DNA of 64,000 bases from an uncultured Flavobacteriaceae bacterium. GTDB taxonomy: Bacteria > Bacteroidota > Bacteroidia > Flavobacteriales > Flavobacteriaceae. The stretch's first letter is position 1. Each line of letters begins with the position of its first letter. Made by a program: the position numbers and the translations under genes. Shown here one piece after another: positions 1 through 64,000 of this stretch. The stretch lies in NCBI GenBank assembly GCA_964469175.1, contig CAYXXY010000014.1:3419-67418 (forward strand). Reading direction: 5' to 3'. The notes beneath the pieces were generated by a model, which saw only the letters and a list, made by a program, of their open reading frames with translations, searched no databases and was not told where the DNA came from.

Positions 1-93
1 CTCACCGAAGAGTTTGACTGGAAAATAGAACGTTTAGCACCATAGAAACTGAAAAATAATTAATTGATTTTCGCTTTCGCGAAAGCTAAGAAG

Positions 94-579
94 ATGAAAA
101 CACTTTATATCACCCGCCACGCCAAATCCTCATGGGAGGAAAACGTGAAAGATCACAAACGGCCGCTCAATGAGCGCGGAAAACTGGATATTGTTTTGGT
201 TTCAAATTATGTTGCAGCCAATTTCAAAAAACCGGACCTCATTAAAACCAGCGATGCCAACCGGGCGCTCACAACGGCTATACAGTTCAAAAAGGCGTTT
301 TCCCTTGAAGACGATAAGTTTATTGTTGACGAGCAGATGTATGACTTTTCAGGAGCAGGCGTGATGAAAGCCATAGAAAGTACACCCGATAATGTAACTA
401 TTTTGATGGTATTTGGGCATAATTACGGGCTGACCCATTTGGTCAACAAGCTTGGTAATGAATACATCGACAACCTGCCCACCTGCGGATTTGTACAAAT
501 AGATTTTGATACAGACAGCTGGAAAGGCATATTTCAGGGTAAAACCAAAGCAATGGTTTTCCCTAAACACCTTAAATAA
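94..579 (+). CDS. SixA-like phosphohistidine phosphatase (histidine phosphatase superfamily)
   Basis: The ORF at 64 opens with TTG. The first ATG at 94 gives MKTLYITRHAKSSWEE, carrying the RHA(G)-type catalytic motif, and there is a later GHN motif. The stop overlaps the ppk1 start (TAATG). Confidence 0.75.
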   Translation: MKTLYITRHAKSSWEENVKDHKRPLNERGKLDIVLVSNYVAANFKKPDLIKTSDANRALTTAIQFKKAFSLEDDKFIVDEQMYDFSGAGVMKAIESTPDNVTILMVFGHNYGLTHLVNKLGNEYIDNLPTCGFVQIDFDTDSWKGIFQGKTKAMVFPKHLK

Positions 580-2657
580 TGACAAAAGATTACAATCGCT
601 ATATAAACAGGGAGTTGAGCTGGTTGCAGTTCAACGCCAGGGTACTTCAGGAAGCTGAAGACCGTTCAGTTCCTTTAATTGAACGACTGCGTTTTCTCGG
701 TATTTTTTCAAACAATCTCGATGAGTTTTTTAAAGTGCGTTATGCCACCATCAAACGCATTGACCTTGCCGGAAAAACCGGTAAGAGCGAGTTGGGAGGA
801 ATCAGAGCCAAGGATCTTCTGGAGCAAATCACCAAAATTGTGATCGACCAACAAGCTGAAAGTTTAAAAATACTTGATGACATTCAAAATGAACTCAAAA
901 ACCATGGTGTTTATGTAATCAAAGAAGATGAAATCACTGAAAGTCAAGGCGAATTTATCAAAGACTTTTTCATTCAAAAGGTCCGTCCGGCTTTAGTGAC
1001 TATTATTTTAAACGAAGTTCACGAGTTTCCGGGACTTAAAGACAGTGCTGCATATTTGATTGTGAAGATGACAATGAAACCCGGTGACCAGGTTTTTGAT
1101 ACAGACAAGGTATATTCATTAATTGAATTGCCCAAATCCATCGAGCGTTTTGTAGTGCTTCCGCAGGAAGGGGACAAGCATTATATTATACTGCTTGATG
1201 ATTTAATCAGGCATTGTTTGCATTATATCTTTAATATTTTTAATTATGAAAGTTTTCAGGCTCACATGGTGAAAATAACCCGTGATGCCGAATTGGATTT
1301 AGACAGTGATTTGAGCAAAAGTTTTCTCGAAAAGCTATCTTCAAGCGTTAAAGACAGGCGTATTGGCGATCCTGTGCGTTTTGTTTACGACAAAGAAATA
1401 GACCCCGAAACACTTGATTTTTTACTCCAAAAAATGGGGATTGAAGAAACAGACAGCATTATTCCCGGTGGCCGCTACCACAACAGGCGCGATTATATGA
1501 ACTTCCCAAACCTTGGAATGAAACAACTTTTTTACGAAAAACACGAACCTCTACCTGTTCCCGGGCTGGTTTTACAGGGAAGTGTTTTGGAAAAAATCGC
1601 CAAAAAAGACTTTCTGTTGTATGCGCCTTACCAATCGTTTGCTTATTTGATTAAATTTTTACGAGAAGCAGCTTTAGACCCCAAAGTCAAAAGCATCAAA
1701 ATCACCATTTACCGTCTGGCAGAAATTTCAAACATTGCCAGTTCAATCATCAATGCCAAAAAGAACGGTAAAGACGTGACCGTTCAAATCGAGCTTCAGG
1801 CGCGATTTGACGAAGAGGCAAACATCAGGTATGCAGAACAAATGCAATTTGAAGGGGTAAGGGTAATTTTTGGAGTGCCGGGATTAAAAGTGCATTGCAA
1901 AGCCTGTGTGATTGATCGTGTGGAAAAAGGAAAGGTTGTGCGTTACGGATTTATAAGCACCGGAAATTTCAATGAATCCACAGCAAAATTGTATACCGAT
2001 TACACCTTGTTTACCTCAAACCAGAAGATTTTGAAAGAAGTCAATAAAGTGTTTGATTTTTTCCAAATCAATTACAAAGTAAAAAAATACAGGCATTTGA
2101 TAGTTTCCCCACACTATACCCGCAATGCCATTTATTCAATGATCAATACCGAAATTGAAAATGCCAGAAACGGCAAGCCCAACGGGATTCAGTTGAAGTT
2201 GAACAGCCTCTCAGACATTGCCATGATTGACAAACTCTATGAGGCAAGCAAGGCCGGGGTGAAGATAAAAATGATTGTAAGAGGTATTTGCAGCCTGATT
2301 CCCGGTGTACCCGGAATGAGTGACAATATCGAAGTAATTAGCGTGGTGGATAAATTTTTGGAACACCCACGACTGTATATTTTTGAAAATGGGGGCAAGC
2401 CAAAATATTACATTTCCTCAGCCGATTTTATGAGCAGAAATCTGGATACCCGTGTTGAAATTGCCTGTCCCATTTATGATTTGGACATACAAAGGGAACT
2501 TCAGGATACGTTTGATATTTGTTGGAAAGACAATGTCAAGGCACGGATAATTTCAGAAAAACAAGATAATGCATATAGAAAAATTGATCTTCCGCCTTTC
2601 CGTTCACAAATTGAAACTTACAATTACTATTTGAATAAATTAGAGATAACTATTTAA
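579..2657 (+). CDS. ppk: polyphosphate kinase 1
   Basis: 692 aa. N-terminus YINRELSWLQFNARVLQEA, the autophosphorylation-type motif GLKVHCKACVIDR, and a C-terminal PLD-like pair (EHPRLYIF). Confidence 0.95.
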   Translation: MTKDYNRYINRELSWLQFNARVLQEAEDRSVPLIERLRFLGIFSNNLDEFFKVRYATIKRIDLAGKTGKSELGGIRAKDLLEQITKIVIDQQAESLKILDDIQNELKNHGVYVIKEDEITESQGEFIKDFFIQKVRPALVTIILNEVHEFPGLKDSAAYLIVKMTMKPGDQVFDTDKVYSLIELPKSIERFVVLPQEGDKHYIILLDDLIRHCLHYIFNIFNYESFQAHMVKITRDAELDLDSDLSKSFLEKLSSSVKDRRIGDPVRFVYDKEIDPETLDFLLQKMGIEETDSIIPGGRYHNRRDYMNFPNLGMKQLFYEKHEPLPVPGLVLQGSVLEKIAKKDFLLYAPYQSFAYLIKFLREAALDPKVKSIKITIYRLAEISNIASSIINAKKNGKDVTVQIELQARFDEEANIRYAEQMQFEGVRVIFGVPGLKVHCKACVIDRVEKGKVVRYGFISTGNFNESTAKLYTDYTLFTSNQKILKEVNKVFDFFQINYKVKKYRHLIVSPHYTRNAIYSMINTEIENARNGKPNGIQLKLNSLSDIAMIDKLYEASKAGVKIKMIVRGICSLIPGVPGMSDNIEVISVVDKFLEHPRLYIFENGGKPKYYISSADFMSRNLDTRVEIACPIYDLDIQRELQDTFDICWKDNVKARIISEKQDNAYRKIDLPPFRSQIETYNYYLNKLEITI

Positions 2658-2673
2658 AAAAAAAAAAATCAGG

Positions 2674-3585
2674 ATGAAGGTTCAAAAATATGGTGCCATA
2701 GATATAGGTTCAAACGCAGTCAGGTTGCTTATTGCAACTATAATTGAGCGTGAAAACCAGGAAACCATATTCAAGAAAACTTCGCTGGTGAGAGTACCCA
2801 TTCGGCTGGGGGAAGATGTTTTTCAATCTCAAGCCATTTCGCCGGAAAATGCTTCCAGACTTACTGACACCATGAAAGCTTTCAGGTTGCTGATGAACTC
2901 TCATAGGGTTGTAAAATACAGGGCTTGTGCCACATCTGCAATGCGCGAAGCAAACAATGGACCAGTTGTTGCCCGTGCTGTTGAAAAAGAATCAGGAATC
3001 AATATTCAAATTATTGACGGTAATGATGAAGCAGCCATCATTGCTTCAACAGACATTAGGGATTTGATTATGGTTGACAAAACATTCCTCTATGTGGATG
3101 TGGGGGGTGGAAGTACAGAATTCACCATTTTTTCCAACGGAAAAACCATTTCTTCCAAATCGTTTAATCTGGGAACTGTGCGATTGCTTAACAATATGGT
3201 TTCAGACACCATCTGGAATGAGGTGGAAGAATGGATTAAAAAAGAAACCAAAAATTACCATAAATTAGCTTTGATTGGCTCCGGTGGAAACATCAACAGT
3301 ATTTTTAAGCAAAGCGGAAAACCTATGGGTAAATCACTTTCTTATATTTATTTATCCAATTATTATGAACTTATTCGCACTTACTCTTATGAAGAGCGGG
3401 TAGTTGAAATGGATATGAATCCAGACAGGGCTGATGTGATTATTCACGCAACACGTATTTACCTTTCCGCAATGAAATGGAGTCGTGCCCGAAAAATCTA
3501 TGTTCCAAAAATTGGGCTTTCAGACGGTATTGTCAAAAGTCTGTATCGTGAAGAATTGGCCAATAGAATGGAGGTCAATACTTAA
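2674..3585 (+). CDS. ppx: exopolyphosphatase, Ppx/GppA family (short form)
   Basis: 303 aa. ASKHA-fold phosphate motifs AIDIGSNAVRLLI and YVDVGGGSTEF. It lies 16 nt after ppk1. Confidence 0.85.
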   Translation: MKVQKYGAIDIGSNAVRLLIATIIERENQETIFKKTSLVRVPIRLGEDVFQSQAISPENASRLTDTMKAFRLLMNSHRVVKYRACATSAMREANNGPVVARAVEKESGINIQIIDGNDEAAIIASTDIRDLIMVDKTFLYVDVGGGSTEFTIFSNGKTISSKSFNLGTVRLLNNMVSDTIWNEVEEWIKKETKNYHKLALIGSGGNINSIFKQSGKPMGKSLSYIYLSNYYELIRTYSYEERVVEMDMNPDRADVIIHATRIYLSAMKWSRARKIYVPKIGLSDGIVKSLYREELANRMEVNT

Positions 3586-3589
3586 TTTT

Positions 3590-3724
3590 CTACTCTTTTT
3601 TTCGCCAAAACAATCCGAGAGGCAACAAAACAAGTAAAAAGAAAAATTGACCGGTTAGCAAGCCGTAAATAGTGACAGCCGCTGCAACAACCATCAGCAT
3701 ATACATCCATTGTGATTTTGGCAT
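3590..3724 (-). CDS. unlisted 44-aa hydrophobic mini-ORF (MPKSQWMYMLMVVAAAVTIYGLLTGQFFFLLVLLPLGLFWRKKE)
   Basis: Hand translation of the minus strand. It has an ATG start, lies 10 nt downstream of the miaE stop, has two hydrophobic stretches and a basic C-terminus. It is below the 60-aa cutoff of the ORF track. Confidence 0.3.
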   Translation of the reverse strand: MPKSQWMYMLMVVAAAVTIYGLLTGQFFFLLVLLPLGLFWRKKE

Positions 3725-3734
3725 AAGAATTCTT

Positions 3735-4316
3735 TTATCCGTGAACGCGTTCGGTATTGCCCAGGTTTTTCATGATTTCTGCCTCATAAGCCAGTAAATC
3801 TTGCCATTTTTTATTGACTTCATCCAGATTACCATATTTTCTGGCAAAGCCGAGAAACATAGTGTAATGGTTGGCTTCAGAAACCATCAGTTTTCTGTAA
3901 AAGTCCCTCAGTTCGGCATCGTCAATTTCTTCAGAAAGCAATCTGAAACGTTCACAACTTCTGGCTTCAATGAGTGCAGCATAAAGCAGCCTGTGAACCA
4001 ATTGAGTGGTTCTGCTGCCTCCCTTTGGAAAAAACTTATGTAGTGCGATGACATATTCATCCTTCCGGTCCCTGCCCATTTTCCAGCCCCTGGCCAAGAT
4101 TCTGTCGTGTACCATCTTAAAATGGCTGATTTCTTCTTTGACAAGTGCAACCATTTCTTCTACGAGTTCAGAATATTCAGGAAAGGAGACAATTAACGAA
4201 ATTGCTGTAGATGCCGCTTTTTGCTCACAATAAGCGTGGTCTGTGAGTATTTCTTCTATGTTTTTTTCAACTATTCTAACCCATCGGGGGTCGGTGGGAA
4301 GTTTTAAACCTAACAT
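3735..4316 (-). CDS. miaE: tRNA-(ms2io6A37)-hydroxylase MiaE (ferritin-like di-iron)
   Basis: 193 aa. N-terminus LKLPTDPRWV..., HAYCEQKAA and EARSCERF/EANH helices typical of MiaE di-iron ligands. Confidence 0.85.
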   Translation of the reverse strand: MLGLKLPTDPRWVRIVEKNIEEILTDHAYCEQKAASTAISLIVSFPEYSELVEEMVALVKEEISHFKMVHDRILARGWKMGRDRKDEYVIALHKFFPKGGSRTTQLVHRLLYAALIEARSCERFRLLSEEIDDAELRDFYRKLMVSEANHYTMFLGFARKYGNLDEVNKKWQDLLAYEAEIMKNLGNTERVHG

Positions 4317-4326
4317 GTGTTGTTTT

Positions 4327-6093
4327 TTAAATGTCTAAATCAAATGTTTTTTTAATCTTATCCATAATGGGATATTTCTCACGAAGTTTATCAAACCGTT
4401 CTTTTGGTGTGTAAACATAGTTGCGTTGTTCACTTTCGTTCACATCAATTTGAATTGAAAGTGAAAAATTATTCAACTTCTTGGAAAGGAAATTCAGTAA
4501 GGATTGCTGGGCTCTTTCGAGTTCGATTTTTATACTTTCGTTGGGATAAGTCACCTTAATAATGTTATTCTCTGCTGTTGGAAGTACCATATCCAAATGT
4601 GAGGCAATGATGCGCTCTCCCTTATGCTGGAGTATTTTTGCATATTCGTGCCATGCAGCCTGAAGGTCAGCTTCAGAAAAGTCATCTTCAGGAAGGGTTT
4701 CTGTAACTTTTTTAGTATTTTTTTGCTGTAGCATTAATTCCCTTTTTTGCTGGATGCTTTTCAGCGAAAGCGCAGAAATACGTTCTGCATTGCGTTCGGG
4801 AACTGATTTTTGGTTGGATTCAGGCTCAGGAGTTTGTTGAGCCGGTTCTTCAGCTTCAGCTACTTTTAATTCTTCAGATTTTTGGAGTTTACTGCCATTT
4901 TCCTGAGTGGGATAGGGTTTAGGTTCACTCTTCAATTCAACCTTTTGGGAAACAGTAGTTTGAGTTTCTTTTATTTTAAGTTGTGGAGGTTGAATGTAGG
5001 GTTGCGGCTTTTTTTTTTCGTCCATTTCCGTGGCTGTCGGGACAGTGATGGATGCCAGTTGCATCAGACACAATTCTACCAAAAGCCGCTGGTTCTTGCT
5101 GGATTTGTATTTAAAATCACATTCGTTGGCCAATTCGATGGCGCGTAAAAGGAAACTTTTATCAGCTTTTTGGGATTGCTCAAAATAACGGGCTTTGATT
5201 TGTTCCCCTACTTCGAGTAAATCAATTGTTGACGGGTGTTGACAGACCAGTAAATCCCTAAAATGTGATGCCAGTCCGGAGATAAAATGGTGTCCGTCAA
5301 AACCTTTGGCGAGTATGTCGTCAAAGAGCACTAGAGCACTTGGAATGTCATTATTGAGCAAATGCTCGGTGGTTTCAAAATAAGTGGTGTAGTCAAGTAC
5401 GTTCAGGTTTTCGGTCACTGCCAAACGAGTGAGGTTGTTTCCGGAAAAACTTACTACACGGTCAAAAATCGAAAGCGCATCCCGTAAGGCACCATCAGCT
5501 TTTTGTGCGATGATATGTAGCGCATCGTCTTCTGCCTGAATGCCTTCAGCCTCGGCTATTTCTGCCAGGTGATTTTTGATATCGGAAACCGTAATTCTCT
5601 TGAAATCAAAAATTTGACAACGGGAGAGAATGGTGGGTATGATTTTGTGTTTTTCGGTGGTTGCCAGAATAAAGATGGCATGTTTTGGTGGCTCTTCAAG
5701 GGTTTTCAAAAAGGCATTAAAGGCTGCCTGTGAAAGCATATGCACCTCGTCGATGATATAGACCTTATAATTTCCCGTTTGTGGGGGAATACGCACCTGA
5801 TCTGTCAGGCTTCTGATGTCATCAACTGAATTGTTTGAAGCCGCATCCAATTCAAAAATATTGAATGCAAAATCTTCATTGGGGTCTTGAACTTCTTTTT
5901 GATTAATGCGTTTGGCCAAAATGCGGGCACAGGTAGTTTTTCCAACACCTCTGGGTCCGGTAAAAAGCAAAGCCTGAGCCAAATGGTTGTTTTCTATGGC
6001 GTTTTCCAGCGTATTGGTTATAGCCTGCTGACCCACAACACTTTTAAAGGTTGTCGGGCGGTATTTTCGGGCAGATACTATAAAATGTTCCAT
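4327..6093 (-). CDS. dnaX: DNA polymerase III subunit gamma/tau
   Basis: The ATG at 6093 gives MEHFIVSARKYRPTTF. Walker A GPRGVGKTT, DEVHML, and the SRC sensor motif. The longer ORF to 6177 starts with TTG and adds an implausible leader. Confidence 0.95.
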   Translation of the reverse strand: MEHFIVSARKYRPTTFKSVVGQQAITNTLENAIENNHLAQALLFTGPRGVGKTTCARILAKRINQKEVQDPNEDFAFNIFELDAASNNSVDDIRSLTDQVRIPPQTGNYKVYIIDEVHMLSQAAFNAFLKTLEEPPKHAIFILATTEKHKIIPTILSRCQIFDFKRITVSDIKNHLAEIAEAEGIQAEDDALHIIAQKADGALRDALSIFDRVVSFSGNNLTRLAVTENLNVLDYTTYFETTEHLLNNDIPSALVLFDDILAKGFDGHHFISGLASHFRDLLVCQHPSTIDLLEVGEQIKARYFEQSQKADKSFLLRAIELANECDFKYKSSKNQRLLVELCLMQLASITVPTATEMDEKKKPQPYIQPPQLKIKETQTTVSQKVELKSEPKPYPTQENGSKLQKSEELKVAEAEEPAQQTPEPESNQKSVPERNAERISALSLKSIQQKRELMLQQKNTKKVTETLPEDDFSEADLQAAWHEYAKILQHKGERIIASHLDMVLPTAENNIIKVTYPNESIKIELERAQQSLLNFLSKKLNNFSLSIQIDVNESEQRNYVYTPKERFDKLREKYPIMDKIKKTFDLDI

Positions 6094-6197
6094 AGAATTT
6101 GTAGTCTTCACAAATATACATATTGAATTAATTTTTGCGGGTATTGTCAGACAATTTTTCAGGATAGATATTAACAAGTTAGTTGTATCTTTGCACC

Positions 6198-6526
6198 GCA
6201 GGCCGCCTTATCGCTCTGGGATTTATTTCAGGGAGGAAAGTCCGGACACCATAGGGTAGCATAGCGGGTAACACCCGTCGTTTTCCGGGCAACCGGAATT
6301 CAGGACAAGTGCAACAGAAAGGATGTACAGGTAATGCTGTAGTGAAATCAGGTAAACTCTATGCGGTGCAATGCCATGTATACCGGCGTTTGAGGGCTAC
6401 CCGCCCGATGCCGGAGGGTAGGCAGATAGACCCCAACAGCAATGTTGTGGCCAGATAAATGATAAGGGTGATCCTCCTTCGCCTTAGGCTTCGGAGGATG
6501 ATACAGAATCCGGCTTACAGGCCTGC
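6198..6526 (+). ncRNA. rnpB: RNase P RNA, bacterial type A
   Basis: Universally conserved GGAGGAAAGTCCGGAC (P4 5' strand) and ACAGAATCCGGCTTAC (P4 3' strand). The terminal P1 pairing is GCAGGCC...GGCCTGC. The ends are approximate to within a few nt. Confidence 0.9.
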
Positions 6527-6540
6527 AAAAAAATAAAATT

Positions 6541-6575
6541 CCCGCATTGTTGAATAGCAGCAAGCGGGTTTTTTT
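6541..6575. terminator. bidirectional intrinsic terminator (rnpB / small minus-strand ORF)
   Basis: CCCGC...GCGGG hairpin, flanked by an A-rich run upstream and T7 downstream. Confidence 0.55.
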
Positions 6576-6741
6576 ATTTGTTCAGGCTTTCAATTTCATC
6601 CAAAACGGCTTGAGCTTCTGCTTGTTTTTTATCACTTGCAGACCTGTCGGTTTTGGATAAATCAAACGATTCTTTTAATAACTTCCTATACTTCTCCTGA
6701 AGCACTTCTTCTTTACTTTTCTTTTTAAATAGTCCAAACAT
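6574..6741 (-). CDS. 55-aa conserved mini-protein (Lacal_2735-like)
   Basis: Hand translation gives MFGLFKKKSKEEVLQEKYRKLLKESFDLSKTDRSASDKKQAEAQAVLDEIESLNK. It resembles the small helical Lacal_2735 family of flavobacteria. It is not in the ORF track because it is shorter than 60 aa. Confidence 0.5.
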   Translation of the reverse strand: MFGLFKKKSKEEVLQEKYRKLLKESFDLSKTDRSASDKKQAEAQAVLDEIESLNK

Positions 6742-6791
6742 TTTTTCTTTTAAAAGTACCTAATCGAAAAATGATGGTCAAAACTTTAACT

Positions 6792-6986
6792 TCATTTTTT
6801 GCTTTCCCCAATATTGCAGTTTCCTTTCGCACAACCAAAGCCAAATAATCCCATCAAAAGAATGTAAGCTCCCAATATAACACCAAAAAACTGATGATCC
6901 ATTACAGTTTGGATTATTATGGCTATTCCGATTAAACTAAATATTATTCTGGACGTTGTCCAGCCTGCAAGCAATTTTTTAGTCAT
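6792..6986 (-). CDS. small two-TM membrane protein (YgaP/DUF2892-like), coupled to a rhodanese
   Basis: The ATG at 6986 gives MTKKLLAGW... There are two hydrophobic helices and a C-terminal Cys-containing tail. It overlaps the upstream rhodanese stop by 8 nt. Confidence 0.5.
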   Translation of the reverse strand: MTKKLLAGWTTSRIIFSLIGIAIIIQTVMDHQFFGVILGAYILLMGLFGFGCAKGNCNIGESKK

Positions 6987-7299
6987 TGATTTTATTTTGC
7001 AGTGATTGCCAGGATCCTCCATTATGTACATTGGTGTATCCTTTTGATTTTAAAATGCTTTTTGCTGTCCCGCTTCTCATCCCGGAAGCACAGCACAAAA
7101 TATAAGGTTTGTCTTTGTCTTTGAATGTTTTAAGGTTGTTGCTTAGTGTGTTTAATGGAATGTTTTTAGAGCCTTTGATATGTCCTGAGATAAACTCGCC
7201 TTTTGTTCTTACATCAACAATTTCTGCGCCTTGTTGAACAAGGGTTTTATAATCGGTTTTTGGGCCAAGGCCAAACAAGTTTTTAAATAACTGTATCAT
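6979..7299 (-). CDS. rhodanese-like domain protein
   Basis: 106 aa. Active-site loop CCASGMRS, and VDVRTKGEF. Confidence 0.85.
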   Translation of the reverse strand: MIQLFKNLFGLGPKTDYKTLVQQGAEIVDVRTKGEFISGHIKGSKNIPLNTLSNNLKTFKDKDKPYILCCASGMRSGTAKSILKSKGYTNVHNGGSWQSLQNKIND

Positions 7300-7301
7300 A
7301 T

Positions 7302-7583
7302 TTATACGCTAAGGGATTGATAATAATTAATATCCATCCAGGAGCCACCATTTATACAATCAATGCCTTGATGGATTAAATATTGAGCTGCCATACCGCT
7401 TCGGTTTCCGGAGGCACAACATAAAATTAGCGGGCCTTGAAGTTTTTTAAATTCTCCAACACGTTGTTGCACTTCCTGTAAGGGAATATTGATTGAACCC
7501 ACTACATGGCCGCCACTAAATTCTTCTTTAGTGCGAACATCAACGATGGTTGCGTTATCCTTAATAAGTTTTTCTAAGTTCAT
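7302..7583 (-). CDS. rhodanese-like domain protein
   Basis: The ATG at 7583 gives MNLEKLIKDNATIVDVRTKEEF. Active-site loop CCASGNRS. The upstream extension to 7658 looks like a non-coding leader. Confidence 0.85.
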   Translation of the reverse strand: MNLEKLIKDNATIVDVRTKEEFSGGHVVGSINIPLQEVQQRVGEFKKLQGPLILCCASGNRSGMAAQYLIHQGIDCINGGSWMDINYYQSLSV

Positions 7584-7702
7584 TTTTAATTTGTTTAAAA
7601 TTACAGCGCAAAAATAAACAGCAAACAAAATGTTCACAGTTACTTTTGTTACAAACAAAAAGACTTCACTGAGGAAGTCTATTTATAAGTGAAACCCGAT
7701 AC

Positions 7703-8680
7703 CTAATTTTCAGAAGGCGTCCATAATTCATTGACCTGATCAACAGGCTCAATAGTCTGCAGGAAGCTGAAAATGGCTTCCAGATCAAATGTTTCCATTT
7801 GTCCATAAAACGTCCAGGGCATTACGGTTTGAAACTCCCCGGGACCAACAGGATGCGGTACAAAGGAGGAATCTGTGTATGCTTTAAACCGCTCTACAAA
7901 TTGCTCTTTGGTCCAGTTACCAATTCCTGTTTCATGGGGGGTGATGTTTGCAGAGCGTAAAATGGAACCGTCGGGGAATTTAAACTCAAACCCACCGGCA
8001 AAATCCTTACCCACAAATTTTCCTTTTTCTTGCTTGGTATGGCAATCAAAACAGGATGCTGCCCCGGCAAGATAGCGTCCATAACTGACCACATCTGTCC
8101 TGTCGGGGATGGTTGTAAATTCAGGTTTTTGAGGAATAGTATTTATAATAAAGTTCATCGGGAAATCCGGTTTTGATTCCTCGGGGTTGGTTTCTATGGG
8201 TTCAAGAGTGCGCAGGTATGCAATAATGGAATATATATCTTCTTTATCCATTTTTCCGTAAGCGGGATGTGGCATCACCGGGAATAGGGCTTTTCCGTCT
8301 CTTGAAACTCCTGAGGTAATTGCTCTCAACACTTCGCCATCTGTCCAATCACCAATACCATAAGGTGTGATGTTTTTGGAGACAAACCTTCCGGGGAAAT
8401 TCATCGACTGATCAAAAATTTCACCGCCTTCGCCTTCAGTTCCCGGAATCAAAGACCCTGAAAACAAACCCCAGTCCCTGCCGGAATGACAATCAATGCA
8501 AACGGCCACATTGTTGGCCAGGTATTTTCCTCGTTCGACACGATCAGGAGTTACTTCAATGGAGATGACCGGTGCATCACCCACATTTGGCAGGGCAATT
8601 TTCACATAGGCGAGTAGCCCTCCAATCCCAATGACAATAATGACGAGTAAATACAAAAAAATCTTGAGAACTTTTTTCAT
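7703..8680 (-). CDS. membrane-anchored di-haem c-type cytochrome
   Basis: 325 aa. N-terminal TM helix and two CxxCH motifs (CIDCH, CFDCH). Confidence 0.85.
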   Translation of the reverse strand: MKKVLKIFLYLLVIIVIGIGGLLAYVKIALPNVGDAPVISIEVTPDRVERGKYLANNVAVCIDCHSGRDWGLFSGSLIPGTEGEGGEIFDQSMNFPGRFVSKNITPYGIGDWTDGEVLRAITSGVSRDGKALFPVMPHPAYGKMDKEDIYSIIAYLRTLEPIETNPEESKPDFPMNFIINTIPQKPEFTTIPDRTDVVSYGRYLAGAASCFDCHTKQEKGKFVGKDFAGGFEFKFPDGSILRSANITPHETGIGNWTKEQFVERFKAYTDSSFVPHPVGPGEFQTVMPWTFYGQMETFDLEAIFSFLQTIEPVDQVNELWTPSEN

Positions 8681-8810
8681 TTTTAAAGGGTTTTGGTTAG
8701 TTATTGTTCAGCAAAAATGAAAAAGTGGATGGTGATTTGAGGATATTGAGCTAATGTATAAAAAAATATAAATAATTCACTTCGAAAAAAGTAAAAATTT
8801 ATGAAATTGA

Positions 8811-9350
8811 TTAAGAAAAATTGAAAAAACTGAACTTTGAGCCGCCGTATTTTCTTTCTTCAGAAAACTGTTTTACCAATGATAAATCAGTGTGTTTGGA
8901 ATGTTCTATTACTAAAAACCCGTCGGGTTTTATGAGATTGTTTTCAAAAATTGCAGTGATGATTTTTTCAAACTGCTCGACAGTAAAATCATAAGGAGGA
9001 TCAGCAAAAATTACATCAAAGGGTTGTTTGTTTTTTTCCAGAAATGAAAATACATCAGCTTTTATGGCATGAATTCCAAAGTCGAGTTCGCTGCTGATTT
9101 TCTGTATATACTTCACACAGCCAAAATCTGCATCAACGGCAGTAATCACTGTTGCTCCCCGTGATGCCATTTCAAAGCTGATGTTTCCGGTTCCGGCAAA
9201 TAGGTCAAGAAATTCGGTTTCACTGAAAGCAATGCGATGATTCAGAATGTTAAACAGCGCTTCCTTGGCAAAGTCGGTTGTTGGCCTTACAGGTAGTGTT
9301 TTTGGTGCAATCAGTCTTTTGCCTTTGTATTTTCCGGAGATGATGCGCAT
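8811..9350 (-). CDS. rsmD: 16S rRNA (guanine966-N2)-methyltransferase
   Basis: 179 aa. MRIISGKYKGKRL start, the SAM motif DLFAGTG, and the catalytic DPPY. Confidence 0.9.
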   Translation of the reverse strand: MRIISGKYKGKRLIAPKTLPVRPTTDFAKEALFNILNHRIAFSETEFLDLFAGTGNISFEMASRGATVITAVDADFGCVKYIQKISSELDFGIHAIKADVFSFLEKNKQPFDVIFADPPYDFTVEQFEKIITAIFENNLIKPDGFLVIEHSKHTDLSLVKQFSEERKYGGSKFSFFNFS

Positions 9351-10129
9351 TAGTTTTCGATTCTTAAATGAGGGGTAGCGTTGTTTTCAATAGTGACAAA
9401 TCGAATGTAAGTATAAAGCAATTCAAAGTTGGAGTCTTGTTCATCAATTTGGCCACTCAACTCCAGGTGAAATACTTCAGGATTGAGTTCTAGTTGTTCA
9501 GCAACAAAAAGGATGTAATAAGTTAAATCTTCAGGAGTAGTATAAGAGAAGCTATTACTAAGCAAAATTTTTTTTCCAGAGGTAACAATTACATCTACTT
9601 GATGACCGTGCAAGTGAGCATACATTTTTACCGGGTTTCCGGTTTTTTCCTTTTTTAAAATATTTTCAAGAAAAGTGGTGGTGAAATGATAAAATGAAAA
9701 CTCGCCATATCGCTCAAAAAAGTAATTGTTTACATTGGCAAATGGCACATAAACATTGACAAGTTCGTGATTTTCAAGACTGTCAAAAGCAACAAAGTCT
9801 GTTGTAAAAATACGGCTGTTAATTTTAAGGTAGGATGCAGCTTCTTCCTCTTTGAACAAAGAGTTGGGAACCAAGGTGTATAAAGGGTTTTGATGGATAA
9901 TAACCAAATCAAAGACCGGTTGATTCAGTGTTGGATTTTGTTCAAAAGCAGCCTCAATATCCAGAAGAATTTCGTCCGGGTTTTTGGTTTCCCGGAAGTT
10001 TATGGTTTTACTGAAAAAAACAGCATCTTCTTCTTCCAGCAAAAAAGAAAGCCCGGTCAAGCTAACCTGAACGGACATTCTATATGTTGAGTTTAAATCT
10101 TTTCTTTTATTGCTCTCCGGGACTGTCAT
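9350..10129 (-). CDS. DUF3822 family protein
   Basis: The motif SVQVSLTGLSF lies near the N-terminus. The ATG at 10129 is preferred over the GTG at 10150. The stop overlaps the rsmD start (TAATG). Confidence 0.7.
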   Translation of the reverse strand: MTVPESNKRKDLNSTYRMSVQVSLTGLSFLLEEEDAVFFSKTINFRETKNPDEILLDIEAAFEQNPTLNQPVFDLVIIHQNPLYTLVPNSLFKEEEAASYLKINSRIFTTDFVAFDSLENHELVNVYVPFANVNNYFFERYGEFSFYHFTTTFLENILKKEKTGNPVKMYAHLHGHQVDVIVTSGKKILLSNSFSYTTPEDLTYYILFVAEQLELNPEVFHLELSGQIDEQDSNFELLYTYIRFVTIENNATPHLRIEN

Positions 10130-10778
10130 ATTGTATTGGCCAGTTTCCACCTGTATTTACATCTGTCATTGAACCTACCCTGATGTGGGTTCCGTTTACA
10201 CCGTCAACAGAAACCGTTTGTTTTTCTTGTATAATCAGGTCTCGGCTTAAACCGTGAAGGATTTCATCTTTACTGGCAGTGGCTTCAAATACAGCTATTC
10301 TTCTTTCTCCTCTCATAATGAATCCTGCATCAAGAGAAATGTTTACATATTCACCTTTAACATTGACTCTATCCATTGTTTTGTATCGGTCTGAATTCCT
10401 GAAAAGTGAATCTTTAACCGATTCAAACCTTAATGTATCTACAATTACATCCTCTAGATAATATCCACCTGTTATTGGGTGAAGTCCAAAAGCCCTGTTG
10501 CGCTCCACGTCAGGGAACATAGTGTCCCTTCTTTGAGTGATTGCAAATTGAGCTGTGTCAACAAAACGAATTAGAGAATCAAAACTACTGTTGAATTTTC
10601 CGGTTATCTGAAGGTGTGCCAGCTCTGCAGCTCTGATGTCTTTAAGTACATCAATGACTTTTGCATAGCGAATTTCTTTTTCTTGATTAAATTTTGTGGG
10701 TTCATAAACTGAATTGAAGAGTTTGTAGCCAAGAAAGATGATAACAACCCAAAGAACAATTTGAATTAAAAGTTTCAT
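10107..10778 (-). CDS. hypothetical protein with N-terminal membrane anchor
   Basis: 223 aa with a long clean ORF and an N-terminal TM helix (LLIQIVLWVVIIFLGY). No recognisable catalytic motif. Confidence 0.6.
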   Translation of the reverse strand: MKLLIQIVLWVVIIFLGYKLFNSVYEPTKFNQEKEIRYAKVIDVLKDIRAAELAHLQITGKFNSSFDSLIRFVDTAQFAITQRRDTMFPDVERNRAFGLHPITGGYYLEDVIVDTLRFESVKDSLFRNSDRYKTMDRVNVKGEYVNISLDAGFIMRGERRIAVFEATASKDEILHGLSRDLIIQEKQTVSVDGVNGTHIRVGSMTDVNTGGNWPIQYDSPGEQ

Positions 10779-10936
10779 TATAGAAATCGTTTTTTATTTG
10801 ACGTATTAATGGTATATGGCAAATCTACAATTTTTTTTCAATCACAAAAGTATAATCTATAAAAATCATTTTCTGTTGTGGGAATTGTTAATCAAAGCGT
10901 AACTTAGCCTTAAAGTTTTCAACCCATAAAAACTGA

Positions 10937-12358
10937 ATGAACCCGAGCCTTTTTTATAAAGAATTAAGCAAAGATTTTCCACATACACCCACAGGAATAC
11001 AGGATGTTGTCCTTCAAAAGCTGTCAGGTTTTGTGTTGAGTAAGAGTCCTGATGAAATATTTTTATTAAAGGGTTATGCAGGAACCGGAAAAACGACCAT
11101 TATCAGCACTTTGGTCAGAAAGCTCAGCCTGATCAATTCAAAAGCGGTGTTGCTTGCCCCAACGGGGAGGGCGGCCAAGGTTATCAGTAACTATTCTGAT
11201 AAAGAAGCTTTTACCATTCACAAAAAAATATACTACCCCAAAGCCCAAAAGGGAGGTGGGGTTTCTTTTACGCTTCAGCAAAACAAGCACCGCAATACCA
11301 TTTTTATAGTCGATGAAGCGTCAATGATTTCAGATACTGCTTCAGATTCAAAACTTTTTGAAAACGGTTCGCTGCTGGATGATTTGATGCAATATGTCTA
11401 TTCAGGCTTTAACTGTAAATTGATTCTTATAGGCGATACAGCCCAATTGCCTCCGGTGAATATGGATTTAAGCCCTGCACTTGACGAAAAATTATTGAGC
11501 AATCAATACAACAAACAAGTTACTGCCATTGAACTTGATGAAGTGGTGCGCCAGAAATTTGACAGTGGCATTCTTCACAATGCAACTTTGTTAAGGGAAG
11601 CTTTGGAAAGCGGTTTTTATGAAGATTTTAAGTTTCAAATAAACGATTTCAAAGACATCATCAAGCCCGAAGACGGCCACACACTGCTTGATGCCATAAA
11701 CGATGCTTATGCTTCAAAAAGCAAGGAAGATGCGGTGATTATTTTGCGTTCAAACAAAAGGGCCAATTTGTATAATGAAAACATCAGGGAGCGAATTCTT
11801 TTTCAGGAAAACGAATTGTCAACAGGTGATTATTTGATGGTTGTAAAAAACAATTATTTTTGGATAGCTCCAACCAGCGAGGCTGGTTTTATTGCGAATG
11901 GTGATATTATTGAAGTGCTAGAAATTTTCAGTTTTAAGGAAATCTACGGCTTTAAGTTTGCCGAAGTTTCAGTGAGGATGGTTGACTACCCAAAGATGAA
12001 ACCATTTGAAACCGTTTTACTTTTGGACACACTCACCTCAGAAACACCTTCACTTCCTTATGAGGAATCCAACAGGTTGTATCAGGAAGTGATGAAGGAT
12101 TATGACGATGTGAAGTCTAAATACAAAAAATTTATAAGCGTAAAAAACAACAAATACTTCAATGCGCTTCAAGTGAAATTTTCATATGCCATAACCTGTC
12201 ACAAGTCGCAGGGAGGGCAGTGGAATACCGTTTTTGTAGAACAACCCTATTTGCCTAATGGCGTGGACCGAGACTACCTGAGATGGCTTTATACAGCAGT
12301 AACAAGGGCACAGGAAAAACTCTATTTAATTGGTTTTAAAGAGGATTTTTTTGAATAA
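10937..12358 (+). CDS. RecD-like SF1 DNA helicase
   Basis: 473 aa. Walker A GYAGTGKTT, Walker B FIVDEASMI, and C-terminal motif VI-like ITCHKSQGGQW. Confidence 0.85.
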   Translation: MNPSLFYKELSKDFPHTPTGIQDVVLQKLSGFVLSKSPDEIFLLKGYAGTGKTTIISTLVRKLSLINSKAVLLAPTGRAAKVISNYSDKEAFTIHKKIYYPKAQKGGGVSFTLQQNKHRNTIFIVDEASMISDTASDSKLFENGSLLDDLMQYVYSGFNCKLILIGDTAQLPPVNMDLSPALDEKLLSNQYNKQVTAIELDEVVRQKFDSGILHNATLLREALESGFYEDFKFQINDFKDIIKPEDGHTLLDAINDAYASKSKEDAVIILRSNKRANLYNENIRERILFQENELSTGDYLMVVKNNYFWIAPTSEAGFIANGDIIEVLEIFSFKEIYGFKFAEVSVRMVDYPKMKPFETVLLLDTLTSETPSLPYEESNRLYQEVMKDYDDVKSKYKKFISVKNNKYFNALQVKFSYAITCHKSQGGQWNTVFVEQPYLPNGVDRDYLRWLYTAVTRAQEKLYLIGFKEDFFE

Positions 12359-12360
12359 GA

Positions 12361-13722
12361 TCAATCGTCTTCTTTCAAGATTTCTTCGTCAATTTTTAAG
12401 TTATTGTTTCCGGCGAGTTTCAGGAAGAAATAACCAAAAACACCTGCAATTAACGAAGCGGAAAGAATACCAATTTTTGCCTGGGTTTCATAAACCGCAC
12501 TTTCATAAGCCAAGTCTGTGATAAACAGTGACATTGTAAACCCAATAGCTGCCAGAAATCCGAGACCGAAGACGTGTTTCCAGGTGACGCCTTCCGGTAA
12601 CACACACAGTTTAAAGAAGACCATTAATCTTGTAAAAAGGAAAATACCAAATATCTTTCCAATGATTAATCCAAATATAACCCCCAGGGTTACCGGGCTG
12701 TAAAAATAGCTGAAGGCTTCTGCATCAATAGTTACGCCTGCATTTGCAAAAGCAAATACCGGAAGTACCACAAAACTCACAAATGGATGCAAGGCGTGCT
12801 CAAGTCTTTGAAGGGGAGGAGTGGCATCTTCGGTAAGCTTTGAGAATTTTTCGATGGTATCAGAAATTTTTTGGTCTTCTTCATCATTATCTTCTTTAGA
12901 CTTTTTCTTGATGGTTTTAATTTGTTCTGAGAGTATCCTTACTTTCCTTAAAAACAGCGAGGTGTTTATTTTTTTACTTGTAGGTATAGTGAAAGCTGCC
13001 AAAACAGCAGCAATAGTAGCGTGAACACCGGAAAGTAAAACAGCAAGCCATAACCCTCCAATTCCCATTACGGCATAAAATAAAGTGTTTCTCACACCGA
13101 TTTGATTTGCCGTAAACAATGCCAATAAAAAGAAACCGCCCAGTGCCAGACTATTCATAGAAATTTCTGATGTATAGAAAAAGGCAATCACCACTACGGC
13201 GCCTAAATCGTCAACAATGGCAACCGCTGTTAAAAAGACTTTGAGTGTTAATGGGACTTTATCCCCCAATAAATACAAAATTCCCAAGGCAAAAGCAATA
13301 TCAGTAGCCATAGGGATACCCCAACCGGAAACAGCATCTGTTCCCTGAGTGAAAAAGTAAAAAACCAAAGCCGGAAACAACATTCCACCTATGGCAGCGC
13401 CAACCGGCAATAAAGCGCCCCTGAAACTAGCCAACTCGCCGTGCATTAGTTCCCGTTTGAGTTCCAGTCCCACCAAAAAGAAAAACATCGACATTAAACC
13501 ATCGTTGATCCAATGCAGCAGGTTTTTCCTTATGACAAAATCATCAAAACCAATGTAGATATACCTGCCCCAAAAACTATGGTAACTGTCAGCAAAAGGG
13601 GAGTTGGCAATTATCATTGCAAATACTGCCGAAAAAATTAGTAGTAAACCTACAGATGTTTTTTTCTCAATAAAATTTTTAACCGGAAGCAGCAGATAAA
13701 TATCTAAAGTAGACTTTTTCAT
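12361..13722 (-). CDS. nhaA: Na+/H+ antiporter NhaA
   Basis: 453 aa and polytopic. NhaA signatures GIPMATDIAFALG and AIVDDLGAV. Confidence 0.9.
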   Translation of the reverse strand: MKKSTLDIYLLLPVKNFIEKKTSVGLLLIFSAVFAMIIANSPFADSYHSFWGRYIYIGFDDFVIRKNLLHWINDGLMSMFFFLVGLELKRELMHGELASFRGALLPVGAAIGGMLFPALVFYFFTQGTDAVSGWGIPMATDIAFALGILYLLGDKVPLTLKVFLTAVAIVDDLGAVVVIAFFYTSEISMNSLALGGFFLLALFTANQIGVRNTLFYAVMGIGGLWLAVLLSGVHATIAAVLAAFTIPTSKKINTSLFLRKVRILSEQIKTIKKKSKEDNDEEDQKISDTIEKFSKLTEDATPPLQRLEHALHPFVSFVVLPVFAFANAGVTIDAEAFSYFYSPVTLGVIFGLIIGKIFGIFLFTRLMVFFKLCVLPEGVTWKHVFGLGFLAAIGFTMSLFITDLAYESAVYETQAKIGILSASLIAGVFGYFFLKLAGNNNLKIDEEILKEDD

Positions 13723-13824
13723 GAAAGTAGGTGTTCAGTTGATGTCGTCAAATCATCAAAACATAGAGCGCAAATTTAATTCAGATTGCAGTAAAATTGT
13801 ATGACTAATGTCAACTTTATTAGT

Positions 13825-15696
13825 TTAAGATTCAGACTTCAAAGATAATTCAAACCAGCGTTCAGTTTTCTCATTAATTTCTTCAATAATTTTTTGAAGC
13901 TCAATGGATTTCTCATTAATTTCTTCAGTAGACCAGGATTGATTTGAAAAGCCTGCTTCAATTTCATCCCTTTTTTGCTCCAATTTTTTTATATCAGCTT
14001 CAAGATTTGTAAATTCTTTTTGCTCTTTGTAAGTTAGTTTTGCCTTATCGGGTTCTTTTTTCCAGGTTTTTTGAGAAGGAGAATTTTCAGGGGTTTCGGG
14101 TTTTTCTTCTTTTTCGGTCAATGATTCCATTTCCCTGAAGTCACTGTAATTTCCCGGGAAATCATCAACCACTGCATTTCCTCTAAAAACAAACAAGTGA
14201 TCCACAATTTTATCCATAAAGTACCTGTCGTGTGAAACCACCAACAAGCAACCCGGAAAATCGAGCAGGAAAGATTCAAGTACGTTTAAGGTAACAATAT
14301 CAAGGTCATTTGTGGGCTCATCCAGAATTAGAAAATTGGGGTTTTGGATCAAAACTGTACAGAGGTAAAGTCTTTTGCGCTCACCACCGCTTAATTTTTC
14401 TACAAAGTCGTACTGTTTTTTGCGGTCAAAGAGAAACCTTTCCAAAAGTTGCTGTGCAGAGATTTGCCGCCCCTTTTTCAAAGGAATAAAATCACCAAAC
14501 TCCCTGATTACATCAATGACCTTTTGTCCCGGTTTGATGTCAATACCATCTTGTGTATAATAACCAAATTTGATGGTTTCCCCCACGGTCACTTTGCCCT
14601 GATCAGGCTTTAAGGTTCCCGTGAGTATATTTAAAAAAGTAGATTTTCCGGTGCCATTTTTCCCTATGATCCCGATGCGTTCACCTTTGATAAAGTTGTA
14701 GTTGAACTTGTTTAAAATTTGAAGTTGGTCATAAGATTTTGAGACGTTGTGAAGTTCAACAATTTTACTGCCCAGACGTTCCATATTGATTTCGAGTTCA
14801 ATCTGGTGGTCGTTCCTACGTTTTTTTGCCCGTTCTTTAATTTCGTGAAAACCCTGAATGCGCGATTTGCTTTTGGTGGTCCTGGCCTTGGGTTGGCGGC
14901 GCATCCAGTCGAGTTCTTTTTTAAAGAGTTGTTTTGCTTTTTCGGTTTCAGAAATTTCTGCTGTGATGCGTGCTTCTTTCTTTTCGAGGTAATAAGAATA
15001 ATTGCCTTTGTAACTGTAGAGTTTACCGTCTTCAAGTTCGACAATTTCGTTACAGACCCTCTCAAGAAAGTAACGGTCGTGAGTCACCATAAACAGGGTA
15101 ATGTTTTCTTTGGCGAAAAATGATTCTAACCATTCAATCATCTCCAGATCAAGGTGGTTTGTGGGTTCATCAAGAATGAGTAAATCAGGCTTGCTTAAAA
15201 GGGCGTTTGCAAGCGACAATCTTTTTTTCTGTCCGCCACTCAGGTCTGAAACTTTTTTGGAAAGGTCGTTTAGCTTAAGTTTGGATAAAATCTGGCTATA
15301 TAATGTTTCAAAATCCCAAGCCTGATGTGCTTCCATCGCTTCAAAAGCCGTCTGGTATGCTTCGGCATCTTCAGGTTTTTTTAGCGCTTTTTCATAGCGC
15401 TCTATGACTTTTAATATTTCGTTGTCTGAATCAAAAACGGCTTGTTCAACGGTAAGGTTTTCATTCAGAACCGGTTCTTGCGGCAGATATGTAACTACAA
15501 TATTTTTTCTAAAAACCACCAGACCATTGTCTGGAGCGTCAAGTCCGGCGAGGATGTTGAGCAGGGTGGTTTTACCTGTTCCGTTTTTGGCTAGAAATCC
15601 AATTTTTTGACCTTGATTAATTCCAAATGACAAATTTTCAAATAGTTGAAGTTCGCCAAATGACTTAGATATATTTTCGACAGAGAGGTAATTCAC
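13825..15696 (-). CDS. ABC-F family ATPase (two fused ABC cassettes, no TMD)
   Basis: Two Walker A motifs (GKNGTGKTT, GKNGTGKST), two LSGG signatures, and a C-terminal coiled coil. There is no ATG at the 5' end. The GTG at 15696 gives MNYLSVENISKSF. The alternative start is the TTG at 15726. Confidence 0.9.
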   Translation of the reverse strand: MNYLSVENISKSFGELQLFENLSFGINQGQKIGFLAKNGTGKTTLLNILAGLDAPDNGLVVFRKNIVVTYLPQEPVLNENLTVEQAVFDSDNEILKVIERYEKALKKPEDAEAYQTAFEAMEAHQAWDFETLYSQILSKLKLNDLSKKVSDLSGGQKKRLSLANALLSKPDLLILDEPTNHLDLEMIEWLESFFAKENITLFMVTHDRYFLERVCNEIVELEDGKLYSYKGNYSYYLEKKEARITAEISETEKAKQLFKKELDWMRRQPKARTTKSKSRIQGFHEIKERAKKRRNDHQIELEINMERLGSKIVELHNVSKSYDQLQILNKFNYNFIKGERIGIIGKNGTGKSTFLNILTGTLKPDQGKVTVGETIKFGYYTQDGIDIKPGQKVIDVIREFGDFIPLKKGRQISAQQLLERFLFDRKKQYDFVEKLSGGERKRLYLCTVLIQNPNFLILDEPTNDLDIVTLNVLESFLLDFPGCLLVVSHDRYFMDKIVDHLFVFRGNAVVDDFPGNYSDFREMESLTEKEEKPETPENSPSQKTWKKEPDKAKLTYKEQKEFTNLEADIKKLEQKRDEIEAGFSNQSWSTEEINEKSIELQKIIEEINEKTERWFELSLKSES

Positions 15697-15844
15697 TTGA
15701 TAATAATTTTTTGCAAATGAAGCCAAAATAAAACTAAAAGCACTAAAAAAAATATTAATTTCAATTGTTTATTTAGTTTAATATCTCTTGCAGGTAAAGA
15801 ATTTATTATAAACTTTAAAAATTTTATAATTGAACTTGTTAACC

Positions 15845-15852
15845 TATATTTG
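15845..15852 (+). promoter_or_regulatory. candidate Bacteroidota -7 box (TATATTTG) upstream of wza
   Basis: Matches TAnnTTTG, 23 nt upstream of the ATG at 15875. There is no clean -33 TTTG at the expected spacing. Confidence 0.3.
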
Positions 15853-15874
15853 TTTTTTACTTGACAGCATAACT

Positions 15875-16669
15875 ATGAGTAAATATACCACTATATTTTT
15901 CCTTCTTGTCTCACTATTTTTGACTTCTTGTATTCCAACAAAAAGTCTGACATATTTGCAACAGGAAGAAAGCCAAATAAGTTCAGATTTTGCAATTACC
16001 AAAAAGCCGGATCCATACCGCATCCAGATTAACGATTTATTGAGTATTAGAATCAAATCGCTTGACCAAAGCCAGGTGGGTATGTTTAATCCTGTGGGCG
16101 ATCAAAACCCTAATGCTACCGGTGAGGAACGTTTGTACTATGATGGTTTTCGTGTAAACGAGCATGGAAACATTAGAATGCCCACACTGGGTGAGCTTAA
16201 TGTTTTGGGCTATACTGAAGATGAAATCAGGGAGATGCTTGAGAAAAAATTACTAGAAGAATATTTTACTGAAGAGGCCAATATTTTTGTAACTGTAAAA
16301 CTTGCCGGTATCAGATATACAATTATGGGCGAAATAAGTAACCCAGGTTCAAGAATTATTTACAGGGACGAACTCAGTATAATGGAGGCTATTGCAAATT
16401 CCGGAGATATAACACTTACAGGCGACAGGAAAAACGTTGTGATAGTGAGACAATATCCATATGGACAACGTGTACATCATATTGATTTAACCACTATTGA
16501 GGCTGTAAATTCGCCTTATTATTACATTAACCCCAATGATTTGATTTTAATAAATCCATTGCCTCAAAAATCGATTGGAACAGGAACAACAGCTATTCAA
16601 TCCATTACAACATTAGCATCGATTTTGAGTTTAATTACTACAACTATTATTTTAATTAACAGGTTATAA
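15875..16669 (+). CDS. wza: polysaccharide export outer-membrane protein (Wza-like, Poly_export + SLBB)
   Basis: The ATG at 15875 gives a lipoprotein-type signal (LFLTSC). PYRIQINDLLSI and the SLBB-like GEISNPG match the family. Confidence 0.85.
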   Translation: MSKYTTIFFLLVSLFLTSCIPTKSLTYLQQEESQISSDFAITKKPDPYRIQINDLLSIRIKSLDQSQVGMFNPVGDQNPNATGEERLYYDGFRVNEHGNIRMPTLGELNVLGYTEDEIREMLEKKLLEEYFTEEANIFVTVKLAGIRYTIMGEISNPGSRIIYRDELSIMEAIANSGDITLTGDRKNVVIVRQYPYGQRVHHIDLTTIEAVNSPYYYINPNDLILINPLPQKSIGTGTTAIQSITTLASILSLITTTIILINRL

Positions 16670-16672
16670 TTG

Positions 16673-19102
16673 ATGAGTGAAGAATTTGAAATAGACCAGC
16701 TTCAAACCAATTTTGATTTTAGAGGGTTTTTGGTAAAGCTTTTGTCTTACTGGCCTTTGTTTTTGGTTTCACTATTAATTGGTTTTAGCATTGCCTACTA
16801 TGTTAATGTTAGAAAGTTGCCTGTTTATCAAATGTCAAGTTTGATATCAATTAAAGATGATCAAAACCCATTTTTTACTACTACAACCAGTTTAACGTTT
16901 AATTGGGGTGGAACCACAGATAAGGTTAACACCGCAATGATTACTTTGAGAACGCGTTCGCACAATGAGAAAGTTGTTGATCGACTTCAATTTTACCTGC
17001 AATATTTAAAACAAGGAAAATATCAGCTTGAGAATGCTTATGCTCAAACTCCTTTTGTCGTTGAAGTTGATACTTCAAAGCCACAGGTTTTAAATACTTT
17101 AATTACCATTAAGGTAAAAGATACTGCCAGATATAATCTAAGTGTTTCTTTTGAAGAAGGAAGTTATCCTGTACAATTTTATGGTTCTAAAGAAAGGAGC
17201 AGGATAGATATGCCTACTGAAAACTTTGAACGGGACTTTAAGTTTGGACAAAAGGTAGTGTTACCGTTCTTCAATGGTACAATTAATCGTTCAGATCAGG
17301 GTTTACAAGTTGGAGAACCCTATTTTATTCGTTTTCAGAACTTTGATGGGGTTGTGGGAAGATATAGTAATATTTCCATTCGGCCGGAGTCTCAAGGTTC
17401 ATCAGTATTGAATTTAAGATTAACAGGACACAATAAAGCCGAATTGGTAGATTATTTAAATGCAACAGTTCAGGTTTTGGGTGAAGAAGTGCTTGAACGA
17501 AAAAACCTTTTTGCTACTAAAACCATTCAGTTTATAGATAGCACTCTTGCAATTAAATCTGGTGAAATTTCTGAAGTTCAGGATGAGTTGGATGCTTTTA
17601 GAAGTAAATCATCTGTTTTTGATTTAAGTTCTGAAGGGCAAGAGCTAAGCAGTAGACTTAGAATGCTTGATTTACAAAAAAATGCAATTGAACAACAAAT
17701 CAACTACTACAACACATTAGAGGACTACTTATTAAATCGCACAGACTATTCTGATGTCCCGGCGCCATCTGTTGCCGGTATAAGTGAGGCAAGCATAGTA
17801 GCCGGTGTAAGCAGGATTGTAACTTTGGCTGAAGAAAGGAATAGACTTCAATATTCTTTCAGAGAAGGTGCACCGGTGTTTGCTGATATTGACAGGCAAA
17901 TAAATGCTGTAAAAGCTGTATTGCTTGAAAACATAACATCAACTAAATCTATTAAAAACAGGGAAATAAACGAAATAAACAGGGAGGTTTCGCAGGCTGA
18001 AATTGGTATTAGAAAACTACCCAAAGAACAACAACAGCTTTTAGGTATTCAACGTCGGTTTGACTTAAGTAATCAGGCCTATAACCTCTTTTTGTCCAAG
18101 CGGAGTGAAGCTGGTCTTGTAAGGGCAGCAAATGTAAGCGATGTGATTGTCATTGATCCGGCGAAAGATGTTGGTGGAGGGCAAGTTGGCCCAAACAATC
18201 AGTTGAATTATGTGATGGCCGGTGTTTTTGGATTCTTTCTTCCATTTGTTGTGGTTTTTGTAGTAGTTTTTTTTGATAACAAAATTCATACTACCCAAGA
18301 AATTAACAGGCTTTCTCCAATACCAATTTTAGGGGTTGTTGGCAAGAGTCACAAAAATGAAAACCTTGTTGTTATTGATAAGCCAAAATCTGCTATTTCA
18401 GAATCATTTAGATCAATTAGGTCAAGCCTTCAATTCATGTATAAAAAGCGTGGCATAGAAGGCACTAAGACTGTATTGATAACCTCTTCTGTTTCAGGTG
18501 AGGGAAAAACATTTTGCTCTATTAATATTGCATCTGTTTTTGCCTTGAGTGAGAAAAAAACTATTTTGTTAGGCTTAGATTTACGTAAACCAAAAATATT
18601 TGATGATTTTCATATTAAAAATGATAAAGGAATTGTCAATTATTTAATTAATGATTCAAGTCTCGAGCAAATCATTCAAAAGACTAAATTAGATTACTTG
18701 GATATTATCACCTCGGGGCCTATTCCTCCAAATCCTTCAGAATTAATTATTGGTGAGAAAATGGATGAATTAATTGAGGAGCTATCAAAATCATATGATT
18801 ATATCGTTATAGATTCACCTCCCTTAGCCTTAGTTTCTGATGCTTTAGAATTGGTGAGGTATGCAGATGCCACAATTTATGTGGTAAGACAAGATTATAC
18901 AAAGAAAGGGATGCTTTCAGTGATTAACGATAAGTATAAAAAAGGAGAGGTTAAACACATAAGTTTTGTTTTAAATTACTATCAGCAAAAGGCTAAATAT
19001 GGCTACGGCTATGGTTACGGCTATGGATATGGTTATAACTATGGTTACTATACATCTGACAAAAAAGACAGTTTATTAAAACGTATTCTTAAACGCAAGT
19101 AG
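16673..19102 (+). CDS. wzc: polysaccharide co-polymerase / BY-tyrosine kinase (Wzc-like)
   Basis: About 809 aa. Two TM helices flank a coiled-coil periplasmic domain. Walker A SGEGKTF, A' LGLDLRKP, B VIDSPP, and a C-terminal Tyr cluster YGYGYGYGYGYGYNYGYY. Confidence 0.9.
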   Translation: MSEEFEIDQLQTNFDFRGFLVKLLSYWPLFLVSLLIGFSIAYYVNVRKLPVYQMSSLISIKDDQNPFFTTTTSLTFNWGGTTDKVNTAMITLRTRSHNEKVVDRLQFYLQYLKQGKYQLENAYAQTPFVVEVDTSKPQVLNTLITIKVKDTARYNLSVSFEEGSYPVQFYGSKERSRIDMPTENFERDFKFGQKVVLPFFNGTINRSDQGLQVGEPYFIRFQNFDGVVGRYSNISIRPESQGSSVLNLRLTGHNKAELVDYLNATVQVLGEEVLERKNLFATKTIQFIDSTLAIKSGEISEVQDELDAFRSKSSVFDLSSEGQELSSRLRMLDLQKNAIEQQINYYNTLEDYLLNRTDYSDVPAPSVAGISEASIVAGVSRIVTLAEERNRLQYSFREGAPVFADIDRQINAVKAVLLENITSTKSIKNREINEINREVSQAEIGIRKLPKEQQQLLGIQRRFDLSNQAYNLFLSKRSEAGLVRAANVSDVIVIDPAKDVGGGQVGPNNQLNYVMAGVFGFFLPFVVVFVVVFFDNKIHTTQEINRLSPIPILGVVGKSHKNENLVVIDKPKSAISESFRSIRSSLQFMYKKRGIEGTKTVLITSSVSGEGKTFCSINIASVFALSEKKTILLGLDLRKPKIFDDFHIKNDKGIVNYLINDSSLEQIIQKTKLDYLDIITSGPIPPNPSELIIGEKMDELIEELSKSYDYIVIDSPPLALVSDALELVRYADATIYVVRQDYTKKGMLSVINDKYKKGEVKHISFVLNYYQQKAKYGYGYGYGYGYGYNYGYYTSDKKDSLLKRILKRK

Positions 19103-19125
19103 AATTTTGATTTTACCTCCATTTG

Positions 19126-19713
19126 ATGCTCACCAATAGGCAACAGTTATTTAAAAGAATATTTGATGTGGTTGTTTCGTTTTTTTGTTTACTTTTTTTT
19201 ATAATTCCTATAGTTTTATTGATAGCAATAACAAGAATGGAAACCGGTTTACCCGGTCTGTTTATACAAAAACGGATTGGTAAAAATGGAAAACCTTTTT
19301 TAATGTACAAAATCAGAACCTTAAAGAAAAATAAAAGCCATTCTATAGAAGAATTGTCAAGTCACGGCACTTATATAGGCAAACTATTAAGAAAATCAAA
19401 ACTTGATGAATTGCCTCAATTGGTCAATGTTTTAAATGGGGATATGAGTTTGGTGGGTCCTCGTCCTGATATTCCGGGATATGCAGACCAGCTAAAAGGC
19501 AGTGACAGAATCATATTGTCTGTGAGACCCGGAATTACGGGCCCTGCGACAATAAAATATAAAAATGAAGAAGAAATTCTTTTAAGACAATCAAATCCTC
19601 AACAGTACAATGATACAGTCATTTGGCCTGATAAAGTGAAAATCAATAAAGACTATGTTGAAAACTGGTCATTTCTAAAGGATTTAAAATATATTTATCA
19701 ATCAGTTTTCTGA
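19126..19713 (+). CDS. small monotopic phosphoglycosyl transferase (PglC/WecA-unrelated 'bacterial sugar transferase' family)
   Basis: 195 aa. KRIFDVVVS re-entrant helix and DELPQLVNVLNGDMSLVGPRP. Confidence 0.9.
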   Translation: MLTNRQQLFKRIFDVVVSFFCLLFFIIPIVLLIAITRMETGLPGLFIQKRIGKNGKPFLMYKIRTLKKNKSHSIEELSSHGTYIGKLLRKSKLDELPQLVNVLNGDMSLVGPRPDIPGYADQLKGSDRIILSVRPGITGPATIKYKNEEEILLRQSNPQQYNDTVIWPDKVKINKDYVENWSFLKDLKYIYQSVF

Positions 19714-19745
19714 TTAGAGTAGAAAACAGTTATAATATAATTTAC

Positions 19746-20726
19746 ATGTTTAAAAACATATACCACACAACTGATTTATCAAATTACAATTTTCTTGTAA
19801 CAGGAGGAGCGGGATTTATTGGTTCTAACCTAGTAGCATACCTTATAAAATATGGAGCTAAAAAGGTCAGGGTTCTTGATAATTTGGCAACCGGATTTTA
19901 TGATAATATCAAGGAATATGAAAATTTAGCCAACTTTGAATTTGTGGAAGGTGACATACGTGACTTGCAAACTTGCAAAAAAGCAATGGAAGGCATCCAC
20001 TTTGTATCTCATCAGGCAGCGCTTGGTTCAGTACCTCGTTCAATTAACGACCCCATAACTTCAAATGAGGTCAATGTGAGTGGATTTCTGAACATGCTTG
20101 TTGCCCAAAAGGAATCAAAAACTGTCAAAAGATTGATTTATGCAGCTTCAAGTTCTACTTATGGTGACAGTAAACAATTGCCTAAAATTGAGGAAAATAT
20201 AGGAAACCCTTTGTCACCTTATGCTGTAACAAAACTGGTTAATGAACTCTATGCCGATGTGTTTTATAAAACATATAAAACAGAAACCGTTGGTTTGCGT
20301 TATTTTAATGTTTTTGGACCCAGACAAAGTCCAACGGGAGCTTATGCAGCTGTAATTCCATTATTCATGCAGGCACTAAAAGATAAAAAATCGCCCACAG
20401 TCAATGGAGATGGTGAACAGACCAGGGACTTTACCTATGTTGAAAATGCAGTTCAGGCTAATATCAAGGCCTTTTTTGCTGGAGAAAGTGCGGTAAATCA
20501 AGTTTTTAATGTTGCTTATGGTCAGCGAATTAGTTTAAACGAGCTCTGGAGCAACCTGAAAGAAATCTCAGGTCAAAACATAGAAGCAATTTATGGTCCT
20601 CCCAGAGCCGGGGATGTAAGGGATTCTTTGGCCGATATTTCCAAGGCAGGGAAATTAATGGATTACAAACCTGAATTTAGTGTCATTGATGGTTTAAAAA
20701 TAACCTGGGAAAATTTTAATGATTAA
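19746..20726 (+). CDS. NAD-dependent nucleotide-sugar 4-epimerase (WbpP/TviC-like SDR)
   Basis: 326 aa. GGAGFIGSN Rossmann motif and YxxxK (YAVTK). Confidence 0.85.
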   Translation: MFKNIYHTTDLSNYNFLVTGGAGFIGSNLVAYLIKYGAKKVRVLDNLATGFYDNIKEYENLANFEFVEGDIRDLQTCKKAMEGIHFVSHQAALGSVPRSINDPITSNEVNVSGFLNMLVAQKESKTVKRLIYAASSSTYGDSKQLPKIEENIGNPLSPYAVTKLVNELYADVFYKTYKTETVGLRYFNVFGPRQSPTGAYAAVIPLFMQALKDKKSPTVNGDGEQTRDFTYVENAVQANIKAFFAGESAVNQVFNVAYGQRISLNELWSNLKEISGQNIEAIYGPPRAGDVRDSLADISKAGKLMDYKPEFSVIDGLKITWENFND

Positions 20727-20727
20727 A

Positions 20728-21777
20728 ATGAAAAACATATTGATTACCGGAGGTGCCGGATTTATTGGCTCTCACGTGGTACGCCTTTTCGTCAACAAAT
20801 ATCCTGATTATCACATTTACAATCTGGACGCACTCACTTATGCCGGAAATCTTGAAAACTTGATTGATGTTGAAAATAAGCCTAATTATACCTTTTTAAA
20901 AGCCGATATCAACGACACTGAAACTATTTTTTCCCTGTTTCAAAAACATCAATTTGATGCCGTTATCCATTTAGCTGCAGAATCACACGTTGACAGGTCA
21001 ATAACTGACCCGCTTTCTTTTTTAAGAACCAATATTTTTGGAACAGTAAATTTGCTGAATGCTGCACGCGAAAACTGGAAAAACTTTTCCGGTAAAATGT
21101 TTTACCACATCAGTACAGATGAGGTTTATGGCACCTTAGGCGAAACAGGGCTGTTCACTGAACAAACCCCATATCAACCCAACTCACCCTACTCAGCTTC
21201 AAAAGCGGGCTCAGACCACTTTGTAAGGGCATATGGCGAGACATATGGTTTGCCATATATTATCTCCAATTGTTCAAACAATTACGGCCCCAATCAGTTT
21301 CCTGAAAAATTGATTCCATTGTTTATTAACAACATCATTGATAACAAATCACTTCCGGTCTATGGTGACGGCAATTATACCCGCGACTGGCTGTATGTCA
21401 TCGACCACGCTCATGCCATTGATCTGGCGTTTCATAAAGGTAAAGAGGATGAGACTTATAATATTGGCGGTTTCAACGAATGGAAAAATATAGATTTGGT
21501 TCAACTGCTTTGCTCGCTTATGGATGATAAACTTAACAAACCCAAAGACAGTTCACGTCAATTAATTACCTTTGTTGCTGACAGGCCCGGTCACGATTTG
21601 AGGTATGCCATCGATGCCTCAAAAATCAATACAGAATTGGGATGGGTACCATCAGTAAGCTTTGAAGAGGGGCTTTCAAAAACCATAGATTGGTATCTTG
21701 AAAACAAACTGTGGCTGAAAAACGTCACTTCGGGTGCATATCAGGAATACTATAAAAAACAATACAAAACCCAATAA
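20728..21777 (+). CDS. rfbB: dTDP-glucose 4,6-dehydratase
   Basis: [23 protein letters not shown], and [10 protein letters not shown]. An alternative ATG at 20719 overlaps the preceding gene. Confidence 0.95.
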
Positions 21778-21778
21778 T

Positions 21779-22651
21779 ATGAAGGGAATTATTTTAGCCG
21801 GTGGCGCCGGAACCCGATTGCATCCTTTGACGCAGGTAGTTTCAAAACAATTGCTTCCGGTTTATGACAAACCTATGATTTATTATCCACTTTCGGTTTT
21901 GTTGCTGGCCAATATAAAAGACATATTAATCATTTCAACCCCTTCAGATTTACCAAATTTTAAAAATCTTTTTGGTGACGGAAGTCAGCTGGGGATTTCT
22001 ATTTCTTACGCAGAACAACCATCTCCAGATGGTCTAGCGCAAGCATTTATTATTGGTGAAGAATTTATAGGCAACGATGATGTGTGCTTGATTTTGGGTG
22101 ATAATATTTTCTTTGGCGCCGGTTTTCAAAAATTACTGGCAGAGGCCAAAAATCAGGTAGAAGAATTCAAAAATGCGACTGTTTTTGGATATTATGTAGA
22201 TGACCCGGAGCGCTATGGTGTTGCTTCTTTTGACGAAAACGGCCAAGTTCTTAGTATAGAAGAAAAACCGAAAAACCCTAAAAGCAATTATGCAGTTGTT
22301 GGGCTCTATTTTTATCCAAATTCTGTAATAGAAGTGGCCAAATCTGTGAAACCATCAGACCGTGGTGAACTTGAAATTACCTCAGTCAATGCACATTATT
22401 TACAGGAAAACCAATTAAAAATGCAAATCATGAGTAGGGGGTATGCATGGCTTGATACCGGCACCCATGAAGCCCTTACCGAAGCAACAGAATTTGTAAA
22501 AACCATTGAAAAACGCACCGGATTGAAAATTGGCTGTATAGAGGAAATTGCTTTTCGCAAAGGATTTATCAATGCAAATCAACTGCAAAAATTAGCTCAG
22601 CCATTAAGCAAAAGTGGTTATGGAAGTTATCTGAAACAACTCCTCAAATAA
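21779..22651 (+). CDS. rfbA: glucose-1-phosphate thymidylyltransferase
   Basis: [18 protein letters not shown] start. The ATG lies 1 nt after the rfbB stop. Confidence 0.95.
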
Positions 22652-22721
22652 AGGCTGTTAAACCTTTTTTAAAAATTAGTCTGTGCCTCAATGTTTTGGT
22701 AACTTAGACAAAAAATTTCTA

Positions 22722-23624
22722 ATGAAGGTTTTAATTACTGGCGCAACGGGCCTAATTGGGAAAGCAATTACCAATTTGTGTCTGAAAGAAAATATTGATG
22801 TTAATTACCTCACAACATCATTTACAAAAATTGAAAATGACCCCCACTACAAAGGATTTTACTGGAATCCTTCTGAAGGTGATATTGATATCAATTGCTT
22901 ACTTGAAGTAGATGTCATTATTCATCTTGCAGGTGCAACCATAGCAAAAAGATGGACTCCTAGTTATAAAACTGAAATCATTGAAAGCAGGATACTCTCC
23001 GGAAATTTATTGTTTAATACACTTCAAAAAAACGAACATAAAGTCAAACACTTCATTTCAGCCAGTGGGGTTGATATTTATCCGCATAGCTTAGATAAAA
23101 CTTATGATGAATCTGAAAAGGAAACAAACGATACCTTTTTGGGAAATGTAGTGCTTAGGTGGGAAGAAGTGGCTGATAAGTTTTCTTTGGCAAACATAAA
23201 AGTAACAAAAATAAGGACAGGAATGGTGCTTGATCAAACTGAAGGTGCTTTGCCGCAAATTGCAAAACCAATCAAACTTGGTTTTGGTGCAGCATTGGGA
23301 AGTGGAAAACAATGGCAGTCTTGGATACACATTGAAGACATCGCTGCTCTGTATTTGTTTGTTATAAAAAACAAATTGGAGGGGATTTACAACGGGGTTT
23401 CACCAAATCCGGTAACCAATAAAGAGATGACCAAAGCTATTGCCAAGCAGTTAAACAAGCCTTTATGGTTGCCCAATGCACCTGGGTTTGTATTAAAAAC
23501 CATTTTAGGCGATATGTCTGCACTTCTTTTAGGAAGTAAAAAGGCAAGTTCAAAGAAAATACAACAGGCCGGGTTTCAGTTTAAATATCCACATTTAGAT
23601 TCTGCCCTTAAAGGTTTAAAATAA
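22722..23624 (+). CDS. TIGR01777/YfcH-like SDR epimerase family protein (with DUF1731-type C-terminus)
   Basis: The ATG at 22722 gives MKVLITGATGLIG. The length and C-terminal region fit the family. Confidence 0.8.
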   Translation: MKVLITGATGLIGKAITNLCLKENIDVNYLTTSFTKIENDPHYKGFYWNPSEGDIDINCLLEVDVIIHLAGATIAKRWTPSYKTEIIESRILSGNLLFNTLQKNEHKVKHFISASGVDIYPHSLDKTYDESEKETNDTFLGNVVLRWEEVADKFSLANIKVTKIRTGMVLDQTEGALPQIAKPIKLGFGAALGSGKQWQSWIHIEDIAALYLFVIKNKLEGIYNGVSPNPVTNKEMTKAIAKQLNKPLWLPNAPGFVLKTILGDMSALLLGSKKASSKKIQQAGFQFKYPHLDSALKGLK

Positions 23625-23654
23625 AAAACGCCCGATAATTCGGACGTTTTTTTT
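23623..23654. terminator. bidirectional intrinsic terminator between convergent genes
   Basis: A6, then a CGCCCGA/TCGGACG hairpin (one mismatch, 4-nt loop), then T8. Confidence 0.6.
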
Positions 23655-23671
23655 ATACTTAAATCATCTTA

Positions 23672-24343
23672 TTAAGCCTTGTCAGCTTCAAGATAAACAG
23701 TAAGTTTAATATCGTCAAAAATCACTAGATCACCAACATTAGGAAATACTGAACGTGATCTGAAGTTGACATCCCACTCAGTTCTATCAATTTCAAATTG
23801 TTCGCTTTGAAGGATAAGTTTGTCTCCATCAAGAGAAAGATTCACCGGGAATTTTACGTTTCTGGTTGTTTCCTTCAAAGTCAGGTTACCCACCATCCAG
23901 GTTTTGCCATCTGCAACTTCCATTCCTGTAACAACAAATTTACCGGTAGGGTATTTAGTGATATTGAAGAAATCACCCTCCTGACCTTCTACAGTTCCTT
24001 TCAAGTGTCCTTCCAGCCTTCTTTTTCCTTCACCTTCTTCAAGGTCGGTAACGGTTATGGTGCTCATATCAATAACAAACTCACCACCTGCGATTTCATT
24101 ATTTTCGTTTAGATTAATATAACCCTTAGCAATATTTAGGTATCCGGTATGGTTTCCTGTTAATTTACGACCTTCCCATTCAATTTGAGTGCCGTCAACA
24201 TCTGCAACATATGTAGTTGCATCTGACGTGGCTTCCATTTTATCCTGTGGGTCACCGGTTTCTGATTTTTCATTTCCTTTACAAGAATATGCCAAAACAG
24301 CAATAAAGGAAAGAAGTGTTAATTTTAAAAAGTTCTTTTTCAT
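23672..24343 (-). CDS. YceI-like lipid/polyisoprenoid-binding lipoprotein
   Basis: 223 aa. Lipobox LAYSC and a YceI-type beta-barrel pattern (IEWEGRK...GNHTG, TLKETT). Confidence 0.8.
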   Translation of the reverse strand: MKKNFLKLTLLSFIAVLAYSCKGNEKSETGDPQDKMEATSDATTYVADVDGTQIEWEGRKLTGNHTGYLNIAKGYINLNENNEIAGGEFVIDMSTITVTDLEEGEGKRRLEGHLKGTVEGQEGDFFNITKYPTGKFVVTGMEVADGKTWMVGNLTLKETTRNVKFPVNLSLDGDKLILQSEQFEIDRTEWDVNFRSRSVFPNVGDLVIFDDIKLTVYLEADKA

Positions 24344-24431
24344 GGTTTGTGTTAATTTTTAGTTATCATACAAAATTAGTTAGGCCACATAGAAATTTTC
24401 TTAAATTCATATTAAAATTTATAAATGACAA

Positions 24432-24464
24432 TTTGACACAAAACGGGTTATGGCAATACTTTTG
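24432..24464 (+). promoter_or_regulatory. candidate Bacteroidota sigma-A promoter of grpE-dnaJ
   Basis: TTTG (24432-24435), 21-nt spacer, TACTTTTG (24457-24464). This matches the TTTG-N19-21-TAnnTTTG consensus and lies 40 nt before the grpE ATG. Confidence 0.45.
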
Positions 24465-24503
24465 CTTAAGAGCATTGAAGAATAAGACTAAGCATTTATA
24501 ATA

Positions 24504-25031
24504 ATGAGCAAAAAAGATACTGCCAAATCGGCTACAAAATCCAAAAAGGATAAATCCGAAAATAAAATTGAAATTCTTGAAAATGAAAAAAACCTCCTGG
24601 AAAATGAGTTAGGTCAGGAAAAGGAAAAGTTTTTAAGGCTTTTTGCAGAATTTGAAAACTACAAAAAAAGAACAACCAAAGAACGCATAGACCTTTTTAA
24701 AACGGCAGGTCAAGAAGTGCTTCAATCACTTTTACCTGTCATGGATGATTTTGATCGGGCTTTGCTTGAATTAAAAAAAGCTGAAAATGATGCCTATTAT
24801 AAAGGTGTTGAATTGATTCACAACAAATTCAGGGACACCCTGAAATCCAAAGGGCTTGAAGAGATTTTGGTGCAGAAAGGCGATTCGTTCAATGCCGATA
24901 TTCACGAAGCCATCACTCAAATTCCAGCCCCTTCAGAAGAACTTAAAGGGAAAATCATTGATGTGGTTGAAAAGGGTTATCAACTGGGAGAACGTGTTAT
25001 TCGGTTCCCAAAAGTTGTCATAGGTCAATAA
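24504..25031 (+). CDS. grpE: nucleotide exchange factor GrpE
   Basis: 175 aa. RLFAEFENYKKR motif. Confidence 0.95.
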   Translation: MSKKDTAKSATKSKKDKSENKIEILENEKNLLENELGQEKEKFLRLFAEFENYKKRTTKERIDLFKTAGQEVLQSLLPVMDDFDRALLELKKAENDAYYKGVELIHNKFRDTLKSKGLEEILVQKGDSFNADIHEAITQIPAPSEELKGKIIDVVEKGYQLGERVIRFPKVVIGQ

Positions 25032-25049
25032 TAGCTTAAGCGTTAAAAG

Positions 25050-26171
25050 ATGAAACAGGATTATTATGAAATATTGGGCGTAAACAAAAACGCATCGGAA
25101 GCTGAAATTAAAAAAGCTTACCGCAAAAAAGCTATTGAATACCACCCTGACAAGAACCCCGGTGACCCCAAGGCAGAAGAAATGTTTAAGAAAGCTGCCG
25201 AAGCTTATGAAGTACTAAGCAACCCCGAAAAAAGGTCGCGCTATGACCAGTTTGGACACCAGGCATTTGATGGATCTGGAGGATTTGGCGGCGGTGGCAT
25301 GAATATGGAAGACATATTCAGCCAGTTTGGTGATATTTTTGGTGGCGCTTTTGGTGGCGGTGGCGGATTTTCAGGTTTTGGCGGTTTTGGTGGCGGTCAA
25401 CGCCGGATGAAGGGCAGCAACCTTAGAATAAGGGTAGCTTTAACCCTTGACGAAATCGCAAATGGTGTTGAGAAAAAAATCAAAGTAAAACGTAAAAAAC
25501 AAGCTCAGGGTACCACTTACAAAACCTGTTCTGCTTGTAATGGAAGTGGGCAAGTAACTAGAATTACTAACACCATCCTTGGTAGAATGCAAACTTCCTC
25601 GCCTTGTAATGCGTGTGGCGGTTCCGGTCAAATGATCGATTCAAAACCCAATAATGCTGATGCTGACGGGATGCTGCTTACAGAAGAAACAGTTTCAATC
25701 AAAATCCCTGCGGGTGTGGTTGACGGGATGCAACTTAAAGTATCAGGAAAAGGAAATGAGGCTCCCGGAAACGGAATCCCCGGCGATTTAATTGTTGCCA
25801 TTGAAGAAAAAGCCCATCCAACTCTGCAAAGAGAAGGTGACAATTTACACTATGATTTATACATCAGCTTTTCTGAAGCGGCTTTAGGCACATCAAAAGA
25901 AATTGATACCGTAACCGGAAAAGTGAGAATTAAAATTGAAGAAGGCGTTCAAAGCGGAAAAATTCTTCGTTTGAGAAACAAAGGAATCCCAAGTCTTAAT
26001 GGATATGGTTCCGGTGATTTGCTTGTGCATGTCAATGTGTGGACCCCCAAGTCACTTACTAAGGAACAAAAAGAATTTTTTGAAAAAATGGCAGGTGACA
26101 GTAATTTTCAACCAAAACCCGAATCTGATGACAAATCATTTTTTGAAAAAGTAAAAGATATGTTTTCATGA
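25050..26171 (+). CDS. dnaJ: molecular chaperone DnaJ (atypical zinc-finger region)
   Basis: J domain with HPD, a G/F-rich linker, only two CxxCxGxG motifs, and C-terminal substrate-binding domains. Confidence 0.95.
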
Positions 26172-26260
26172 AAAGGAGGTATTTAAATTTTTATTTTTAT
26201 ATTTGTTTGTGGTTAGTTTAAAATATTAGCCATATTTTCTTTTTCATAGCAATTTTTTTT

Positions 26261-26305
26261 CCCATCCTAATTCAATGCATTGTTTAGGGTGGGTTTTGCT
26301 TTTTA
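26261..26305 (+). terminator. intrinsic terminator after dnaJ
   Basis: CCCATCCTAA...TTAGGGTGGG 10-bp stem (one G-U pair), followed by TTTTGCTTTTT. Confidence 0.6.
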
Positions 26306-26378
26306 AGAAGAATTATTTTGTAACATTATTCTTTTTGGCCTACTAATAGGGCATCCAAATTAAACTAACACAAATTAC

Positions 26379-27305
26379 ATGAGTAACATCTTAGTTGCAG
26401 AATCCGTCACCAAGAATTACGGTAAATTCAGGGCATTGAATGAAGTGTCCATTGCAGTCCCAAAAGGAAGTATATTTGGACTTTTAGGACCAAACGGCGC
26501 CGGAAAAACCACTTTTATAAGAATTATTAACCAAATCACTATGCCGGATTCCGGCAAGGTTTTTCTCGATGGTGAACCACTTAGTGCACATCACATTCAG
26601 CAGATTGGGTATTTGCCTGAGGAACGCGGACTTTACAAATCAATGAAAGTGGGGGAGCAGGCACTTTATTTGGCACAACTTAAAGGATTAACCAAAAGTC
26701 AAGCTAAAGAACGATTAAAATACTGGTTTGACAGGCTTGAAATTGCCGGATGGTGGGACAAGAAAATTGAAGAACTCTCCAAAGGAATGGCTCAAAAAGT
26801 TCAGTTTATAGTTACAGTATTACACCAACCAAAACTCCTCATTTTTGATGAACCTTTCAGCGGATTTGACCCTGTGAATGCCAATTTGATAAAAGATGAA
26901 ATACTTGAATTGAGAAATCAAGGTGCGACTATCATTTTTTCGACTCACAGAATGGAATCTGTTGAAGAATTGTGTGACCATATTGCCTTGATAAACCACT
27001 CAAATAAAGTGCTTGACGGAAAGCTCACAGATATTAAGCGCAGTTACAAATCCAACACTTATGAAGTTGGATTAATTACAAACAATGAAGAAGTATTGAG
27101 AACCGAACTCTCAGAAAAGTTTTCAATAACTCCGGCTGAGTTTAAAACCATTGAAGATGAGCTTAAATTGAGGATTAAAATCAATCCCGGTGATTCACCC
27201 AATGATTTGATAGGGTATTTAGCAACAAAGGCACAGATAAACCACTTTGTTGAAGTAATTCCCAGTGTTAACGATATTTTCATTCAAACTGTATCAAAAA
27301 AATAG
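26379..27305 (+). CDS. ABC transporter ATP-binding protein (ABC-2/NatA-like)
   Basis: 308 aa. GPNGAGKTT, LSKGMAQK and LIFDEP. Confidence 0.9.
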   Translation: MSNILVAESVTKNYGKFRALNEVSIAVPKGSIFGLLGPNGAGKTTFIRIINQITMPDSGKVFLDGEPLSAHHIQQIGYLPEERGLYKSMKVGEQALYLAQLKGLTKSQAKERLKYWFDRLEIAGWWDKKIEELSKGMAQKVQFIVTVLHQPKLLIFDEPFSGFDPVNANLIKDEILELRNQGATIIFSTHRMESVEELCDHIALINHSNKVLDGKLTDIKRSYKSNTYEVGLITNNEEVLRTELSEKFSITPAEFKTIEDELKLRIKINPGDSPNDLIGYLATKAQINHFVEVIPSVNDIFIQTVSKK

Positions 27306-27308
27306 GCT

Positions 27309-28607
27309 ATGAACAATCTGAGTTTGATTATAAAAAGGGAATTCAATTCCAAAGTCCGTAAAAAGTCCTTTATCATAATGACCATTTTAAGCCCTTTGAT
27401 AATTGTGGCTATGATTTTTTTGGTTGTTTTTTTAAGTAATCTAAATAGGGAGGAATCAAGAACAGTGGGTGTTTTTGATGAATCAGGATTGTTTTTTGAT
27501 GCCTTGGAAGAAACCGAAACTTTAAGGTTCAATTTTCTGACAGATATTGACCTTGAAACCGCCAAGACAATCAGCCAGGAAAGCAATTTTCACGGATTGC
27601 TTTATATTCCTTCTGCAAATTCATTAGAAGAACTCGACAGAAGAATTCAGTTTTTTGTAGAAGGCTCTCCAAATATTGGAACAGTGCAGTACATAGAAAA
27701 AAGCCTGAGTGCCAAACTCACCAATATGCGACTTGAAATAGCCGGTGTTGATTTAAGAAGCATTGAGTCATCACGTTCAAATATGGACATCACCATTGAA
27801 AATTATCAAGGTCAGCAAACTTCCATTATGTCCAGCTGGATCAAGGCCATATTTGGTGGTGCTGCCGGTTATTTGCTGATGATGTTCATCATCATCTATG
27901 GCAATATGGTAATGAGAAGCGTGATTGAAGAGAAAACAAACCGCATTATTGAAATCATCATTTCCTCGGTAAAACCTTACCATTTAATGATGGGGAAAAT
28001 CATTGGTACATCGCTGGCAGGGGTGACACAGTTCTTAATATGGGTGGTTCTTGGTGGAATTTTTATGGTAATCGCCACAATGGTATTTGGGGTTCAACTT
28101 GAACCTTCAGCTATGGCAAATCAGGAAATGATGGATCAGGCCAATACTTCGGCAATGCAGGCCATAGTTTATGACATTGCCCGCTTACCAATAGCTACAT
28201 TAATAGTGTCGTTTCTCATTTTCTTTATTGGCGGTTATTTTTTATACAGTTCAATTTATGCCGCCATTGGTGCTGCGGTTGACAATGAAACAGATACCCA
28301 GCAGTTTATGTTCCCCATCATCATACCGTTGATGTTGGCCATGTATGTTGGTTTTTTTGCAGTTATTGAAAACCCACATGGCACCGTTTCAGTAGTGTTT
28401 TCACATATTCCACTCACATCACCAATAGTCATGTTGATGCGCATTCCATTTGGTGTGCCCTGGTGGGAAATTCTCATTTCCATGTTAGTCTTATTTGCTA
28501 CATTTGCTTTGGTGGTTTGGTTTGCCGCAAAAATATACCGCGTGGGTATATTGATGTATGGTAAAAAACCAACATACAAAGAATTGTACAAATGGCTAAA
28601 ATATTAA
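27309..28607 (+). CDS. ABC-2 family permease (NatB-like, large extracytoplasmic loop)
   Basis: 432 aa. One N-terminal TM helix, a loop of about 150 aa, then 5 TM helices. It starts 3 nt after the ATPase gene. Confidence 0.85.
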   Translation: MNNLSLIIKREFNSKVRKKSFIIMTILSPLIIVAMIFLVVFLSNLNREESRTVGVFDESGLFFDALEETETLRFNFLTDIDLETAKTISQESNFHGLLYIPSANSLEELDRRIQFFVEGSPNIGTVQYIEKSLSAKLTNMRLEIAGVDLRSIESSRSNMDITIENYQGQQTSIMSSWIKAIFGGAAGYLLMMFIIIYGNMVMRSVIEEKTNRIIEIIISSVKPYHLMMGKIIGTSLAGVTQFLIWVVLGGIFMVIATMVFGVQLEPSAMANQEMMDQANTSAMQAIVYDIARLPIATLIVSFLIFFIGGYFLYSSIYAAIGAAVDNETDTQQFMFPIIIPLMLAMYVGFFAVIENPHGTVSVVFSHIPLTSPIVMLMRIPFGVPWWEILISMLVLFATFALVVWFAAKIYRVGILMYGKKPTYKELYKWLKY

Positions 28608-28611
28608 TGCT

Positions 28612-29514
28612 TTGAATGAAACGGCTCTAGATACAGTCAAAGAAGTTATTCCGGAAACTTATTGGGATGTATTTCAAAATATTATTCAATTTGAATTATT
28701 GAAGTTTGGAAGGGACAAAAATGAAATTGTAATAACAGTTGGCCTTGTCATTCTACTGTTTCTTTCGCTCTTCATAGTGAAGCTTGTTCTGAGGCTCATA
28801 AGAAGAATTTACACCCGAAAAATGGATGCTGAAGAGAAAATCCGTTTTCTCTCCGCTTATAATTTTACCGGTTACTTTGTTTATATACTGGTAATTGTAT
28901 CCCTCATCAGTACTTCGGGAATTGACATCACCCTGCTTTTAACCGCTACTGCTGTTTTATTTGTTGGACTTGGTCTCGCAATGCGCGAAATCTTTCAGGA
29001 CATTATAGGCGGTGTGTATATCATTTTTGATAAGTCTGTCCAGGCCGGTGACATCATTGAGTTGAACGGGACAGTTTGTAAAGTTTTTGATACCAAGCTT
29101 AGAACCACACTGGCAGTAACCCGTGATGATAAGGTGATAGTTATTCCAAACCACAAGTTTGTAACAGACCCAATAATCAATTTTACACAAAATTATAACA
29201 ACACCAGGCAAAGTGTGACCGTAAGGGTCGCCCTTGATGCCGATGTGGAAAAAGTAAAAGAAATTCTAATTAAGGCAGCAAAATCTCAAAAGAGAATACT
29301 TAAGTCGCCAGAACCCTTTGTAATGCTTGAAGAATTTGGCGAGTATGCACTACATTTTGGAATTTACTTTTACATTTCCGAAACTTTTTTTGAACTCAGG
29401 ATAAAAAGTGAATTGCGATTTGAGATTGAACGACAATTCAGAACAAACAATATTAAATTTCCTTACCCCCAAAAGGATTTGCACATTAAGCAATTCCCCG
29501 AAAGGGAAAAATAA
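28612..29514 (+). CDS. mechanosensitive ion channel (MscS family)
   Basis: 300 aa. Three TM helices followed by a beta-domain (GDIIELNGTVCKV). The only in-frame start is the TTG at 28612. Confidence 0.8.
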   Translation: MNETALDTVKEVIPETYWDVFQNIIQFELLKFGRDKNEIVITVGLVILLFLSLFIVKLVLRLIRRIYTRKMDAEEKIRFLSAYNFTGYFVYILVIVSLISTSGIDITLLLTATAVLFVGLGLAMREIFQDIIGGVYIIFDKSVQAGDIIELNGTVCKVFDTKLRTTLAVTRDDKVIVIPNHKFVTDPIINFTQNYNNTRQSVTVRVALDADVEKVKEILIKAAKSQKRILKSPEPFVMLEEFGEYALHFGIYFYISETFFELRIKSELRFEIERQFRTNNIKFPYPQKDLHIKQFPEREK

Positions 29515-29532
29515 TTGGTTAAACATTCTATT

Positions 29533-30696
29533 ATGCCTAAAATACTTATTATCGAAGACGAAGCTGCCATCAGGCGTGTTTTAGTTAAAATACTTTCAGA
29601 AGAAAACAATACCTATGAAGTCTTTGAAGCCGAAGACGGATTATCCGGAATACAACTTATCAAAAATGAGGATTTTGATTTGGTGCTTTGCGACATCAAA
29701 ATGCCTAAAATGGATGGGGTGGAAGTACTCGAAGCCACCAAAAAAATCAAGCCCGAAATTCCTATGGTGATGATTTCCGGTCATGGCGATCTGGATGTTG
29801 CCGTAAACACCATGCGTCTTGGCGCTTTTGATTATATCTCAAAACCCCCTGATTTAAATCGTTTGCTGAACACCGTAAGAAACGCCCTCGACCGAAAAGA
29901 ACTTGTGGTTGAAAATAAACAACTTAAAAAGAAGGTGAGCAAGAATTATGAGATGGTGGGTGAGTCAAAGGCCATTCAACAAATCAAGGATATGATTGAA
30001 AAAGTGGCTCCCACAGAAGCCCGCGTTTTAATTACGGGACCCAACGGTACCGGAAAAGAACTTGTTGCCCACTGGATACACGAAAAAAGTGAACGCTCAA
30101 AGGGCCCTATGATAGAAGTGAACTGTGCAGCCATTCCGCCTGAGCTGATTGAAAGTGAACTTTTTGGTCACATTAAAGGCGCATTTACCTCAGCCATAAA
30201 AGACCGCGCCGGAAAATTTGAAGCCGCTAATGGAGGTACATTATTTCTTGATGAAATTGGCGATATGAGCCTGGCTGTTCAGGCAAAGGTTTTAAGAGCC
30301 CTTCAGGAAGGTAAAGTGCAGCGAGTGGGTAACGATAAAGACATCAAAGTGGATGTGAGGGTTGTCGCTGCGACAAACAAAAACCTAAAACAGGAAATTG
30401 AGGAAAAACGCTTTCGCGAAGATTTGTACCATCGATTGGCTGTTATCTTAATAGAAGTTCCGGCATTAAATGATCGCAGGGAAGACATTCCGCTTTTGAT
30501 TGACTTTTTCACTGAAAAAATAGCAGAAGCCCAGGGAACAGCCAAAAAGAATTTTACTAAAGATGCCGTAAAACTATTACAGGCTTATGACTGGACAGGA
30601 AACATCAGGGAGTTGCGCAATGTTATTGAAAGGCTGATTATTTTGGGAGGCAAGGAAATTACTGAAGATGACGTAAAAATGTTTGCCAGCAAATAG
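29533..30696 (+). CDS. sigma-54-dependent response regulator (REC + AAA+), lacking a C-terminal HTH
   Basis: The ATG at 29533 gives MPKILIIEDE. Receiver Asp (LCDIKMP), Walker A GPNGTGKE, GAFTSA loop, FLDEIG and RELRN. The protein ends about 30 aa after the AAA+ lid. Confidence 0.85.
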   Translation: MPKILIIEDEAAIRRVLVKILSEENNTYEVFEAEDGLSGIQLIKNEDFDLVLCDIKMPKMDGVEVLEATKKIKPEIPMVMISGHGDLDVAVNTMRLGAFDYISKPPDLNRLLNTVRNALDRKELVVENKQLKKKVSKNYEMVGESKAIQQIKDMIEKVAPTEARVLITGPNGTGKELVAHWIHEKSERSKGPMIEVNCAAIPPELIESELFGHIKGAFTSAIKDRAGKFEAANGGTLFLDEIGDMSLAVQAKVLRALQEGKVQRVGNDKDIKVDVRVVAATNKNLKQEIEEKRFREDLYHRLAVILIEVPALNDRREDIPLLIDFFTEKIAEAQGTAKKNFTKDAVKLLQAYDWTGNIRELRNVIERLIILGGKEITEDDVKMFASK

Positions 30697-30741
30697 GGTA
30701 AATAAATCTTTAGTATATTTAGCATTTGATGCAAATCCATA

Positions 30742-31620
30742 ATGAAAAACATTTCACTAGAACAATTTAGAATTAAAGGCAAGGTCAGTATAAAAGATCT
30801 GCCAACAACTTATCCGCTTGAAGCGAGCTCAAAAAAAATTGTCAACGAACTAAGAAAGACGAGCAAACAGCTCGGTGACTTGCAGAATACACTCTATGCC
30901 CACGGCAAATATGGTGTTTTAGTTTGTTTTCAGGCCATGGATACCGGTGGCAAGGACAGCCTTATCAGGGAAGTTTTTAAGGATTTCAACGTTCGCGGGG
31001 TTGTCAACCACAGTTTTAAAGTGCCTTCAGAAAAAGAATTGCGGCACAATTACCTTTGGAGGCATTATGTCGCTCTTCCTGAAAGAGGAAAATATGCCGT
31101 GTTTAACAGGACACACTATGAAAACGTTTTGGTAACCCGTGTGCATCCGCATTATATTCTTAACGAAAATATCCCCGGAATAGAAAGTGTTGACGATATT
31201 GACGATACTTTTTGGGAAAAACGTTTTGAGCAAATCAATAATTTTGAAAAAACCATTTCTGAAAATGGTACTATTATACTTAAATTCTTTCTGAATATTT
31301 CCAAAGAAGAACAGAAAAACCGATTGCTAAGAAGGTTGGATAAACCAAACAAAAACTGGAAGTTCTCTCCGGGTGATTTAAAAGAGCGAAAACTCTGGGA
31401 CACTTATATGAATTACTATGAAGATGTTTTTAACAAAACATCAAAAGAATATGCGCCCTGGTTTTCAATTCCTGCAGACGACAAAGACACTGCCCGAATG
31501 CTGGTGGCAAAAATACTCCTGGAGACAATGGAAAAATATAAAGATATAGTCGAGCCGGAATTACCTGACGAGTTAAAAGCACAAATTCCAGATTATATCA
31601 AACAACTTGAACATGACTAA
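30742..31620 (+). CDS. ppk2: polyphosphate kinase 2 family (single-domain polyP:nucleotide phosphotransferase)
   Basis: 292 aa. PPK2 Walker A-like MDTGGKDS and lid/Walker B region FNRTHYE. Confidence 0.9.
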   Translation: MKNISLEQFRIKGKVSIKDLPTTYPLEASSKKIVNELRKTSKQLGDLQNTLYAHGKYGVLVCFQAMDTGGKDSLIREVFKDFNVRGVVNHSFKVPSEKELRHNYLWRHYVALPERGKYAVFNRTHYENVLVTRVHPHYILNENIPGIESVDDIDDTFWEKRFEQINNFEKTISENGTIILKFFLNISKEEQKNRLLRRLDKPNKNWKFSPGDLKERKLWDTYMNYYEDVFNKTSKEYAPWFSIPADDKDTARMLVAKILLETMEKYKDIVEPELPDELKAQIPDYIKQLEHD

Positions 31621-31633
31621 TTTATTCAATACA

Positions 31634-33037
31634 ATGAAAAGACTATTTTTTATTCCCATTTTAATCCTTATTTCTTTTAGTGCAACTTCGCAAAAGGTCA
31701 ATCAGGAAGACTCCCTGATGATTAGAAGTATTTATGACCAAGCTTTGGTAAACGGTCAGAGTTATGAATGGTTACGCCACATAACTAAAAACATTGGTCA
31801 TCGTCTTTCAGGCTCTATTGGAGCAGAAAGAGCGGTTGCTTATACTAAAGAAGAACTGGACAAACTCAATTTGGACAATGTCTGGTTGCAATCGGTGATG
31901 GTGCCCAAATGGGTGAGGGGCGTTAAAGAATATGCCTATATAGAAACCTCTCCGGGAAACACAACTGTAGTAAACATAAGGGCTTTGGGTGGTTCAACCT
32001 CTACACCTCAAGGCGGACTTAAAGCTCCAATAATCGAAGTTCACGGTATCGAAGGCCTGGAAAAACTCAGCCGAAGCGATGTAGAAGGAAAAATAGTTTT
32101 CTTCAATAAAGCGATGGATCCCAGGTTTATTCAAACTTTTGGTGATTATGGTAATACCGTGAGTCAACGATCAAGAGGAGCATATGAGGCTTCTAAATTA
32201 GGAGCAGTCGGGGTAATTGTGCGTTCAGTCACTTTAAAGGAACATGAATATCCCCACACTGGTGGTATGTCATACAGAGACTTGCCACTTGATCAGCACA
32301 TCCCTGCAGCAGCCATCAGCACCACACATGCCAATTTGTTAAGTAGTATGCTCAAGTTACAGCCCGATTTACAATTTTATTTCAACCAAACCAGCAGAAT
32401 GATGCCCGATGTGGAATCACACAATGTGATTGGTGAAATCAAAGGAAGCGTTCATCCTGAACGCATTATCCTTGTTGGAGCTCACCTCGATTCCTGGGAT
32501 TTGGGTGAAGGTGCTCATGATGACGGTGCCGGGGTAGTACAGTCGATGGAAGTGATGCGTATGTTCAAAAACCTGGGTTATCAACCCAAACACACCATCA
32601 GGGTTGTGCTGTTTATGAATGAGGAAAATGGCACACGTGGCGCACAAAAGTATGCTGCTGAGGTAGAAAGAAAGAAAGAACCCCATATTTTTGGTATTGA
32701 AAGCGACGCAGGCGGATTTACGCCAAGGGGATTTTCAGTGACAAGTTCTGAAGCAGAATTAAAACACCTACAACAATGGGCACCCCTTTTTGAACCCTAT
32801 TTCACAGACTTAATAATTGAAGGATTTAGTGGTGTTGATATTAGACCTCTAGAAAAAGAAAACAATATTATGGCAGGACTCAAAGTAGATTCTCAACGCT
32901 ATTTTGACATTCACCATGCCGATACCGATGTGTTTGAACAAGTAAATAGAAGAGAACTGGAACTGGGTGCAGCAGCCATGGCATCGATCATTTATTTGGT
33001 TGATAAATATGGGACAGTTAATTATCCGGTGGAGTAG
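31634..33037 (+). CDS. secreted M28 family metallopeptidase
   Basis: The ATG at 31634 gives the signal peptide MKRLFFIPILILISFSATSQ. Zn ligand region GAHLDSWDLGEGAHDDGAG, and NEENG. Confidence 0.85.
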   Translation: MKRLFFIPILILISFSATSQKVNQEDSLMIRSIYDQALVNGQSYEWLRHITKNIGHRLSGSIGAERAVAYTKEELDKLNLDNVWLQSVMVPKWVRGVKEYAYIETSPGNTTVVNIRALGGSTSTPQGGLKAPIIEVHGIEGLEKLSRSDVEGKIVFFNKAMDPRFIQTFGDYGNTVSQRSRGAYEASKLGAVGVIVRSVTLKEHEYPHTGGMSYRDLPLDQHIPAAAISTTHANLLSSMLKLQPDLQFYFNQTSRMMPDVESHNVIGEIKGSVHPERIILVGAHLDSWDLGEGAHDDGAGVVQSMEVMRMFKNLGYQPKHTIRVVLFMNEENGTRGAQKYAAEVERKKEPHIFGIESDAGGFTPRGFSVTSSEAELKHLQQWAPLFEPYFTDLIIEGFSGVDIRPLEKENNIMAGLKVDSQRYFDIHHADTDVFEQVNRRELELGAAAMASIIYLVDKYGTVNYPVE

Positions 33038-33119
33038 GAAAAAATTTAGGTAATAAAGTGTTTTTTAAAAGTTTTATATTAATTTTAAGAAATGCTTTAT
33101 ATTTATAACACTAGGTTTA

Positions 33120-33164
33120 AACAAAAGACCACAATGAAAATTATTTTCATTGTGGTCTTTTGTT
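33120..33164. repeat. perfect 45-nt palindrome (21-bp arms, 3-nt loop) spanning the A2M-like gene start codon
   Basis: AACAAAAGACCACAATGAAAA-tta-TTTTCATTGTGGTCTTTTGTT. Every position from 33120-33140 pairs with 33164-33144. The ATG at 33134-33136 lies in the left arm. Confidence 0.85.
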
Positions 33165-36100
33165 GTTTTAATATTTCACTCCAAGCCCAAAAATTACTAG
33201 AAAGCAGGAAAACAAGCCATTACACTTATATTTTTAAAATATCTGATCAGGAAGCTGAAAATATTTATTCTACAAAGGATATTCAAATTGACAATAATTT
33301 TTTTCACACAGTAATAGATTCTTTTCCGACAGGTCAAACCTTTGATAAAAAATTAGACCCAGGGCATTACTTAAAAGCATATTCAGATTTGAATATACAA
33401 AAAATTGAAATCACCACTATTCAAAACATTGATGTCTTTTTGCTGAACAATTATCAGGATTTAGTCATTCAGCTCTATGATTTAAATGGAGAAATTGTCA
33501 ATACTGCTGATGTACAAGTTAAAAACCGGACAATAAAATACAATAATGAAATCGAGGCTTATTTTCATAGAAAATCCAATAAAAGAGGATTGTTAAAGGT
33601 TACCTATGATGGCACCACAGCCTACTATTATTTAGACAGAGGGCATAATAATTCGGTTTTTAAGAGGAATTCCAGAAAAGTTTTGTACGGCACACCATTA
33701 AGATATGTTTGGACACCAATAGAATTTGCTGCCAAACTTCCGGTTGATGCTGTAAAATCTATTTCTGACGGTTGGTCTCAAGGAACAATCAGAAGTTCTG
33801 AAAACTTTTTTGTAAGACTATATAGAAATGTAGCTTGTGTTTTTGATGACTACCATTGTGATTATTATGGTAATTCATACAGAACAAATAATGAAGGATA
33901 TTTAGTCTTTAATAAGCCTAAATACAAGCCGGGTGATACAGTAAAGTTTAAAAGCTTTATTGTAAATAAAAGAGGGAAGCCGTTAGAAAAACCTCTTTCT
34001 GTTTATCTTCAGGGAAACAGGCAAAAAGTTAAATTAACAACCTTAAACCCTTATGATAAAGGAGGATATGAATTTAATTTTTTTCTTCATGATTCATTAA
34101 AGCTAAGGCTTGATACCCAATATTCTATACAACTGGAGGATCACAAAGATAATATCCTTATTTCCGGACAATTTAGATATGAGGATTATGAATTGGCAAA
34201 AAACCAGTTACATATAAGATTGCCTCAAAAAAATCAATATAAAAACAAATCCTTTGAAGTCTATATAAGGGCAACTGATGAAAATGAATTGGTTCTTCAA
34301 GATGCAAGGTTACAGATTTTAAAGCGCTTGAAAACCCCTTTAAACTATTATAAAAACAAACTTTTTATTCCTGACACCTTAGGCTATTTAGAAAGAAAAC
34401 TTGAACCTGTTTCAGAAACAAAAATTGAAATTTCAGACTCGTTATTTCCCGCTTCCAATTTTGAATATGAGCTTATAGTAAATCTGTTGACATCAGATAA
34501 TGAGTTGATGTCAAAAACAGAAAGTGTCATTTACTACCATTTGAATGAAAAACTGGAAGCTGATTTGGTGAAAGACTCCATCAGCTTTTTTTACAGAAAA
34601 AACGGTCTATCTGCCAATAGGGAGATTCAAATTTATGGAAAAGATAATTTTGGAAATCAAACATTGGTTTTTGAAGGGGAAACCCCTGTGCAACTTAAGC
34701 TAATTCCATTTTACTCGTCATACACTTCAGAATCAGGTGATTTGGAATTGGAGTATAGAATTTCAGATAAACCCTCAATGGTTCAGGTTTCAGGTACTCG
34801 TACATCAGATTCTATTAGACTGGAAATATTCAATCCGCGGAAAATATCTTTTAACTACAACACCTATTTAAAGAATAGAATGATTTCGTCTGGATATACA
34901 AATGAATTGAAAATAGCCGAACCCCTGAATTCACTTGAAAATTATCAAATTTCAATTCAGTACATCTGGGGTGGAAAAGTTAAAACAGAAAATATTACGA
35001 TTCCCCTAAAAGACAAAACCCTGAATGTAGAAGTGAATCAACCGGATTTAGTTTACCCGGGTCAAAATTCCACAATTGAAGTATCAGTGACAGATTATAA
35101 AGGAAACCCTGTAGAAGGTGTCGATCTCACAGCATACTCCATGACCAAAAAGTTTAATTACAATCCACCCACCTTGCCCTATTTGGGAAAAAGCAGAAAA
35201 AACAGAAACATAATAAACACCTTTAGTTTAAATAATCAAAAACTATACACACCTACAGAGAGTGACTTAGATTTTGAATACTGGAACAAAATGGCGGTTT
35301 TAGATTCCATTGAGTACTATAAATTTTTATACCCTAAAAACGAAATTTATCAATTTTCATTTACCCCAAACGATTCCATCACCCAGTTTGCGCCATTCGT
35401 TTTTTCAAATGGGAAAAAGTTGCCTATCCACGTTATTTATGTGGATAACAAACCTGTTTATTTCAGTTGGTCAACAAATGAACGACCCTATTCTTTTAAT
35501 GTTAGGGAAGGATATCATCAGGTTAAACTAAGGACAACCCATAAAATCATCACGATTGACAGTTTGTATTTTCCTGAAAACAAAAAACTGATTTTCAGTT
35601 TGGATGAATCAATCTCCAAAAAAGGAATTGATATCAAAGAGCTAAAAAGTGAATTGAGTGAACAAGAACAAAGGTCGCTTTACAATTATGTTTTTCCTTA
35701 TCGGAATACATTTAACAATAGGATTGCTTACCTTGAAAATGGAGATAACACCCTATTGCTATCATCCAACCTAAGACGTCAAGCCAATAATCTTGCCGGA
35801 CCTGTTTCAGGAACAGTCGTTTTCAGGATGCTTGATGGCACTACCAATGTGTTTACACATGAACCCTATTTCGAATATGAATTTCAGTCAGACTTATTAA
35901 AAATGAGAACATATGATAAGTCACGATATCCTAATAAACTATCCAGTTACAACAGGAGTACCGGTATTCAAGACTTAGTACTCACTCCGGAAAAAATAAA
36001 TGACATCTATCAAAATTCAATTGAAACATCCCGAACAACCATTCATTATTTTCCAAATCCCGGAAACACAACTGCTGGCTTTGGCAGGTTAATAATTGAA

Positions 36101-39034
36101 ATTGAAGATGAAAAAAAAGTAGATGAAATTCCTTTAAATATAATCGTTTTTAGTCATGACGACCCTGATTTTGTAAGGGTCTATCCCGGAAATTCACGTT
36201 TGATTCACCAATTAAGCAACGCAAATTACAAACTGATTTTCTTCTATTCTGAAAAAAAATACCATACCGTTGATTCTGTAGCTGTTTTGCCTGATGGTTT
36301 GAACTTTTTAAGGGTAAAAAAGCCTGAGGTTTTAAAAACAGATGATTTTAGTTTGACCATTGATGAAATAATCAAAAATGCCATAATCACTGAAAAAGTT
36401 GATGATAAAAGCAACAGGATAAATTTGAATCGCATCAACATTGCTCATCAGCAACAATATATTTATGGACAAAGTGTCATTAGGGTAGAAGGGACAGTCA
36501 CAGATGATATTGGATTGCCTTTGCCCGGAGTGAATATTATCGTTAGAGGAACAACAAAGGGTACACAAACCGATTTTGACGGTAATTATTCCATACTTAT
36601 CAATGCCGGAGAAATTTTGGTGTTTAGTTATGTGGGATTTGCTACTCAAGAAGTAGTGCCACGCACTGATTTATTAAATATTGAAATGGGAGCTGCTGAA
36701 CAGCTTTCACAAGTGGTTGTAACCGGGTATTCAGCTTCAAGAGAAATGAGGGCTTTGAGTCATTCTGTTACAAGTTCTGAAATTCAACAGGTATTGGCAG
36801 GTGTATCGTCAGGTGTTCAGATAAGTGGTATGGAAAAATCTGAAACACATGTTACAATAAGAGGGATGAATAGTGTTTCTGTCAATTCGCAGCCGTTATA
36901 CATTGTAAATGGAATGATTTATACAGGAGATGCCACACAATTGAATAATGACCAAATTACTTCATTAACAGTGCTTGAAGGAACTGCTGCTGTTGAAATG
37001 TATGGAGCACTTGGAGTCAATGGTGTGATTGTTATAGAATTAAATGATGAGGAACTTTTATCCACTTTACAACTTCAAGACAAAGGTGCAGATTTTGATG
37101 AAACCTTTTATGAAAGTGCTCTTGCTGCGGGTTCGCTGAGGCAAAACTTTTCTGATGATGCCTTTTGGCAACCAAAGCTTAAAACAGACATAAACGGTAA
37201 AGCAAGTTTTGAAGTAACTTTTCCAGATGACATCACCAACTGGGAAACTTTTTATCTGGCAATGAATGGCAACAAACAAACCGGGCAAACAAGAAAATCG
37301 ATTAAATCTTACAAGCCTTTGATGGCCCAGCTCGCAATTCCAAGGTTTTTAGTGGAAAATGATACTACCTATGCTATTGGAAAAACACTCAATTATATGG
37401 CTTCAGAACAAGAAGTCACTATAACTTATGAAGTGAATGATGTTGTTCAGTTTTCAAAAACCGAGCAATTTAAAAATGCAATTATTGACACCTTATTAAT
37501 TACTGCAAGGGATTCTATTTCAGTTAAATACATCATCGAAAAATCAGACGGTTATTTTGATGGCGAGTTGAGGGAAATCCCGGTTTACCCTAAGGGGCTT
37601 TTTCAAACTTTTGGTCATTTTTATGTTTTGGAAAATGACAAGAAAGTCGATTTGACATTCAATCCTGATTATGGAACGGTAAACCTATATGCGAGGGCAG
37701 ATGTTTTGGAAGTTCTCGACGAAGAAATCAATCACGTCATCAGGTATAAATATCTGTGTAATGAGCAAATAGCTTCAAAACTTAAAATGCTATTGATGCA
37801 GAAAAGGTTGGCACAATATAAAAATGTACCCTTTAAAAATGAAAAGGATATAGATAAACTTATTTCCCTTTTATTGAAAAACCAGAAAAGATCCGGTTTA
37901 TGGGGTTGGTGGAGAGACTCTCAAAACAGCTACTGGATCAGTCTTCAGGTGCTTGAAGCACTGGCCCGGGCAATAGATGAAGGGTATCCCGTTGTGCTAA
38001 ATATCACGGAAACAACCCGGGAAATGATATGGAGACTGGAAACTTCTTCAGATTTTGATGAGAAATACAGAATCTTAAAAGCATTAAAATTACTAGATGC
38101 AAAAATTGATTATAAATATTACATAGAAAAACTGGAAAGAAGGGAAGAGATAAAGTTTAACGAACGATTGATGCTCACTGAACTCCAACAAGTTCACGGT
38201 ATGAACTACCAAATAGATTCAATCATTAAATATAAACGCACAACCCTTTTCGGGAATGTTTATTTTTCTGATGAGAAAAGTATTTCAAGTCTTTTGAACA
38301 ATAACATCCAGAATACCCTTTTGGCTTATAAAATATTAAAGAAAGACACCTTGGATCATACAAGTGAACTTTCAAAAATGAGAAATTACTTTTTTGAACG
38401 TCGCAGTTCAGGTTTTTGGCGAAATACATTTGAATCAGCTCAAATTATTGAAACAATTATTGACGATTTCATTCAAGTAGTCACAAAACCTGATACTCCA
38501 AAATTATTTATTGAAGGCGATGTTTCCAGTGTAATCGAAGCCTTTCCCTTTGAGCTCATAGTTGATCCCAATCAAAAAATCTCAGTTACTATGACCGGTG
38601 ATTTTCCTGTGTATTTTACGAGTTATCAATCATTTTGGGAAAGCAATCCAATAAAGAAAAGTGATGAATTTGAAATTCATACACAATTTGGGCAAGCCAA
38701 CAGAACAATTTTGAAGGGTGGAGAGGAAGTTTCCCTACTGGTAAAAGTCAAAATAGAAAAGGATGCCGAATATGTAATGATAAACGTCCCTATTCCCGGT
38801 GGATGTTCTTATGCCAACAATCAATCAAGACACAGGTTTGAATCTCACAGGGAAAACTTTAAAAATGAGACAACAATCTTTTGTGAAAGACTTCCGATTG
38901 GTGAGCACACCTTCGAAGTAAAATTAGTTCCCCGGTATTCAGGAAGCTATACGCTCAATCCTGCAAAAATTGAATTGATGTATTTCCCAACGTTTAATGC
39001 AAATGACACACTAAAAAAAGTAATGATCGAATAA
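33134..39034 (+). CDS. giant secreted alpha-2-macroglobulin family protein with internal CarboxypepD_reg + TonB-receptor Plug module
   Basis: Signal peptide MKIIFIVVFCCFNISLQAQ. MG-like domains (KPKYKPGDTVKFKSF). SusC-type N-terminal module (GTVTDDIGLPLPGVNIIVRGTTKGTQTDFDGNY...; PLYIVNGM...LEGTAAVEMYGALGVNGVIVIEL). A2M domain (DAFWQPKLKTDINGKASFEVTFPDDITNWE). Thioester-type CNEQ at 37757-37768. An alternative ATG is at 33092. Confidence 0.85.
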   Translation: MKIIFIVVFCCFNISLQAQKLLESRKTSHYTYIFKISDQEAENIYSTKDIQIDNNFFHTVIDSFPTGQTFDKKLDPGHYLKAYSDLNIQKIEITTIQNIDVFLLNNYQDLVIQLYDLNGEIVNTADVQVKNRTIKYNNEIEAYFHRKSNKRGLLKVTYDGTTAYYYLDRGHNNSVFKRNSRKVLYGTPLRYVWTPIEFAAKLPVDAVKSISDGWSQGTIRSSENFFVRLYRNVACVFDDYHCDYYGNSYRTNNEGYLVFNKPKYKPGDTVKFKSFIVNKRGKPLEKPLSVYLQGNRQKVKLTTLNPYDKGGYEFNFFLHDSLKLRLDTQYSIQLEDHKDNILISGQFRYEDYELAKNQLHIRLPQKNQYKNKSFEVYIRATDENELVLQDARLQILKRLKTPLNYYKNKLFIPDTLGYLERKLEPVSETKIEISDSLFPASNFEYELIVNLLTSDNELMSKTESVIYYHLNEKLEADLVKDSISFFYRKNGLSANREIQIYGKDNFGNQTLVFEGETPVQLKLIPFYSSYTSESGDLELEYRISDKPSMVQVSGTRTSDSIRLEIFNPRKISFNYNTYLKNRMISSGYTNELKIAEPLNSLENYQISIQYIWGGKVKTENITIPLKDKTLNVEVNQPDLVYPGQNSTIEVSVTDYKGNPVEGVDLTAYSMTKKFNYNPPTLPYLGKSRKNRNIINTFSLNNQKLYTPTESDLDFEYWNKMAVLDSIEYYKFLYPKNEIYQFSFTPNDSITQFAPFVFSNGKKLPIHVIYVDNKPVYFSWSTNERPYSFNVREGYHQVKLRTTHKIITIDSLYFPENKKLIFSLDESISKKGIDIKELKSELSEQEQRSLYNYVFPYRNTFNNRIAYLENGDNTLLLSSNLRRQANNLAGPVSGTVVFRMLDGTTNVFTHEPYFEYEFQSDLLKMRTYDKSRYPNKLSSYNRSTGIQDLVLTPEKINDIYQNSIETSRTTIHYFPNPGNTTAGFGRLIIEIEDEKKVDEIPLNIIVFSHDDPDFVRVYPGNSRLIHQLSNANYKLIFFYSEKKYHTVDSVAVLPDGLNFLRVKKPEVLKTDDFSLTIDEIIKNAIITEKVDDKSNRINLNRINIAHQQQYIYGQSVIRVEGTVTDDIGLPLPGVNIIVRGTTKGTQTDFDGNYSILINAGEILVFSYVGFATQEVVPRTDLLNIEMGAAEQLSQVVVTGYSASREMRALSHSVTSSEIQQVLAGVSSGVQISGMEKSETHVTIRGMNSVSVNSQPLYIVNGMIYTGDATQLNNDQITSLTVLEGTAAVEMYGALGVNGVIVIELNDEELLSTLQLQDKGADFDETFYESALAAGSLRQNFSDDAFWQPKLKTDINGKASFEVTFPDDITNWETFYLAMNGNKQTGQTRKSIKSYKPLMAQLAIPRFLVENDTTYAIGKTLNYMASEQEVTITYEVNDVVQFSKTEQFKNAIIDTLLITARDSISVKYIIEKSDGYFDGELREIPVYPKGLFQTFGHFYVLENDKKVDLTFNPDYGTVNLYARADVLEVLDEEINHVIRYKYLCNEQIASKLKMLLMQKRLAQYKNVPFKNEKDIDKLISLLLKNQKRSGLWGWWRDSQNSYWISLQVLEALARAIDEGYPVVLNITETTREMIWRLETSSDFDEKYRILKALKLLDAKIDYKYYIEKLERREEIKFNERLMLTELQQVHGMNYQIDSIIKYKRTTLFGNVYFSDEKSISSLLNNNIQNTLLAYKILKKDTLDHTSELSKMRNYFFERRSSGFWRNTFESAQIIETIIDDFIQVVTKPDTPKLFIEGDVSSVIEAFPFELIVDPNQKISVTMTGDFPVYFTSYQSFWESNPIKKSDEFEIHTQFGQANRTILKGGEEVSLLVKVKIEKDAEYVMINVPIPGGCSYANNQSRHRFESHRENFKNETTIFCERLPIGEHTFEVKLVPRYSGSYTLNPAKIELMYFPTFNANDTLKKVMIE

Positions 39035-39919
39035 CTAAGAAGGGTTGTTTTTCTTTTTAAAAGGATACACCACCTGCTTCCCAAAATCCTCGGGAAAGTC
39101 ATCGTCGCCGTGAAAACCAAGTTCAATTTCTTTTCCGTCTTCGGGGATATATGCCGTTTTAAACAGGTAATCCCATATACTTAACGAAAGACCGAAATTC
39201 ATTCCGTAGGGGTGTTCTTTTGGAAGCTCTTTAGCGTGATGCCAGATGTGCATTTTTGGGTTGTTGAATATATAGCCAAAAACACCATAACCCCAACCCA
39301 CATTTGCGTGATTCAAATGTCCGACAAATACACCAAACATATGCACGATAAAAAATTCCTGTATGCCAAAGCCAATCATCGCCAGTGGCACATATTGCAC
39401 GGTTTTGTAAATGATGGTTTCCATAAAATGAAACCTGAAATGGGCTGCAAACCCCATCTCCTTGACACTGTGGTGTACTTTGTGAAACTCCCACAGCCAG
39501 GGGCGCAGATGTAATTGCCGGTGCACATTCCATTGAATAAAGTCGGCGATGATAAACATAATGAGCAGTTGTGCCCAAAGCGGAAAAGTTTGCACGTTTA
39601 TGGCAACGATGTTGGTAATTCCAAACATGCCCAGAAAATCGTTAAATAGTTCTACACCAATATTCGAAATGGCATTGTAGCCTATCAGGGAAAACAGGAA
39701 AAAATTAAAAACAATATAAAAACTGTCGAGCCAAAAACCTTTCCGGAATATTTTCTGATTTTTACGCCAGGGAATAATGATTTCAATGACCCAAACCAAA
39801 AGCGATAAAGCGATTAACCAATAGAAGTAATTGTTCCAGGAAGGGTTTGAAATTTCATAAACCAGATAGTTGTAGTACCCTGCAAAAGATTCTTTAGCGA
39901 TGTGTATGTATTTTTCCAA
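39035..39919 (-). CDS. sterol desaturase / fatty-acid hydroxylase family membrane protein
   Basis: 294 aa. Histidine boxes HRQLH, HKVHH and HIWHH. Its stop abuts the A2M stop. Confidence 0.85.
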   Translation of the reverse strand: MEKYIHIAKESFAGYYNYLVYEISNPSWNNYFYWLIALSLLVWVIEIIIPWRKNQKIFRKGFWLDSFYIVFNFFLFSLIGYNAISNIGVELFNDFLGMFGITNIVAINVQTFPLWAQLLIMFIIADFIQWNVHRQLHLRPWLWEFHKVHHSVKEMGFAAHFRFHFMETIIYKTVQYVPLAMIGFGIQEFFIVHMFGVFVGHLNHANVGWGYGVFGYIFNNPKMHIWHHAKELPKEHPYGMNFGLSLSIWDYLFKTAYIPEDGKEIELGFHGDDDFPEDFGKQVVYPFKKKNNPS

Positions 39920-39986
39920 CTCACAAAAATTTTGTCAAAATTACACAAACAGCACTTTTTTTAAAGTAACACAGGTTACAAACAAT

Positions 39987-40946
39987 TTAGAGTTTAGAAT
40001 CCAAATCGGCAATGGTGTTGGTAATAAACTGAACAACATTGTGGTAGAAGTCTTGCGGGATTTTATCAAATGTGTCAGACGGTTTGTGGTAGTCGTCATG
40101 GTCTTCAACACCAAAATACAAAAATGGTATGTTGTTTCTGTAAAAGTGAAAATGGTCAGACTGTGTGGTCCAATTGCTTTTTCCGTCAAGGCCGTCGTGC
40201 CCAAGATTTACTTTTATGGGCAAAGCATCTTCAGGTATTGAATTAAAGTACTCTCGTAAAGTAGAAGTGAACCGAGTGCCGGCAACATAGATTTCGTTAT
40301 TGTCATTCCGGCTAATCATGTCCATATTGATGTTGAGCAGGATGTTTTTATCGCCTTTGTTTTCCACATAATATTTTGCACCCTGTAGGCCCAGTTCTTC
40401 AGCATCCAATGCTAAAAATATCAAAGAGTTTTTTGGCGGGTTTTCCTTAAAATAGTTGGCAATCACCATAAGGGCTGCTGTACCGGAAGCATTGTCGTCT
40501 GCACCGTTGTATATTGAATCACCTGCTATGGGTTTGCCAACACCTTCGTGGTCATAATGTGCAGTAATAGCAATATATCGCTCAGGATTTTCAGTTCCTT
40601 TGATAGTGACAATTATATTGGTGGCATCATACTCCTTATTTCTCCTGCTGAACGAAAAAGGCTGTAAAACAACTTCCAAGTCATTTGATTTAAAATAATC
40701 TACAATATAGTTTCTGGCTTTAATATTTCCGGGTTCTCCGGTTCTTCTACCCATAAGTTTGTCTGATGACAAAAATTCCAAATGACCAAGGACCTCTTCT
40801 TTTGAAATATTACTTCCGTCAAAGCCCACTATGTTTTGAAAATTTGTTGATTTGAGGTCTAAGGGAAGTTTCTGTGGTAAATCCTGTGCAGTTGAATTCC
40901 ACGTAAACAAAAGAAATATAAAACCGGATACAAACTTTAATGGCAT
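39987..40946 (-). CDS. secreted M28 family metallopeptidase
   Basis: 319 aa. Signal peptide ending NSTAQ. AHYDHEG, GADDNASG and DAEELGLQG. Confidence 0.85.
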   Translation of the reverse strand: MPLKFVSGFIFLLFTWNSTAQDLPQKLPLDLKSTNFQNIVGFDGSNISKEEVLGHLEFLSSDKLMGRRTGEPGNIKARNYIVDYFKSNDLEVVLQPFSFSRRNKEYDATNIIVTIKGTENPERYIAITAHYDHEGVGKPIAGDSIYNGADDNASGTAALMVIANYFKENPPKNSLIFLALDAEELGLQGAKYYVENKGDKNILLNINMDMISRNDNNEIYVAGTRFTSTLREYFNSIPEDALPIKVNLGHDGLDGKSNWTTQSDHFHFYRNNIPFLYFGVEDHDDYHKPSDTFDKIPQDFYHNVVQFITNTIADLDSKL

Positions 40947-41080
40947 TTTAATCGTTTTTTTAATTAATTCCGGCTAAAATACAACTTTACGTAAAGCAAT
41001 TTGTGGCTTGTTTAAAATTATCCCTCCATAAGTTGATTTTAAAAGTATAATTGAGTTATTTTTAGACAGGAAAATGAGTA

Positions 41081-42445
41081 ATGAGAGCGATTAGAATCAA
41101 ACCCATTAGAAGAATAACTTATCTGCAATTGCTGTTGCTGCATATTGGCATTGCATTTTCTGTGTATCTCTTTCCTTTTTCCTCAAAAATTATTTACCTG
41201 TTTACGGTTGCTTTTTTCTTTTTCCTGATTGTTTCCAAAAGCAATAAGAATGATGAGGCATTACTGGCAGCAGCTTATGTAACGGGTGCTGAGTTGTTTT
41301 TTAGGATGACCGGAGGTGCATTTTTTTATGAGTCAGGTAAATATTTGGTGATAGCCTATCTATTGCTCGGACTTTTTTATAAAGGTGCATCTAAGCGTAC
41401 CCTTCCTTTTTGGATATATCTCTTTTTGCTTATGCCGGGTATTTTGTTTTCGGCTATCAACCTCAACTATGAAACGAATATCAGAACTGCCATAGCGTTT
41501 AACTTGAGTGGTCCCATTACGGTTGGTATAGTAGGCATTTATTGCTTTTTTAGAAAGATTTCTGCAGAAAGAATCCATCATATCTTCCTTGCTGTTTTGT
41601 TGCCCATTATCGCTCTAACATTTTATTTATTTATCTTCACACCAAGTATAAAGGATGCTCTTAGTGGAACAGCTTCAAATGTCGCTGCTTCAGGTGGTTT
41701 TGGTCCAAATCAGGTATCAACCATCATGGGACTTGGTGCTATTATTCTATTTATCAGGTTATTTAGTATTCAAAGTAGATTTATCAATATTATAGACATA
41801 ATATTATTGTCATTTGTCTGCTATAGAGGTTTAGTGACGTTTTCTCGAGGGGGTATGATAAGCGCCTTAATTTGCTGCATTGCTTTTTTAATTGTTTTTT
41901 TCTATAAGTCTGATGCATTGACTAAAGCCAAACTGATGCCTCGAATTGTTGGAATTGCTTTTGCCTTAATTATCACCTGGTTGTTTACCTCTGTTCAGAC
42001 TTACGGATTGCTGAATTTAAGATATAGCAATCAGGATGCGGCGGGAAGGGTGAAAGAAGATATCACTACCGGTAGGGCTGAACTAATAGCAACTGAAATG
42101 GATGCTTTTTTTAATGCACCACTAACAGGAATTGGAATCGGTAAAATAAAAGAATTTAGGGAAGAAATAACTGGAGTCTCTGCTGCAACTCATAACGAAC
42201 TTAGCAGGTTGCTCTCTGAACATGGAATGCCAGGCCTGCTAGCGCTTATTATTATTGTGTTTAGTCCACTAATCTATTGGCTGTTTTACAGACCCAATGT
42301 TTACTTCTTTGCATTTTACTTTTTTTGGCTGCTTACTATCAGTCACTCATCAATGAGGTTAGCCGCACCGGGTTTTATTTATGGACTTTGTCTATTATAC
42401 ATAATTCATGAAAAAAATACTCTACATAGGAAACAAGCTCAATAA
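41081..42445 (+). CDS. O-antigen ligase / Wzy_C family polytopic membrane protein
   Basis: 454 aa with about 10-12 TM helices and a periplasmic loop carrying the Wzy_C-like FSRGGM...HNELSRLLSEHG. Confidence 0.75.
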   Translation: MRAIRIKPIRRITYLQLLLLHIGIAFSVYLFPFSSKIIYLFTVAFFFFLIVSKSNKNDEALLAAAYVTGAELFFRMTGGAFFYESGKYLVIAYLLLGLFYKGASKRTLPFWIYLFLLMPGILFSAINLNYETNIRTAIAFNLSGPITVGIVGIYCFFRKISAERIHHIFLAVLLPIIALTFYLFIFTPSIKDALSGTASNVAASGGFGPNQVSTIMGLGAIILFIRLFSIQSRFINIIDIILLSFVCYRGLVTFSRGGMISALICCIAFLIVFFYKSDALTKAKLMPRIVGIAFALIITWLFTSVQTYGLLNLRYSNQDAAGRVKEDITTGRAELIATEMDAFFNAPLTGIGIGKIKEFREEITGVSAATHNELSRLLSEHGMPGLLALIIIVFSPLIYWLFYRPNVYFFAFYFFWLLTISHSSMRLAAPGFIYGLCLLYIIHEKNTLHRKQAQ

Positions 42446-43418
42446 CAAAAGTAGCACTGTCACATCTATTGATACACTGGGCTTGCTATTAAAAAAGGAA
42501 GGCTATTTAGTTGAAAGTTATTCAAGTAAAAAAAATAAATTAATTAGACTTTTTGATATGTGTCTGGCAGTTTTTAAAAACAGAAGCAATACAGACATTG
42601 CTCTAATTGACACTTATAGTACCCAAAATTTTTATTACGCGTTTTTTGTTGGTGGAATTTGTAAATGGCTATCCATTCCCTATATTCTTATATTGCACGG
42701 AGGTAATTTGCCTGAACGTTTAAAAAACAACAAACGCCTTAGTGATTTCTTATTCAAAAACTCTAAAAAAAACGTTTCACCTTCTAAATATTTACTAAAG
42801 GTGTTTGATGATTTTGGTTATACTAATGTAATTTATATTCCTAATACAATCGAAATAAAAACCTATTCCTTTTTAAATAGAGCCATAGAACCAAAATTAC
42901 TTTGGGTTAGGTCTTTTTCAGAAATATACAATCCTATGATGGCATTGAAAGTTGTTGAGCAACTCTTGCCTCAATTTCCACAGACCAAGCTTTGTATGGT
43001 AGGGCCTGAAAAAGACGGTTCGCTTCAGAAATGTAAAGCTTACGCGAAAAAAAAAGGTTTACCGGTTACTTTTACAGGAAAACTTGAAAAAGAAGATTGG
43101 ATATCACTTTCTGAAAACTATTCCATTTTTATTAATACCACAAATTTTGACAACACACCAGTAAGTGTTATTGAGGCTATGGCTTTGGGGTTGCCGGTCG
43201 TTTCTACAAATGTTGGAGGAATTCCCTTTCTTCTTGATCACAATGAAGATGCTTTGCTTGTTGGACAAAATAATATTGTTGAATTTTCAATTGCTGTCCA
43301 AAAAATATTGTTAAGTCAAGAATTGGCTCACAAACTCACTATCAATGCAAGGAAAAAGGCTGAATCTTTTGATTGGGAAAAAGTTAAACATTATTGGTTT
43401 AAATTATTAGACGAATAA
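42408..43418 (+). CDS. glycosyltransferase family 4 (GT-B)
   Basis: 336 aa. The C-terminal EX7E-like region VIEAMALGLPVVSTNVGG...E. It overlaps the upstream gene by 38 nt. Confidence 0.85.
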   Translation: MKKILYIGNKLNNKSSTVTSIDTLGLLLKKEGYLVESYSSKKNKLIRLFDMCLAVFKNRSNTDIALIDTYSTQNFYYAFFVGGICKWLSIPYILILHGGNLPERLKNNKRLSDFLFKNSKKNVSPSKYLLKVFDDFGYTNVIYIPNTIEIKTYSFLNRAIEPKLLWVRSFSEIYNPMMALKVVEQLLPQFPQTKLCMVGPEKDGSLQKCKAYAKKKGLPVTFTGKLEKEDWISLSENYSIFINTTNFDNTPVSVIEAMALGLPVVSTNVGGIPFLLDHNEDALLVGQNNIVEFSIAVQKILLSQELAHKLTINARKKAESFDWEKVKHYWFKLLDE

Positions 43419-43451
43419 GTTGTATTTTTAAATCCCAAATCAACGAAATAC

Positions 43452-44840
43452 ATGACAAAGACTTCAAAAATCCATTTTGAGATTTCTGAACGAAAAGTGC
43501 TTTTACGAATATTGGACATCGTAACAGTATTTCTTGTTTTGTATGGAGTGGGCGTTTTATTTGTTTTTGATTACTTTAAAATAGCTGATGACCGATGGGA
43601 GTGGTTGATTGTTTTAGCATTGTACTTGTCAATTTTCGGGACTATTTTTGAACTATATGATCTTCAAAAAGCCAGCAAAATAGATATTGTTTTTAAAAAT
43701 ATCGTACTCACAAGCTCTTTAACTGTTTTATTTTACTTGCTCACACCATTTTATACGCCACAGCTACCAGGTAATCGCTTGCAAATTATCTACTTCTTTT
43801 TGGCAATAGTCATAGCTTTGTTTTTATGGCGATTGGCATATATAACATTCATCTCTTCGCCAAGGTTTTATAAGCGGATTTTGATAATAGGAAATTCTGC
43901 TAATGCAAGAATAATGACTGACGCTATTGAGAAATCTGATCCCAATTATAAAGTTATTGGGTTTTTAAATACCGGGAAAGAAATGACCTTTGAAGATTCT
44001 GAACTTCTTGAGTTTAAATCAAATGACTTAAAAAAAATATTAGTTGAAAATTCAATATCAGAAATAATCGTTGCTGGAAATTTAACCAAAAGACTATCAA
44101 TACAAACTTACAATCAACTATTAGACCTTCTTGAGAAAGGCTTTTCAATCAAGGAATATACACAAGTTTATGAAGATTTAACACAACGTGTGCCTGTGCA
44201 TCATGTAGATAAAGATTTTTACAGGTATTTTCCTTTTAGCAGAAGTAATCAAAATAAACTTTATCTTTTTTTTCACCGAATTATGGATGTTGTATTATCA
44301 ATAATAGGTTTATTAATTGGACTTGTAATATTTCCATTTATTCTTTTCGGAAACCTTCTTGGCAATCGAGGCCCTTTACTTTATTTCCAGGAAAGGGTTG
44401 GTAAAAACGGAAAATCTTTTTTTATCATTAAGTTTAGAACAATGGTGAAAAATGCAGAAAAGCACGGTGCTGAATGGTCCACAGAAGGTGATACAAGGGT
44501 AACAAAGTTTGGAAGAATTTTAAGAAAAAGCCGACTTGATGAAATACCGCAATTTATAAATATTTTGAAAGGAGATATGAGCGTAATAGGCCCAAGACCA
44601 GAGCGCCCGGTTTTTGTTAAAGAGCTTTCTGAAGAAATCCCTTTTTATGAAATCAGGCACATTATTAAGCCCGGATTAACAGGCTGGGCACAAGTGAAAA
44701 GTAATTATGCAGCATCAAAAGAAGATGCTCTTGAGAAATTACAATATGACTTGTATTACATCAAAAAACGCAGTGTTTTTCTGGATATAAATATTTTAAT
44801 AAAAACACTAAGCACAATATTATTTTACCGAGGACATTAA
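43452..44840 (+). CDS. polyprenyl glycosylphosphotransferase (WbaP/EpsB-like, TM + CoA-binding-like + sugar transferase domain)
   Basis: 462 aa. Four N-terminal TM helices, and C-terminal DEIPQFINILKGDMSVIGPRPERP. Confidence 0.9.
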   Translation: MTKTSKIHFEISERKVLLRILDIVTVFLVLYGVGVLFVFDYFKIADDRWEWLIVLALYLSIFGTIFELYDLQKASKIDIVFKNIVLTSSLTVLFYLLTPFYTPQLPGNRLQIIYFFLAIVIALFLWRLAYITFISSPRFYKRILIIGNSANARIMTDAIEKSDPNYKVIGFLNTGKEMTFEDSELLEFKSNDLKKILVENSISEIIVAGNLTKRLSIQTYNQLLDLLEKGFSIKEYTQVYEDLTQRVPVHHVDKDFYRYFPFSRSNQNKLYLFFHRIMDVVLSIIGLLIGLVIFPFILFGNLLGNRGPLLYFQERVGKNGKSFFIIKFRTMVKNAEKHGAEWSTEGDTRVTKFGRILRKSRLDEIPQFINILKGDMSVIGPRPERPVFVKELSEEIPFYEIRHIIKPGLTGWAQVKSNYAASKEDALEKLQYDLYYIKKRSVFLDINILIKTLSTILFYRGH

Positions 44841-45022
44841 TAATGAATATGTTATGATTATTTATAAAAATGTTGAAGAAATAAATTGTGTTAAATATTG
44901 AAATTTTGAAGCATTGAATTCGATTTTTTACTAAATTGTGTTGGTTAAACTAAAACTACTTGCCTATTAAACACATATACTCTAGTTAATTTATTTAAAA
45001 TTATTCTAATACCATTTATACT

Positions 45023-45220
45023 ATGGCTAGAGCAATGTTTGATTACACCAAAGCTGTACTTGCAAAAGTTAGTTTTGACGCAAACCTCTTTTGCAAAGAA
45101 CTTCAAAAAGCATTAAAGCGATTACTCCCTTATGAAATTGAGGAGTTGAAAGTTTGGGTAAATTCACTTATTAAGCAAAACCCCGAACTTGATCAATGTT
45201 TAATTTATTTAAAGCCATAG
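45023..45220 (+). CDS. hypothetical 65-aa helical protein
   Basis: An isolated ORF with an ATG start, flanked by about 180 and 95 nt of non-coding DNA. No recognisable motif. Confidence 0.4.
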   Translation: MARAMFDYTKAVLAKVSFDANLFCKELQKALKRLLPYEIEELKVWVNSLIKQNPELDQCLIYLKP

Positions 45221-45315
45221 AGCTTTAAACTTATTTAGCTTCCTAAACTGTTGGTTACAGTGTTTCGGTTGGTTTTAAGTGTTAATGAAATTTTCCCATT
45301 TTTTGTCACAACGGT

Positions 45316-46269
45316 TTAGGAAGCTTGTTTTTTGTTTTTCAACGGGCTTATGATTTTTACATCCTGAAAAGCAATTGCTCCACGAATTACTCCTGAGATC
45401 ACACTGTAAAGCGCATCGACAATCTGAAGTTTAAGTTCGCTTTTATGTTGCAATAAACTCACCTCTCTTGCCGGTGCCGGTTCTTTAAAATAATGCAGAT
45501 ACTTTTTCTCTTTTTCCTTAATATCAAGTGTGTGCAGAAATGGCAAAAGTGTCATACCCAAACCTTCATTGGCGAGCTTGATGAGTGTTTCAAAACTGCC
45601 GCTTTCAAGTTGAAATTTGTCAATTTCAGATCTATTGGAGACTTTGCAAAGATTGATTACACCATCCCTAAAACAGTGTCCGTCCTCAAGTAAGAGTATA
45701 TCGTCAATATCCAAATCGGAAATCGTAATGTCTTTTTTTGAAAAAAGCCGGTGGTTTTCTGTGATATATGCTACAAAGGGTTCATAATACAACACACGTT
45801 CCTTGATAGAATCATTGAGTAGAGGGGTAGCTGCAATAGCAGCATCCAGATGCCCCTCGTTTAATCGTTTGATACATTCCTCGGTGTTTAATTCTTCAAT
45901 TTTTAAATGCACTTTGGGATGGCGGTTGTTAAATGCTTTTAAAAACATAGGGAGCAGGGTGGGCATCACAGTTGGGATGATTCCCAACCTGAATTCACCT
46001 CCCACAAAGCCTTTCTGCTGGTCAACAATATCCTGCATCCGTTCTGCTTCATTGACAATCTTTCGGGCTTGATCAACTATTGTTTTGCCTATATCGGTTA
46101 GTTTTAATGGCTTGGTGCTCCTGTCAAAAATAAGGATATCGAGTTCTTCTTCAAGTTTTTGTATTTGCATACTGAGCGTGGGCTGGGTCACAAAAGTTTT
46201 CTCAGCTGCTTTTGTAAAGTTTTGATGTTCTGCCACCATCAAAACATATTTCAATTGGGTAATGGTCAT
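45316..46269 (-). CDS. oxyR: LysR-family redox sensor OxyR
   Basis: 317 aa. N-terminal wHTH (FTKAAEKTFVTQPTLSMQIQKLE) and the OxyR Cys pair in LEDGHCFRDGVINLC (C-x8-C). Confidence 0.85.
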   Translation of the reverse strand: MTITQLKYVLMVAEHQNFTKAAEKTFVTQPTLSMQIQKLEEELDILIFDRSTKPLKLTDIGKTIVDQARKIVNEAERMQDIVDQQKGFVGGEFRLGIIPTVMPTLLPMFLKAFNNRHPKVHLKIEELNTEECIKRLNEGHLDAAIAATPLLNDSIKERVLYYEPFVAYITENHRLFSKKDITISDLDIDDILLLEDGHCFRDGVINLCKVSNRSEIDKFQLESGSFETLIKLANEGLGMTLLPFLHTLDIKEKEKKYLHYFKEPAPAREVSLLQHKSELKLQIVDALYSVISGVIRGAIAFQDVKIISPLKNKKQAS

Positions 46270-46302
46270 GGTATTTGTTTTGCTGATGTAAATTTAAAAA
46301 TA

Positions 46303-46321
46303 TTATAAGAATATCTTATAA
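46303..46321. promoter_or_regulatory. inverted repeat TTATAAGA-N3-TCTTATAA in the 62-nt gap upstream of oxyR
   Basis: 8-bp perfect arms. LTTR-box-like (T-N11-A) geometry. Candidate OxyR autoregulatory operator. Confidence 0.35.
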
Positions 46322-46331
46322 AAAAAACATT

Positions 46332-47663
46332 CTAAATCATTCCCCTGGCTTTGATTTCCAGATATTTGTTGATGGTGTTTATTGTAAGGTCTTCGGGGGA
46401 GGTGAGTACGGTTTGTATGCCTTTCTGTTGCAACTCTTTAACTATAAGTTTTTTGTCGTGCTGAAATTGTTGTGCAATGGTGCTTTCATATATCTCAGTG
46501 AGATTTTCGGCTTTTTTTTCTGCCAACTTAGCCAATTCTGTATTCTCAAAAAAAATGACAACCAACACGTGTTTTTTGGCTATGGCCTGAAGGTATTTTA
46601 GCTGTCTTTGAAGTGAAGAAATATGCTCAAAATTGGTATAAAGCATAATCAGGCTTCGGTGATTGATGTTTCTTTTTATGGTTGCCTGTAACAATCCAAA
46701 ATCAGAATCCAGAAAATTGGTATTTAAATTGTAAAGGGTTTCCAATATGGTGTTTAAATAAGTGCGTTTTGCCTGTGCAGGGATTATTTTGTGAATCTTA
46801 TTTGAAAACTGAACAACTCCCACTTTATCACCCTTTTTAAGGGCAATATTTGAAAAAGCAAGCGTGCTGTTGATGGCATAATCAAGTAATTTCAACTCGT
46901 TGAATGGCATTTTCATTACCCTTCCGGAGTCGATGATGGAGTAAATGGGCTGCATTTTTTCATCCTGGTACTGATTGACCATTAAATGTGATTTCTTGGC
47001 CGTGGCTTTCCAGTTGATCGAGCGGATGTCATCACCGGAAACATATTCCTTGATTTGTTCAAACTCCATAGTGTGGCCAATGCGCCTGATTTTTTTCAAG
47101 CCCAGAAAACTTAATTTACTGTCCATGGCCAGAAAATCATACTTTTTCATTTGAATGAAGGAGGGGTACACCTTCACCATTTGATTGTAATTGAAGCGGT
47201 TTCTTCTTTTTACTAATCCGATGGAAGTGGAAACATAGCAATTCAAATTTCCGAAGAAATATTCACCGCGCTCCACAGGCCTTACATCATAAGTAAGGGT
47301 TTTTTGTTGATTGCCGTTGAGGGTGGCTGTCATCAGGAAATCCCTTTTTTGAAATTGGATTGGTAATTCGTCAATAATTTCAACCTGAATTTTAAAATTG
47401 TATTGGTTGTGAAATTTCAATAAAACATAATTGGCATCACTGTTGGAAAATTTTTCGGGAAGGATTCGCTCTCCTTTTAAAGCAGCCGATTTGTAGAGCA
47501 TGGATATTTCGGTTAAAACCAAAACTATAAATGCCAAAACCAATAACCAAACCACACCATAAAACCCCGGAAACCAGTAAGACAGCAGAAACAAAAGTGC
47601 TATTCCGGTCAGGATTTTAAAAAACCTTTCGGTAAGGTATAATGATTTTATGAATTTCAGCAT
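46332..47663 (-). CDS. DUF58 domain protein (vWA-like fold, two N-terminal TM helices)
   Basis: 443 aa. DUF58 signature GDDIRSINWKATAKKSHLMVNQY. Its start abuts the MoxR stop. Confidence 0.85.
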   Translation of the reverse strand: MLKFIKSLYLTERFFKILTGIALLFLLSYWFPGFYGVVWLLVLAFIVLVLTEISMLYKSAALKGERILPEKFSNSDANYVLLKFHNQYNFKIQVEIIDELPIQFQKRDFLMTATLNGNQQKTLTYDVRPVERGEYFFGNLNCYVSTSIGLVKRRNRFNYNQMVKVYPSFIQMKKYDFLAMDSKLSFLGLKKIRRIGHTMEFEQIKEYVSGDDIRSINWKATAKKSHLMVNQYQDEKMQPIYSIIDSGRVMKMPFNELKLLDYAINSTLAFSNIALKKGDKVGVVQFSNKIHKIIPAQAKRTYLNTILETLYNLNTNFLDSDFGLLQATIKRNINHRSLIMLYTNFEHISSLQRQLKYLQAIAKKHVLVVIFFENTELAKLAEKKAENLTEIYESTIAQQFQHDKKLIVKELQQKGIQTVLTSPEDLTINTINKYLEIKARGMI

Positions 47664-48662
47664 TTATCTGGGTATTTCTACAGATTGTGTAATCATTTGA
47701 ATGACTGTTTCTGGGGTCATGCCCTCCATTTCCCTTTCGGGGGAAAGAATGATTCTGTGGTTCAATACCGGATGGAGTGTTTTTTTAATATCATCGGGAA
47801 TGACAAAATCCCTGCCTGCAATGGCGGCATAAGCTTTAGAGGTATTCATAATGGCGATTGATGCCCTGGGAGATCCCCCTAAATATAAATGAGGGTGGTT
47901 TCTTGTTTTGTCGATGATCTGAGCGATGTAATTAAATAATTTTTCGTCAATCAGAATATCCTGAACCTGCAATCTGAATTTTTTTAATTGCTCAACACTA
48001 AGCACGGCCTCAACTTCTGCTTCAGGAAGACTGAGTTTGCGAAGGTCGTGTGACTTTAAAATAATTACTTCCTCTTCAACAGTGGGGTAGCCCACCTTTA
48101 TTTTAAACAAGAAACGGTCGAGTTGTGCCTCGGGCAGGGCATAAGTTCCTTCCTGCTCCAGCGGATTTTGTGTAGCAACCACCATAAACGGATAATCCAT
48201 AATGTATTTTGTACCGTCCATTGTGATTTGGCGTTCTTCCATCACTTCAAAAAGTGCCGACTGAGTTTTTGCGGGGGCCCGGTTGATTTCATCAATCAAC
48301 ACCACACTTGAAAAAACAGGGCCTTTTTTAAACTCAAACTCGGTGGTTTTTGCATTAAAAACTGAGGTTCCCAAAACATCACTGGGCATCAAATCCGGTG
48401 TGAACTGGATGCGGCTGAATTCTGTTTGCAGGGTTTTTGCAAACAATTTTGCGGTGATGGTTTTTGCAATTCCGGGAACACCTTCAATCAAAACGTGGCC
48501 GTTTGCCAAAAGACATACAATGAGTTGTTCAATAAACTCATTTTGACCAATAATCACTTTTCCGAGTTGTGACTTGATGGACTCGACGGCTTCTTTGAGT
48601 TCATCCAATTGGATTCTGTTTCCAAAATTTAGCTCATCATTATTGTTTTCAGGATTTTCCAT
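47664..48662 (-). CDS. MoxR-like AAA+ ATPase
   Basis: 332 aa. Walker A GVPGIAKT, Walker B VLIDEINRA, and ATQNPLEQEGTY-LPEAQLDRF. Confidence 0.95.
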   Translation of the reverse strand: MENPENNNDELNFGNRIQLDELKEAVESIKSQLGKVIIGQNEFIEQLIVCLLANGHVLIEGVPGIAKTITAKLFAKTLQTEFSRIQFTPDLMPSDVLGTSVFNAKTTEFEFKKGPVFSSVVLIDEINRAPAKTQSALFEVMEERQITMDGTKYIMDYPFMVVATQNPLEQEGTYALPEAQLDRFLFKIKVGYPTVEEEVIILKSHDLRKLSLPEAEVEAVLSVEQLKKFRLQVQDILIDEKLFNYIAQIIDKTRNHPHLYLGGSPRASIAIMNTSKAYAAIAGRDFVIPDDIKKTLHPVLNHRIILSPEREMEGMTPETVIQMITQSVEIPR

Positions 48663-49866
48663 CTGTTTTTGTTTTAAAATTATGTATTTTATTGTAGAAA
48701 TCTTCTAATTCTAGGTTGGTAATTTCTTTGCGGTTTTGAATGGTTTTAATGTCACTGAATAGGGCCATCACTTCCTCTTGAGTGTGATTGCTTCTGGAGG
48801 CCACTTCTTCAAAAAAACGTTTGTTAATGTGTTCTGTCTGCACCCTAAGTTTTAACCTGATGTGTTCCAGAAAACCGGCAATCATTTTTGTGGCAATCTC
48901 CCTGTTGTCTTTTTTATCCAAATAAATAGACGCTATGGTTTGGGTGTATTCATAGGTCTTGTTGTTCAGTTTGGGGATGATGGGTAGGGGACGCTGTTTG
49001 CGCTTTCCTTCAAATATAACAAACAACAAAACGCCAATTAGCACAAAATAATAAGCCCATTTAAGGGATTTAGTACTCAGTAAAATTTTAAGTGGTGACA
49101 CATCAAAACGGCGACCGGTTTTGTAGTAATTGTCCCAGTAAATGGTTTCACCGGTGTTGATGTATGACAATACATTCTCGGTGAGTGAGGTGTTTTTTGG
49201 GTTAACCAAAAAGTAATTTGAAAAAATTTCAGGTTGGTTATACAAGAAGATTGCGCCATTTCCAAAAGGAATTTTCAAGAAATTGGGACGCGCTTTATCC
49301 ATAATGTTGTCATTTTCAAAAGGCTGGGCGATTCCCAGCACAATATGGGAGAGCGTGTCAATTTTGCTGAAATAAGGAATACTTAAGTCTTGCGGAATGT
49401 GATAGGGTACATCTGCTTTGAGATTATTGTTCACCAAATTGATTTGAGGTTCGGTGCTAAAACGATCAATAAGCAAAAAAGCTCTTATTTCTATGCCTAA
49501 AGTATCCAGTAAATTGCGAGAATATCTGTTGGCAGAGAGAAAAAGGGTATTTCCATTATTGGTCCAATCAAGTAAACTGTTTAGTTCTTCATCATCAAAA
49601 AACAGGGCGTTGTTAATGAATAGGTAAGTTCCTTCAGGCTTGTTGTCCATCAGGTTTATAAATGGCGGTATATTTGAATCGACAAGTTTTTCCTTAAAAT
49701 GTGATTTCAGGTGGTCATAAATAATAAAATTACCAAGGGGAACTTTATCCAGTTTGTTATAACTGGGAAACCAATTGAGTGGTGGTGGTTTGGTAGCTTC
49801 CACATACACCAGCGCTCCGATAACAATCAGAAAAAATATCAATGTTATTTTTTGAAGCTTACTCAC
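48649..49866 (-). CDS. DUF4350-like membrane protein
   Basis: 405 aa. An N-terminal TM helix, an extracytoplasmic domain of about 250 aa, a second TM helix, then a cytoplasmic helical tail. It overlaps moxR by 14 nt. Confidence 0.65.
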   Translation of the reverse strand: MSKLQKITLIFFLIVIGALVYVEATKPPPLNWFPSYNKLDKVPLGNFIIYDHLKSHFKEKLVDSNIPPFINLMDNKPEGTYLFINNALFFDDEELNSLLDWTNNGNTLFLSANRYSRNLLDTLGIEIRAFLLIDRFSTEPQINLVNNNLKADVPYHIPQDLSIPYFSKIDTLSHIVLGIAQPFENDNIMDKARPNFLKIPFGNGAIFLYNQPEIFSNYFLVNPKNTSLTENVLSYINTGETIYWDNYYKTGRRFDVSPLKILLSTKSLKWAYYFVLIGVLLFVIFEGKRKQRPLPIIPKLNNKTYEYTQTIASIYLDKKDNREIATKMIAGFLEHIRLKLRVQTEHINKRFFEEVASRSNHTQEEVMALFSDIKTIQNRKEITNLELEDFYNKIHNFKTKTDGKS

Positions 49867-50617
49867 TTTTCTTACTGATATTGTTTTTGAGAGTTACAAA
49901 CCGGTGTTTTGCTTTTGTAAAATCTGTTTCTGAAACTTCAAAATTGCCATACCAAACATATTCATAAATAAACGCTGATTTTTTGAATTGAGCCGAGAGG
50001 TGTTCCTGCTTTATTTCCTTAATATAGTCTGTATTGGTTTTGTCAAATTGGTAATTAATGATTTCTTTTTCGCTTAAGCTTTTAAGAATAAGTAAAAAAT
50101 AATACCTTACGGCGAGTCTGTAGTTTTTATTTGCCAGCGCTTCGTCAATTAGGGCCTGAATATCTTCAGACTTTATGATTTTTTCTTCTTCGGTAAAAAA
50201 CACTTGAGCTTCTTCTTTTGAATACAACAGACCGGAACCGGGATTTAACCTGTAAAACAGCCAGATTAGAAAAACAACGATTCCGCCAATGATGATGTAA
50301 GGCATGGCCTGATAAAGAAAATAGAGAAATGAATTTGATTTAAAATCACCCAACAGCCAGGTCCAAAAGCTTACCCAATGCCTGTATAGCCATCTTTTGA
50401 ATTGTTGCCACCAATTGTCTTCCTGAATTTTTTCTGTATAATCAAAATAAGGGTCATTTTGGTATTTTTCGGTTTTAACAGGGTCAAAAGAAACAGGTGT
50501 AACATCAGAAGACTGGTCATATTTAACTTCCGGGTGCAACTGAAATTCATTTAACGAAAATGAAAATCCGGAAACCCCGAAAATTAAAAAAAACAGTATA
50601 AGCAGGTTTAACCTCAT
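49859..50617 (-). CDS. DUF4129-like membrane protein
   Basis: 252 aa. Signal/TM segment, a central TM helix, and a C-terminal helical domain (YRLAVRYYFLLILKSLSEKEII). It overlaps the next gene by 8 nt. Confidence 0.65.
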   Translation of the reverse strand: MRLNLLILFFLIFGVSGFSFSLNEFQLHPEVKYDQSSDVTPVSFDPVKTEKYQNDPYFDYTEKIQEDNWWQQFKRWLYRHWVSFWTWLLGDFKSNSFLYFLYQAMPYIIIGGIVVFLIWLFYRLNPGSGLLYSKEEAQVFFTEEEKIIKSEDIQALIDEALANKNYRLAVRYYFLLILKSLSEKEIINYQFDKTNTDYIKEIKQEHLSAQFKKSAFIYEYVWYGNFEVSETDFTKAKHRFVTLKNNISKKSE

Positions 50618-50626
50618 TCTAGCGAA

Positions 50627-50661
50627 TTCTAACTTCTAACTTTGTACTTCTAACTTTTAAA
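50627..50661 (-). repeat. five tandem heptamers (plus strand TTCTAAC TTCTAAC TTTGTAC TTCTAAC TTTTAAA)
   Basis: They fill the only intergenic gap of the MoxR operon. They end 9 nt upstream of the DUF4129 ATG and overlap the stop of the preceding gene. Confidence 0.6.
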
Positions 50662-51523
50662 CATCATTCTCTCTTTTACCAAGGTTGTCAATAGTTTCAA
50701 GAGTTCCGGTGAAGTTTTTCTTTTCATTTAGATTAAAATAAACAAATGCAGTCGCTATGAGAATTAATGCGAAAAGAAAATATTGAGCAATCATTGAAAA
50801 AACATCCAGGCTTATGGAAATCCAGTCAACTATTTCAAAAGGATTTATAGAAACTTCATTCATCATTGTAAACATTTTTACTAAATAATAGATGAGTTGG
50901 GGTAACTGAAAAATAAATGCAATTACATAGTACAAGATGTAAATAACAAAGAGCGTTGCAAATGTGATCCACCATTCATCTTTGATGAGTTTAAAACTAT
51001 TACTGATGGCGTTACCCAAATCTTTGCGTTCAAACATCATCATCGGAAAAGTCATAGATAAACATACCGCCAAATAAATACCCGGCAGGAAGCACAATAC
51101 TAGGCCAATACCAACCATGAGTCCAACAATAATATTCAAACCTATGTAACTCCAAAAATGGTTTCTAGCCAGTTGTGTGACTTCGTTTTCATTTACATTT
51201 CCATTGTTTTCAATATAGTTTTTAATATACCCAAAAACAGCACCATAGAGTAATGCATAAAAAGCGATGTATGAACAGACTAACAGTATACTTGAAATAA
51301 TCATGTTTGAGGCAAGTGAAGGAGCGGAAAATATGCGTTCAAAATCCCCCATAGTTGCTTGTGCATAATACACATAACTAGCTATCATCACCAACATGGC
51401 CGGCCCTGAAATTTTTAAAATAAGTAGCCCAAGGGTTTTGCCTTCAACCCTGATAAACTTGAACACATCGGTAATGATGGCACCAATGTCGCGCTGTTGT
51501 TTAAAATCTATAACTTCTTTCAT
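50657..51523 (-). CDS. polytopic membrane protein of unknown function (about 6 TM)
   Basis: 288 aa with a long clean ORF. It has a 4-nt ATGA-type overlap with the upstream SpoIIM-like gene. Confidence 0.7.
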   Translation of the reverse strand: MKEVIDFKQQRDIGAIITDVFKFIRVEGKTLGLLILKISGPAMLVMIASYVYYAQATMGDFERIFSAPSLASNMIISSILLVCSYIAFYALLYGAVFGYIKNYIENNGNVNENEVTQLARNHFWSYIGLNIIVGLMVGIGLVLCFLPGIYLAVCLSMTFPMMMFERKDLGNAISNSFKLIKDEWWITFATLFVIYILYYVIAFIFQLPQLIYYLVKMFTMMNEVSINPFEIVDWISISLDVFSMIAQYFLFALILIATAFVYFNLNEKKNFTGTLETIDNLGKRENDV

Positions 51524-52485
51524 GGATGGTTTTGTTTTGCTTTATTTAGTTTGATTGGGTAGAAAACATAGTAAAAAAGAATAAGGTACAGCGATCCTCC
51601 AATAATGAGAATTGCCAGCCAGTCGGGCATTTGGGTGTGGCGGGTTACAAACCCTTCCAAAAACCCGGCAATGATAAAAAACGGAATGGTACTGACAATG
51701 ATTTTTAATCCGTCTTTTGCCCCTCTTACGAAAGATTGAAGTCGGGTGTAGGTCCCGGGAAATAAAATGCTGTTTCCAAGAACAAGTCCCGCACAACCGG
51801 CAACGATGATCACTGAAATTTCAATCGTTCCGTGAATCCAGATGGTTCTCACTGATTCCCAGAACAGGTTGTAATCATAAAAAAAGTATTGAAAGGAGCC
51901 TAACATAATTCCGTTATTCATTAAAACGTAAAGGGTTCCAATACTTAATAATATGCCAAACACAAATGCGAGGAGTGCTACCTTAATGTTGTGTACAGTA
52001 ATTCCCAGAAACATATCCACTTCGCCCATTTTTTTGTAAACCGCCATCGGGTCTCCTTTTTCAATGTTGCTGATGGTCATATTCACATAGCCGTCTCCCA
52101 TGATCAACCTGACAAAATCGCCGTCAGTAGCTGCAGAAAAGGCACCGATTGCCACAAACAAGCTGAAAGATAAAAAAGCAACAAGCAACTGCTTGTGGTA
52201 TTGATAGAAAAACAATGGAAATTCTTTGGTGTAGAATGTGACAAGCTTGTTTCGGGACTCTTTCTTGTTTTTGTAAATCTTGTTATGTGCTAAAATTGCC
52301 AGACTGTTCAGGTATCTTAAAGTCTCGCTTTTTGGATAAAATGTCTGGGCATAACTCAGGTGGTCTGTAACTTCAATGTACAGTCCGCTGAGTTCATCCG
52401 GATTAATTTGAACATTATTCCTAAGAACACTTTCAAATCTTATCCATTTATCTTTATTTTGTTTTACAAATGCTGCTTCACGCAT
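51520..52485 (-). CDS. SpoIIM-like (DUF95) membrane protein
   Basis: 321 aa. Family motifs IWIHGTIEISVIIVAG and GFLEGFVT. It has an N-terminal cytoplasmic extension. Confidence 0.8.
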   Translation of the reverse strand: MREAAFVKQNKDKWIRFESVLRNNVQINPDELSGLYIEVTDHLSYAQTFYPKSETLRYLNSLAILAHNKIYKNKKESRNKLVTFYTKEFPLFFYQYHKQLLVAFLSFSLFVAIGAFSAATDGDFVRLIMGDGYVNMTISNIEKGDPMAVYKKMGEVDMFLGITVHNIKVALLAFVFGILLSIGTLYVLMNNGIMLGSFQYFFYDYNLFWESVRTIWIHGTIEISVIIVAGCAGLVLGNSILFPGTYTRLQSFVRGAKDGLKIIVSTIPFFIIAGFLEGFVTRHTQMPDWLAILIIGGSLYLILFYYVFYPIKLNKAKQNHP

Positions 52486-52521
52486 TTAATAAGAAATTAC
52501 TTTTTCAAAGAAACAGATTAA

Positions 52522-53238
52522 ATGGATAATTTTCAAATAGAAACTGCACAAAATGTTACGATTTCTCAAAATGTTGCAGGCATTGGTGACCGCATACTGG
52601 CTTACATACTTGACAACTTGATAATTGGGGTTTATATTATCCTTATTTTCTTCTTAATTTCAGCAACAAATGTTAGTATAGACAGTATGTTTTTAATTTC
52701 CACAACAGTAGGCTTGCCCATTTTTCTTTACCATTTGCTTTGGGAAACATTATGGAACGGGCAAACCCCCGGAAAAGCTGTTATGAAAATCAGGGTGGTT
52801 AAACTGGATGGTTCAAAACCCGCATTTTCAAATTATTTATTGCGATGGTTAATGCGATTGGTTGATATCAGTTTTACAAGTGGGGCAGTAGCTGTAGTCA
52901 CGATTTTACTCAACGGGAAAGGACAACGTTTGGGGGACATTGCGGCCACTACAACAGTGATTTCAGAGAAAAAAAATACCGGAATCACAACCATCAGGCA
53001 CATAGAGGTTGAGGAAGAATATTTGCCCAAATATCCGCAGGTCACCGTTTTTAATGACAGTGAGATGCAAACCATTAAAAAGCTTTACTTTGAATCAAAA
53101 TATAAGGGAAATCACAATGTGATTTTGAAACTATCTTCAAAAGCTGCTGAAGTTATGCAGGTTAATTTTGATGAAAATCCCATTGATTTTTTAGACAGAA
53201 TCATTAAGGATTATGCCTTTTATACCCAAAGCCTATGA
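52522..53238 (+). CDS. RDD family membrane protein
   Basis: 238 aa. The N-terminal RDD region RILAYILDNLII... with 3 TM helices and a soluble C-terminal domain. It is divergent from the SpoIIM-like gene across 36 nt. Confidence 0.85.
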   Translation: MDNFQIETAQNVTISQNVAGIGDRILAYILDNLIIGVYIILIFFLISATNVSIDSMFLISTTVGLPIFLYHLLWETLWNGQTPGKAVMKIRVVKLDGSKPAFSNYLLRWLMRLVDISFTSGAVAVVTILLNGKGQRLGDIAATTTVISEKKNTGITTIRHIEVEEEYLPKYPQVTVFNDSEMQTIKKLYFESKYKGNHNVILKLSSKAAEVMQVNFDENPIDFLDRIIKDYAFYTQSL

Positions 53239-53855
53239 GTATATTCCTAGTTATAGATATATTGGGTACCGTTGCATTTGCCATTTCAGGAGTGCTGACG
53301 GCTATGCACAAACGTTTGGACTTGTTTGGTATTTTCATCATTGCATTTGTAACTTCTGTTGGAGGCGGAACACTAAGGGATTTACTGCTTGATGTTCATA
53401 TTGTATGGATGCACAATATGACATATGTTTATGTGATATTTTTTTCTGCAACTTTTGCTATTATTTTCAGAAACAAGCTCAATTATTTTAGAAGAACATT
53501 GTTCTTATTTGATACAATTGGTATTGCGTTATTCACGATGGTGGGTATAGAAAAAGGCGTTCAAATGGATTTGCATCCCATTATTTGCGTATCATTGGGA
53601 ACAATGTCTGCTTGTTTTGGTGGTGTGATCAGGGATATATTGTGTAATGAAATTCCCATAATTTTTAGAAAAGAAATTTATGCCACTGCTTGTATTTTGG
53701 GTGGAATATTCTATTTCTTGTTAAGCCTTACCTCTTTGGATCCGAGTTGGATTGTCATTATTTCCGGATCAGTGGTTATTACTGTAAGAATTTTGGCGGT
53801 GAAATTTAAGTTGTCACTGCCATCAATTTACCCGAAAAACGAAATCAATTCTTAA
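53235..53855 (+). CDS. trimeric intracellular cation channel (TRIC/UPF0126) family protein
   Basis: 206 aa. The duplicated glycine motifs GGGTLRD and FGGVIRD. It has an ATGA overlap with the RDD gene. Confidence 0.85.
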   Translation: MSIFLVIDILGTVAFAISGVLTAMHKRLDLFGIFIIAFVTSVGGGTLRDLLLDVHIVWMHNMTYVYVIFFSATFAIIFRNKLNYFRRTLFLFDTIGIALFTMVGIEKGVQMDLHPIICVSLGTMSACFGGVIRDILCNEIPIIFRKEIYATACILGGIFYFLLSLTSLDPSWIVIISGSVVITVRILAVKFKLSLPSIYPKNEINS

Positions 53856-54558
53856 GAACCGCATTGATATTTACATTATACAAAGGCCAGTCACCTTCGT
53901 CTGTATCGAGTGCTGCAATTTCATCCACCACACTCATTCCTGAAATCACTCTTCCAAAAACCGTATAGTTAGGATCAAGGTGATGTGCACCGTTTCTGCT
54001 TTGAACGATATAAAACTCAAATGAAGAAGACCGGTCGTCGGGATTGTCCCTATATTCTTTTGCCGCAGCCAATGCACCACGGTTATGACGATGAATAATT
54101 TCAGCAGGTAGTGTATAACTGCCCATACGGTTTCTCATTCTACTGGTTTCAACCCTGTCACTGTTCCCTCCTTGAATCATAAAGTTGTTTACTACCCTGT
54201 GAAAAACTGTTGTATTTAGATACCCGTTTTTTACAAGATAGATAAAATTAGCACGATGTAATGGGGTGTTGTTAAAGAGTTCAAGCTCGATATTACCGTG
54301 TTCAGTTTTAAGGGTTAAAAATCGTTCAGGATTGTTTTTACCATATTCAATTAGAAATTCCTCGACAGTGCTGTTTGTTAGATTTACTATTGGGTGTAAA
54401 GTATCCTTAATTTCTTCAGTTACAGCCTCCTGTATGGTTTCTTGTTTAATCTCAATTGTTTCTTCATTGGAAGTTTCATTTTTTTCAGGGGTATTTTTTT
54501 TATCTTCACAATTCAGAAATAGAAATAAAGAACTTAGAATAACAAGATATTTTTTCAT
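53845..54558 (-). CDS. cyclophilin-type peptidyl-prolyl isomerase lipoprotein
   Basis: The ATG at 54558 gives MKKYLVILSSLFLFLNC (lipobox). FHRVVNNFMIQGG. Confidence 0.9.
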   Translation of the reverse strand: MKKYLVILSSLFLFLNCEDKKNTPEKNETSNEETIEIKQETIQEAVTEEIKDTLHPIVNLTNSTVEEFLIEYGKNNPERFLTLKTEHGNIELELFNNTPLHRANFIYLVKNGYLNTTVFHRVVNNFMIQGGNSDRVETSRMRNRMGSYTLPAEIIHRHNRGALAAAKEYRDNPDDRSSSFEFYIVQSRNGAHHLDPNYTVFGRVISGMSVVDEIAALDTDEGDWPLYNVNINAVLKN

Positions 54559-54560
54559 CA

Positions 54561-55202
54561 ATGGAGTTTAACAGGTTTAAATCGTCGCTTTCAAAGTTAA
54601 AAAATTTGGAGTTACCGGGAGAGGAAATTCAAATGAAAATGGCTCCAATGGAACGCTTGGTAGAGTTAAAGCGTCTTGCGCAAAACAAATCCAACGCCAA
54701 TAAAGCAGGCGTGATGGTGCTTTTTTACCCATCACTAAGCAACCACACACAATTTGTTTTGATATTGAGAAAAACATATCGTGGTGTGCATTCCGGGCAG
54801 GTGGGGTTTCCGGGGGGAAGGTATGAACTCCAGGATAGAGACCTCTTAAATACCGCTTTACGCGAAACAGAGGAAGAAGTGGGCATACCAAGAAGCCAAA
54901 TGAACGTTATTAAGCAACTTACTGAAATGTACATTCCGCCAAGTAATTTTGTTGTGTATCCCTATCTTGGAACCACAGACATTAATCCAAAGTTTGTACT
55001 TCAGGAAGATGAAGTGGAATCAATAATAGAAGTAGATTTGAACCATTTTTTGGATGATAATAGCATTATTTCAAAAAAAATAACCACTTCATATGCCTTA
55101 GATCTAGATGTGCCTGCTTTTCAGCTCAATGGACACGTGGTTTGGGGGGCTACTGCAATGATACTTAGTGAAGTAAGACATCTATTACAAAAAACTTTAT
55201 AA
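54561..55202 (+). CDS. Nudix hydrolase (CoA pyrophosphatase-like)
   Basis: 213 aa. Nudix box GGRYELQDRDLLNTALRETEEEVGI. Confidence 0.85.
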   Translation: MEFNRFKSSLSKLKNLELPGEEIQMKMAPMERLVELKRLAQNKSNANKAGVMVLFYPSLSNHTQFVLILRKTYRGVHSGQVGFPGGRYELQDRDLLNTALRETEEEVGIPRSQMNVIKQLTEMYIPPSNFVVYPYLGTTDINPKFVLQEDEVESIIEVDLNHFLDDNSIISKKITTSYALDLDVPAFQLNGHVVWGATAMILSEVRHLLQKTL

Positions 55203-55259
55203 ACTTCGATTTTTAGTATATTTACGGCTTGTAATCTTTCAAAAGAAACACATACATAT

Positions 55260-56063
55260 ATGGGATTGATTAAACGAAATCCTTTTGGACACATACTCTT
55301 TTTTAAGCTTTGGTTAATAAGGTTTATGGGAGCGATTACTCATCGCAGGTTTAAAGGTTTTAATGAACTTCAAATTGATGGCTCTGAAATTTTGAGAGCA
55401 CTACCTGATAAAAATGTATTGTTTGTTTCAAACCATCAGACCTATTTTGCAGATGTAGTTGCTATGTTTCACGTGTTTAATGCCAGTTTACATGGAAGGG
55501 ATGATTCTATAAAAAATATTGGGTATTTGTGGAGACCCAAACTCAATATCTATTATGTAGCCGCAAGCGAAACTATGAAATCAGGTTTATTGCCAAAAAT
55601 ATTGGCATATGCAGGGGCAGTTCCAATAGAGAGAACCTGGAGAGCCGGAGGAGAAGATGTAAAGAGGCAAGTGAAAATGAGTGATATTTCAAATATTGGT
55701 AAAGCCCTTGATGATGGTTGGGTGATCACTTTTCCACAAGGAACGACAAAACCATGGAAACCCATTAGAAGAGGTACAGCCCATATCATCAAAAAGTTTA
55801 AGCCAATTGTTGTACCAATAGTAATTGATGGGTTTAGACGTTCTTTTGATAAGAAAGGAATTATGATTAAAAAAAGGGGAATACTCCAGACATTGGAAAT
55901 TAAAGCACCTCTTGAAATTGACTATGAAAATGAGTCTGTTGATGATATCATTTTAAAAATACAAATCGCCATAGAGCAACACCCTTCATTTTTAAAAGTA
56001 ATACCTGCTGAAGAGCTCAAGAAAGCAGAAGAAGAAAACGTTCAAAGGCAATGGAAATACTAA
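55260..56063 (+). CDS. PlsC-type lysophospholipid acyltransferase
   Basis: 267 aa. HX4D motif (NHQTYFAD) and FPQGTT. Confidence 0.85.
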   Translation: MGLIKRNPFGHILFFKLWLIRFMGAITHRRFKGFNELQIDGSEILRALPDKNVLFVSNHQTYFADVVAMFHVFNASLHGRDDSIKNIGYLWRPKLNIYYVAASETMKSGLLPKILAYAGAVPIERTWRAGGEDVKRQVKMSDISNIGKALDDGWVITFPQGTTKPWKPIRRGTAHIIKKFKPIVVPIVIDGFRRSFDKKGIMIKKRGILQTLEIKAPLEIDYENESVDDIILKIQIAIEQHPSFLKVIPAEELKKAEEENVQRQWKY

Positions 56064-57196
56064 AATTTCCAGTCGGCTATTTCCTTCCTGAAGGTTTTAC
56101 GCCTGATGATTGTTACAGGATTGAAGTTTTTCCATAGGTTTTGTAGAGCCAGATTTTCAACGAGTATTGGTGTCAATATGCAGTTTTTTACTCCATCTTT
56201 TGTAAACGTTTCATAGTATTCTTTGAAAATTAAAGCTGTTACACCCTTGTTTTGGTATTCAGGAAGTATTCCGATAAGGTAAAACAACACAGTATCATTT
56301 TTCTTCTTAGCCTTTAAAAAATGTAAAAATCCAAACGGGAAAAGTTTTCCTTTCGACTTTTGCAAAGCTTCCGAAAAAGATGTCATCACAACACTGAACG
56401 CAACCAGTTTTCCATCTTTATCCATTATAAACTTAATGTGTTCTGGATTAATCAGGCTAATGTATTTGTTTTTAAAATATTCTTTTTGACGATCTGTAAT
56501 AGCAACAAACGAGGAGAGCGAAGCATAAGCACGGTTAAATACATCAAACATTTCTTCTACATAAGGTAAAATGTCTTTTGACGAAGTAAATTTCAAAGAC
56601 TTCACACCATATTTTTGACTTACGATTTTTTCTGCCCTGTAAAAGGTATCCGGATTGTTGACATTATTAAATGAAAATTCATTTTCTATGTATTCCTTTT
56701 CGGTATTAAAACCCAGGTTTTCAAAATGTGTGATATAATAGGGGTAATTATACCAGGTAATCATGCTACCCATTCGGTCATACCCCATAGTTATTGCACC
56801 CACTTTGTCCATATTTGAAAATCCCATGGGGCCTTCAGCATAAGTGAGGTTTTTTTCTTTTCCTTTTTCAAAAACTTGATTAAGTAGTGCTTTGCTTACT
56901 TCTAAGTCATCAATAAAATCAAACCAACCAAAACGGATTTTGTCAATTTTCTGGGTATTTATTTCGTGCCAGTTAATGATTACTGCAATTCTCCCAACAA
57001 TTTTATCATTTTTGTAAGCCAAATAAAGCCAGACTTCGGCATTTTCAAAAGCGGGGTTAATGTTTTTGTCAAAACCCTCAAGCTCGTCTTTGATAAGTGG
57101 TGGCACCCAACATTTGGAGTCTTTATAAAGGTCAAAAGGAAAAAGAACAAATTGCTTTAACTCCTTTTTAGTTATAACTTCTTGAATGGTAATCAT
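56060..57196 (-). CDS. GNAT-like acyltransferase fold protein (function unknown)
   Basis: 378 aa. The C-terminal motif-A-like ILPEYQNKGVTALIF. The family assignment was made by eye only. Confidence 0.55.
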   Translation of the reverse strand: MITIQEVITKKELKQFVLFPFDLYKDSKCWVPPLIKDELEGFDKNINPAFENAEVWLYLAYKNDKIVGRIAVIINWHEINTQKIDKIRFGWFDFIDDLEVSKALLNQVFEKGKEKNLTYAEGPMGFSNMDKVGAITMGYDRMGSMITWYNYPYYITHFENLGFNTEKEYIENEFSFNNVNNPDTFYRAEKIVSQKYGVKSLKFTSSKDILPYVEEMFDVFNRAYASLSSFVAITDRQKEYFKNKYISLINPEHIKFIMDKDGKLVAFSVVMTSFSEALQKSKGKLFPFGFLHFLKAKKKNDTVLFYLIGILPEYQNKGVTALIFKEYYETFTKDGVKNCILTPILVENLALQNLWKNFNPVTIIRRKTFRKEIADWKF

Positions 57197-57204
57197 AAAT
57201 AAAT

Positions 57205-58095
57205 TTAGTTTCGTCTTGGGGCTTTTTCCGGATGGTTGTCTATTCTGTATGAACCGCCAATTCCCACAAAAAATCTGGAAGGGGTGTCTTTAAAATTCAC
57301 CATTGATAGTATATCCAGTTGAAAATCAGGACCAAAAAGATAAGCTGCACCAAACCGCAACAACTGGTCTGCATAAAAATCACTTTTAATTCCTTGATTT
57401 TCAACAAACATTGAAAATCTGGGATTAAATGCATGGGTAAGGGTTAAAATGTATGAATAGGTTGGGAAATCAGTCGTGACACGGTCAACAATAAAGTTGG
57501 TAACAAAAACAAAACCCCCTTCAAAATTGTTTTGAGTCATCAATACAAATTTTGGGCTGAATCTTGGGTCTTCAGGTGGTAAAAAGGGATTTTCTTCAGT
57601 ATCAAAATTGACCCCTGCATAGAAAGATATTGCCGGAATTAATTCTTCCCATTGAAATTTGTTGTTTGCCCTCCAACTGTATAGATTGGGTGCTCTTTGA
57701 TCCCTTTCTTTATAAGGGTCATAAATTAGATATTTTGCCCCAAGTGTATTTGCCCTGAAATTACTTCGGTTGTATTCAAATGGAACGGCACTTCGGTTGT
57801 CAACCACTTGTTCTGCCACAAAGGACCCTGTTAAATTAATCTCCAGGCGATCCCAAACAAGTCCATGCCTGATAGCATAATCGATATAAAATGCGTCAGT
57901 TTTAGTCCTTAAAAGTGAATGTTCTTCCCAGCCAATGGAGACACCGGTTTCTATATGTGTAACATTTTTACCAACGGCAAAAGCACCTTGAGAGGTTCCC
58001 GGGCGGTTTGAATTGATAATGTCTGTATATTGAGCATTTAGGTTTATGGAACTGCTTATCAGCAAGGTAAAAACCAAAAATTTTAGATGATGCAT
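57205..58095 (-). CDS. outer-membrane beta-barrel 'transporter' family protein (MetA-pathway/phenol-degradation-like)
   Basis: The ATG at 58095 gives the signal peptide MHHLKFLVFTLLISSSINLNAQ. It has an alternating beta-strand pattern and a C-terminal aromatic residue. An alternative ATG is at 58125. Confidence 0.6.
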   Translation of the reverse strand: MHHLKFLVFTLLISSSINLNAQYTDIINSNRPGTSQGAFAVGKNVTHIETGVSIGWEEHSLLRTKTDAFYIDYAIRHGLVWDRLEINLTGSFVAEQVVDNRSAVPFEYNRSNFRANTLGAKYLIYDPYKERDQRAPNLYSWRANNKFQWEELIPAISFYAGVNFDTEENPFLPPEDPRFSPKFVLMTQNNFEGGFVFVTNFIVDRVTTDFPTYSYILTLTHAFNPRFSMFVENQGIKSDFYADQLLRFGAAYLFGPDFQLDILSMVNFKDTPSRFFVGIGGSYRIDNHPEKAPRRN

Positions 58096-58175
58096 AAGCT
58101 TGTGATTTGTGTAAATATAACGCATTTTATCATTTAATTAATAGCTGAAATTTCCTTTTATTTATTAGGATTGCC

Positions 58176-58183
58176 TATTTTTG
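58176..58183 (+). promoter_or_regulatory. candidate -7 box TATTTTTG upstream of the DUF4834 gene
   Basis: Matches TAnnTTTG, 31 nt before the ATG at 58214. There is no clean -33 box. Confidence 0.3.
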
Positions 58184-58213
58184 AAAACTATTAAAAATCT
58201 TTAAACTTTACAG

Positions 58214-58477
58214 ATGTTGTCGTTCTTAAAAACGCTTTTAATAATCATTTTAGTTTATTATGCAGTCAAATTTCTTTTTCGATTGTTGCTGCCCTATTTT
58301 TTAAGGTATATTGCTAAAAAAGCCACCCAAAAAATGGAAAGGACCTTTAGTGGCATGCACAACCACCAAACCGAAAAACCCAAGGAAGGAAAAGTAACCA
58401 TAGACCACCCGCCAATAAAGCAACGAAAAAACAAGAAAACCGTTGGTGAATATGTGGATTACGAAGAAATTGACTAA
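58214..58477 (+). CDS. DUF4834 family small membrane protein
   Basis: 87 aa. An N-terminal TM helix and the C-terminal GEYVDYEEID tail typical of the family. Confidence 0.7.
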   Translation: MLSFLKTLLIIILVYYAVKFLFRLLLPYFLRYIAKKATQKMERTFSGMHNHQTEKPKEGKVTIDHPPIKQRKNKKTVGEYVDYEEID

Positions 58478-58501
58478 TTTTCACCGTCTTAATCAGATTC
58501 A

Positions 58502-60961
58502 ATGAAAAAATCTCTCCAATCCGTTTGGCCACATCTGGCAGTTTTATTGTTTTTCACCATAGTTTCATTGGCTTATTTCAGTCCGGTACTTCAGGGTAAA
58601 AAAATATTTCAGAGTGATATTGTTCAATATACCGGAATGGCCAAGCAGCACAACGATTTCAGGGCTGAAACAGGGGAGGAGACTTACTGGACCAACTCGG
58701 CATTTGGCGGTATGCCCACTTACCAACTCGGCGCTCAATACCCTCATAACTACATCAAAAAACTGGATTTAACCATCCGTTTTTTACCACGCCCGGCTGA
58801 TTATTTGTTTCTCTATTTACTTGGTTTTTACTTGCTGTTGCTTTCGCTTAAAATGGATTTTAAGCTTGCGGCAGTAGGAGCATTGGCTTTTGGTTTTTCT
58901 ACTTATTTGATAATTATACTTGGAGTGGGCCACAATGCAAAAGCCCACGCCATTGCCTATATGCCCATGGTTTTGGCAGGTATTTTCCTTGTTTTTAGAA
59001 GGAAGTACATCCTCGGATTTTTTGTTACCTGCATTGCCATGGCGCTTGAAATTTGTGCCAACCACTATCAAATGACCTACTATTTGTTGTTGTTAATACT
59101 GGTCATTGGAATTGTATATCTCATAGACGCTGTCAAAAAGAAGACATTGCCACATTATTTTAAATCTGTGGGTATTATGGCTGCCGGTGTACTTATTGCT
59201 ATTGGTCTTAATGCAACCAATATACTTGCAACACAAGAGTATGCCAAAGAATCTACAAGAGGTGCATCTGCACTTACCATTAACCCTGACGGCAGCCCTA
59301 AAGAAGGCAGTAGTGGACTTTCAAAAGAATATATTACAGAGTATTCCTATGGAATAACAGAATCCTTCAACTTGTTCATTTCCCGTTTTAAAGGAGGAGG
59401 AAACGTAGAGGATGTAGGCACAAATTCGGCAACATATGAATACTTGATGAAAAGAGGGCTAAATCCAAATCAGGCATCTGAAATCGTTTCAGCAGTTCCC
59501 ACATATTGGGGGCAACAACCCATAGTTGCAGCTCCCGCATACATTGGTGCGGTGGTGTTTTTTCTGGCTTTCCTGGGTATTTTCCTTTTGAGAGGTAAAC
59601 ACAGATACTGGTTGATTGTAGGATCTGTTATGGCTTTGATGCTTTCCTGGGGGAAAAACTTCGATTTTTTAACCAATTTGTATATTGACTATTTTCCATT
59701 ATACAATAAGTTTAGAGCGATTTCATCCATTCAGGTGATTATAGAATTGTGTTTTCCGGTTCTTGCCATATTTGGTGTTTATAAAATGGTTTCTGCCAAA
59801 GTTTCAGAAGAGGATAAATTGAATGCATTAAAATATTCTGCAGGAATTTTAGGAGGAATTTGTTTGTTGTTTTTGTTTTTCAAAAATAGTTTTTTCGATT
59901 TTGTAGGCGGTAATGACGGGTTATATATTCAAGCTTATGGGCACGAATTTATGGATGCAATAAGGGAAGACAGAAAATCCCTCTTTGTAAAAGATACACT
60001 GAGAAGTTTAGGCTTTGTAGTTGTTACAGCAGGACTGATGTGGATGTTTTTGAAAGAAAAACTCAAATTGAATACTCTATATGTTTTGATTGGGCTTTTA
60101 TTTATTTTGGACTTGGTTCCGGTAAATAAACGCTATGTAAACAATGATAATTTTGTGGCAGCCAGACAGATGTCAAATCCGTTTTCAGAGTATCCTGCCG
60201 ATAAGGAAATCTTAAAAGATGACGGGCATTACAGGGTGTATGATTTGACTACAAGTCCTTTCGCAAACGCAAGGGCTAGTTTTTTTCACAACTCATTGGG
60301 GGGCTATCACGCAGCAAAGCCCGGCAGAATGCAGGAGTTGTATGAATTTTACATGGATTTTGGAAAACTGGAAGTGTTCAATATGTTTAATGTCAAATAT
60401 TTCCTTGAACAAGATGATGAAGGTAGGGTACTGGCTTCAATGAACCCTATGGCCAATGGAAATGCGTGGTTTGTTGAGGAAGTCAATATCGTTGAAACTG
60501 CCGATGAGGAAATTTTAAGTATTGGTGAAACCAACACCAAGCAAACGGCGATTGTTCACCAGGAGTTTGAGTCTTTAATCCCAAACAGGATTTTTGAAGT
60601 TGATTCTTTAGCCTCTATAAAACTGATTGAAGTCCGCCCTAATTACCTGTATTATGAAACCGAAAATACCTCGCCCGGATTGGCTGTTTTTTCTGAACTG
60701 TATTATCCTTATGGTTGGAATGCATACATCAATGGGAAAGCCGTTGAGCATTTCAGAGCAAACTATGCAGTAAGGGCGCTGATGGTTCCGGAAGGATATA
60801 ATAAAATCGAATTTAAATTTGAACCTGAAGTCGTTCAAAAGGGGAGTAGTATAGCTTTGGCAAGTTCTATCTTGTTGTTTTTATTGCTTATTGCAGGGGT
60901 ATTTTTCGGGATTAAATCAAAAAGAGGTAAAGGTTTAAACGAGGATAATAAGGAGGTTTAA
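58502..60961 (+). CDS. YfhO family polytopic membrane glycosyltransferase-like protein
   Basis: 819 aa with about 12 TM helices, a large C-terminal extracytoplasmic domain and a final TM helix. Confidence 0.8.
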   Translation: MKKSLQSVWPHLAVLLFFTIVSLAYFSPVLQGKKIFQSDIVQYTGMAKQHNDFRAETGEETYWTNSAFGGMPTYQLGAQYPHNYIKKLDLTIRFLPRPADYLFLYLLGFYLLLLSLKMDFKLAAVGALAFGFSTYLIIILGVGHNAKAHAIAYMPMVLAGIFLVFRRKYILGFFVTCIAMALEICANHYQMTYYLLLLILVIGIVYLIDAVKKKTLPHYFKSVGIMAAGVLIAIGLNATNILATQEYAKESTRGASALTINPDGSPKEGSSGLSKEYITEYSYGITESFNLFISRFKGGGNVEDVGTNSATYEYLMKRGLNPNQASEIVSAVPTYWGQQPIVAAPAYIGAVVFFLAFLGIFLLRGKHRYWLIVGSVMALMLSWGKNFDFLTNLYIDYFPLYNKFRAISSIQVIIELCFPVLAIFGVYKMVSAKVSEEDKLNALKYSAGILGGICLLFLFFKNSFFDFVGGNDGLYIQAYGHEFMDAIREDRKSLFVKDTLRSLGFVVVTAGLMWMFLKEKLKLNTLYVLIGLLFILDLVPVNKRYVNNDNFVAARQMSNPFSEYPADKEILKDDGHYRVYDLTTSPFANARASFFHNSLGGYHAAKPGRMQELYEFYMDFGKLEVFNMFNVKYFLEQDDEGRVLASMNPMANGNAWFVEEVNIVETADEEILSIGETNTKQTAIVHQEFESLIPNRIFEVDSLASIKLIEVRPNYLYYETENTSPGLAVFSELYYPYGWNAYINGKAVEHFRANYAVRALMVPEGYNKIEFKFEPEVVQKGSSIALASSILLFLLLIAGVFFGIKSKRGKGLNEDNKEV

Positions 60962-61005
60962 TTAACGAGATTTCTCTCGATAGCTATCGGGACGGGAATT
61001 CCACT

Positions 61006-62292
61006 ATGAAAAAGGTTCTAATCATCACTTATTATTGGCCGCCCGCAGGAGGACCGGGAGTACAGCGATGGTTAAAATTTGTAAAATACCTCAAAGATTT
61101 TGGTATTGAACCTGTTGTCTATATCCCTGAAAACCCACATTACCCGATAATTGACAATTCTCTGCTGAATCAAATTCCGAAAGGGATTAAAATCATTAAG
61201 CAGCCCATTAAGGAGCCTTATGGTTTTGCTAAACTGTTTTTCAAACAAAAAACCCAAACCATAAGTAGTGGAATCATACCTAAAAAAAAGCCTTCAGCCA
61301 TTGAAAAGTTAATGTTATATGTAAGGGGAAACTTTTTTATTCCCGATGCACGGGTAGGATGGGTGAAACCATCAGTAAAGTTTTTAAATAATTTCTTGAT
61401 TGAAAATCCTGTAGATGTGATTATCACTACCGGCCCGCCACACAGTTTACATTTGATAGGTAAAGAGTTAACAAAACAAACGCAAATACCCTGGATAGCC
61501 GACTTTAGGGATCCCTGGACAACGATTGGGTATCACAAAGAACTTCGACTCACCAAAGCCTCGCAGCAAAAGCACAAACAACTTGAGAGGGAGGTGTTGC
61601 AATCGGCTGACAGAATTATTGTTACAAGTCCCACTACCAAAAAAGAATTTGAGGCAATTACTCAAAAACCAATTGAAGTCATCACCAATGGATTTGATGT
61701 AGAAATTTCTACTGAAACTGAACTTGATAAAAAATTCACTCTTGCGCATATAGGTTCTTTGCTTTCAGAAAGGAACCCGGTAATGTTATGGAAAGTCTTG
61801 TCTGAGTTGTTAGATGAGAATAAAGAATTCCAAGCGGATTTTGAATTAAAACTTGCCGGAGTTGTAAGCGATGATGTCTTGAAAAGTATAAACAGCTTCC
61901 GGTTAAGTAAACATTTAGATAGTTTAGGATATATTTCACATAAACAGTCAATTGAGTTGCAAAGAAAATCTCAAATTTTGTTATTGATTGAAATCGATAG
62001 CCCTGAAACCAAAGCAATCATTCCCGGAAAACTATTTGAATATCTTACAGCAAAACGACCTATCATTGCTATCGGCCCAAAAGGGAGTGATATTGAAGAA
62101 ATTTTAAATAAAACCCAAGCGGGGATGTATTTTGATTCCTTTTGCGAAAGCGAATTGAAACCACATATTTTAAGTTTATATCAAAACTTTAAAGAAGGAA
62201 AACTTGAGGTAGATTCCAAAGAAATTGAACAATACAGCCGGAAAAACCTTACCAAAAAGCTGTCAGAAATAATCAATTCCACCGCTTTATAA
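61006..62292 (+). CDS. glycosyltransferase (GT4-like, GT-B fold)
   Basis: 428 aa. The N-terminus MKKVLIITYYWPPAGGPGVQRW and the C-terminal nucleotide-sugar-binding half. Confidence 0.8.
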   Translation: MKKVLIITYYWPPAGGPGVQRWLKFVKYLKDFGIEPVVYIPENPHYPIIDNSLLNQIPKGIKIIKQPIKEPYGFAKLFFKQKTQTISSGIIPKKKPSAIEKLMLYVRGNFFIPDARVGWVKPSVKFLNNFLIENPVDVIITTGPPHSLHLIGKELTKQTQIPWIADFRDPWTTIGYHKELRLTKASQQKHKQLEREVLQSADRIIVTSPTTKKEFEAITQKPIEVITNGFDVEISTETELDKKFTLAHIGSLLSERNPVMLWKVLSELLDENKEFQADFELKLAGVVSDDVLKSINSFRLSKHLDSLGYISHKQSIELQRKSQILLLIEIDSPETKAIIPGKLFEYLTAKRPIIAIGPKGSDIEEILNKTQAGMYFDSFCESELKPHILSLYQNFKEGKLEVDSKEIEQYSRKNLTKKLSEIINSTAL

Positions 62293-62302
62293 AACATAAA
62301 TT

Positions 62303-63763
62303 ATGGGAATTGTAGTCAGACAGTCCATTCAAAACACTATAACCACTTATATTGGTTTTGCGGTTGGTGCATTGAACACCCTGTTTTTATACACCAATTT
62401 CCTTACCGACGAATATTATGGGCTGGTGGGGTTTCTGCTTTCGGCTGCAACCATTATGACACCCTTGATGGCTTTTGGTGTTCATAACACACTGGTGAAA
62501 TTTTATTCCTCTTATGAAGACTTAACCCAACGCAATAATTTTTTGAGTTTTATGATTTATTTGCCATTGCTAATGATTATTCCGGTAGGGTTGATAGGTG
62601 TTTTTGCTTATGAAAGTATTTCCTCATTTTTGTCAAAAGAAAATGAAGTTATCAGTAGTTATGTGCCTTCTATTTTTCTTATTGCAGTAGCAATGGCTTA
62701 TTTTGAAGTGTTTTATGCCTGGTCTAAAGTGCATATGCGAAGTGTGTTTGGTAATTTTATGAAAGAGGTATTTCACAGGGTTGTCATTATGCTGCTTTTG
62801 TTTGCTGTTTATTTTGAGCTTATTGATGCCAATGAGTTTGTTTGGTCGCTTGTGGGAGTCTATTTTTTAAGGGCTGTTGTCATGAAATTATACGCCTATA
62901 AGTTGAAATTTCCCAGGATCATTTTCAAGTTTCCAAAAAATTCAAAACAGATTTTTACGTATTCTTCTATGATCATAGTTGCGGGTTCAATTGCTTTAGT
63001 ATTGCTGGATATAGACAAAGTAATGATAGGGAAGTATATACCCATTGAAAATGTGGCTTATTATAATGTGGCTATTTTTATTGCTATGGTGATTATTGTT
63101 CCTGCAAGAGCGATGCATCAGATTACTTACCCCATAACTGCTGAACTATTAAATTCCCGAAATTGGGAAGAGCTGGAGAACTTGTACAAAAAGAGTTCGT
63201 TAACGCTTTTTGTTATTTCAGGATGGGTATTCTTAATGATCGTGCTTAATGTGAATCAATTGTATGAATTGATTCCAAATGAATACAGCACCGGGCTTTT
63301 TGTTGTGCTATTGATTTCAATTTCAAAACTTTTTGACAATTTATTGGGAATAAACAATGCCATTTTATACAATTCAGATTATTACAAATGGACAGTTGTA
63401 CTTGGAGTCCTTTTGGCAATTCTAACCATCACGTTAAATGTGATTTTTATTCCCAAATATGGCATTAACGGAGCTGCAGTTGCCACTTTTTTATCTTTGT
63501 TTCTTTATAGTTTAGCGAAAATTATTGTGGTAAAGATTAAATTCAATATGCACCCATTTAGTAAAGAAACCCTGAAAGTATCGTTGGTGTTGGGACTGTT
63601 TTATGCACTTTTTTATTTGTGGGATTTTCAATTTCATCCAATTGTTAATATAGGACTAAAGTCTTTAATTTTTAGTTTGGTTTATTTTATTCTAATGTAT
63701 AAAGGGAAAATATCTAATGATATCAACAGTTTGTTTGATGCAATCGTAAAGAGGATTTTCTAA
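62303..63763 (+). CDS. oligosaccharide flippase (Wzx/MOP superfamily)
   Basis: 486 aa with about 12-14 TM helices and the typical polysaccharide-biosynthesis-protein layout. Confidence 0.85.
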   Translation: MGIVVRQSIQNTITTYIGFAVGALNTLFLYTNFLTDEYYGLVGFLLSAATIMTPLMAFGVHNTLVKFYSSYEDLTQRNNFLSFMIYLPLLMIIPVGLIGVFAYESISSFLSKENEVISSYVPSIFLIAVAMAYFEVFYAWSKVHMRSVFGNFMKEVFHRVVIMLLLFAVYFELIDANEFVWSLVGVYFLRAVVMKLYAYKLKFPRIIFKFPKNSKQIFTYSSMIIVAGSIALVLLDIDKVMIGKYIPIENVAYYNVAIFIAMVIIVPARAMHQITYPITAELLNSRNWEELENLYKKSSLTLFVISGWVFLMIVLNVNQLYELIPNEYSTGLFVVLLISISKLFDNLLGINNAILYNSDYYKWTVVLGVLLAILTITLNVIFIPKYGINGAAVATFLSLFLYSLAKIIVVKIKFNMHPFSKETLKVSLVLGLFYALFYLWDFQFHPIVNIGLKSLIFSLVYFILMYKGKISNDINSLFDAIVKRIF

Positions 63764-63833
63764 AAAAAGAAACCCTTCATCCTGTTTTCACATTCAAAAG
63801 GGCTTCCAACCAACCAAAACTTAACTTAAATTT

Positions 63834-64000
63834 TTATCCTCTGCCACCACCTCTTTGGGTAGCTCCACCGGATGTTCTCGACGGCGTGTTATTTTGTTGC
63901 CTCACAGTCGCTCTATTTGCCTGCGTGTTTTGAGGCTGCGTTGCAGCAGGTCTCGTTGTCGTTTGCCTGTTTACCTGCGTGTTTTGAGATTGCGTTGCAG
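63834..64000 (-). CDS. 3' end of a truncated CDS encoding a Q/T/N/R-rich low-complexity tail (...ATQSQNTQVNRQTTTRPAATQPQNTQANRATVRQQNNTPSRTSGGATQRGGGRG*)
   Basis: Hand translation of the minus strand. The frame is open to the window edge, with a TAA stop at 63834-63836. Confidence 0.4.
   Translation of the reverse strand, partial: ATQSQNTQVNRQTTTRPAATQPQNTQANRATVRQQNNTPSRTSGGATQRGGGRG

Follow-up and report, generated by a model that had tools for sequence, protein, structure and literature searches.

MoxR ATPases act through vWA adaptors, as in RavA-ViaA, NorQ-NorD and CbbQ-CbbO. What does such an ATPase do when it is encoded among membrane proteins? The question is raised by a locus in the window, the whole 64,000-nucleotide stretch of DNA analysed here, which comes from an uncultured Flavobacteriaceae bacterium. 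A preliminary description of this locus placed a MoxR gene in a six-gene operon and attached to it a divergent RDD-TRIC pair and an adjacent oxyR gene, nine genes forming one membrane module. Its DUF4350, DUF4129, SpoIIM-like and RDD components were said to have no experimentally defined role as far as known; our literature search likewise found no experimental characterisation of any module member. Which of these genes belong together, and how might their products work?

Layout of the locus

All nine ORFs lie where the preliminary description put them; the ORF list matches every position (Table 1). Its account of the junctions is equally accurate. The window sequence contains the overlaps of 4, 8 and 14 nt in the operon (the 8-nt overlap at the DUF4129-like/DUF4350 junction reads GTGAGTAA), the ATGA overlap of RDD and TRIC, the divergent spacer, the 62-nt gap between DUF58 and oxyR and the heptamer repeat (AGTTAGA) inside the 39-nt gap. 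DUF58 and MoxR abut (TAA/ATG at 47663/47664) because the long DUF58 start is used. The automatic gene caller picked a shorter start, giving 389 aa. The long form encodes an N-terminal two-helix TM hairpin that is conserved across phyla, so we take the 443-aa start to be correct. Conservation of the overlaps among relatives supports the reading of the six genes as a single operon.

Table 1. Coordinates of genes and other features at the locus, numbered from the first letter of the window.
Feature	Position	Strand	Remarks
LysR/OxyR-like gene	45316-46269	-	from the ORF list
Dyad ATAAGATATTCTTAT	46305-46319	-	T-N11-A, LysR-box-like; within the 62 nt between DUF58 and oxyR
DUF58 gene	46332-47663	-	443 aa; last operon gene
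MoxR gene	47664-48662	-	AAA+ ATPase, 332 aa
DUF4350 gene	48649-49866	-	GTG start; bitopic, 405 aa
DUF4129-like gene	49859-50617	-	bitopic, 252 aa
Intergenic gap	50618-50656	-	39 nt; AGTTAGA x3 and one degenerate copy, AGTACAA
Polytopic-protein gene	50657-51523	-	288 aa; UPF0259(YciC)/GPDPase_memb/DUF7847 group
SpoIIM-like gene	51520-52485	-	321 aa; first operon gene
Divergent spacer, RDD/operon	52486-52521		36 nt
RDD gene	52522-53238	+	238 aa; divergent from SpoIIM-like gene; core component
TRIC-like gene	53235-53855	+	PF03458/UPF0126 channel type

The two non-coding intervals differ in their conservation. Of the 25 listed relatives, 21 have a gap of -8 to 10 nt, mostly 1-4 nt, at the place homologous to 50618-50656, and three have larger gaps of 34, 52 and 220 nt; L017 is without such a junction. 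The heptamer-filled gap is therefore a lineage-specific local oddity and is not conserved. The distance from RDD to the SpoIIM-like gene is 33-37 nt in 65 of 70 loci. Beside the RDD start codon this spacer carries TAAATCTGTTTCTTTG (minus strand), an element kept in over 40 loci with just 42-58% protein identity; no further copies occur elsewhere in the window. By its likeness to the Bacteroidetes TAnnTTTG -7 box, this element is a putative promoter.

A Pfam profile search upholds the family assignments. MoxR matches AAA_3 (E 1e-62) and AAA_lid_2 (E 3e-24), the DUF58 protein PF01882 (E 4e-18) and VWA_2 (E 8e-5), the DUF4350 protein PF14258 (E 7e-18), RDD PF06271 (E 6e-22) and the SpoIIM-like protein PF01944 (E 3.5e-37), with PF28475 in its precomputed annotation. 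The window's DUF4129 protein falls below threshold (PF13559, 20.1 bits, cut-off 24.8, E 7e-4); the domain is matched in 39 of 40 orthologs (best E 3.4e-9) and in the Nonomuraea counterpart (E 5.6e-12). The polytopic protein also scores below the cut-off (GPDPase_memb, 25.6 bits). Its orthologs match UPF0259 in 29 of 38 cases and GPDPase_memb in 15 of 38, and its Nonomuraea counterpart, identified by position, passes the GPDPase_memb and DUF7847 cut-offs.

Extent of the conserved module

Seven of the nine genes make up the conserved unit: RDD, the SpoIIM-like gene running divergently from it, then the UPF0259/GPDPase_memb-like polytopic protein, DUF4129, DUF4350, MoxR and DUF58. This order is kept in 61 of 63 long Flavobacteriaceae loci, with overlap or abutment at nearly every junction. 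It is not confined to close relatives. The identical order occurs in Desertivirga and Olivibacter (Sphingobacteriia), in Prevotella and in two further lineages, with flanks that all differ, and clusters are found in other phyla. Nonomuraea (Actinomycetota) has all seven families clustered, with the internal order polytopic, DUF4129, DUF4350, MoxR, DUF58. Six of the seven are clustered in Rhizobium and Paracoccus. Catenovulum has a cluster of five, with the polytopic/DUF4129 position taken by a 515-aa protein that matches no family. Because order and tight junctions recur both in the long family loci and across phyla, the arrangement is far beyond chance.

The similar gene set that the preliminary description placed in Actinobacteria is real, both in Nonomuraea and in a mycobacterial expression table. 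The table assigns Rv3689 and Rv3691-Rv3695 to membrane protein, DUF4350, MoxR, DUF58, SpoIIM and RDD families (five named families, the sixth an unassigned membrane protein), with equivalents BB28_RS01875-01900 in M. chelonae and MAB_0386c-0392c. Genes of this block changed expression together, and Rv3694c (SpoIIM-like) and Rv3695 (RDD) were co-pulled down with Rv0954. By extension from Nonomuraea we assume that Rv3690, which is not among these entries, is DUF4129. The phrase 'ancient cross-phylum system' thus holds in its second part, for Bacteroidota, Proteobacteria and Actinobacteria; 'ancient' is plausible and goes no further, since many proteobacterial copies of the module sit on megaplasmids. 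The window module is an ortholog of a widespread and experimentally uncharacterised system that is also present in the tuberculosis bacillus.

We divide the set into two linked sub-modules. Module A is the divergent pair RDD and SpoIIM-like, to which Bacteroidota and Actinobacteria add the polytopic protein; module B comprises DUF4129, DUF4350, MoxR and DUF58. RDD adjoins a SpoIIM-family gene in 14 of 14 bacterial loci outside Flavobacteriaceae.

OxyR and TRIC are neighbours only, outside the conserved module. The TRIC-like protein (PF03458, E 1e-47) matches the prokaryotic TRIC structures 5wuf, 5h36 and 5h35 (E down to 6e-41) and is a lineage-specific neighbour, translationally coupled to RDD in the window. 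In L071, one of the loci where it is missing beside RDD, a TRIC-like ORF lies about 14 kb off, on the module's other side. The OxyR-like protein (LysR_substrate E 1.4e-34, HTH_1 E 1.1e-19) falls under the NCBIfam OxyR cut-off (203.8 versus 329). Among PDB structures it is closest to P. aeruginosa OxyR (4x6g, E 1.5e-44), in an alignment that spans HCFRDGVINLC and both cysteines; the Cys-x8-Cys redox pair is intact, as had been claimed.

Two alternatives concern the boundaries of the module. Could all nine genes serve as one unit against oxidative or envelope stress, with OxyR as the operon's regulator and RDD-TRIC contributing cation flux? OxyR has both redox cysteines and lies on the same strand 62 nt downstream, the 4-nt overlap of RDD and TRIC in the window is also seen in 34 of 48 loci, an oxyR-like gene is found within 6 kb of the module in Prevotella, and the Bacteroides MoxR-DUF58 Bat operon is linked to aerotolerance. 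We nevertheless consider this improbable. Of 70 Flavobacteriaceae loci, 24 have no TRIC gene next to RDD, and none of the 14 bacterial loci from outside the family has one there. The gene directly after DUF58 is oxyR in just about 16 of 65 loci; in most relatives a DUF2141 gene separates the two, and the window's adjacency therefore looks like a deletion. OxyR is absent from the module loci of Sphingobacteriia, Cytophagia, Proteobacteria and Actinobacteria, and the Prevotella oxyR lies 5 kb away on the opposite side, divergent from its own sod-ahpC-ahpF-dps genes, the classic targets. The spacer upstream of the window's oxyR holds the dyad ATAAGATATTCTTAT, which by the general LysR T-N11-A rule suggests a putative autoregulated promoter of its own, and housekeeping genes on the flanks are equally syntenic within Flavobacteriaceae. 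The opposite alternative, that RDD-SpoIIM and MoxR-DUF58-DUF4350-DUF4129 are unrelated systems and mere neighbours, has just as small a chance of being right. Bernardetia and Arthrobacter carry A without B within 9 kb, so A can work alone; L024 and L038 keep B without RDD and SpoIIM-like, with the polytopic gene remaining in L024; and the relative orientation of A and B varies between phyla. Against this, MoxR-DUF58 accompanies module A in 11 of the 14 distant loci, in three phyla and despite reordering, the two are translationally coupled in one operon in Bacteroidota and Alphaproteobacteria, and the mycobacterial genes of both took part in the joint expression change.

Components and a possible mechanism

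How might the seven products act together? Hydropathy bears out the claim that every product except MoxR has TM segments, leaving MoxR the only soluble component. One MoxR segment exceeds the threshold (residues 47-65) and runs into Walker A; we read it as a hydrophobic strand of the ATPase core, not a membrane helix. The ATPase motifs are intact in the translation (Walker A G61-T68, Walker B D124-E125, sensor-1 N166, R183 and R266), and the protein matches PDB 2r44, deposited as 'uncharacterized protein' (E 3e-81). The DUF58 protein has a vWA-like domain with a non-canonical MIDAS, D-[ST]-[GS]-[RKH] in place of DxSxS, so the usual metal-mediated binding of clients may not apply here. K/R-rich sequence before TM1 and after TM2 suggests, by the positive-inside rule, that this domain is cytoplasmic.

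The DUF4350 protein is predicted to consist of TM1, a periplasmic GIFT/GATase1-like domain, TM2 and a cytoplasmic helical tail. Its AF2 model (pLDDT 80.6) finds the IFT52 GIFT domain (5fms, E 8.7e-5) and GH42 trimerisation domains in Foldseek. Directly after TM2 lies the motif FEGKRKQRxIPV; R289, Q291 and N302 are invariant in a 44-sequence alignment. The motif is modelled at pLDDT <50 and its conservation is limited to Bacteroidota; it fits a docking segment. Hydropathy gives the DUF4129 protein a signal/anchor segment, a short periplasmic part, a TM helix at 104-122 and a cytoplasmic DUF4129 domain. The SpoIIM-like protein has an N-terminal cytoplasmic helical domain (DUF8413) before its PF01944 membrane domain; its AF2 model (pLDDT 87.3) has no fold match in the PDB (best E 1.1). 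Residues invariant over three phyla are W14, N166, N191, H218, G219, E222, R248 and E277 in this protein and R24, D31, D139, E75, K85, R108 and R136 in RDD. Putative fusions join DUF4129 to a DUF4350 tail in Nocardia and DUF7847 to SpoIIM in Natribaculum. Both are stop-to-stop ORFs, one of them called on a sub-threshold Pfam score, and they are possible support for contact between the partners.

Our best explanation, held with about even confidence, is a two-module, seven-gene inner-membrane system in which MoxR-DUF58 would assemble or remodel the co-encoded membrane proteins. The analysis shows gene content and order, coupling, clustering across phyla, predicted topology, the intact ATPase motifs, the degenerate MIDAS and the folds; which proteins touch, in what direction they act and whether they serve the envelope is what we infer. 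DUF58, its vWA-like domain carried on the TM hairpin, would tether the soluble hexamer of the MoxR AAA+ ATPase to the cytoplasmic side of the membrane. This motor and adaptor would spend ATP assembling or remodelling the cytoplasmic tails of the DUF4350 and DUF4129 proteins, whose periplasmic domains, GIFT/GldG-like in the case of DUF4350, would face the envelope. The SpoIIM-like/RDD platform would be the working membrane core, with its state set by remodelling.

Other functions deserve consideration. SpoIIM-like and RDD could conduct ions or small solutes, or act as an enzyme within the membrane, with the MoxR module only maturing or gating them. Invariant polar residues (N166, N191, H218 and E222) inside predicted TM helices of the SpoIIM-like protein, the invariant R, D, E and K residues of RDD, a Halobacillus RDD protein reported as a Na+(Li+,K+)/H+ antiporter, the coupling of TRIC to RDD in part of Flavobacteriaceae and the occurrence of module A alone in some genomes all speak for such a role. 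The sole characterised SpoIIM, that of B. subtilis, is however described as a scaffold, and no transporter is among the fold matches of the SpoIIM-like model; we regard this reading as unlikely, if the least so of the alternatives. A secretion or surface-assembly system, as proposed for archaeal DUF4350-MoxR-vWA operons (Makarova et al. 2015), would share a core of DUF4350, MoxR and a vWA/DUF58 protein, would account for an ectodomain resembling GldG/IFT52 GIFT domains and would suit a locus most of whose products are membrane proteins. We give it little credence: Pfam finds neither the S-layer nor the Ig-domain proteins of the archaeal model, the locus encodes neither an outer-membrane nor a channel-forming component, the module has no conserved cargo gene at its side, and the DUF58 hairpin anchor, through the positive-inside rule, points to a cytoplasmic and not a secreted vWA domain. 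Least probable by far, and already disfavoured, is membership among the MoxR-vWA anti-phage or conflict systems. MoxR-vWA conflict systems are described in the literature and there is a weak match to the bpMoxR Pfam model (E 2e-12), but PADLOC returns weak generic AAA+ matches alone (DolB 33.6 bits, IetA 14.3 bits), Pfam detects no effector-like domain, and the locus keeps a stable chromosomal position across the whole Flavobacteriaceae family.

Relation to known systems

The closest counterparts are actinobacterial. Like the window's locus, the mycobacterial one has consecutive membrane protein, DUF4350, MoxR, DUF58, SpoIIM and RDD genes. The actinobacterial proteins are about 20-25% identical to those of the window, and in Actinobacteria the SpoIIM-like gene and the MoxR operon converge while SpoIIM-like and RDD diverge, whereas here the SpoIIM-like gene is the operon's first. 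B. subtilis SpoIIM, part of the SpoIID/SpoIIM/SpoIIP engulfment machine and a membrane scaffold recruiting envelope-acting enzymes, shares the PF01944 membrane domain. The window's host, by contrast, is no spore-former, its locus lacks SpoIID and SpoIIP, and its SpoIIM-like protein has the extra N-terminal DUF8413 and is always paired with RDD.

In archaea, arCOG01314 (DUF4350), MoxR and vWA proteins are a predicted secretion or membrane-remodelling complex, and bacterial SpoIIM homologs adjoin vWA and COG0714 genes (Makarova et al. 2015, PMC5898192). The archaeal system resembles ours in its membrane-anchored DUF4350 with a GldG-like ectodomain, COG0714 MoxR and vWA protein; it adds S-layer and Ig-domain proteins and is without RDD, DUF4129 and the polytopic protein. 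At the one haloarchaeal SpoIIM locus examined there are no MoxR partners.

Pseudomonas TgpA ends in a DUF4129 domain, and DUF4129 is linked to MoxR-DUF58-transglutaminase clusters. In these clusters, the bifidobacterial PFNA operon among them, MoxR and DUF58 are coupled as a pair with a membrane protein, as here; our locus differs in having no transglutaminase, kinase or FN3 protein and in encoding DUF4129 as a separate small bitopic protein. Bat-type operons consist of MoxR, DUF58, BatA/BatB vWA proteins and TPR proteins. Their order of MoxR with DUF58 directly after it and their membrane-anchored partners (Bacteroides aerotolerance; the MRP subfamily of Snider and Houry) recur at the window's locus, which, as the preliminary description stated and Pfam confirms, lacks the BatA/B-type vWA and TPR proteins and has DUF4350, DUF4129, SpoIIM-like, RDD and UPF0259-like proteins instead. 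With RavA-ViaA, NorQ-NorD and CbbQ-CbbO our locus shares an AAA+ MoxR motor and an adjacently encoded adaptor of vWA fold, and on these pairs we model how MoxR and DUF58 would act. Adaptors of the RavA-ViaA type have a canonical MIDAS and serve soluble or respiratory enzymes; in the window, the MIDAS is degenerate and the presumed clients are the co-encoded membrane proteins.

Gene families and junctions in the window

The preliminary description grouped nine genes into one module: a divergent RDD-TRIC pair, an operon running from SpoIIM-like through a polytopic membrane protein, DUF4129, DUF4350 and MoxR to DUF58, and an adjacent oxyR. Our ORF list reproduces all nine at the same coordinates. 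The family calls also survive a domain search, in which Pfam matches lie well above threshold for MoxR, DUF58, DUF4350, SpoIIM, RDD, PF03458 and LysR.

The MoxR protein matches the AAA_3 domain (PF07726, E 1e-62) and the AAA lid (PF17863, E 3e-24) in Pfam, as well as PDB entry 2r44, deposited as an 'uncharacterized protein' (E 3e-81). Read from the translation, its catalytic motifs are intact: Walker A (GVPGIAKT, 61-68), Walker B (DE, 124-125), sensor 1 (N166), the arginine finger (R183) and sensor 2 (R266). Immediately downstream lies the gene for DUF58, which scores 65.8 bits against PF01882 (curated cut-off 23.4). The SpoIIM-like protein combines the PF01944 membrane domain (E 3.5e-37) with an N-terminal DUF8413 domain taken from precomputed annotation. 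RDD (PF06271, E 6e-22) has the expected conserved Arg and two Asp, and TRIC has two PF03458 stretches and matches the solved prokaryotic channels 5wuf (E 6e-41) and 5h36 (E 6.5e-32). The window's DUF4129 protein falls below its family cut-off (20.1 bits versus 24.8); 39 of 40 orthologs match the family, the best at E 3.4e-9. The polytopic protein is also a weak call in the window, and its orthologs place it in the UPF0259(YciC)/GPDPase_memb/DUF975/DUF7847 group: of 38, UPF0259 is matched by 29 and GPDPase_memb by 15. Finally, the regulator has a LysR HTH and substrate domain and aligns best with P. aeruginosa OxyR (4x6g); both cysteines of the proposed redox pair (C199/C208-equivalent) fall in the aligned segment. 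The NCBIfam OxyR equivalog is its best-scoring model, yet at 203.8 bits it misses the cut-off of 329, and we therefore call it OxyR-like.

A hydropathy scan found TM segments in every product except MoxR, as had been proposed. Direct reading of the junctions bears out the overlaps of 4, 8 and 14 nt, the MoxR/DUF58 abutment, the ATGA overlap of RDD and TRIC, the 36-nt divergent spacer and the 62-nt gap ahead of oxyR. The heptamer repeat said to fill the 39-nt gap is present, as three copies of AGTTAGA and one degenerate copy; it is a local feature and not conserved, the homologous gap in relatives being usually 1-4 nt. The automatic gene caller starts DUF58 later, giving 389 aa. The N-terminal two-helix hairpin of the long form is kept from Flavobacteriaceae to Rhizobium and Nonomuraea, so the 443-aa reading stands, and with it the abutment. 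Hits in a scan for sigma-70 promoters and terminators did not exceed the shuffle expectation; Bacteroidota use other promoters.

The spacer between RDD and SpoIIM-like is 33-37 nt long in 65 of 70 loci. Within it, abutting the RDD start codon, is a 16-nt element similar to the -7 box (TAnnTTTG) of Bacteroidetes. The element stays conserved between genera at protein identities of no more than about 45-55%. A search of the window gave 2 matches to it where 4.8 are expected, so it is no repeated motif there.

Positions of features in the window and in homologous loci
Locus	Position	Feature
Window	42408-44840	Polysaccharide synthesis block past oxyR
Window	46270-46331	Gap between DUF58 and oxyR
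Window	46305-46319	Perfect dyad ATAAGATATTCTTAT, T-N11-A type, upstream of oxyR
Window	47663/47664	MoxR/DUF58 abutment, TAA/ATG
Window	50657-51523 (-)	Polytopic membrane protein
Window	52486-52521	Divergent spacer, RDD and SpoIIM-like
Window	about 52506-52521	16-nt spacer element TAAATCTGTTTCTTTG (minus-strand reading)
L001	15027-18786	Polysaccharide synthesis block past oxyR
L001	20833-21218	Very large MG2/A2M-type protein, at locus end
L082 (Rhizobium)	3560-4643	DUF805, upstream of DUF4129
L084 (Nocardia farcinica)	3989-5854	ORF with DUF4129 and DUF4350-profile parts, just upstream of MoxR
L085 (Bernardetia)	9001-10854	SpoIIM-like, 617 aa
L088 (Prevotella sp. oral taxon 299)	1636-7725	oxyR-like block
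L089 (Paracoccus)	4251-4691	DUF805, upstream of DUF4129
L090 (Nonomuraea sp. PA05)	15961-18993	Regulator, kinase and LpqB-domain trio
L091 (metagenome contig related to Bernardetia)	7964-9817	SpoIIM-like, 617 aa
L092 (Natribaculum longum megaplasmid)	7906-9438	511-aa stop-to-stop ORF with SpoIIM domain

Boundaries of the module in Bacteroidota

Where does the module end? The window's host is an uncultured Flavobacteriaceae relative of Aequorivita and Ulvibacter. Of the best 80 loci of a genome scan nearly all carry Flavobacteriaceae-type names, and three are from MAG bins with other labels; their DUF4350 matches are 42-58% identical to the window protein. The order RDD(-), then SpoIIM-like, polytopic, DUF4129, DUF4350, MoxR and DUF58(+), is found in 61 of the 63 loci longer than 20 kb. 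Junctions are conserved as well: of 78 loci, 55 have the -8 nt junction and 44 the -14 nt one, and in most loci MoxR and DUF58 meet at 0±3 nt. Within the family, the PPIase, NUDIX and acyltransferase genes on the flanks are equally syntenic, so that deeper sampling was needed. Desertivirga and Olivibacter (both Sphingobacteriia), Prevotella and two further lineages have the same seven genes in the same order and orientation, and every flank differs from the window's. TRIC, DUF2141 and PPIase flank the module in none of these five, and an oxyR-like gene lies nearby only in Prevotella. Three loci (L031, L041, L046) have the typical Flavobacteriaceae gene order and 47-49% identity, yet their bins carry the labels Latescibacterota, Alteromonas and 'unidentified eubacterium SCB49'; these contigs are probably mis-binned or mislabelled.

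TRIC and OxyR thus fall outside the module. Of 70 family loci, 24 have no TRIC next to RDD. In most relatives (L004-L081) DUF58 and oxyR are separated by a gene for a secreted DUF2141 protein of about 140 aa (PF09912, E 1e-28), and the median distance is 679 nt, against 62 nt in the window. This gene is missing from the window and from about 16 close relatives, so that the tight adjacency is probably a derived deletion. An OxyR-linked module of nine genes, as in the preliminary description, is an unlikely rival explanation. In the Prevotella locus an oxyR-like gene is divergent from sod, ahpC, ahpF and genes for Dps/ferritin-like, DoxX and NlpE-like lipoprotein products, and this block does no more than directly adjoin the RDD side of the RDD/SpoIIM pair. 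oxyR therefore occurs near the module on one side in one Bacteroidota class and on the other side in a second. One ancestral juxtaposition followed by an inversion could explain both positions, and there may be a weak functional link.

The dyad upstream of oxyR looks like a LysR autoregulatory box and is a candidate site. Past oxyR, the window and the homologous locus L001 share genes for a Wzy_C polymerase, a GT1 glycosyltransferase and a Bac_transf sugar transferase; in L001 a peptidase M28, a fatty-acid hydroxylase and the MG2/A2M-type protein follow. As far as we have seen, this polysaccharide block is unrelated to the operon.

Spread across phyla and a proposed pair of linked modules

Contexts in other phyla were gathered by tblastn of large 'plasmid' records, with SpoIIM-like as the query, and from the contigs of homologs. 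In Rhizobium and Paracoccus the order is DUF805, DUF4129-like, DUF4350-like, MoxR, DUF58, SpoIIM and RDD, overlapping on one strand; where Bacteroidota and Actinobacteria have the UPF0259/GPDPase_memb-like protein, these two have small membrane proteins of the DUF805 family, one or two in number. Catenovulum has RDD, SpoIIM, a 515-aa protein without a family match, DUF4350, MoxR and DUF58. In Nonomuraea gerenzanensis and Nonomuraea sp. PA05 all seven families are clustered: DUF7847/GPDPase_memb, DUF4129, DUF4350, MoxR and DUF58 are convergent on SpoIIM, which in turn is divergent from RDD. The actinobacterial cluster mentioned in the preliminary description is therefore real, both here and in mycobacteria (Rv3689, Rv3691-Rv3695). 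In a published M. chelonae expression table the genes corresponding to M. tuberculosis Rv3689 and Rv3691-Rv3695 all changed about equally, and the adjacent glpF, glpK, PadR and KR-domain genes changed by a similar amount too. A published Rv0954 pull-down recovered both Rv3694c and Rv3695.

Outside Flavobacteriaceae, all 14 bacterial loci have RDD next to SpoIIM-like, and 11 of them have MoxR-DUF58. The RDD-SpoIIM pair occurs alone in Bernardetia (two loci) and Arthrobacter; conversely, two Flavobacteriaceae MAG contigs carry the MoxR part without RDD and SpoIIM-like, one of them (L024) retaining the polytopic gene. From these loci we read the seven genes as two linked modules: RDD and SpoIIM-like, with the polytopic protein, and DUF4129, DUF4350, MoxR and DUF58. 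In the haloarchaeal Natribaculum locus a SpoIIM-family ORF lacks the partner genes. The findings of Makarova et al. are in line with this: in archaea, SpoIIM homologs mostly stood alone, and DUF4350-MoxR-vWA genes formed operons apart from them.

Several neighbours and variants deserve mention. In Nonomuraea sp. PA05 the module adjoins Response_reg+Trans_reg_C, HAMP+HisKA+HATPase_c and LpqB_N proteins, which we take to be MtrA-MtrB-LpqB. S-adenosylhomocysteine hydrolase lies on its other side and also near RDD/SpoIIM in Arthrobacter (L087). The SpoIIM-like protein of Bernardetia and the related contig has a TM-rich C-terminal extension of about 300 aa in which no family was detected, and the 9 kb around the gene contain no MoxR module. 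The idea that the Bernardetia protein fuses SpoIIM with the polytopic protein finds no support (BLASTP E 2.7, no profile match).

Protein anatomy, proposed action and known systems

DUF58 consists of the conserved hairpin anchor and a vWA-like domain. Throughout the subfamily its MIDAS reads D-[ST]-[GS]-[RKH] and departs from the canonical DxSxS...T...D; in the window protein it is DSGRV, and TD is replaced by TN, a change that Flavobacteriaceae share. In the AF2 model of DUF4350 (pLDDT 80.6) TM1 and TM2 bracket a periplasmic α/β domain, and TM2 is followed by a helical tail in the cytoplasm. By fold, the α/β domain matches the IFT52 GIFT domain and GH42 trimerisation domains, in keeping with an earlier report of a link to GldG. 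After TM2 comes FEGKRKQRxIPV, invariant in Bacteroidota, not conserved in other phyla and modelled with low confidence; invariance together with low confidence would suit a stretch that becomes folded when bound to a partner. We rejected the idea that this cytoplasmic tail is a DUF4129 domain (hhalign probability 0.2%), and a weak cross-match between the two profiles in Catenovulum probably reflects a TM segment.

The SpoIIM-like model is confident (pLDDT 87.3, pTM 0.70), yet no PDB fold matches it (best E 1.1), and PDB sequence searches with DUF58, DUF4350 and SpoIIM-like gave no matches. Six of its residues are invariant across three phyla: N166, N191, H218 and E222 inside predicted TM helices, and R248 and E277 at the ends of one. 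RDD retains R24, D31, E75, K85, R108, R136 and D139, all seven invariant across three phyla; R24, D31 and D139 are the Arg and two Asp typical of the family. Two possible fusions hint, not firmly, at contact between components. The Nocardia farcinica ORF joins DUF4129 (E 1.8e-11) to a DUF4350-profile TM2 and C-terminal tail, apparently without the periplasmic GIFT domain. In Natribaculum longum a DUF7847 match (24.5 bits, below cut-off) precedes the SpoIIM domain (E 5e-27), and the ORF may be a fused form of two families encoded side by side in the window.

What might a membrane module with the gene set, coupling, topology and folds observed here do? RavA-ViaA, NorQ-NorD and CbbQ-CbbO each pair a MoxR ATPase with a vWA adaptor. 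MoxR ATPases are known to work through such vWA-fold adaptors, and on this our mechanism is based; its contacts, direction of action and envelope role we infer. DUF58 would hold MoxR at the membrane, where MoxR would remodel or assemble the cytoplasmic tails of DUF4350 and DUF4129. The ectodomains of these two would face the envelope, and the SpoIIM-like/RDD pair with the polytopic protein would be the working platform.

Several other explanations must be weighed against this mechanism. SpoIIM-like and RDD might form an ion or solute pathway, as the polar invariant residues and a reported RDD antiporter suggest. The seven genes might instead be two unrelated neighbouring systems, a view to be set beside the pair-only loci on one side and the 11 of 14 loci with MoxR-DUF58 on the other. 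A secretion system is a further candidate: the predicted archaeal arCOG01314 system shares DUF4350, MoxR and a vWA protein with the operon, and no Pfam family of its S-layer/Ig-domain proteins (arCOG02884 and relatives) is found there. A defence system is opposed by a negative PADLOC result; DolB (33.6 bits) and other weak partial matches were all that an anti-phage reading yielded. The boldest proposal, which we consider improbable, is that the seven genes encode an ancient AAA+-coupled membrane machine of Bacteroidota, Proteobacteria and Actinobacteria, including M. tuberculosis, with a SpoIIM-family core that is an unrecognised enzyme or ion pathway and not a passive scaffold. That core would have an invariant intramembrane Asn/Asn/His/Glu cluster and no solved structural relative; if true, the proposal would alter the view of sporulation SpoIIM.

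Parts of this neighbourhood have been noted before and its genes carry routine annotation; the window holds an ordinary ortholog of a 'known unknown' that occurs widely. The preliminary description held that DUF4350, DUF4129, SpoIIM-like and RDD lack an experimentally defined role, and a literature search on DUF4350, DUF4129 and the Rv3689-Rv3695 genes indeed found no functional study. What MoxR-DUF58 pairs do is a long-standing question, and one recurrent module is now bounded, as seven genes in two sub-modules with two misleading neighbours removed. The value of the analysis lies in these corrected boundaries, the two-module structure and the invariant residues to test; the window adds one ortholog. 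Concrete tests are feasible, as genetically tractable Flavobacteriia, Sphingobacteriia and mycobacteria have the same set.

How does the module compare with known systems? In the Bat aerotolerance operon, BatA/BatB vWA and TPR proteins follow MoxR-DUF58; here they are missing, as the preliminary description had stated, and Pfam finds neither type among the nine products apart from DUF58 itself. With SpoIIM of the DMP engulfment complex the window protein shares the PF01944 membrane domain, whereas the partner hydrolases SpoIID and SpoIIP have no Pfam match in the locus. Flavobacteriaceae are not known to form spores. The closest correspondence is with the seven-family cluster of the Rv3689-Rv3695 type, which the window set matches, the mycobacterial side being known from the published table.
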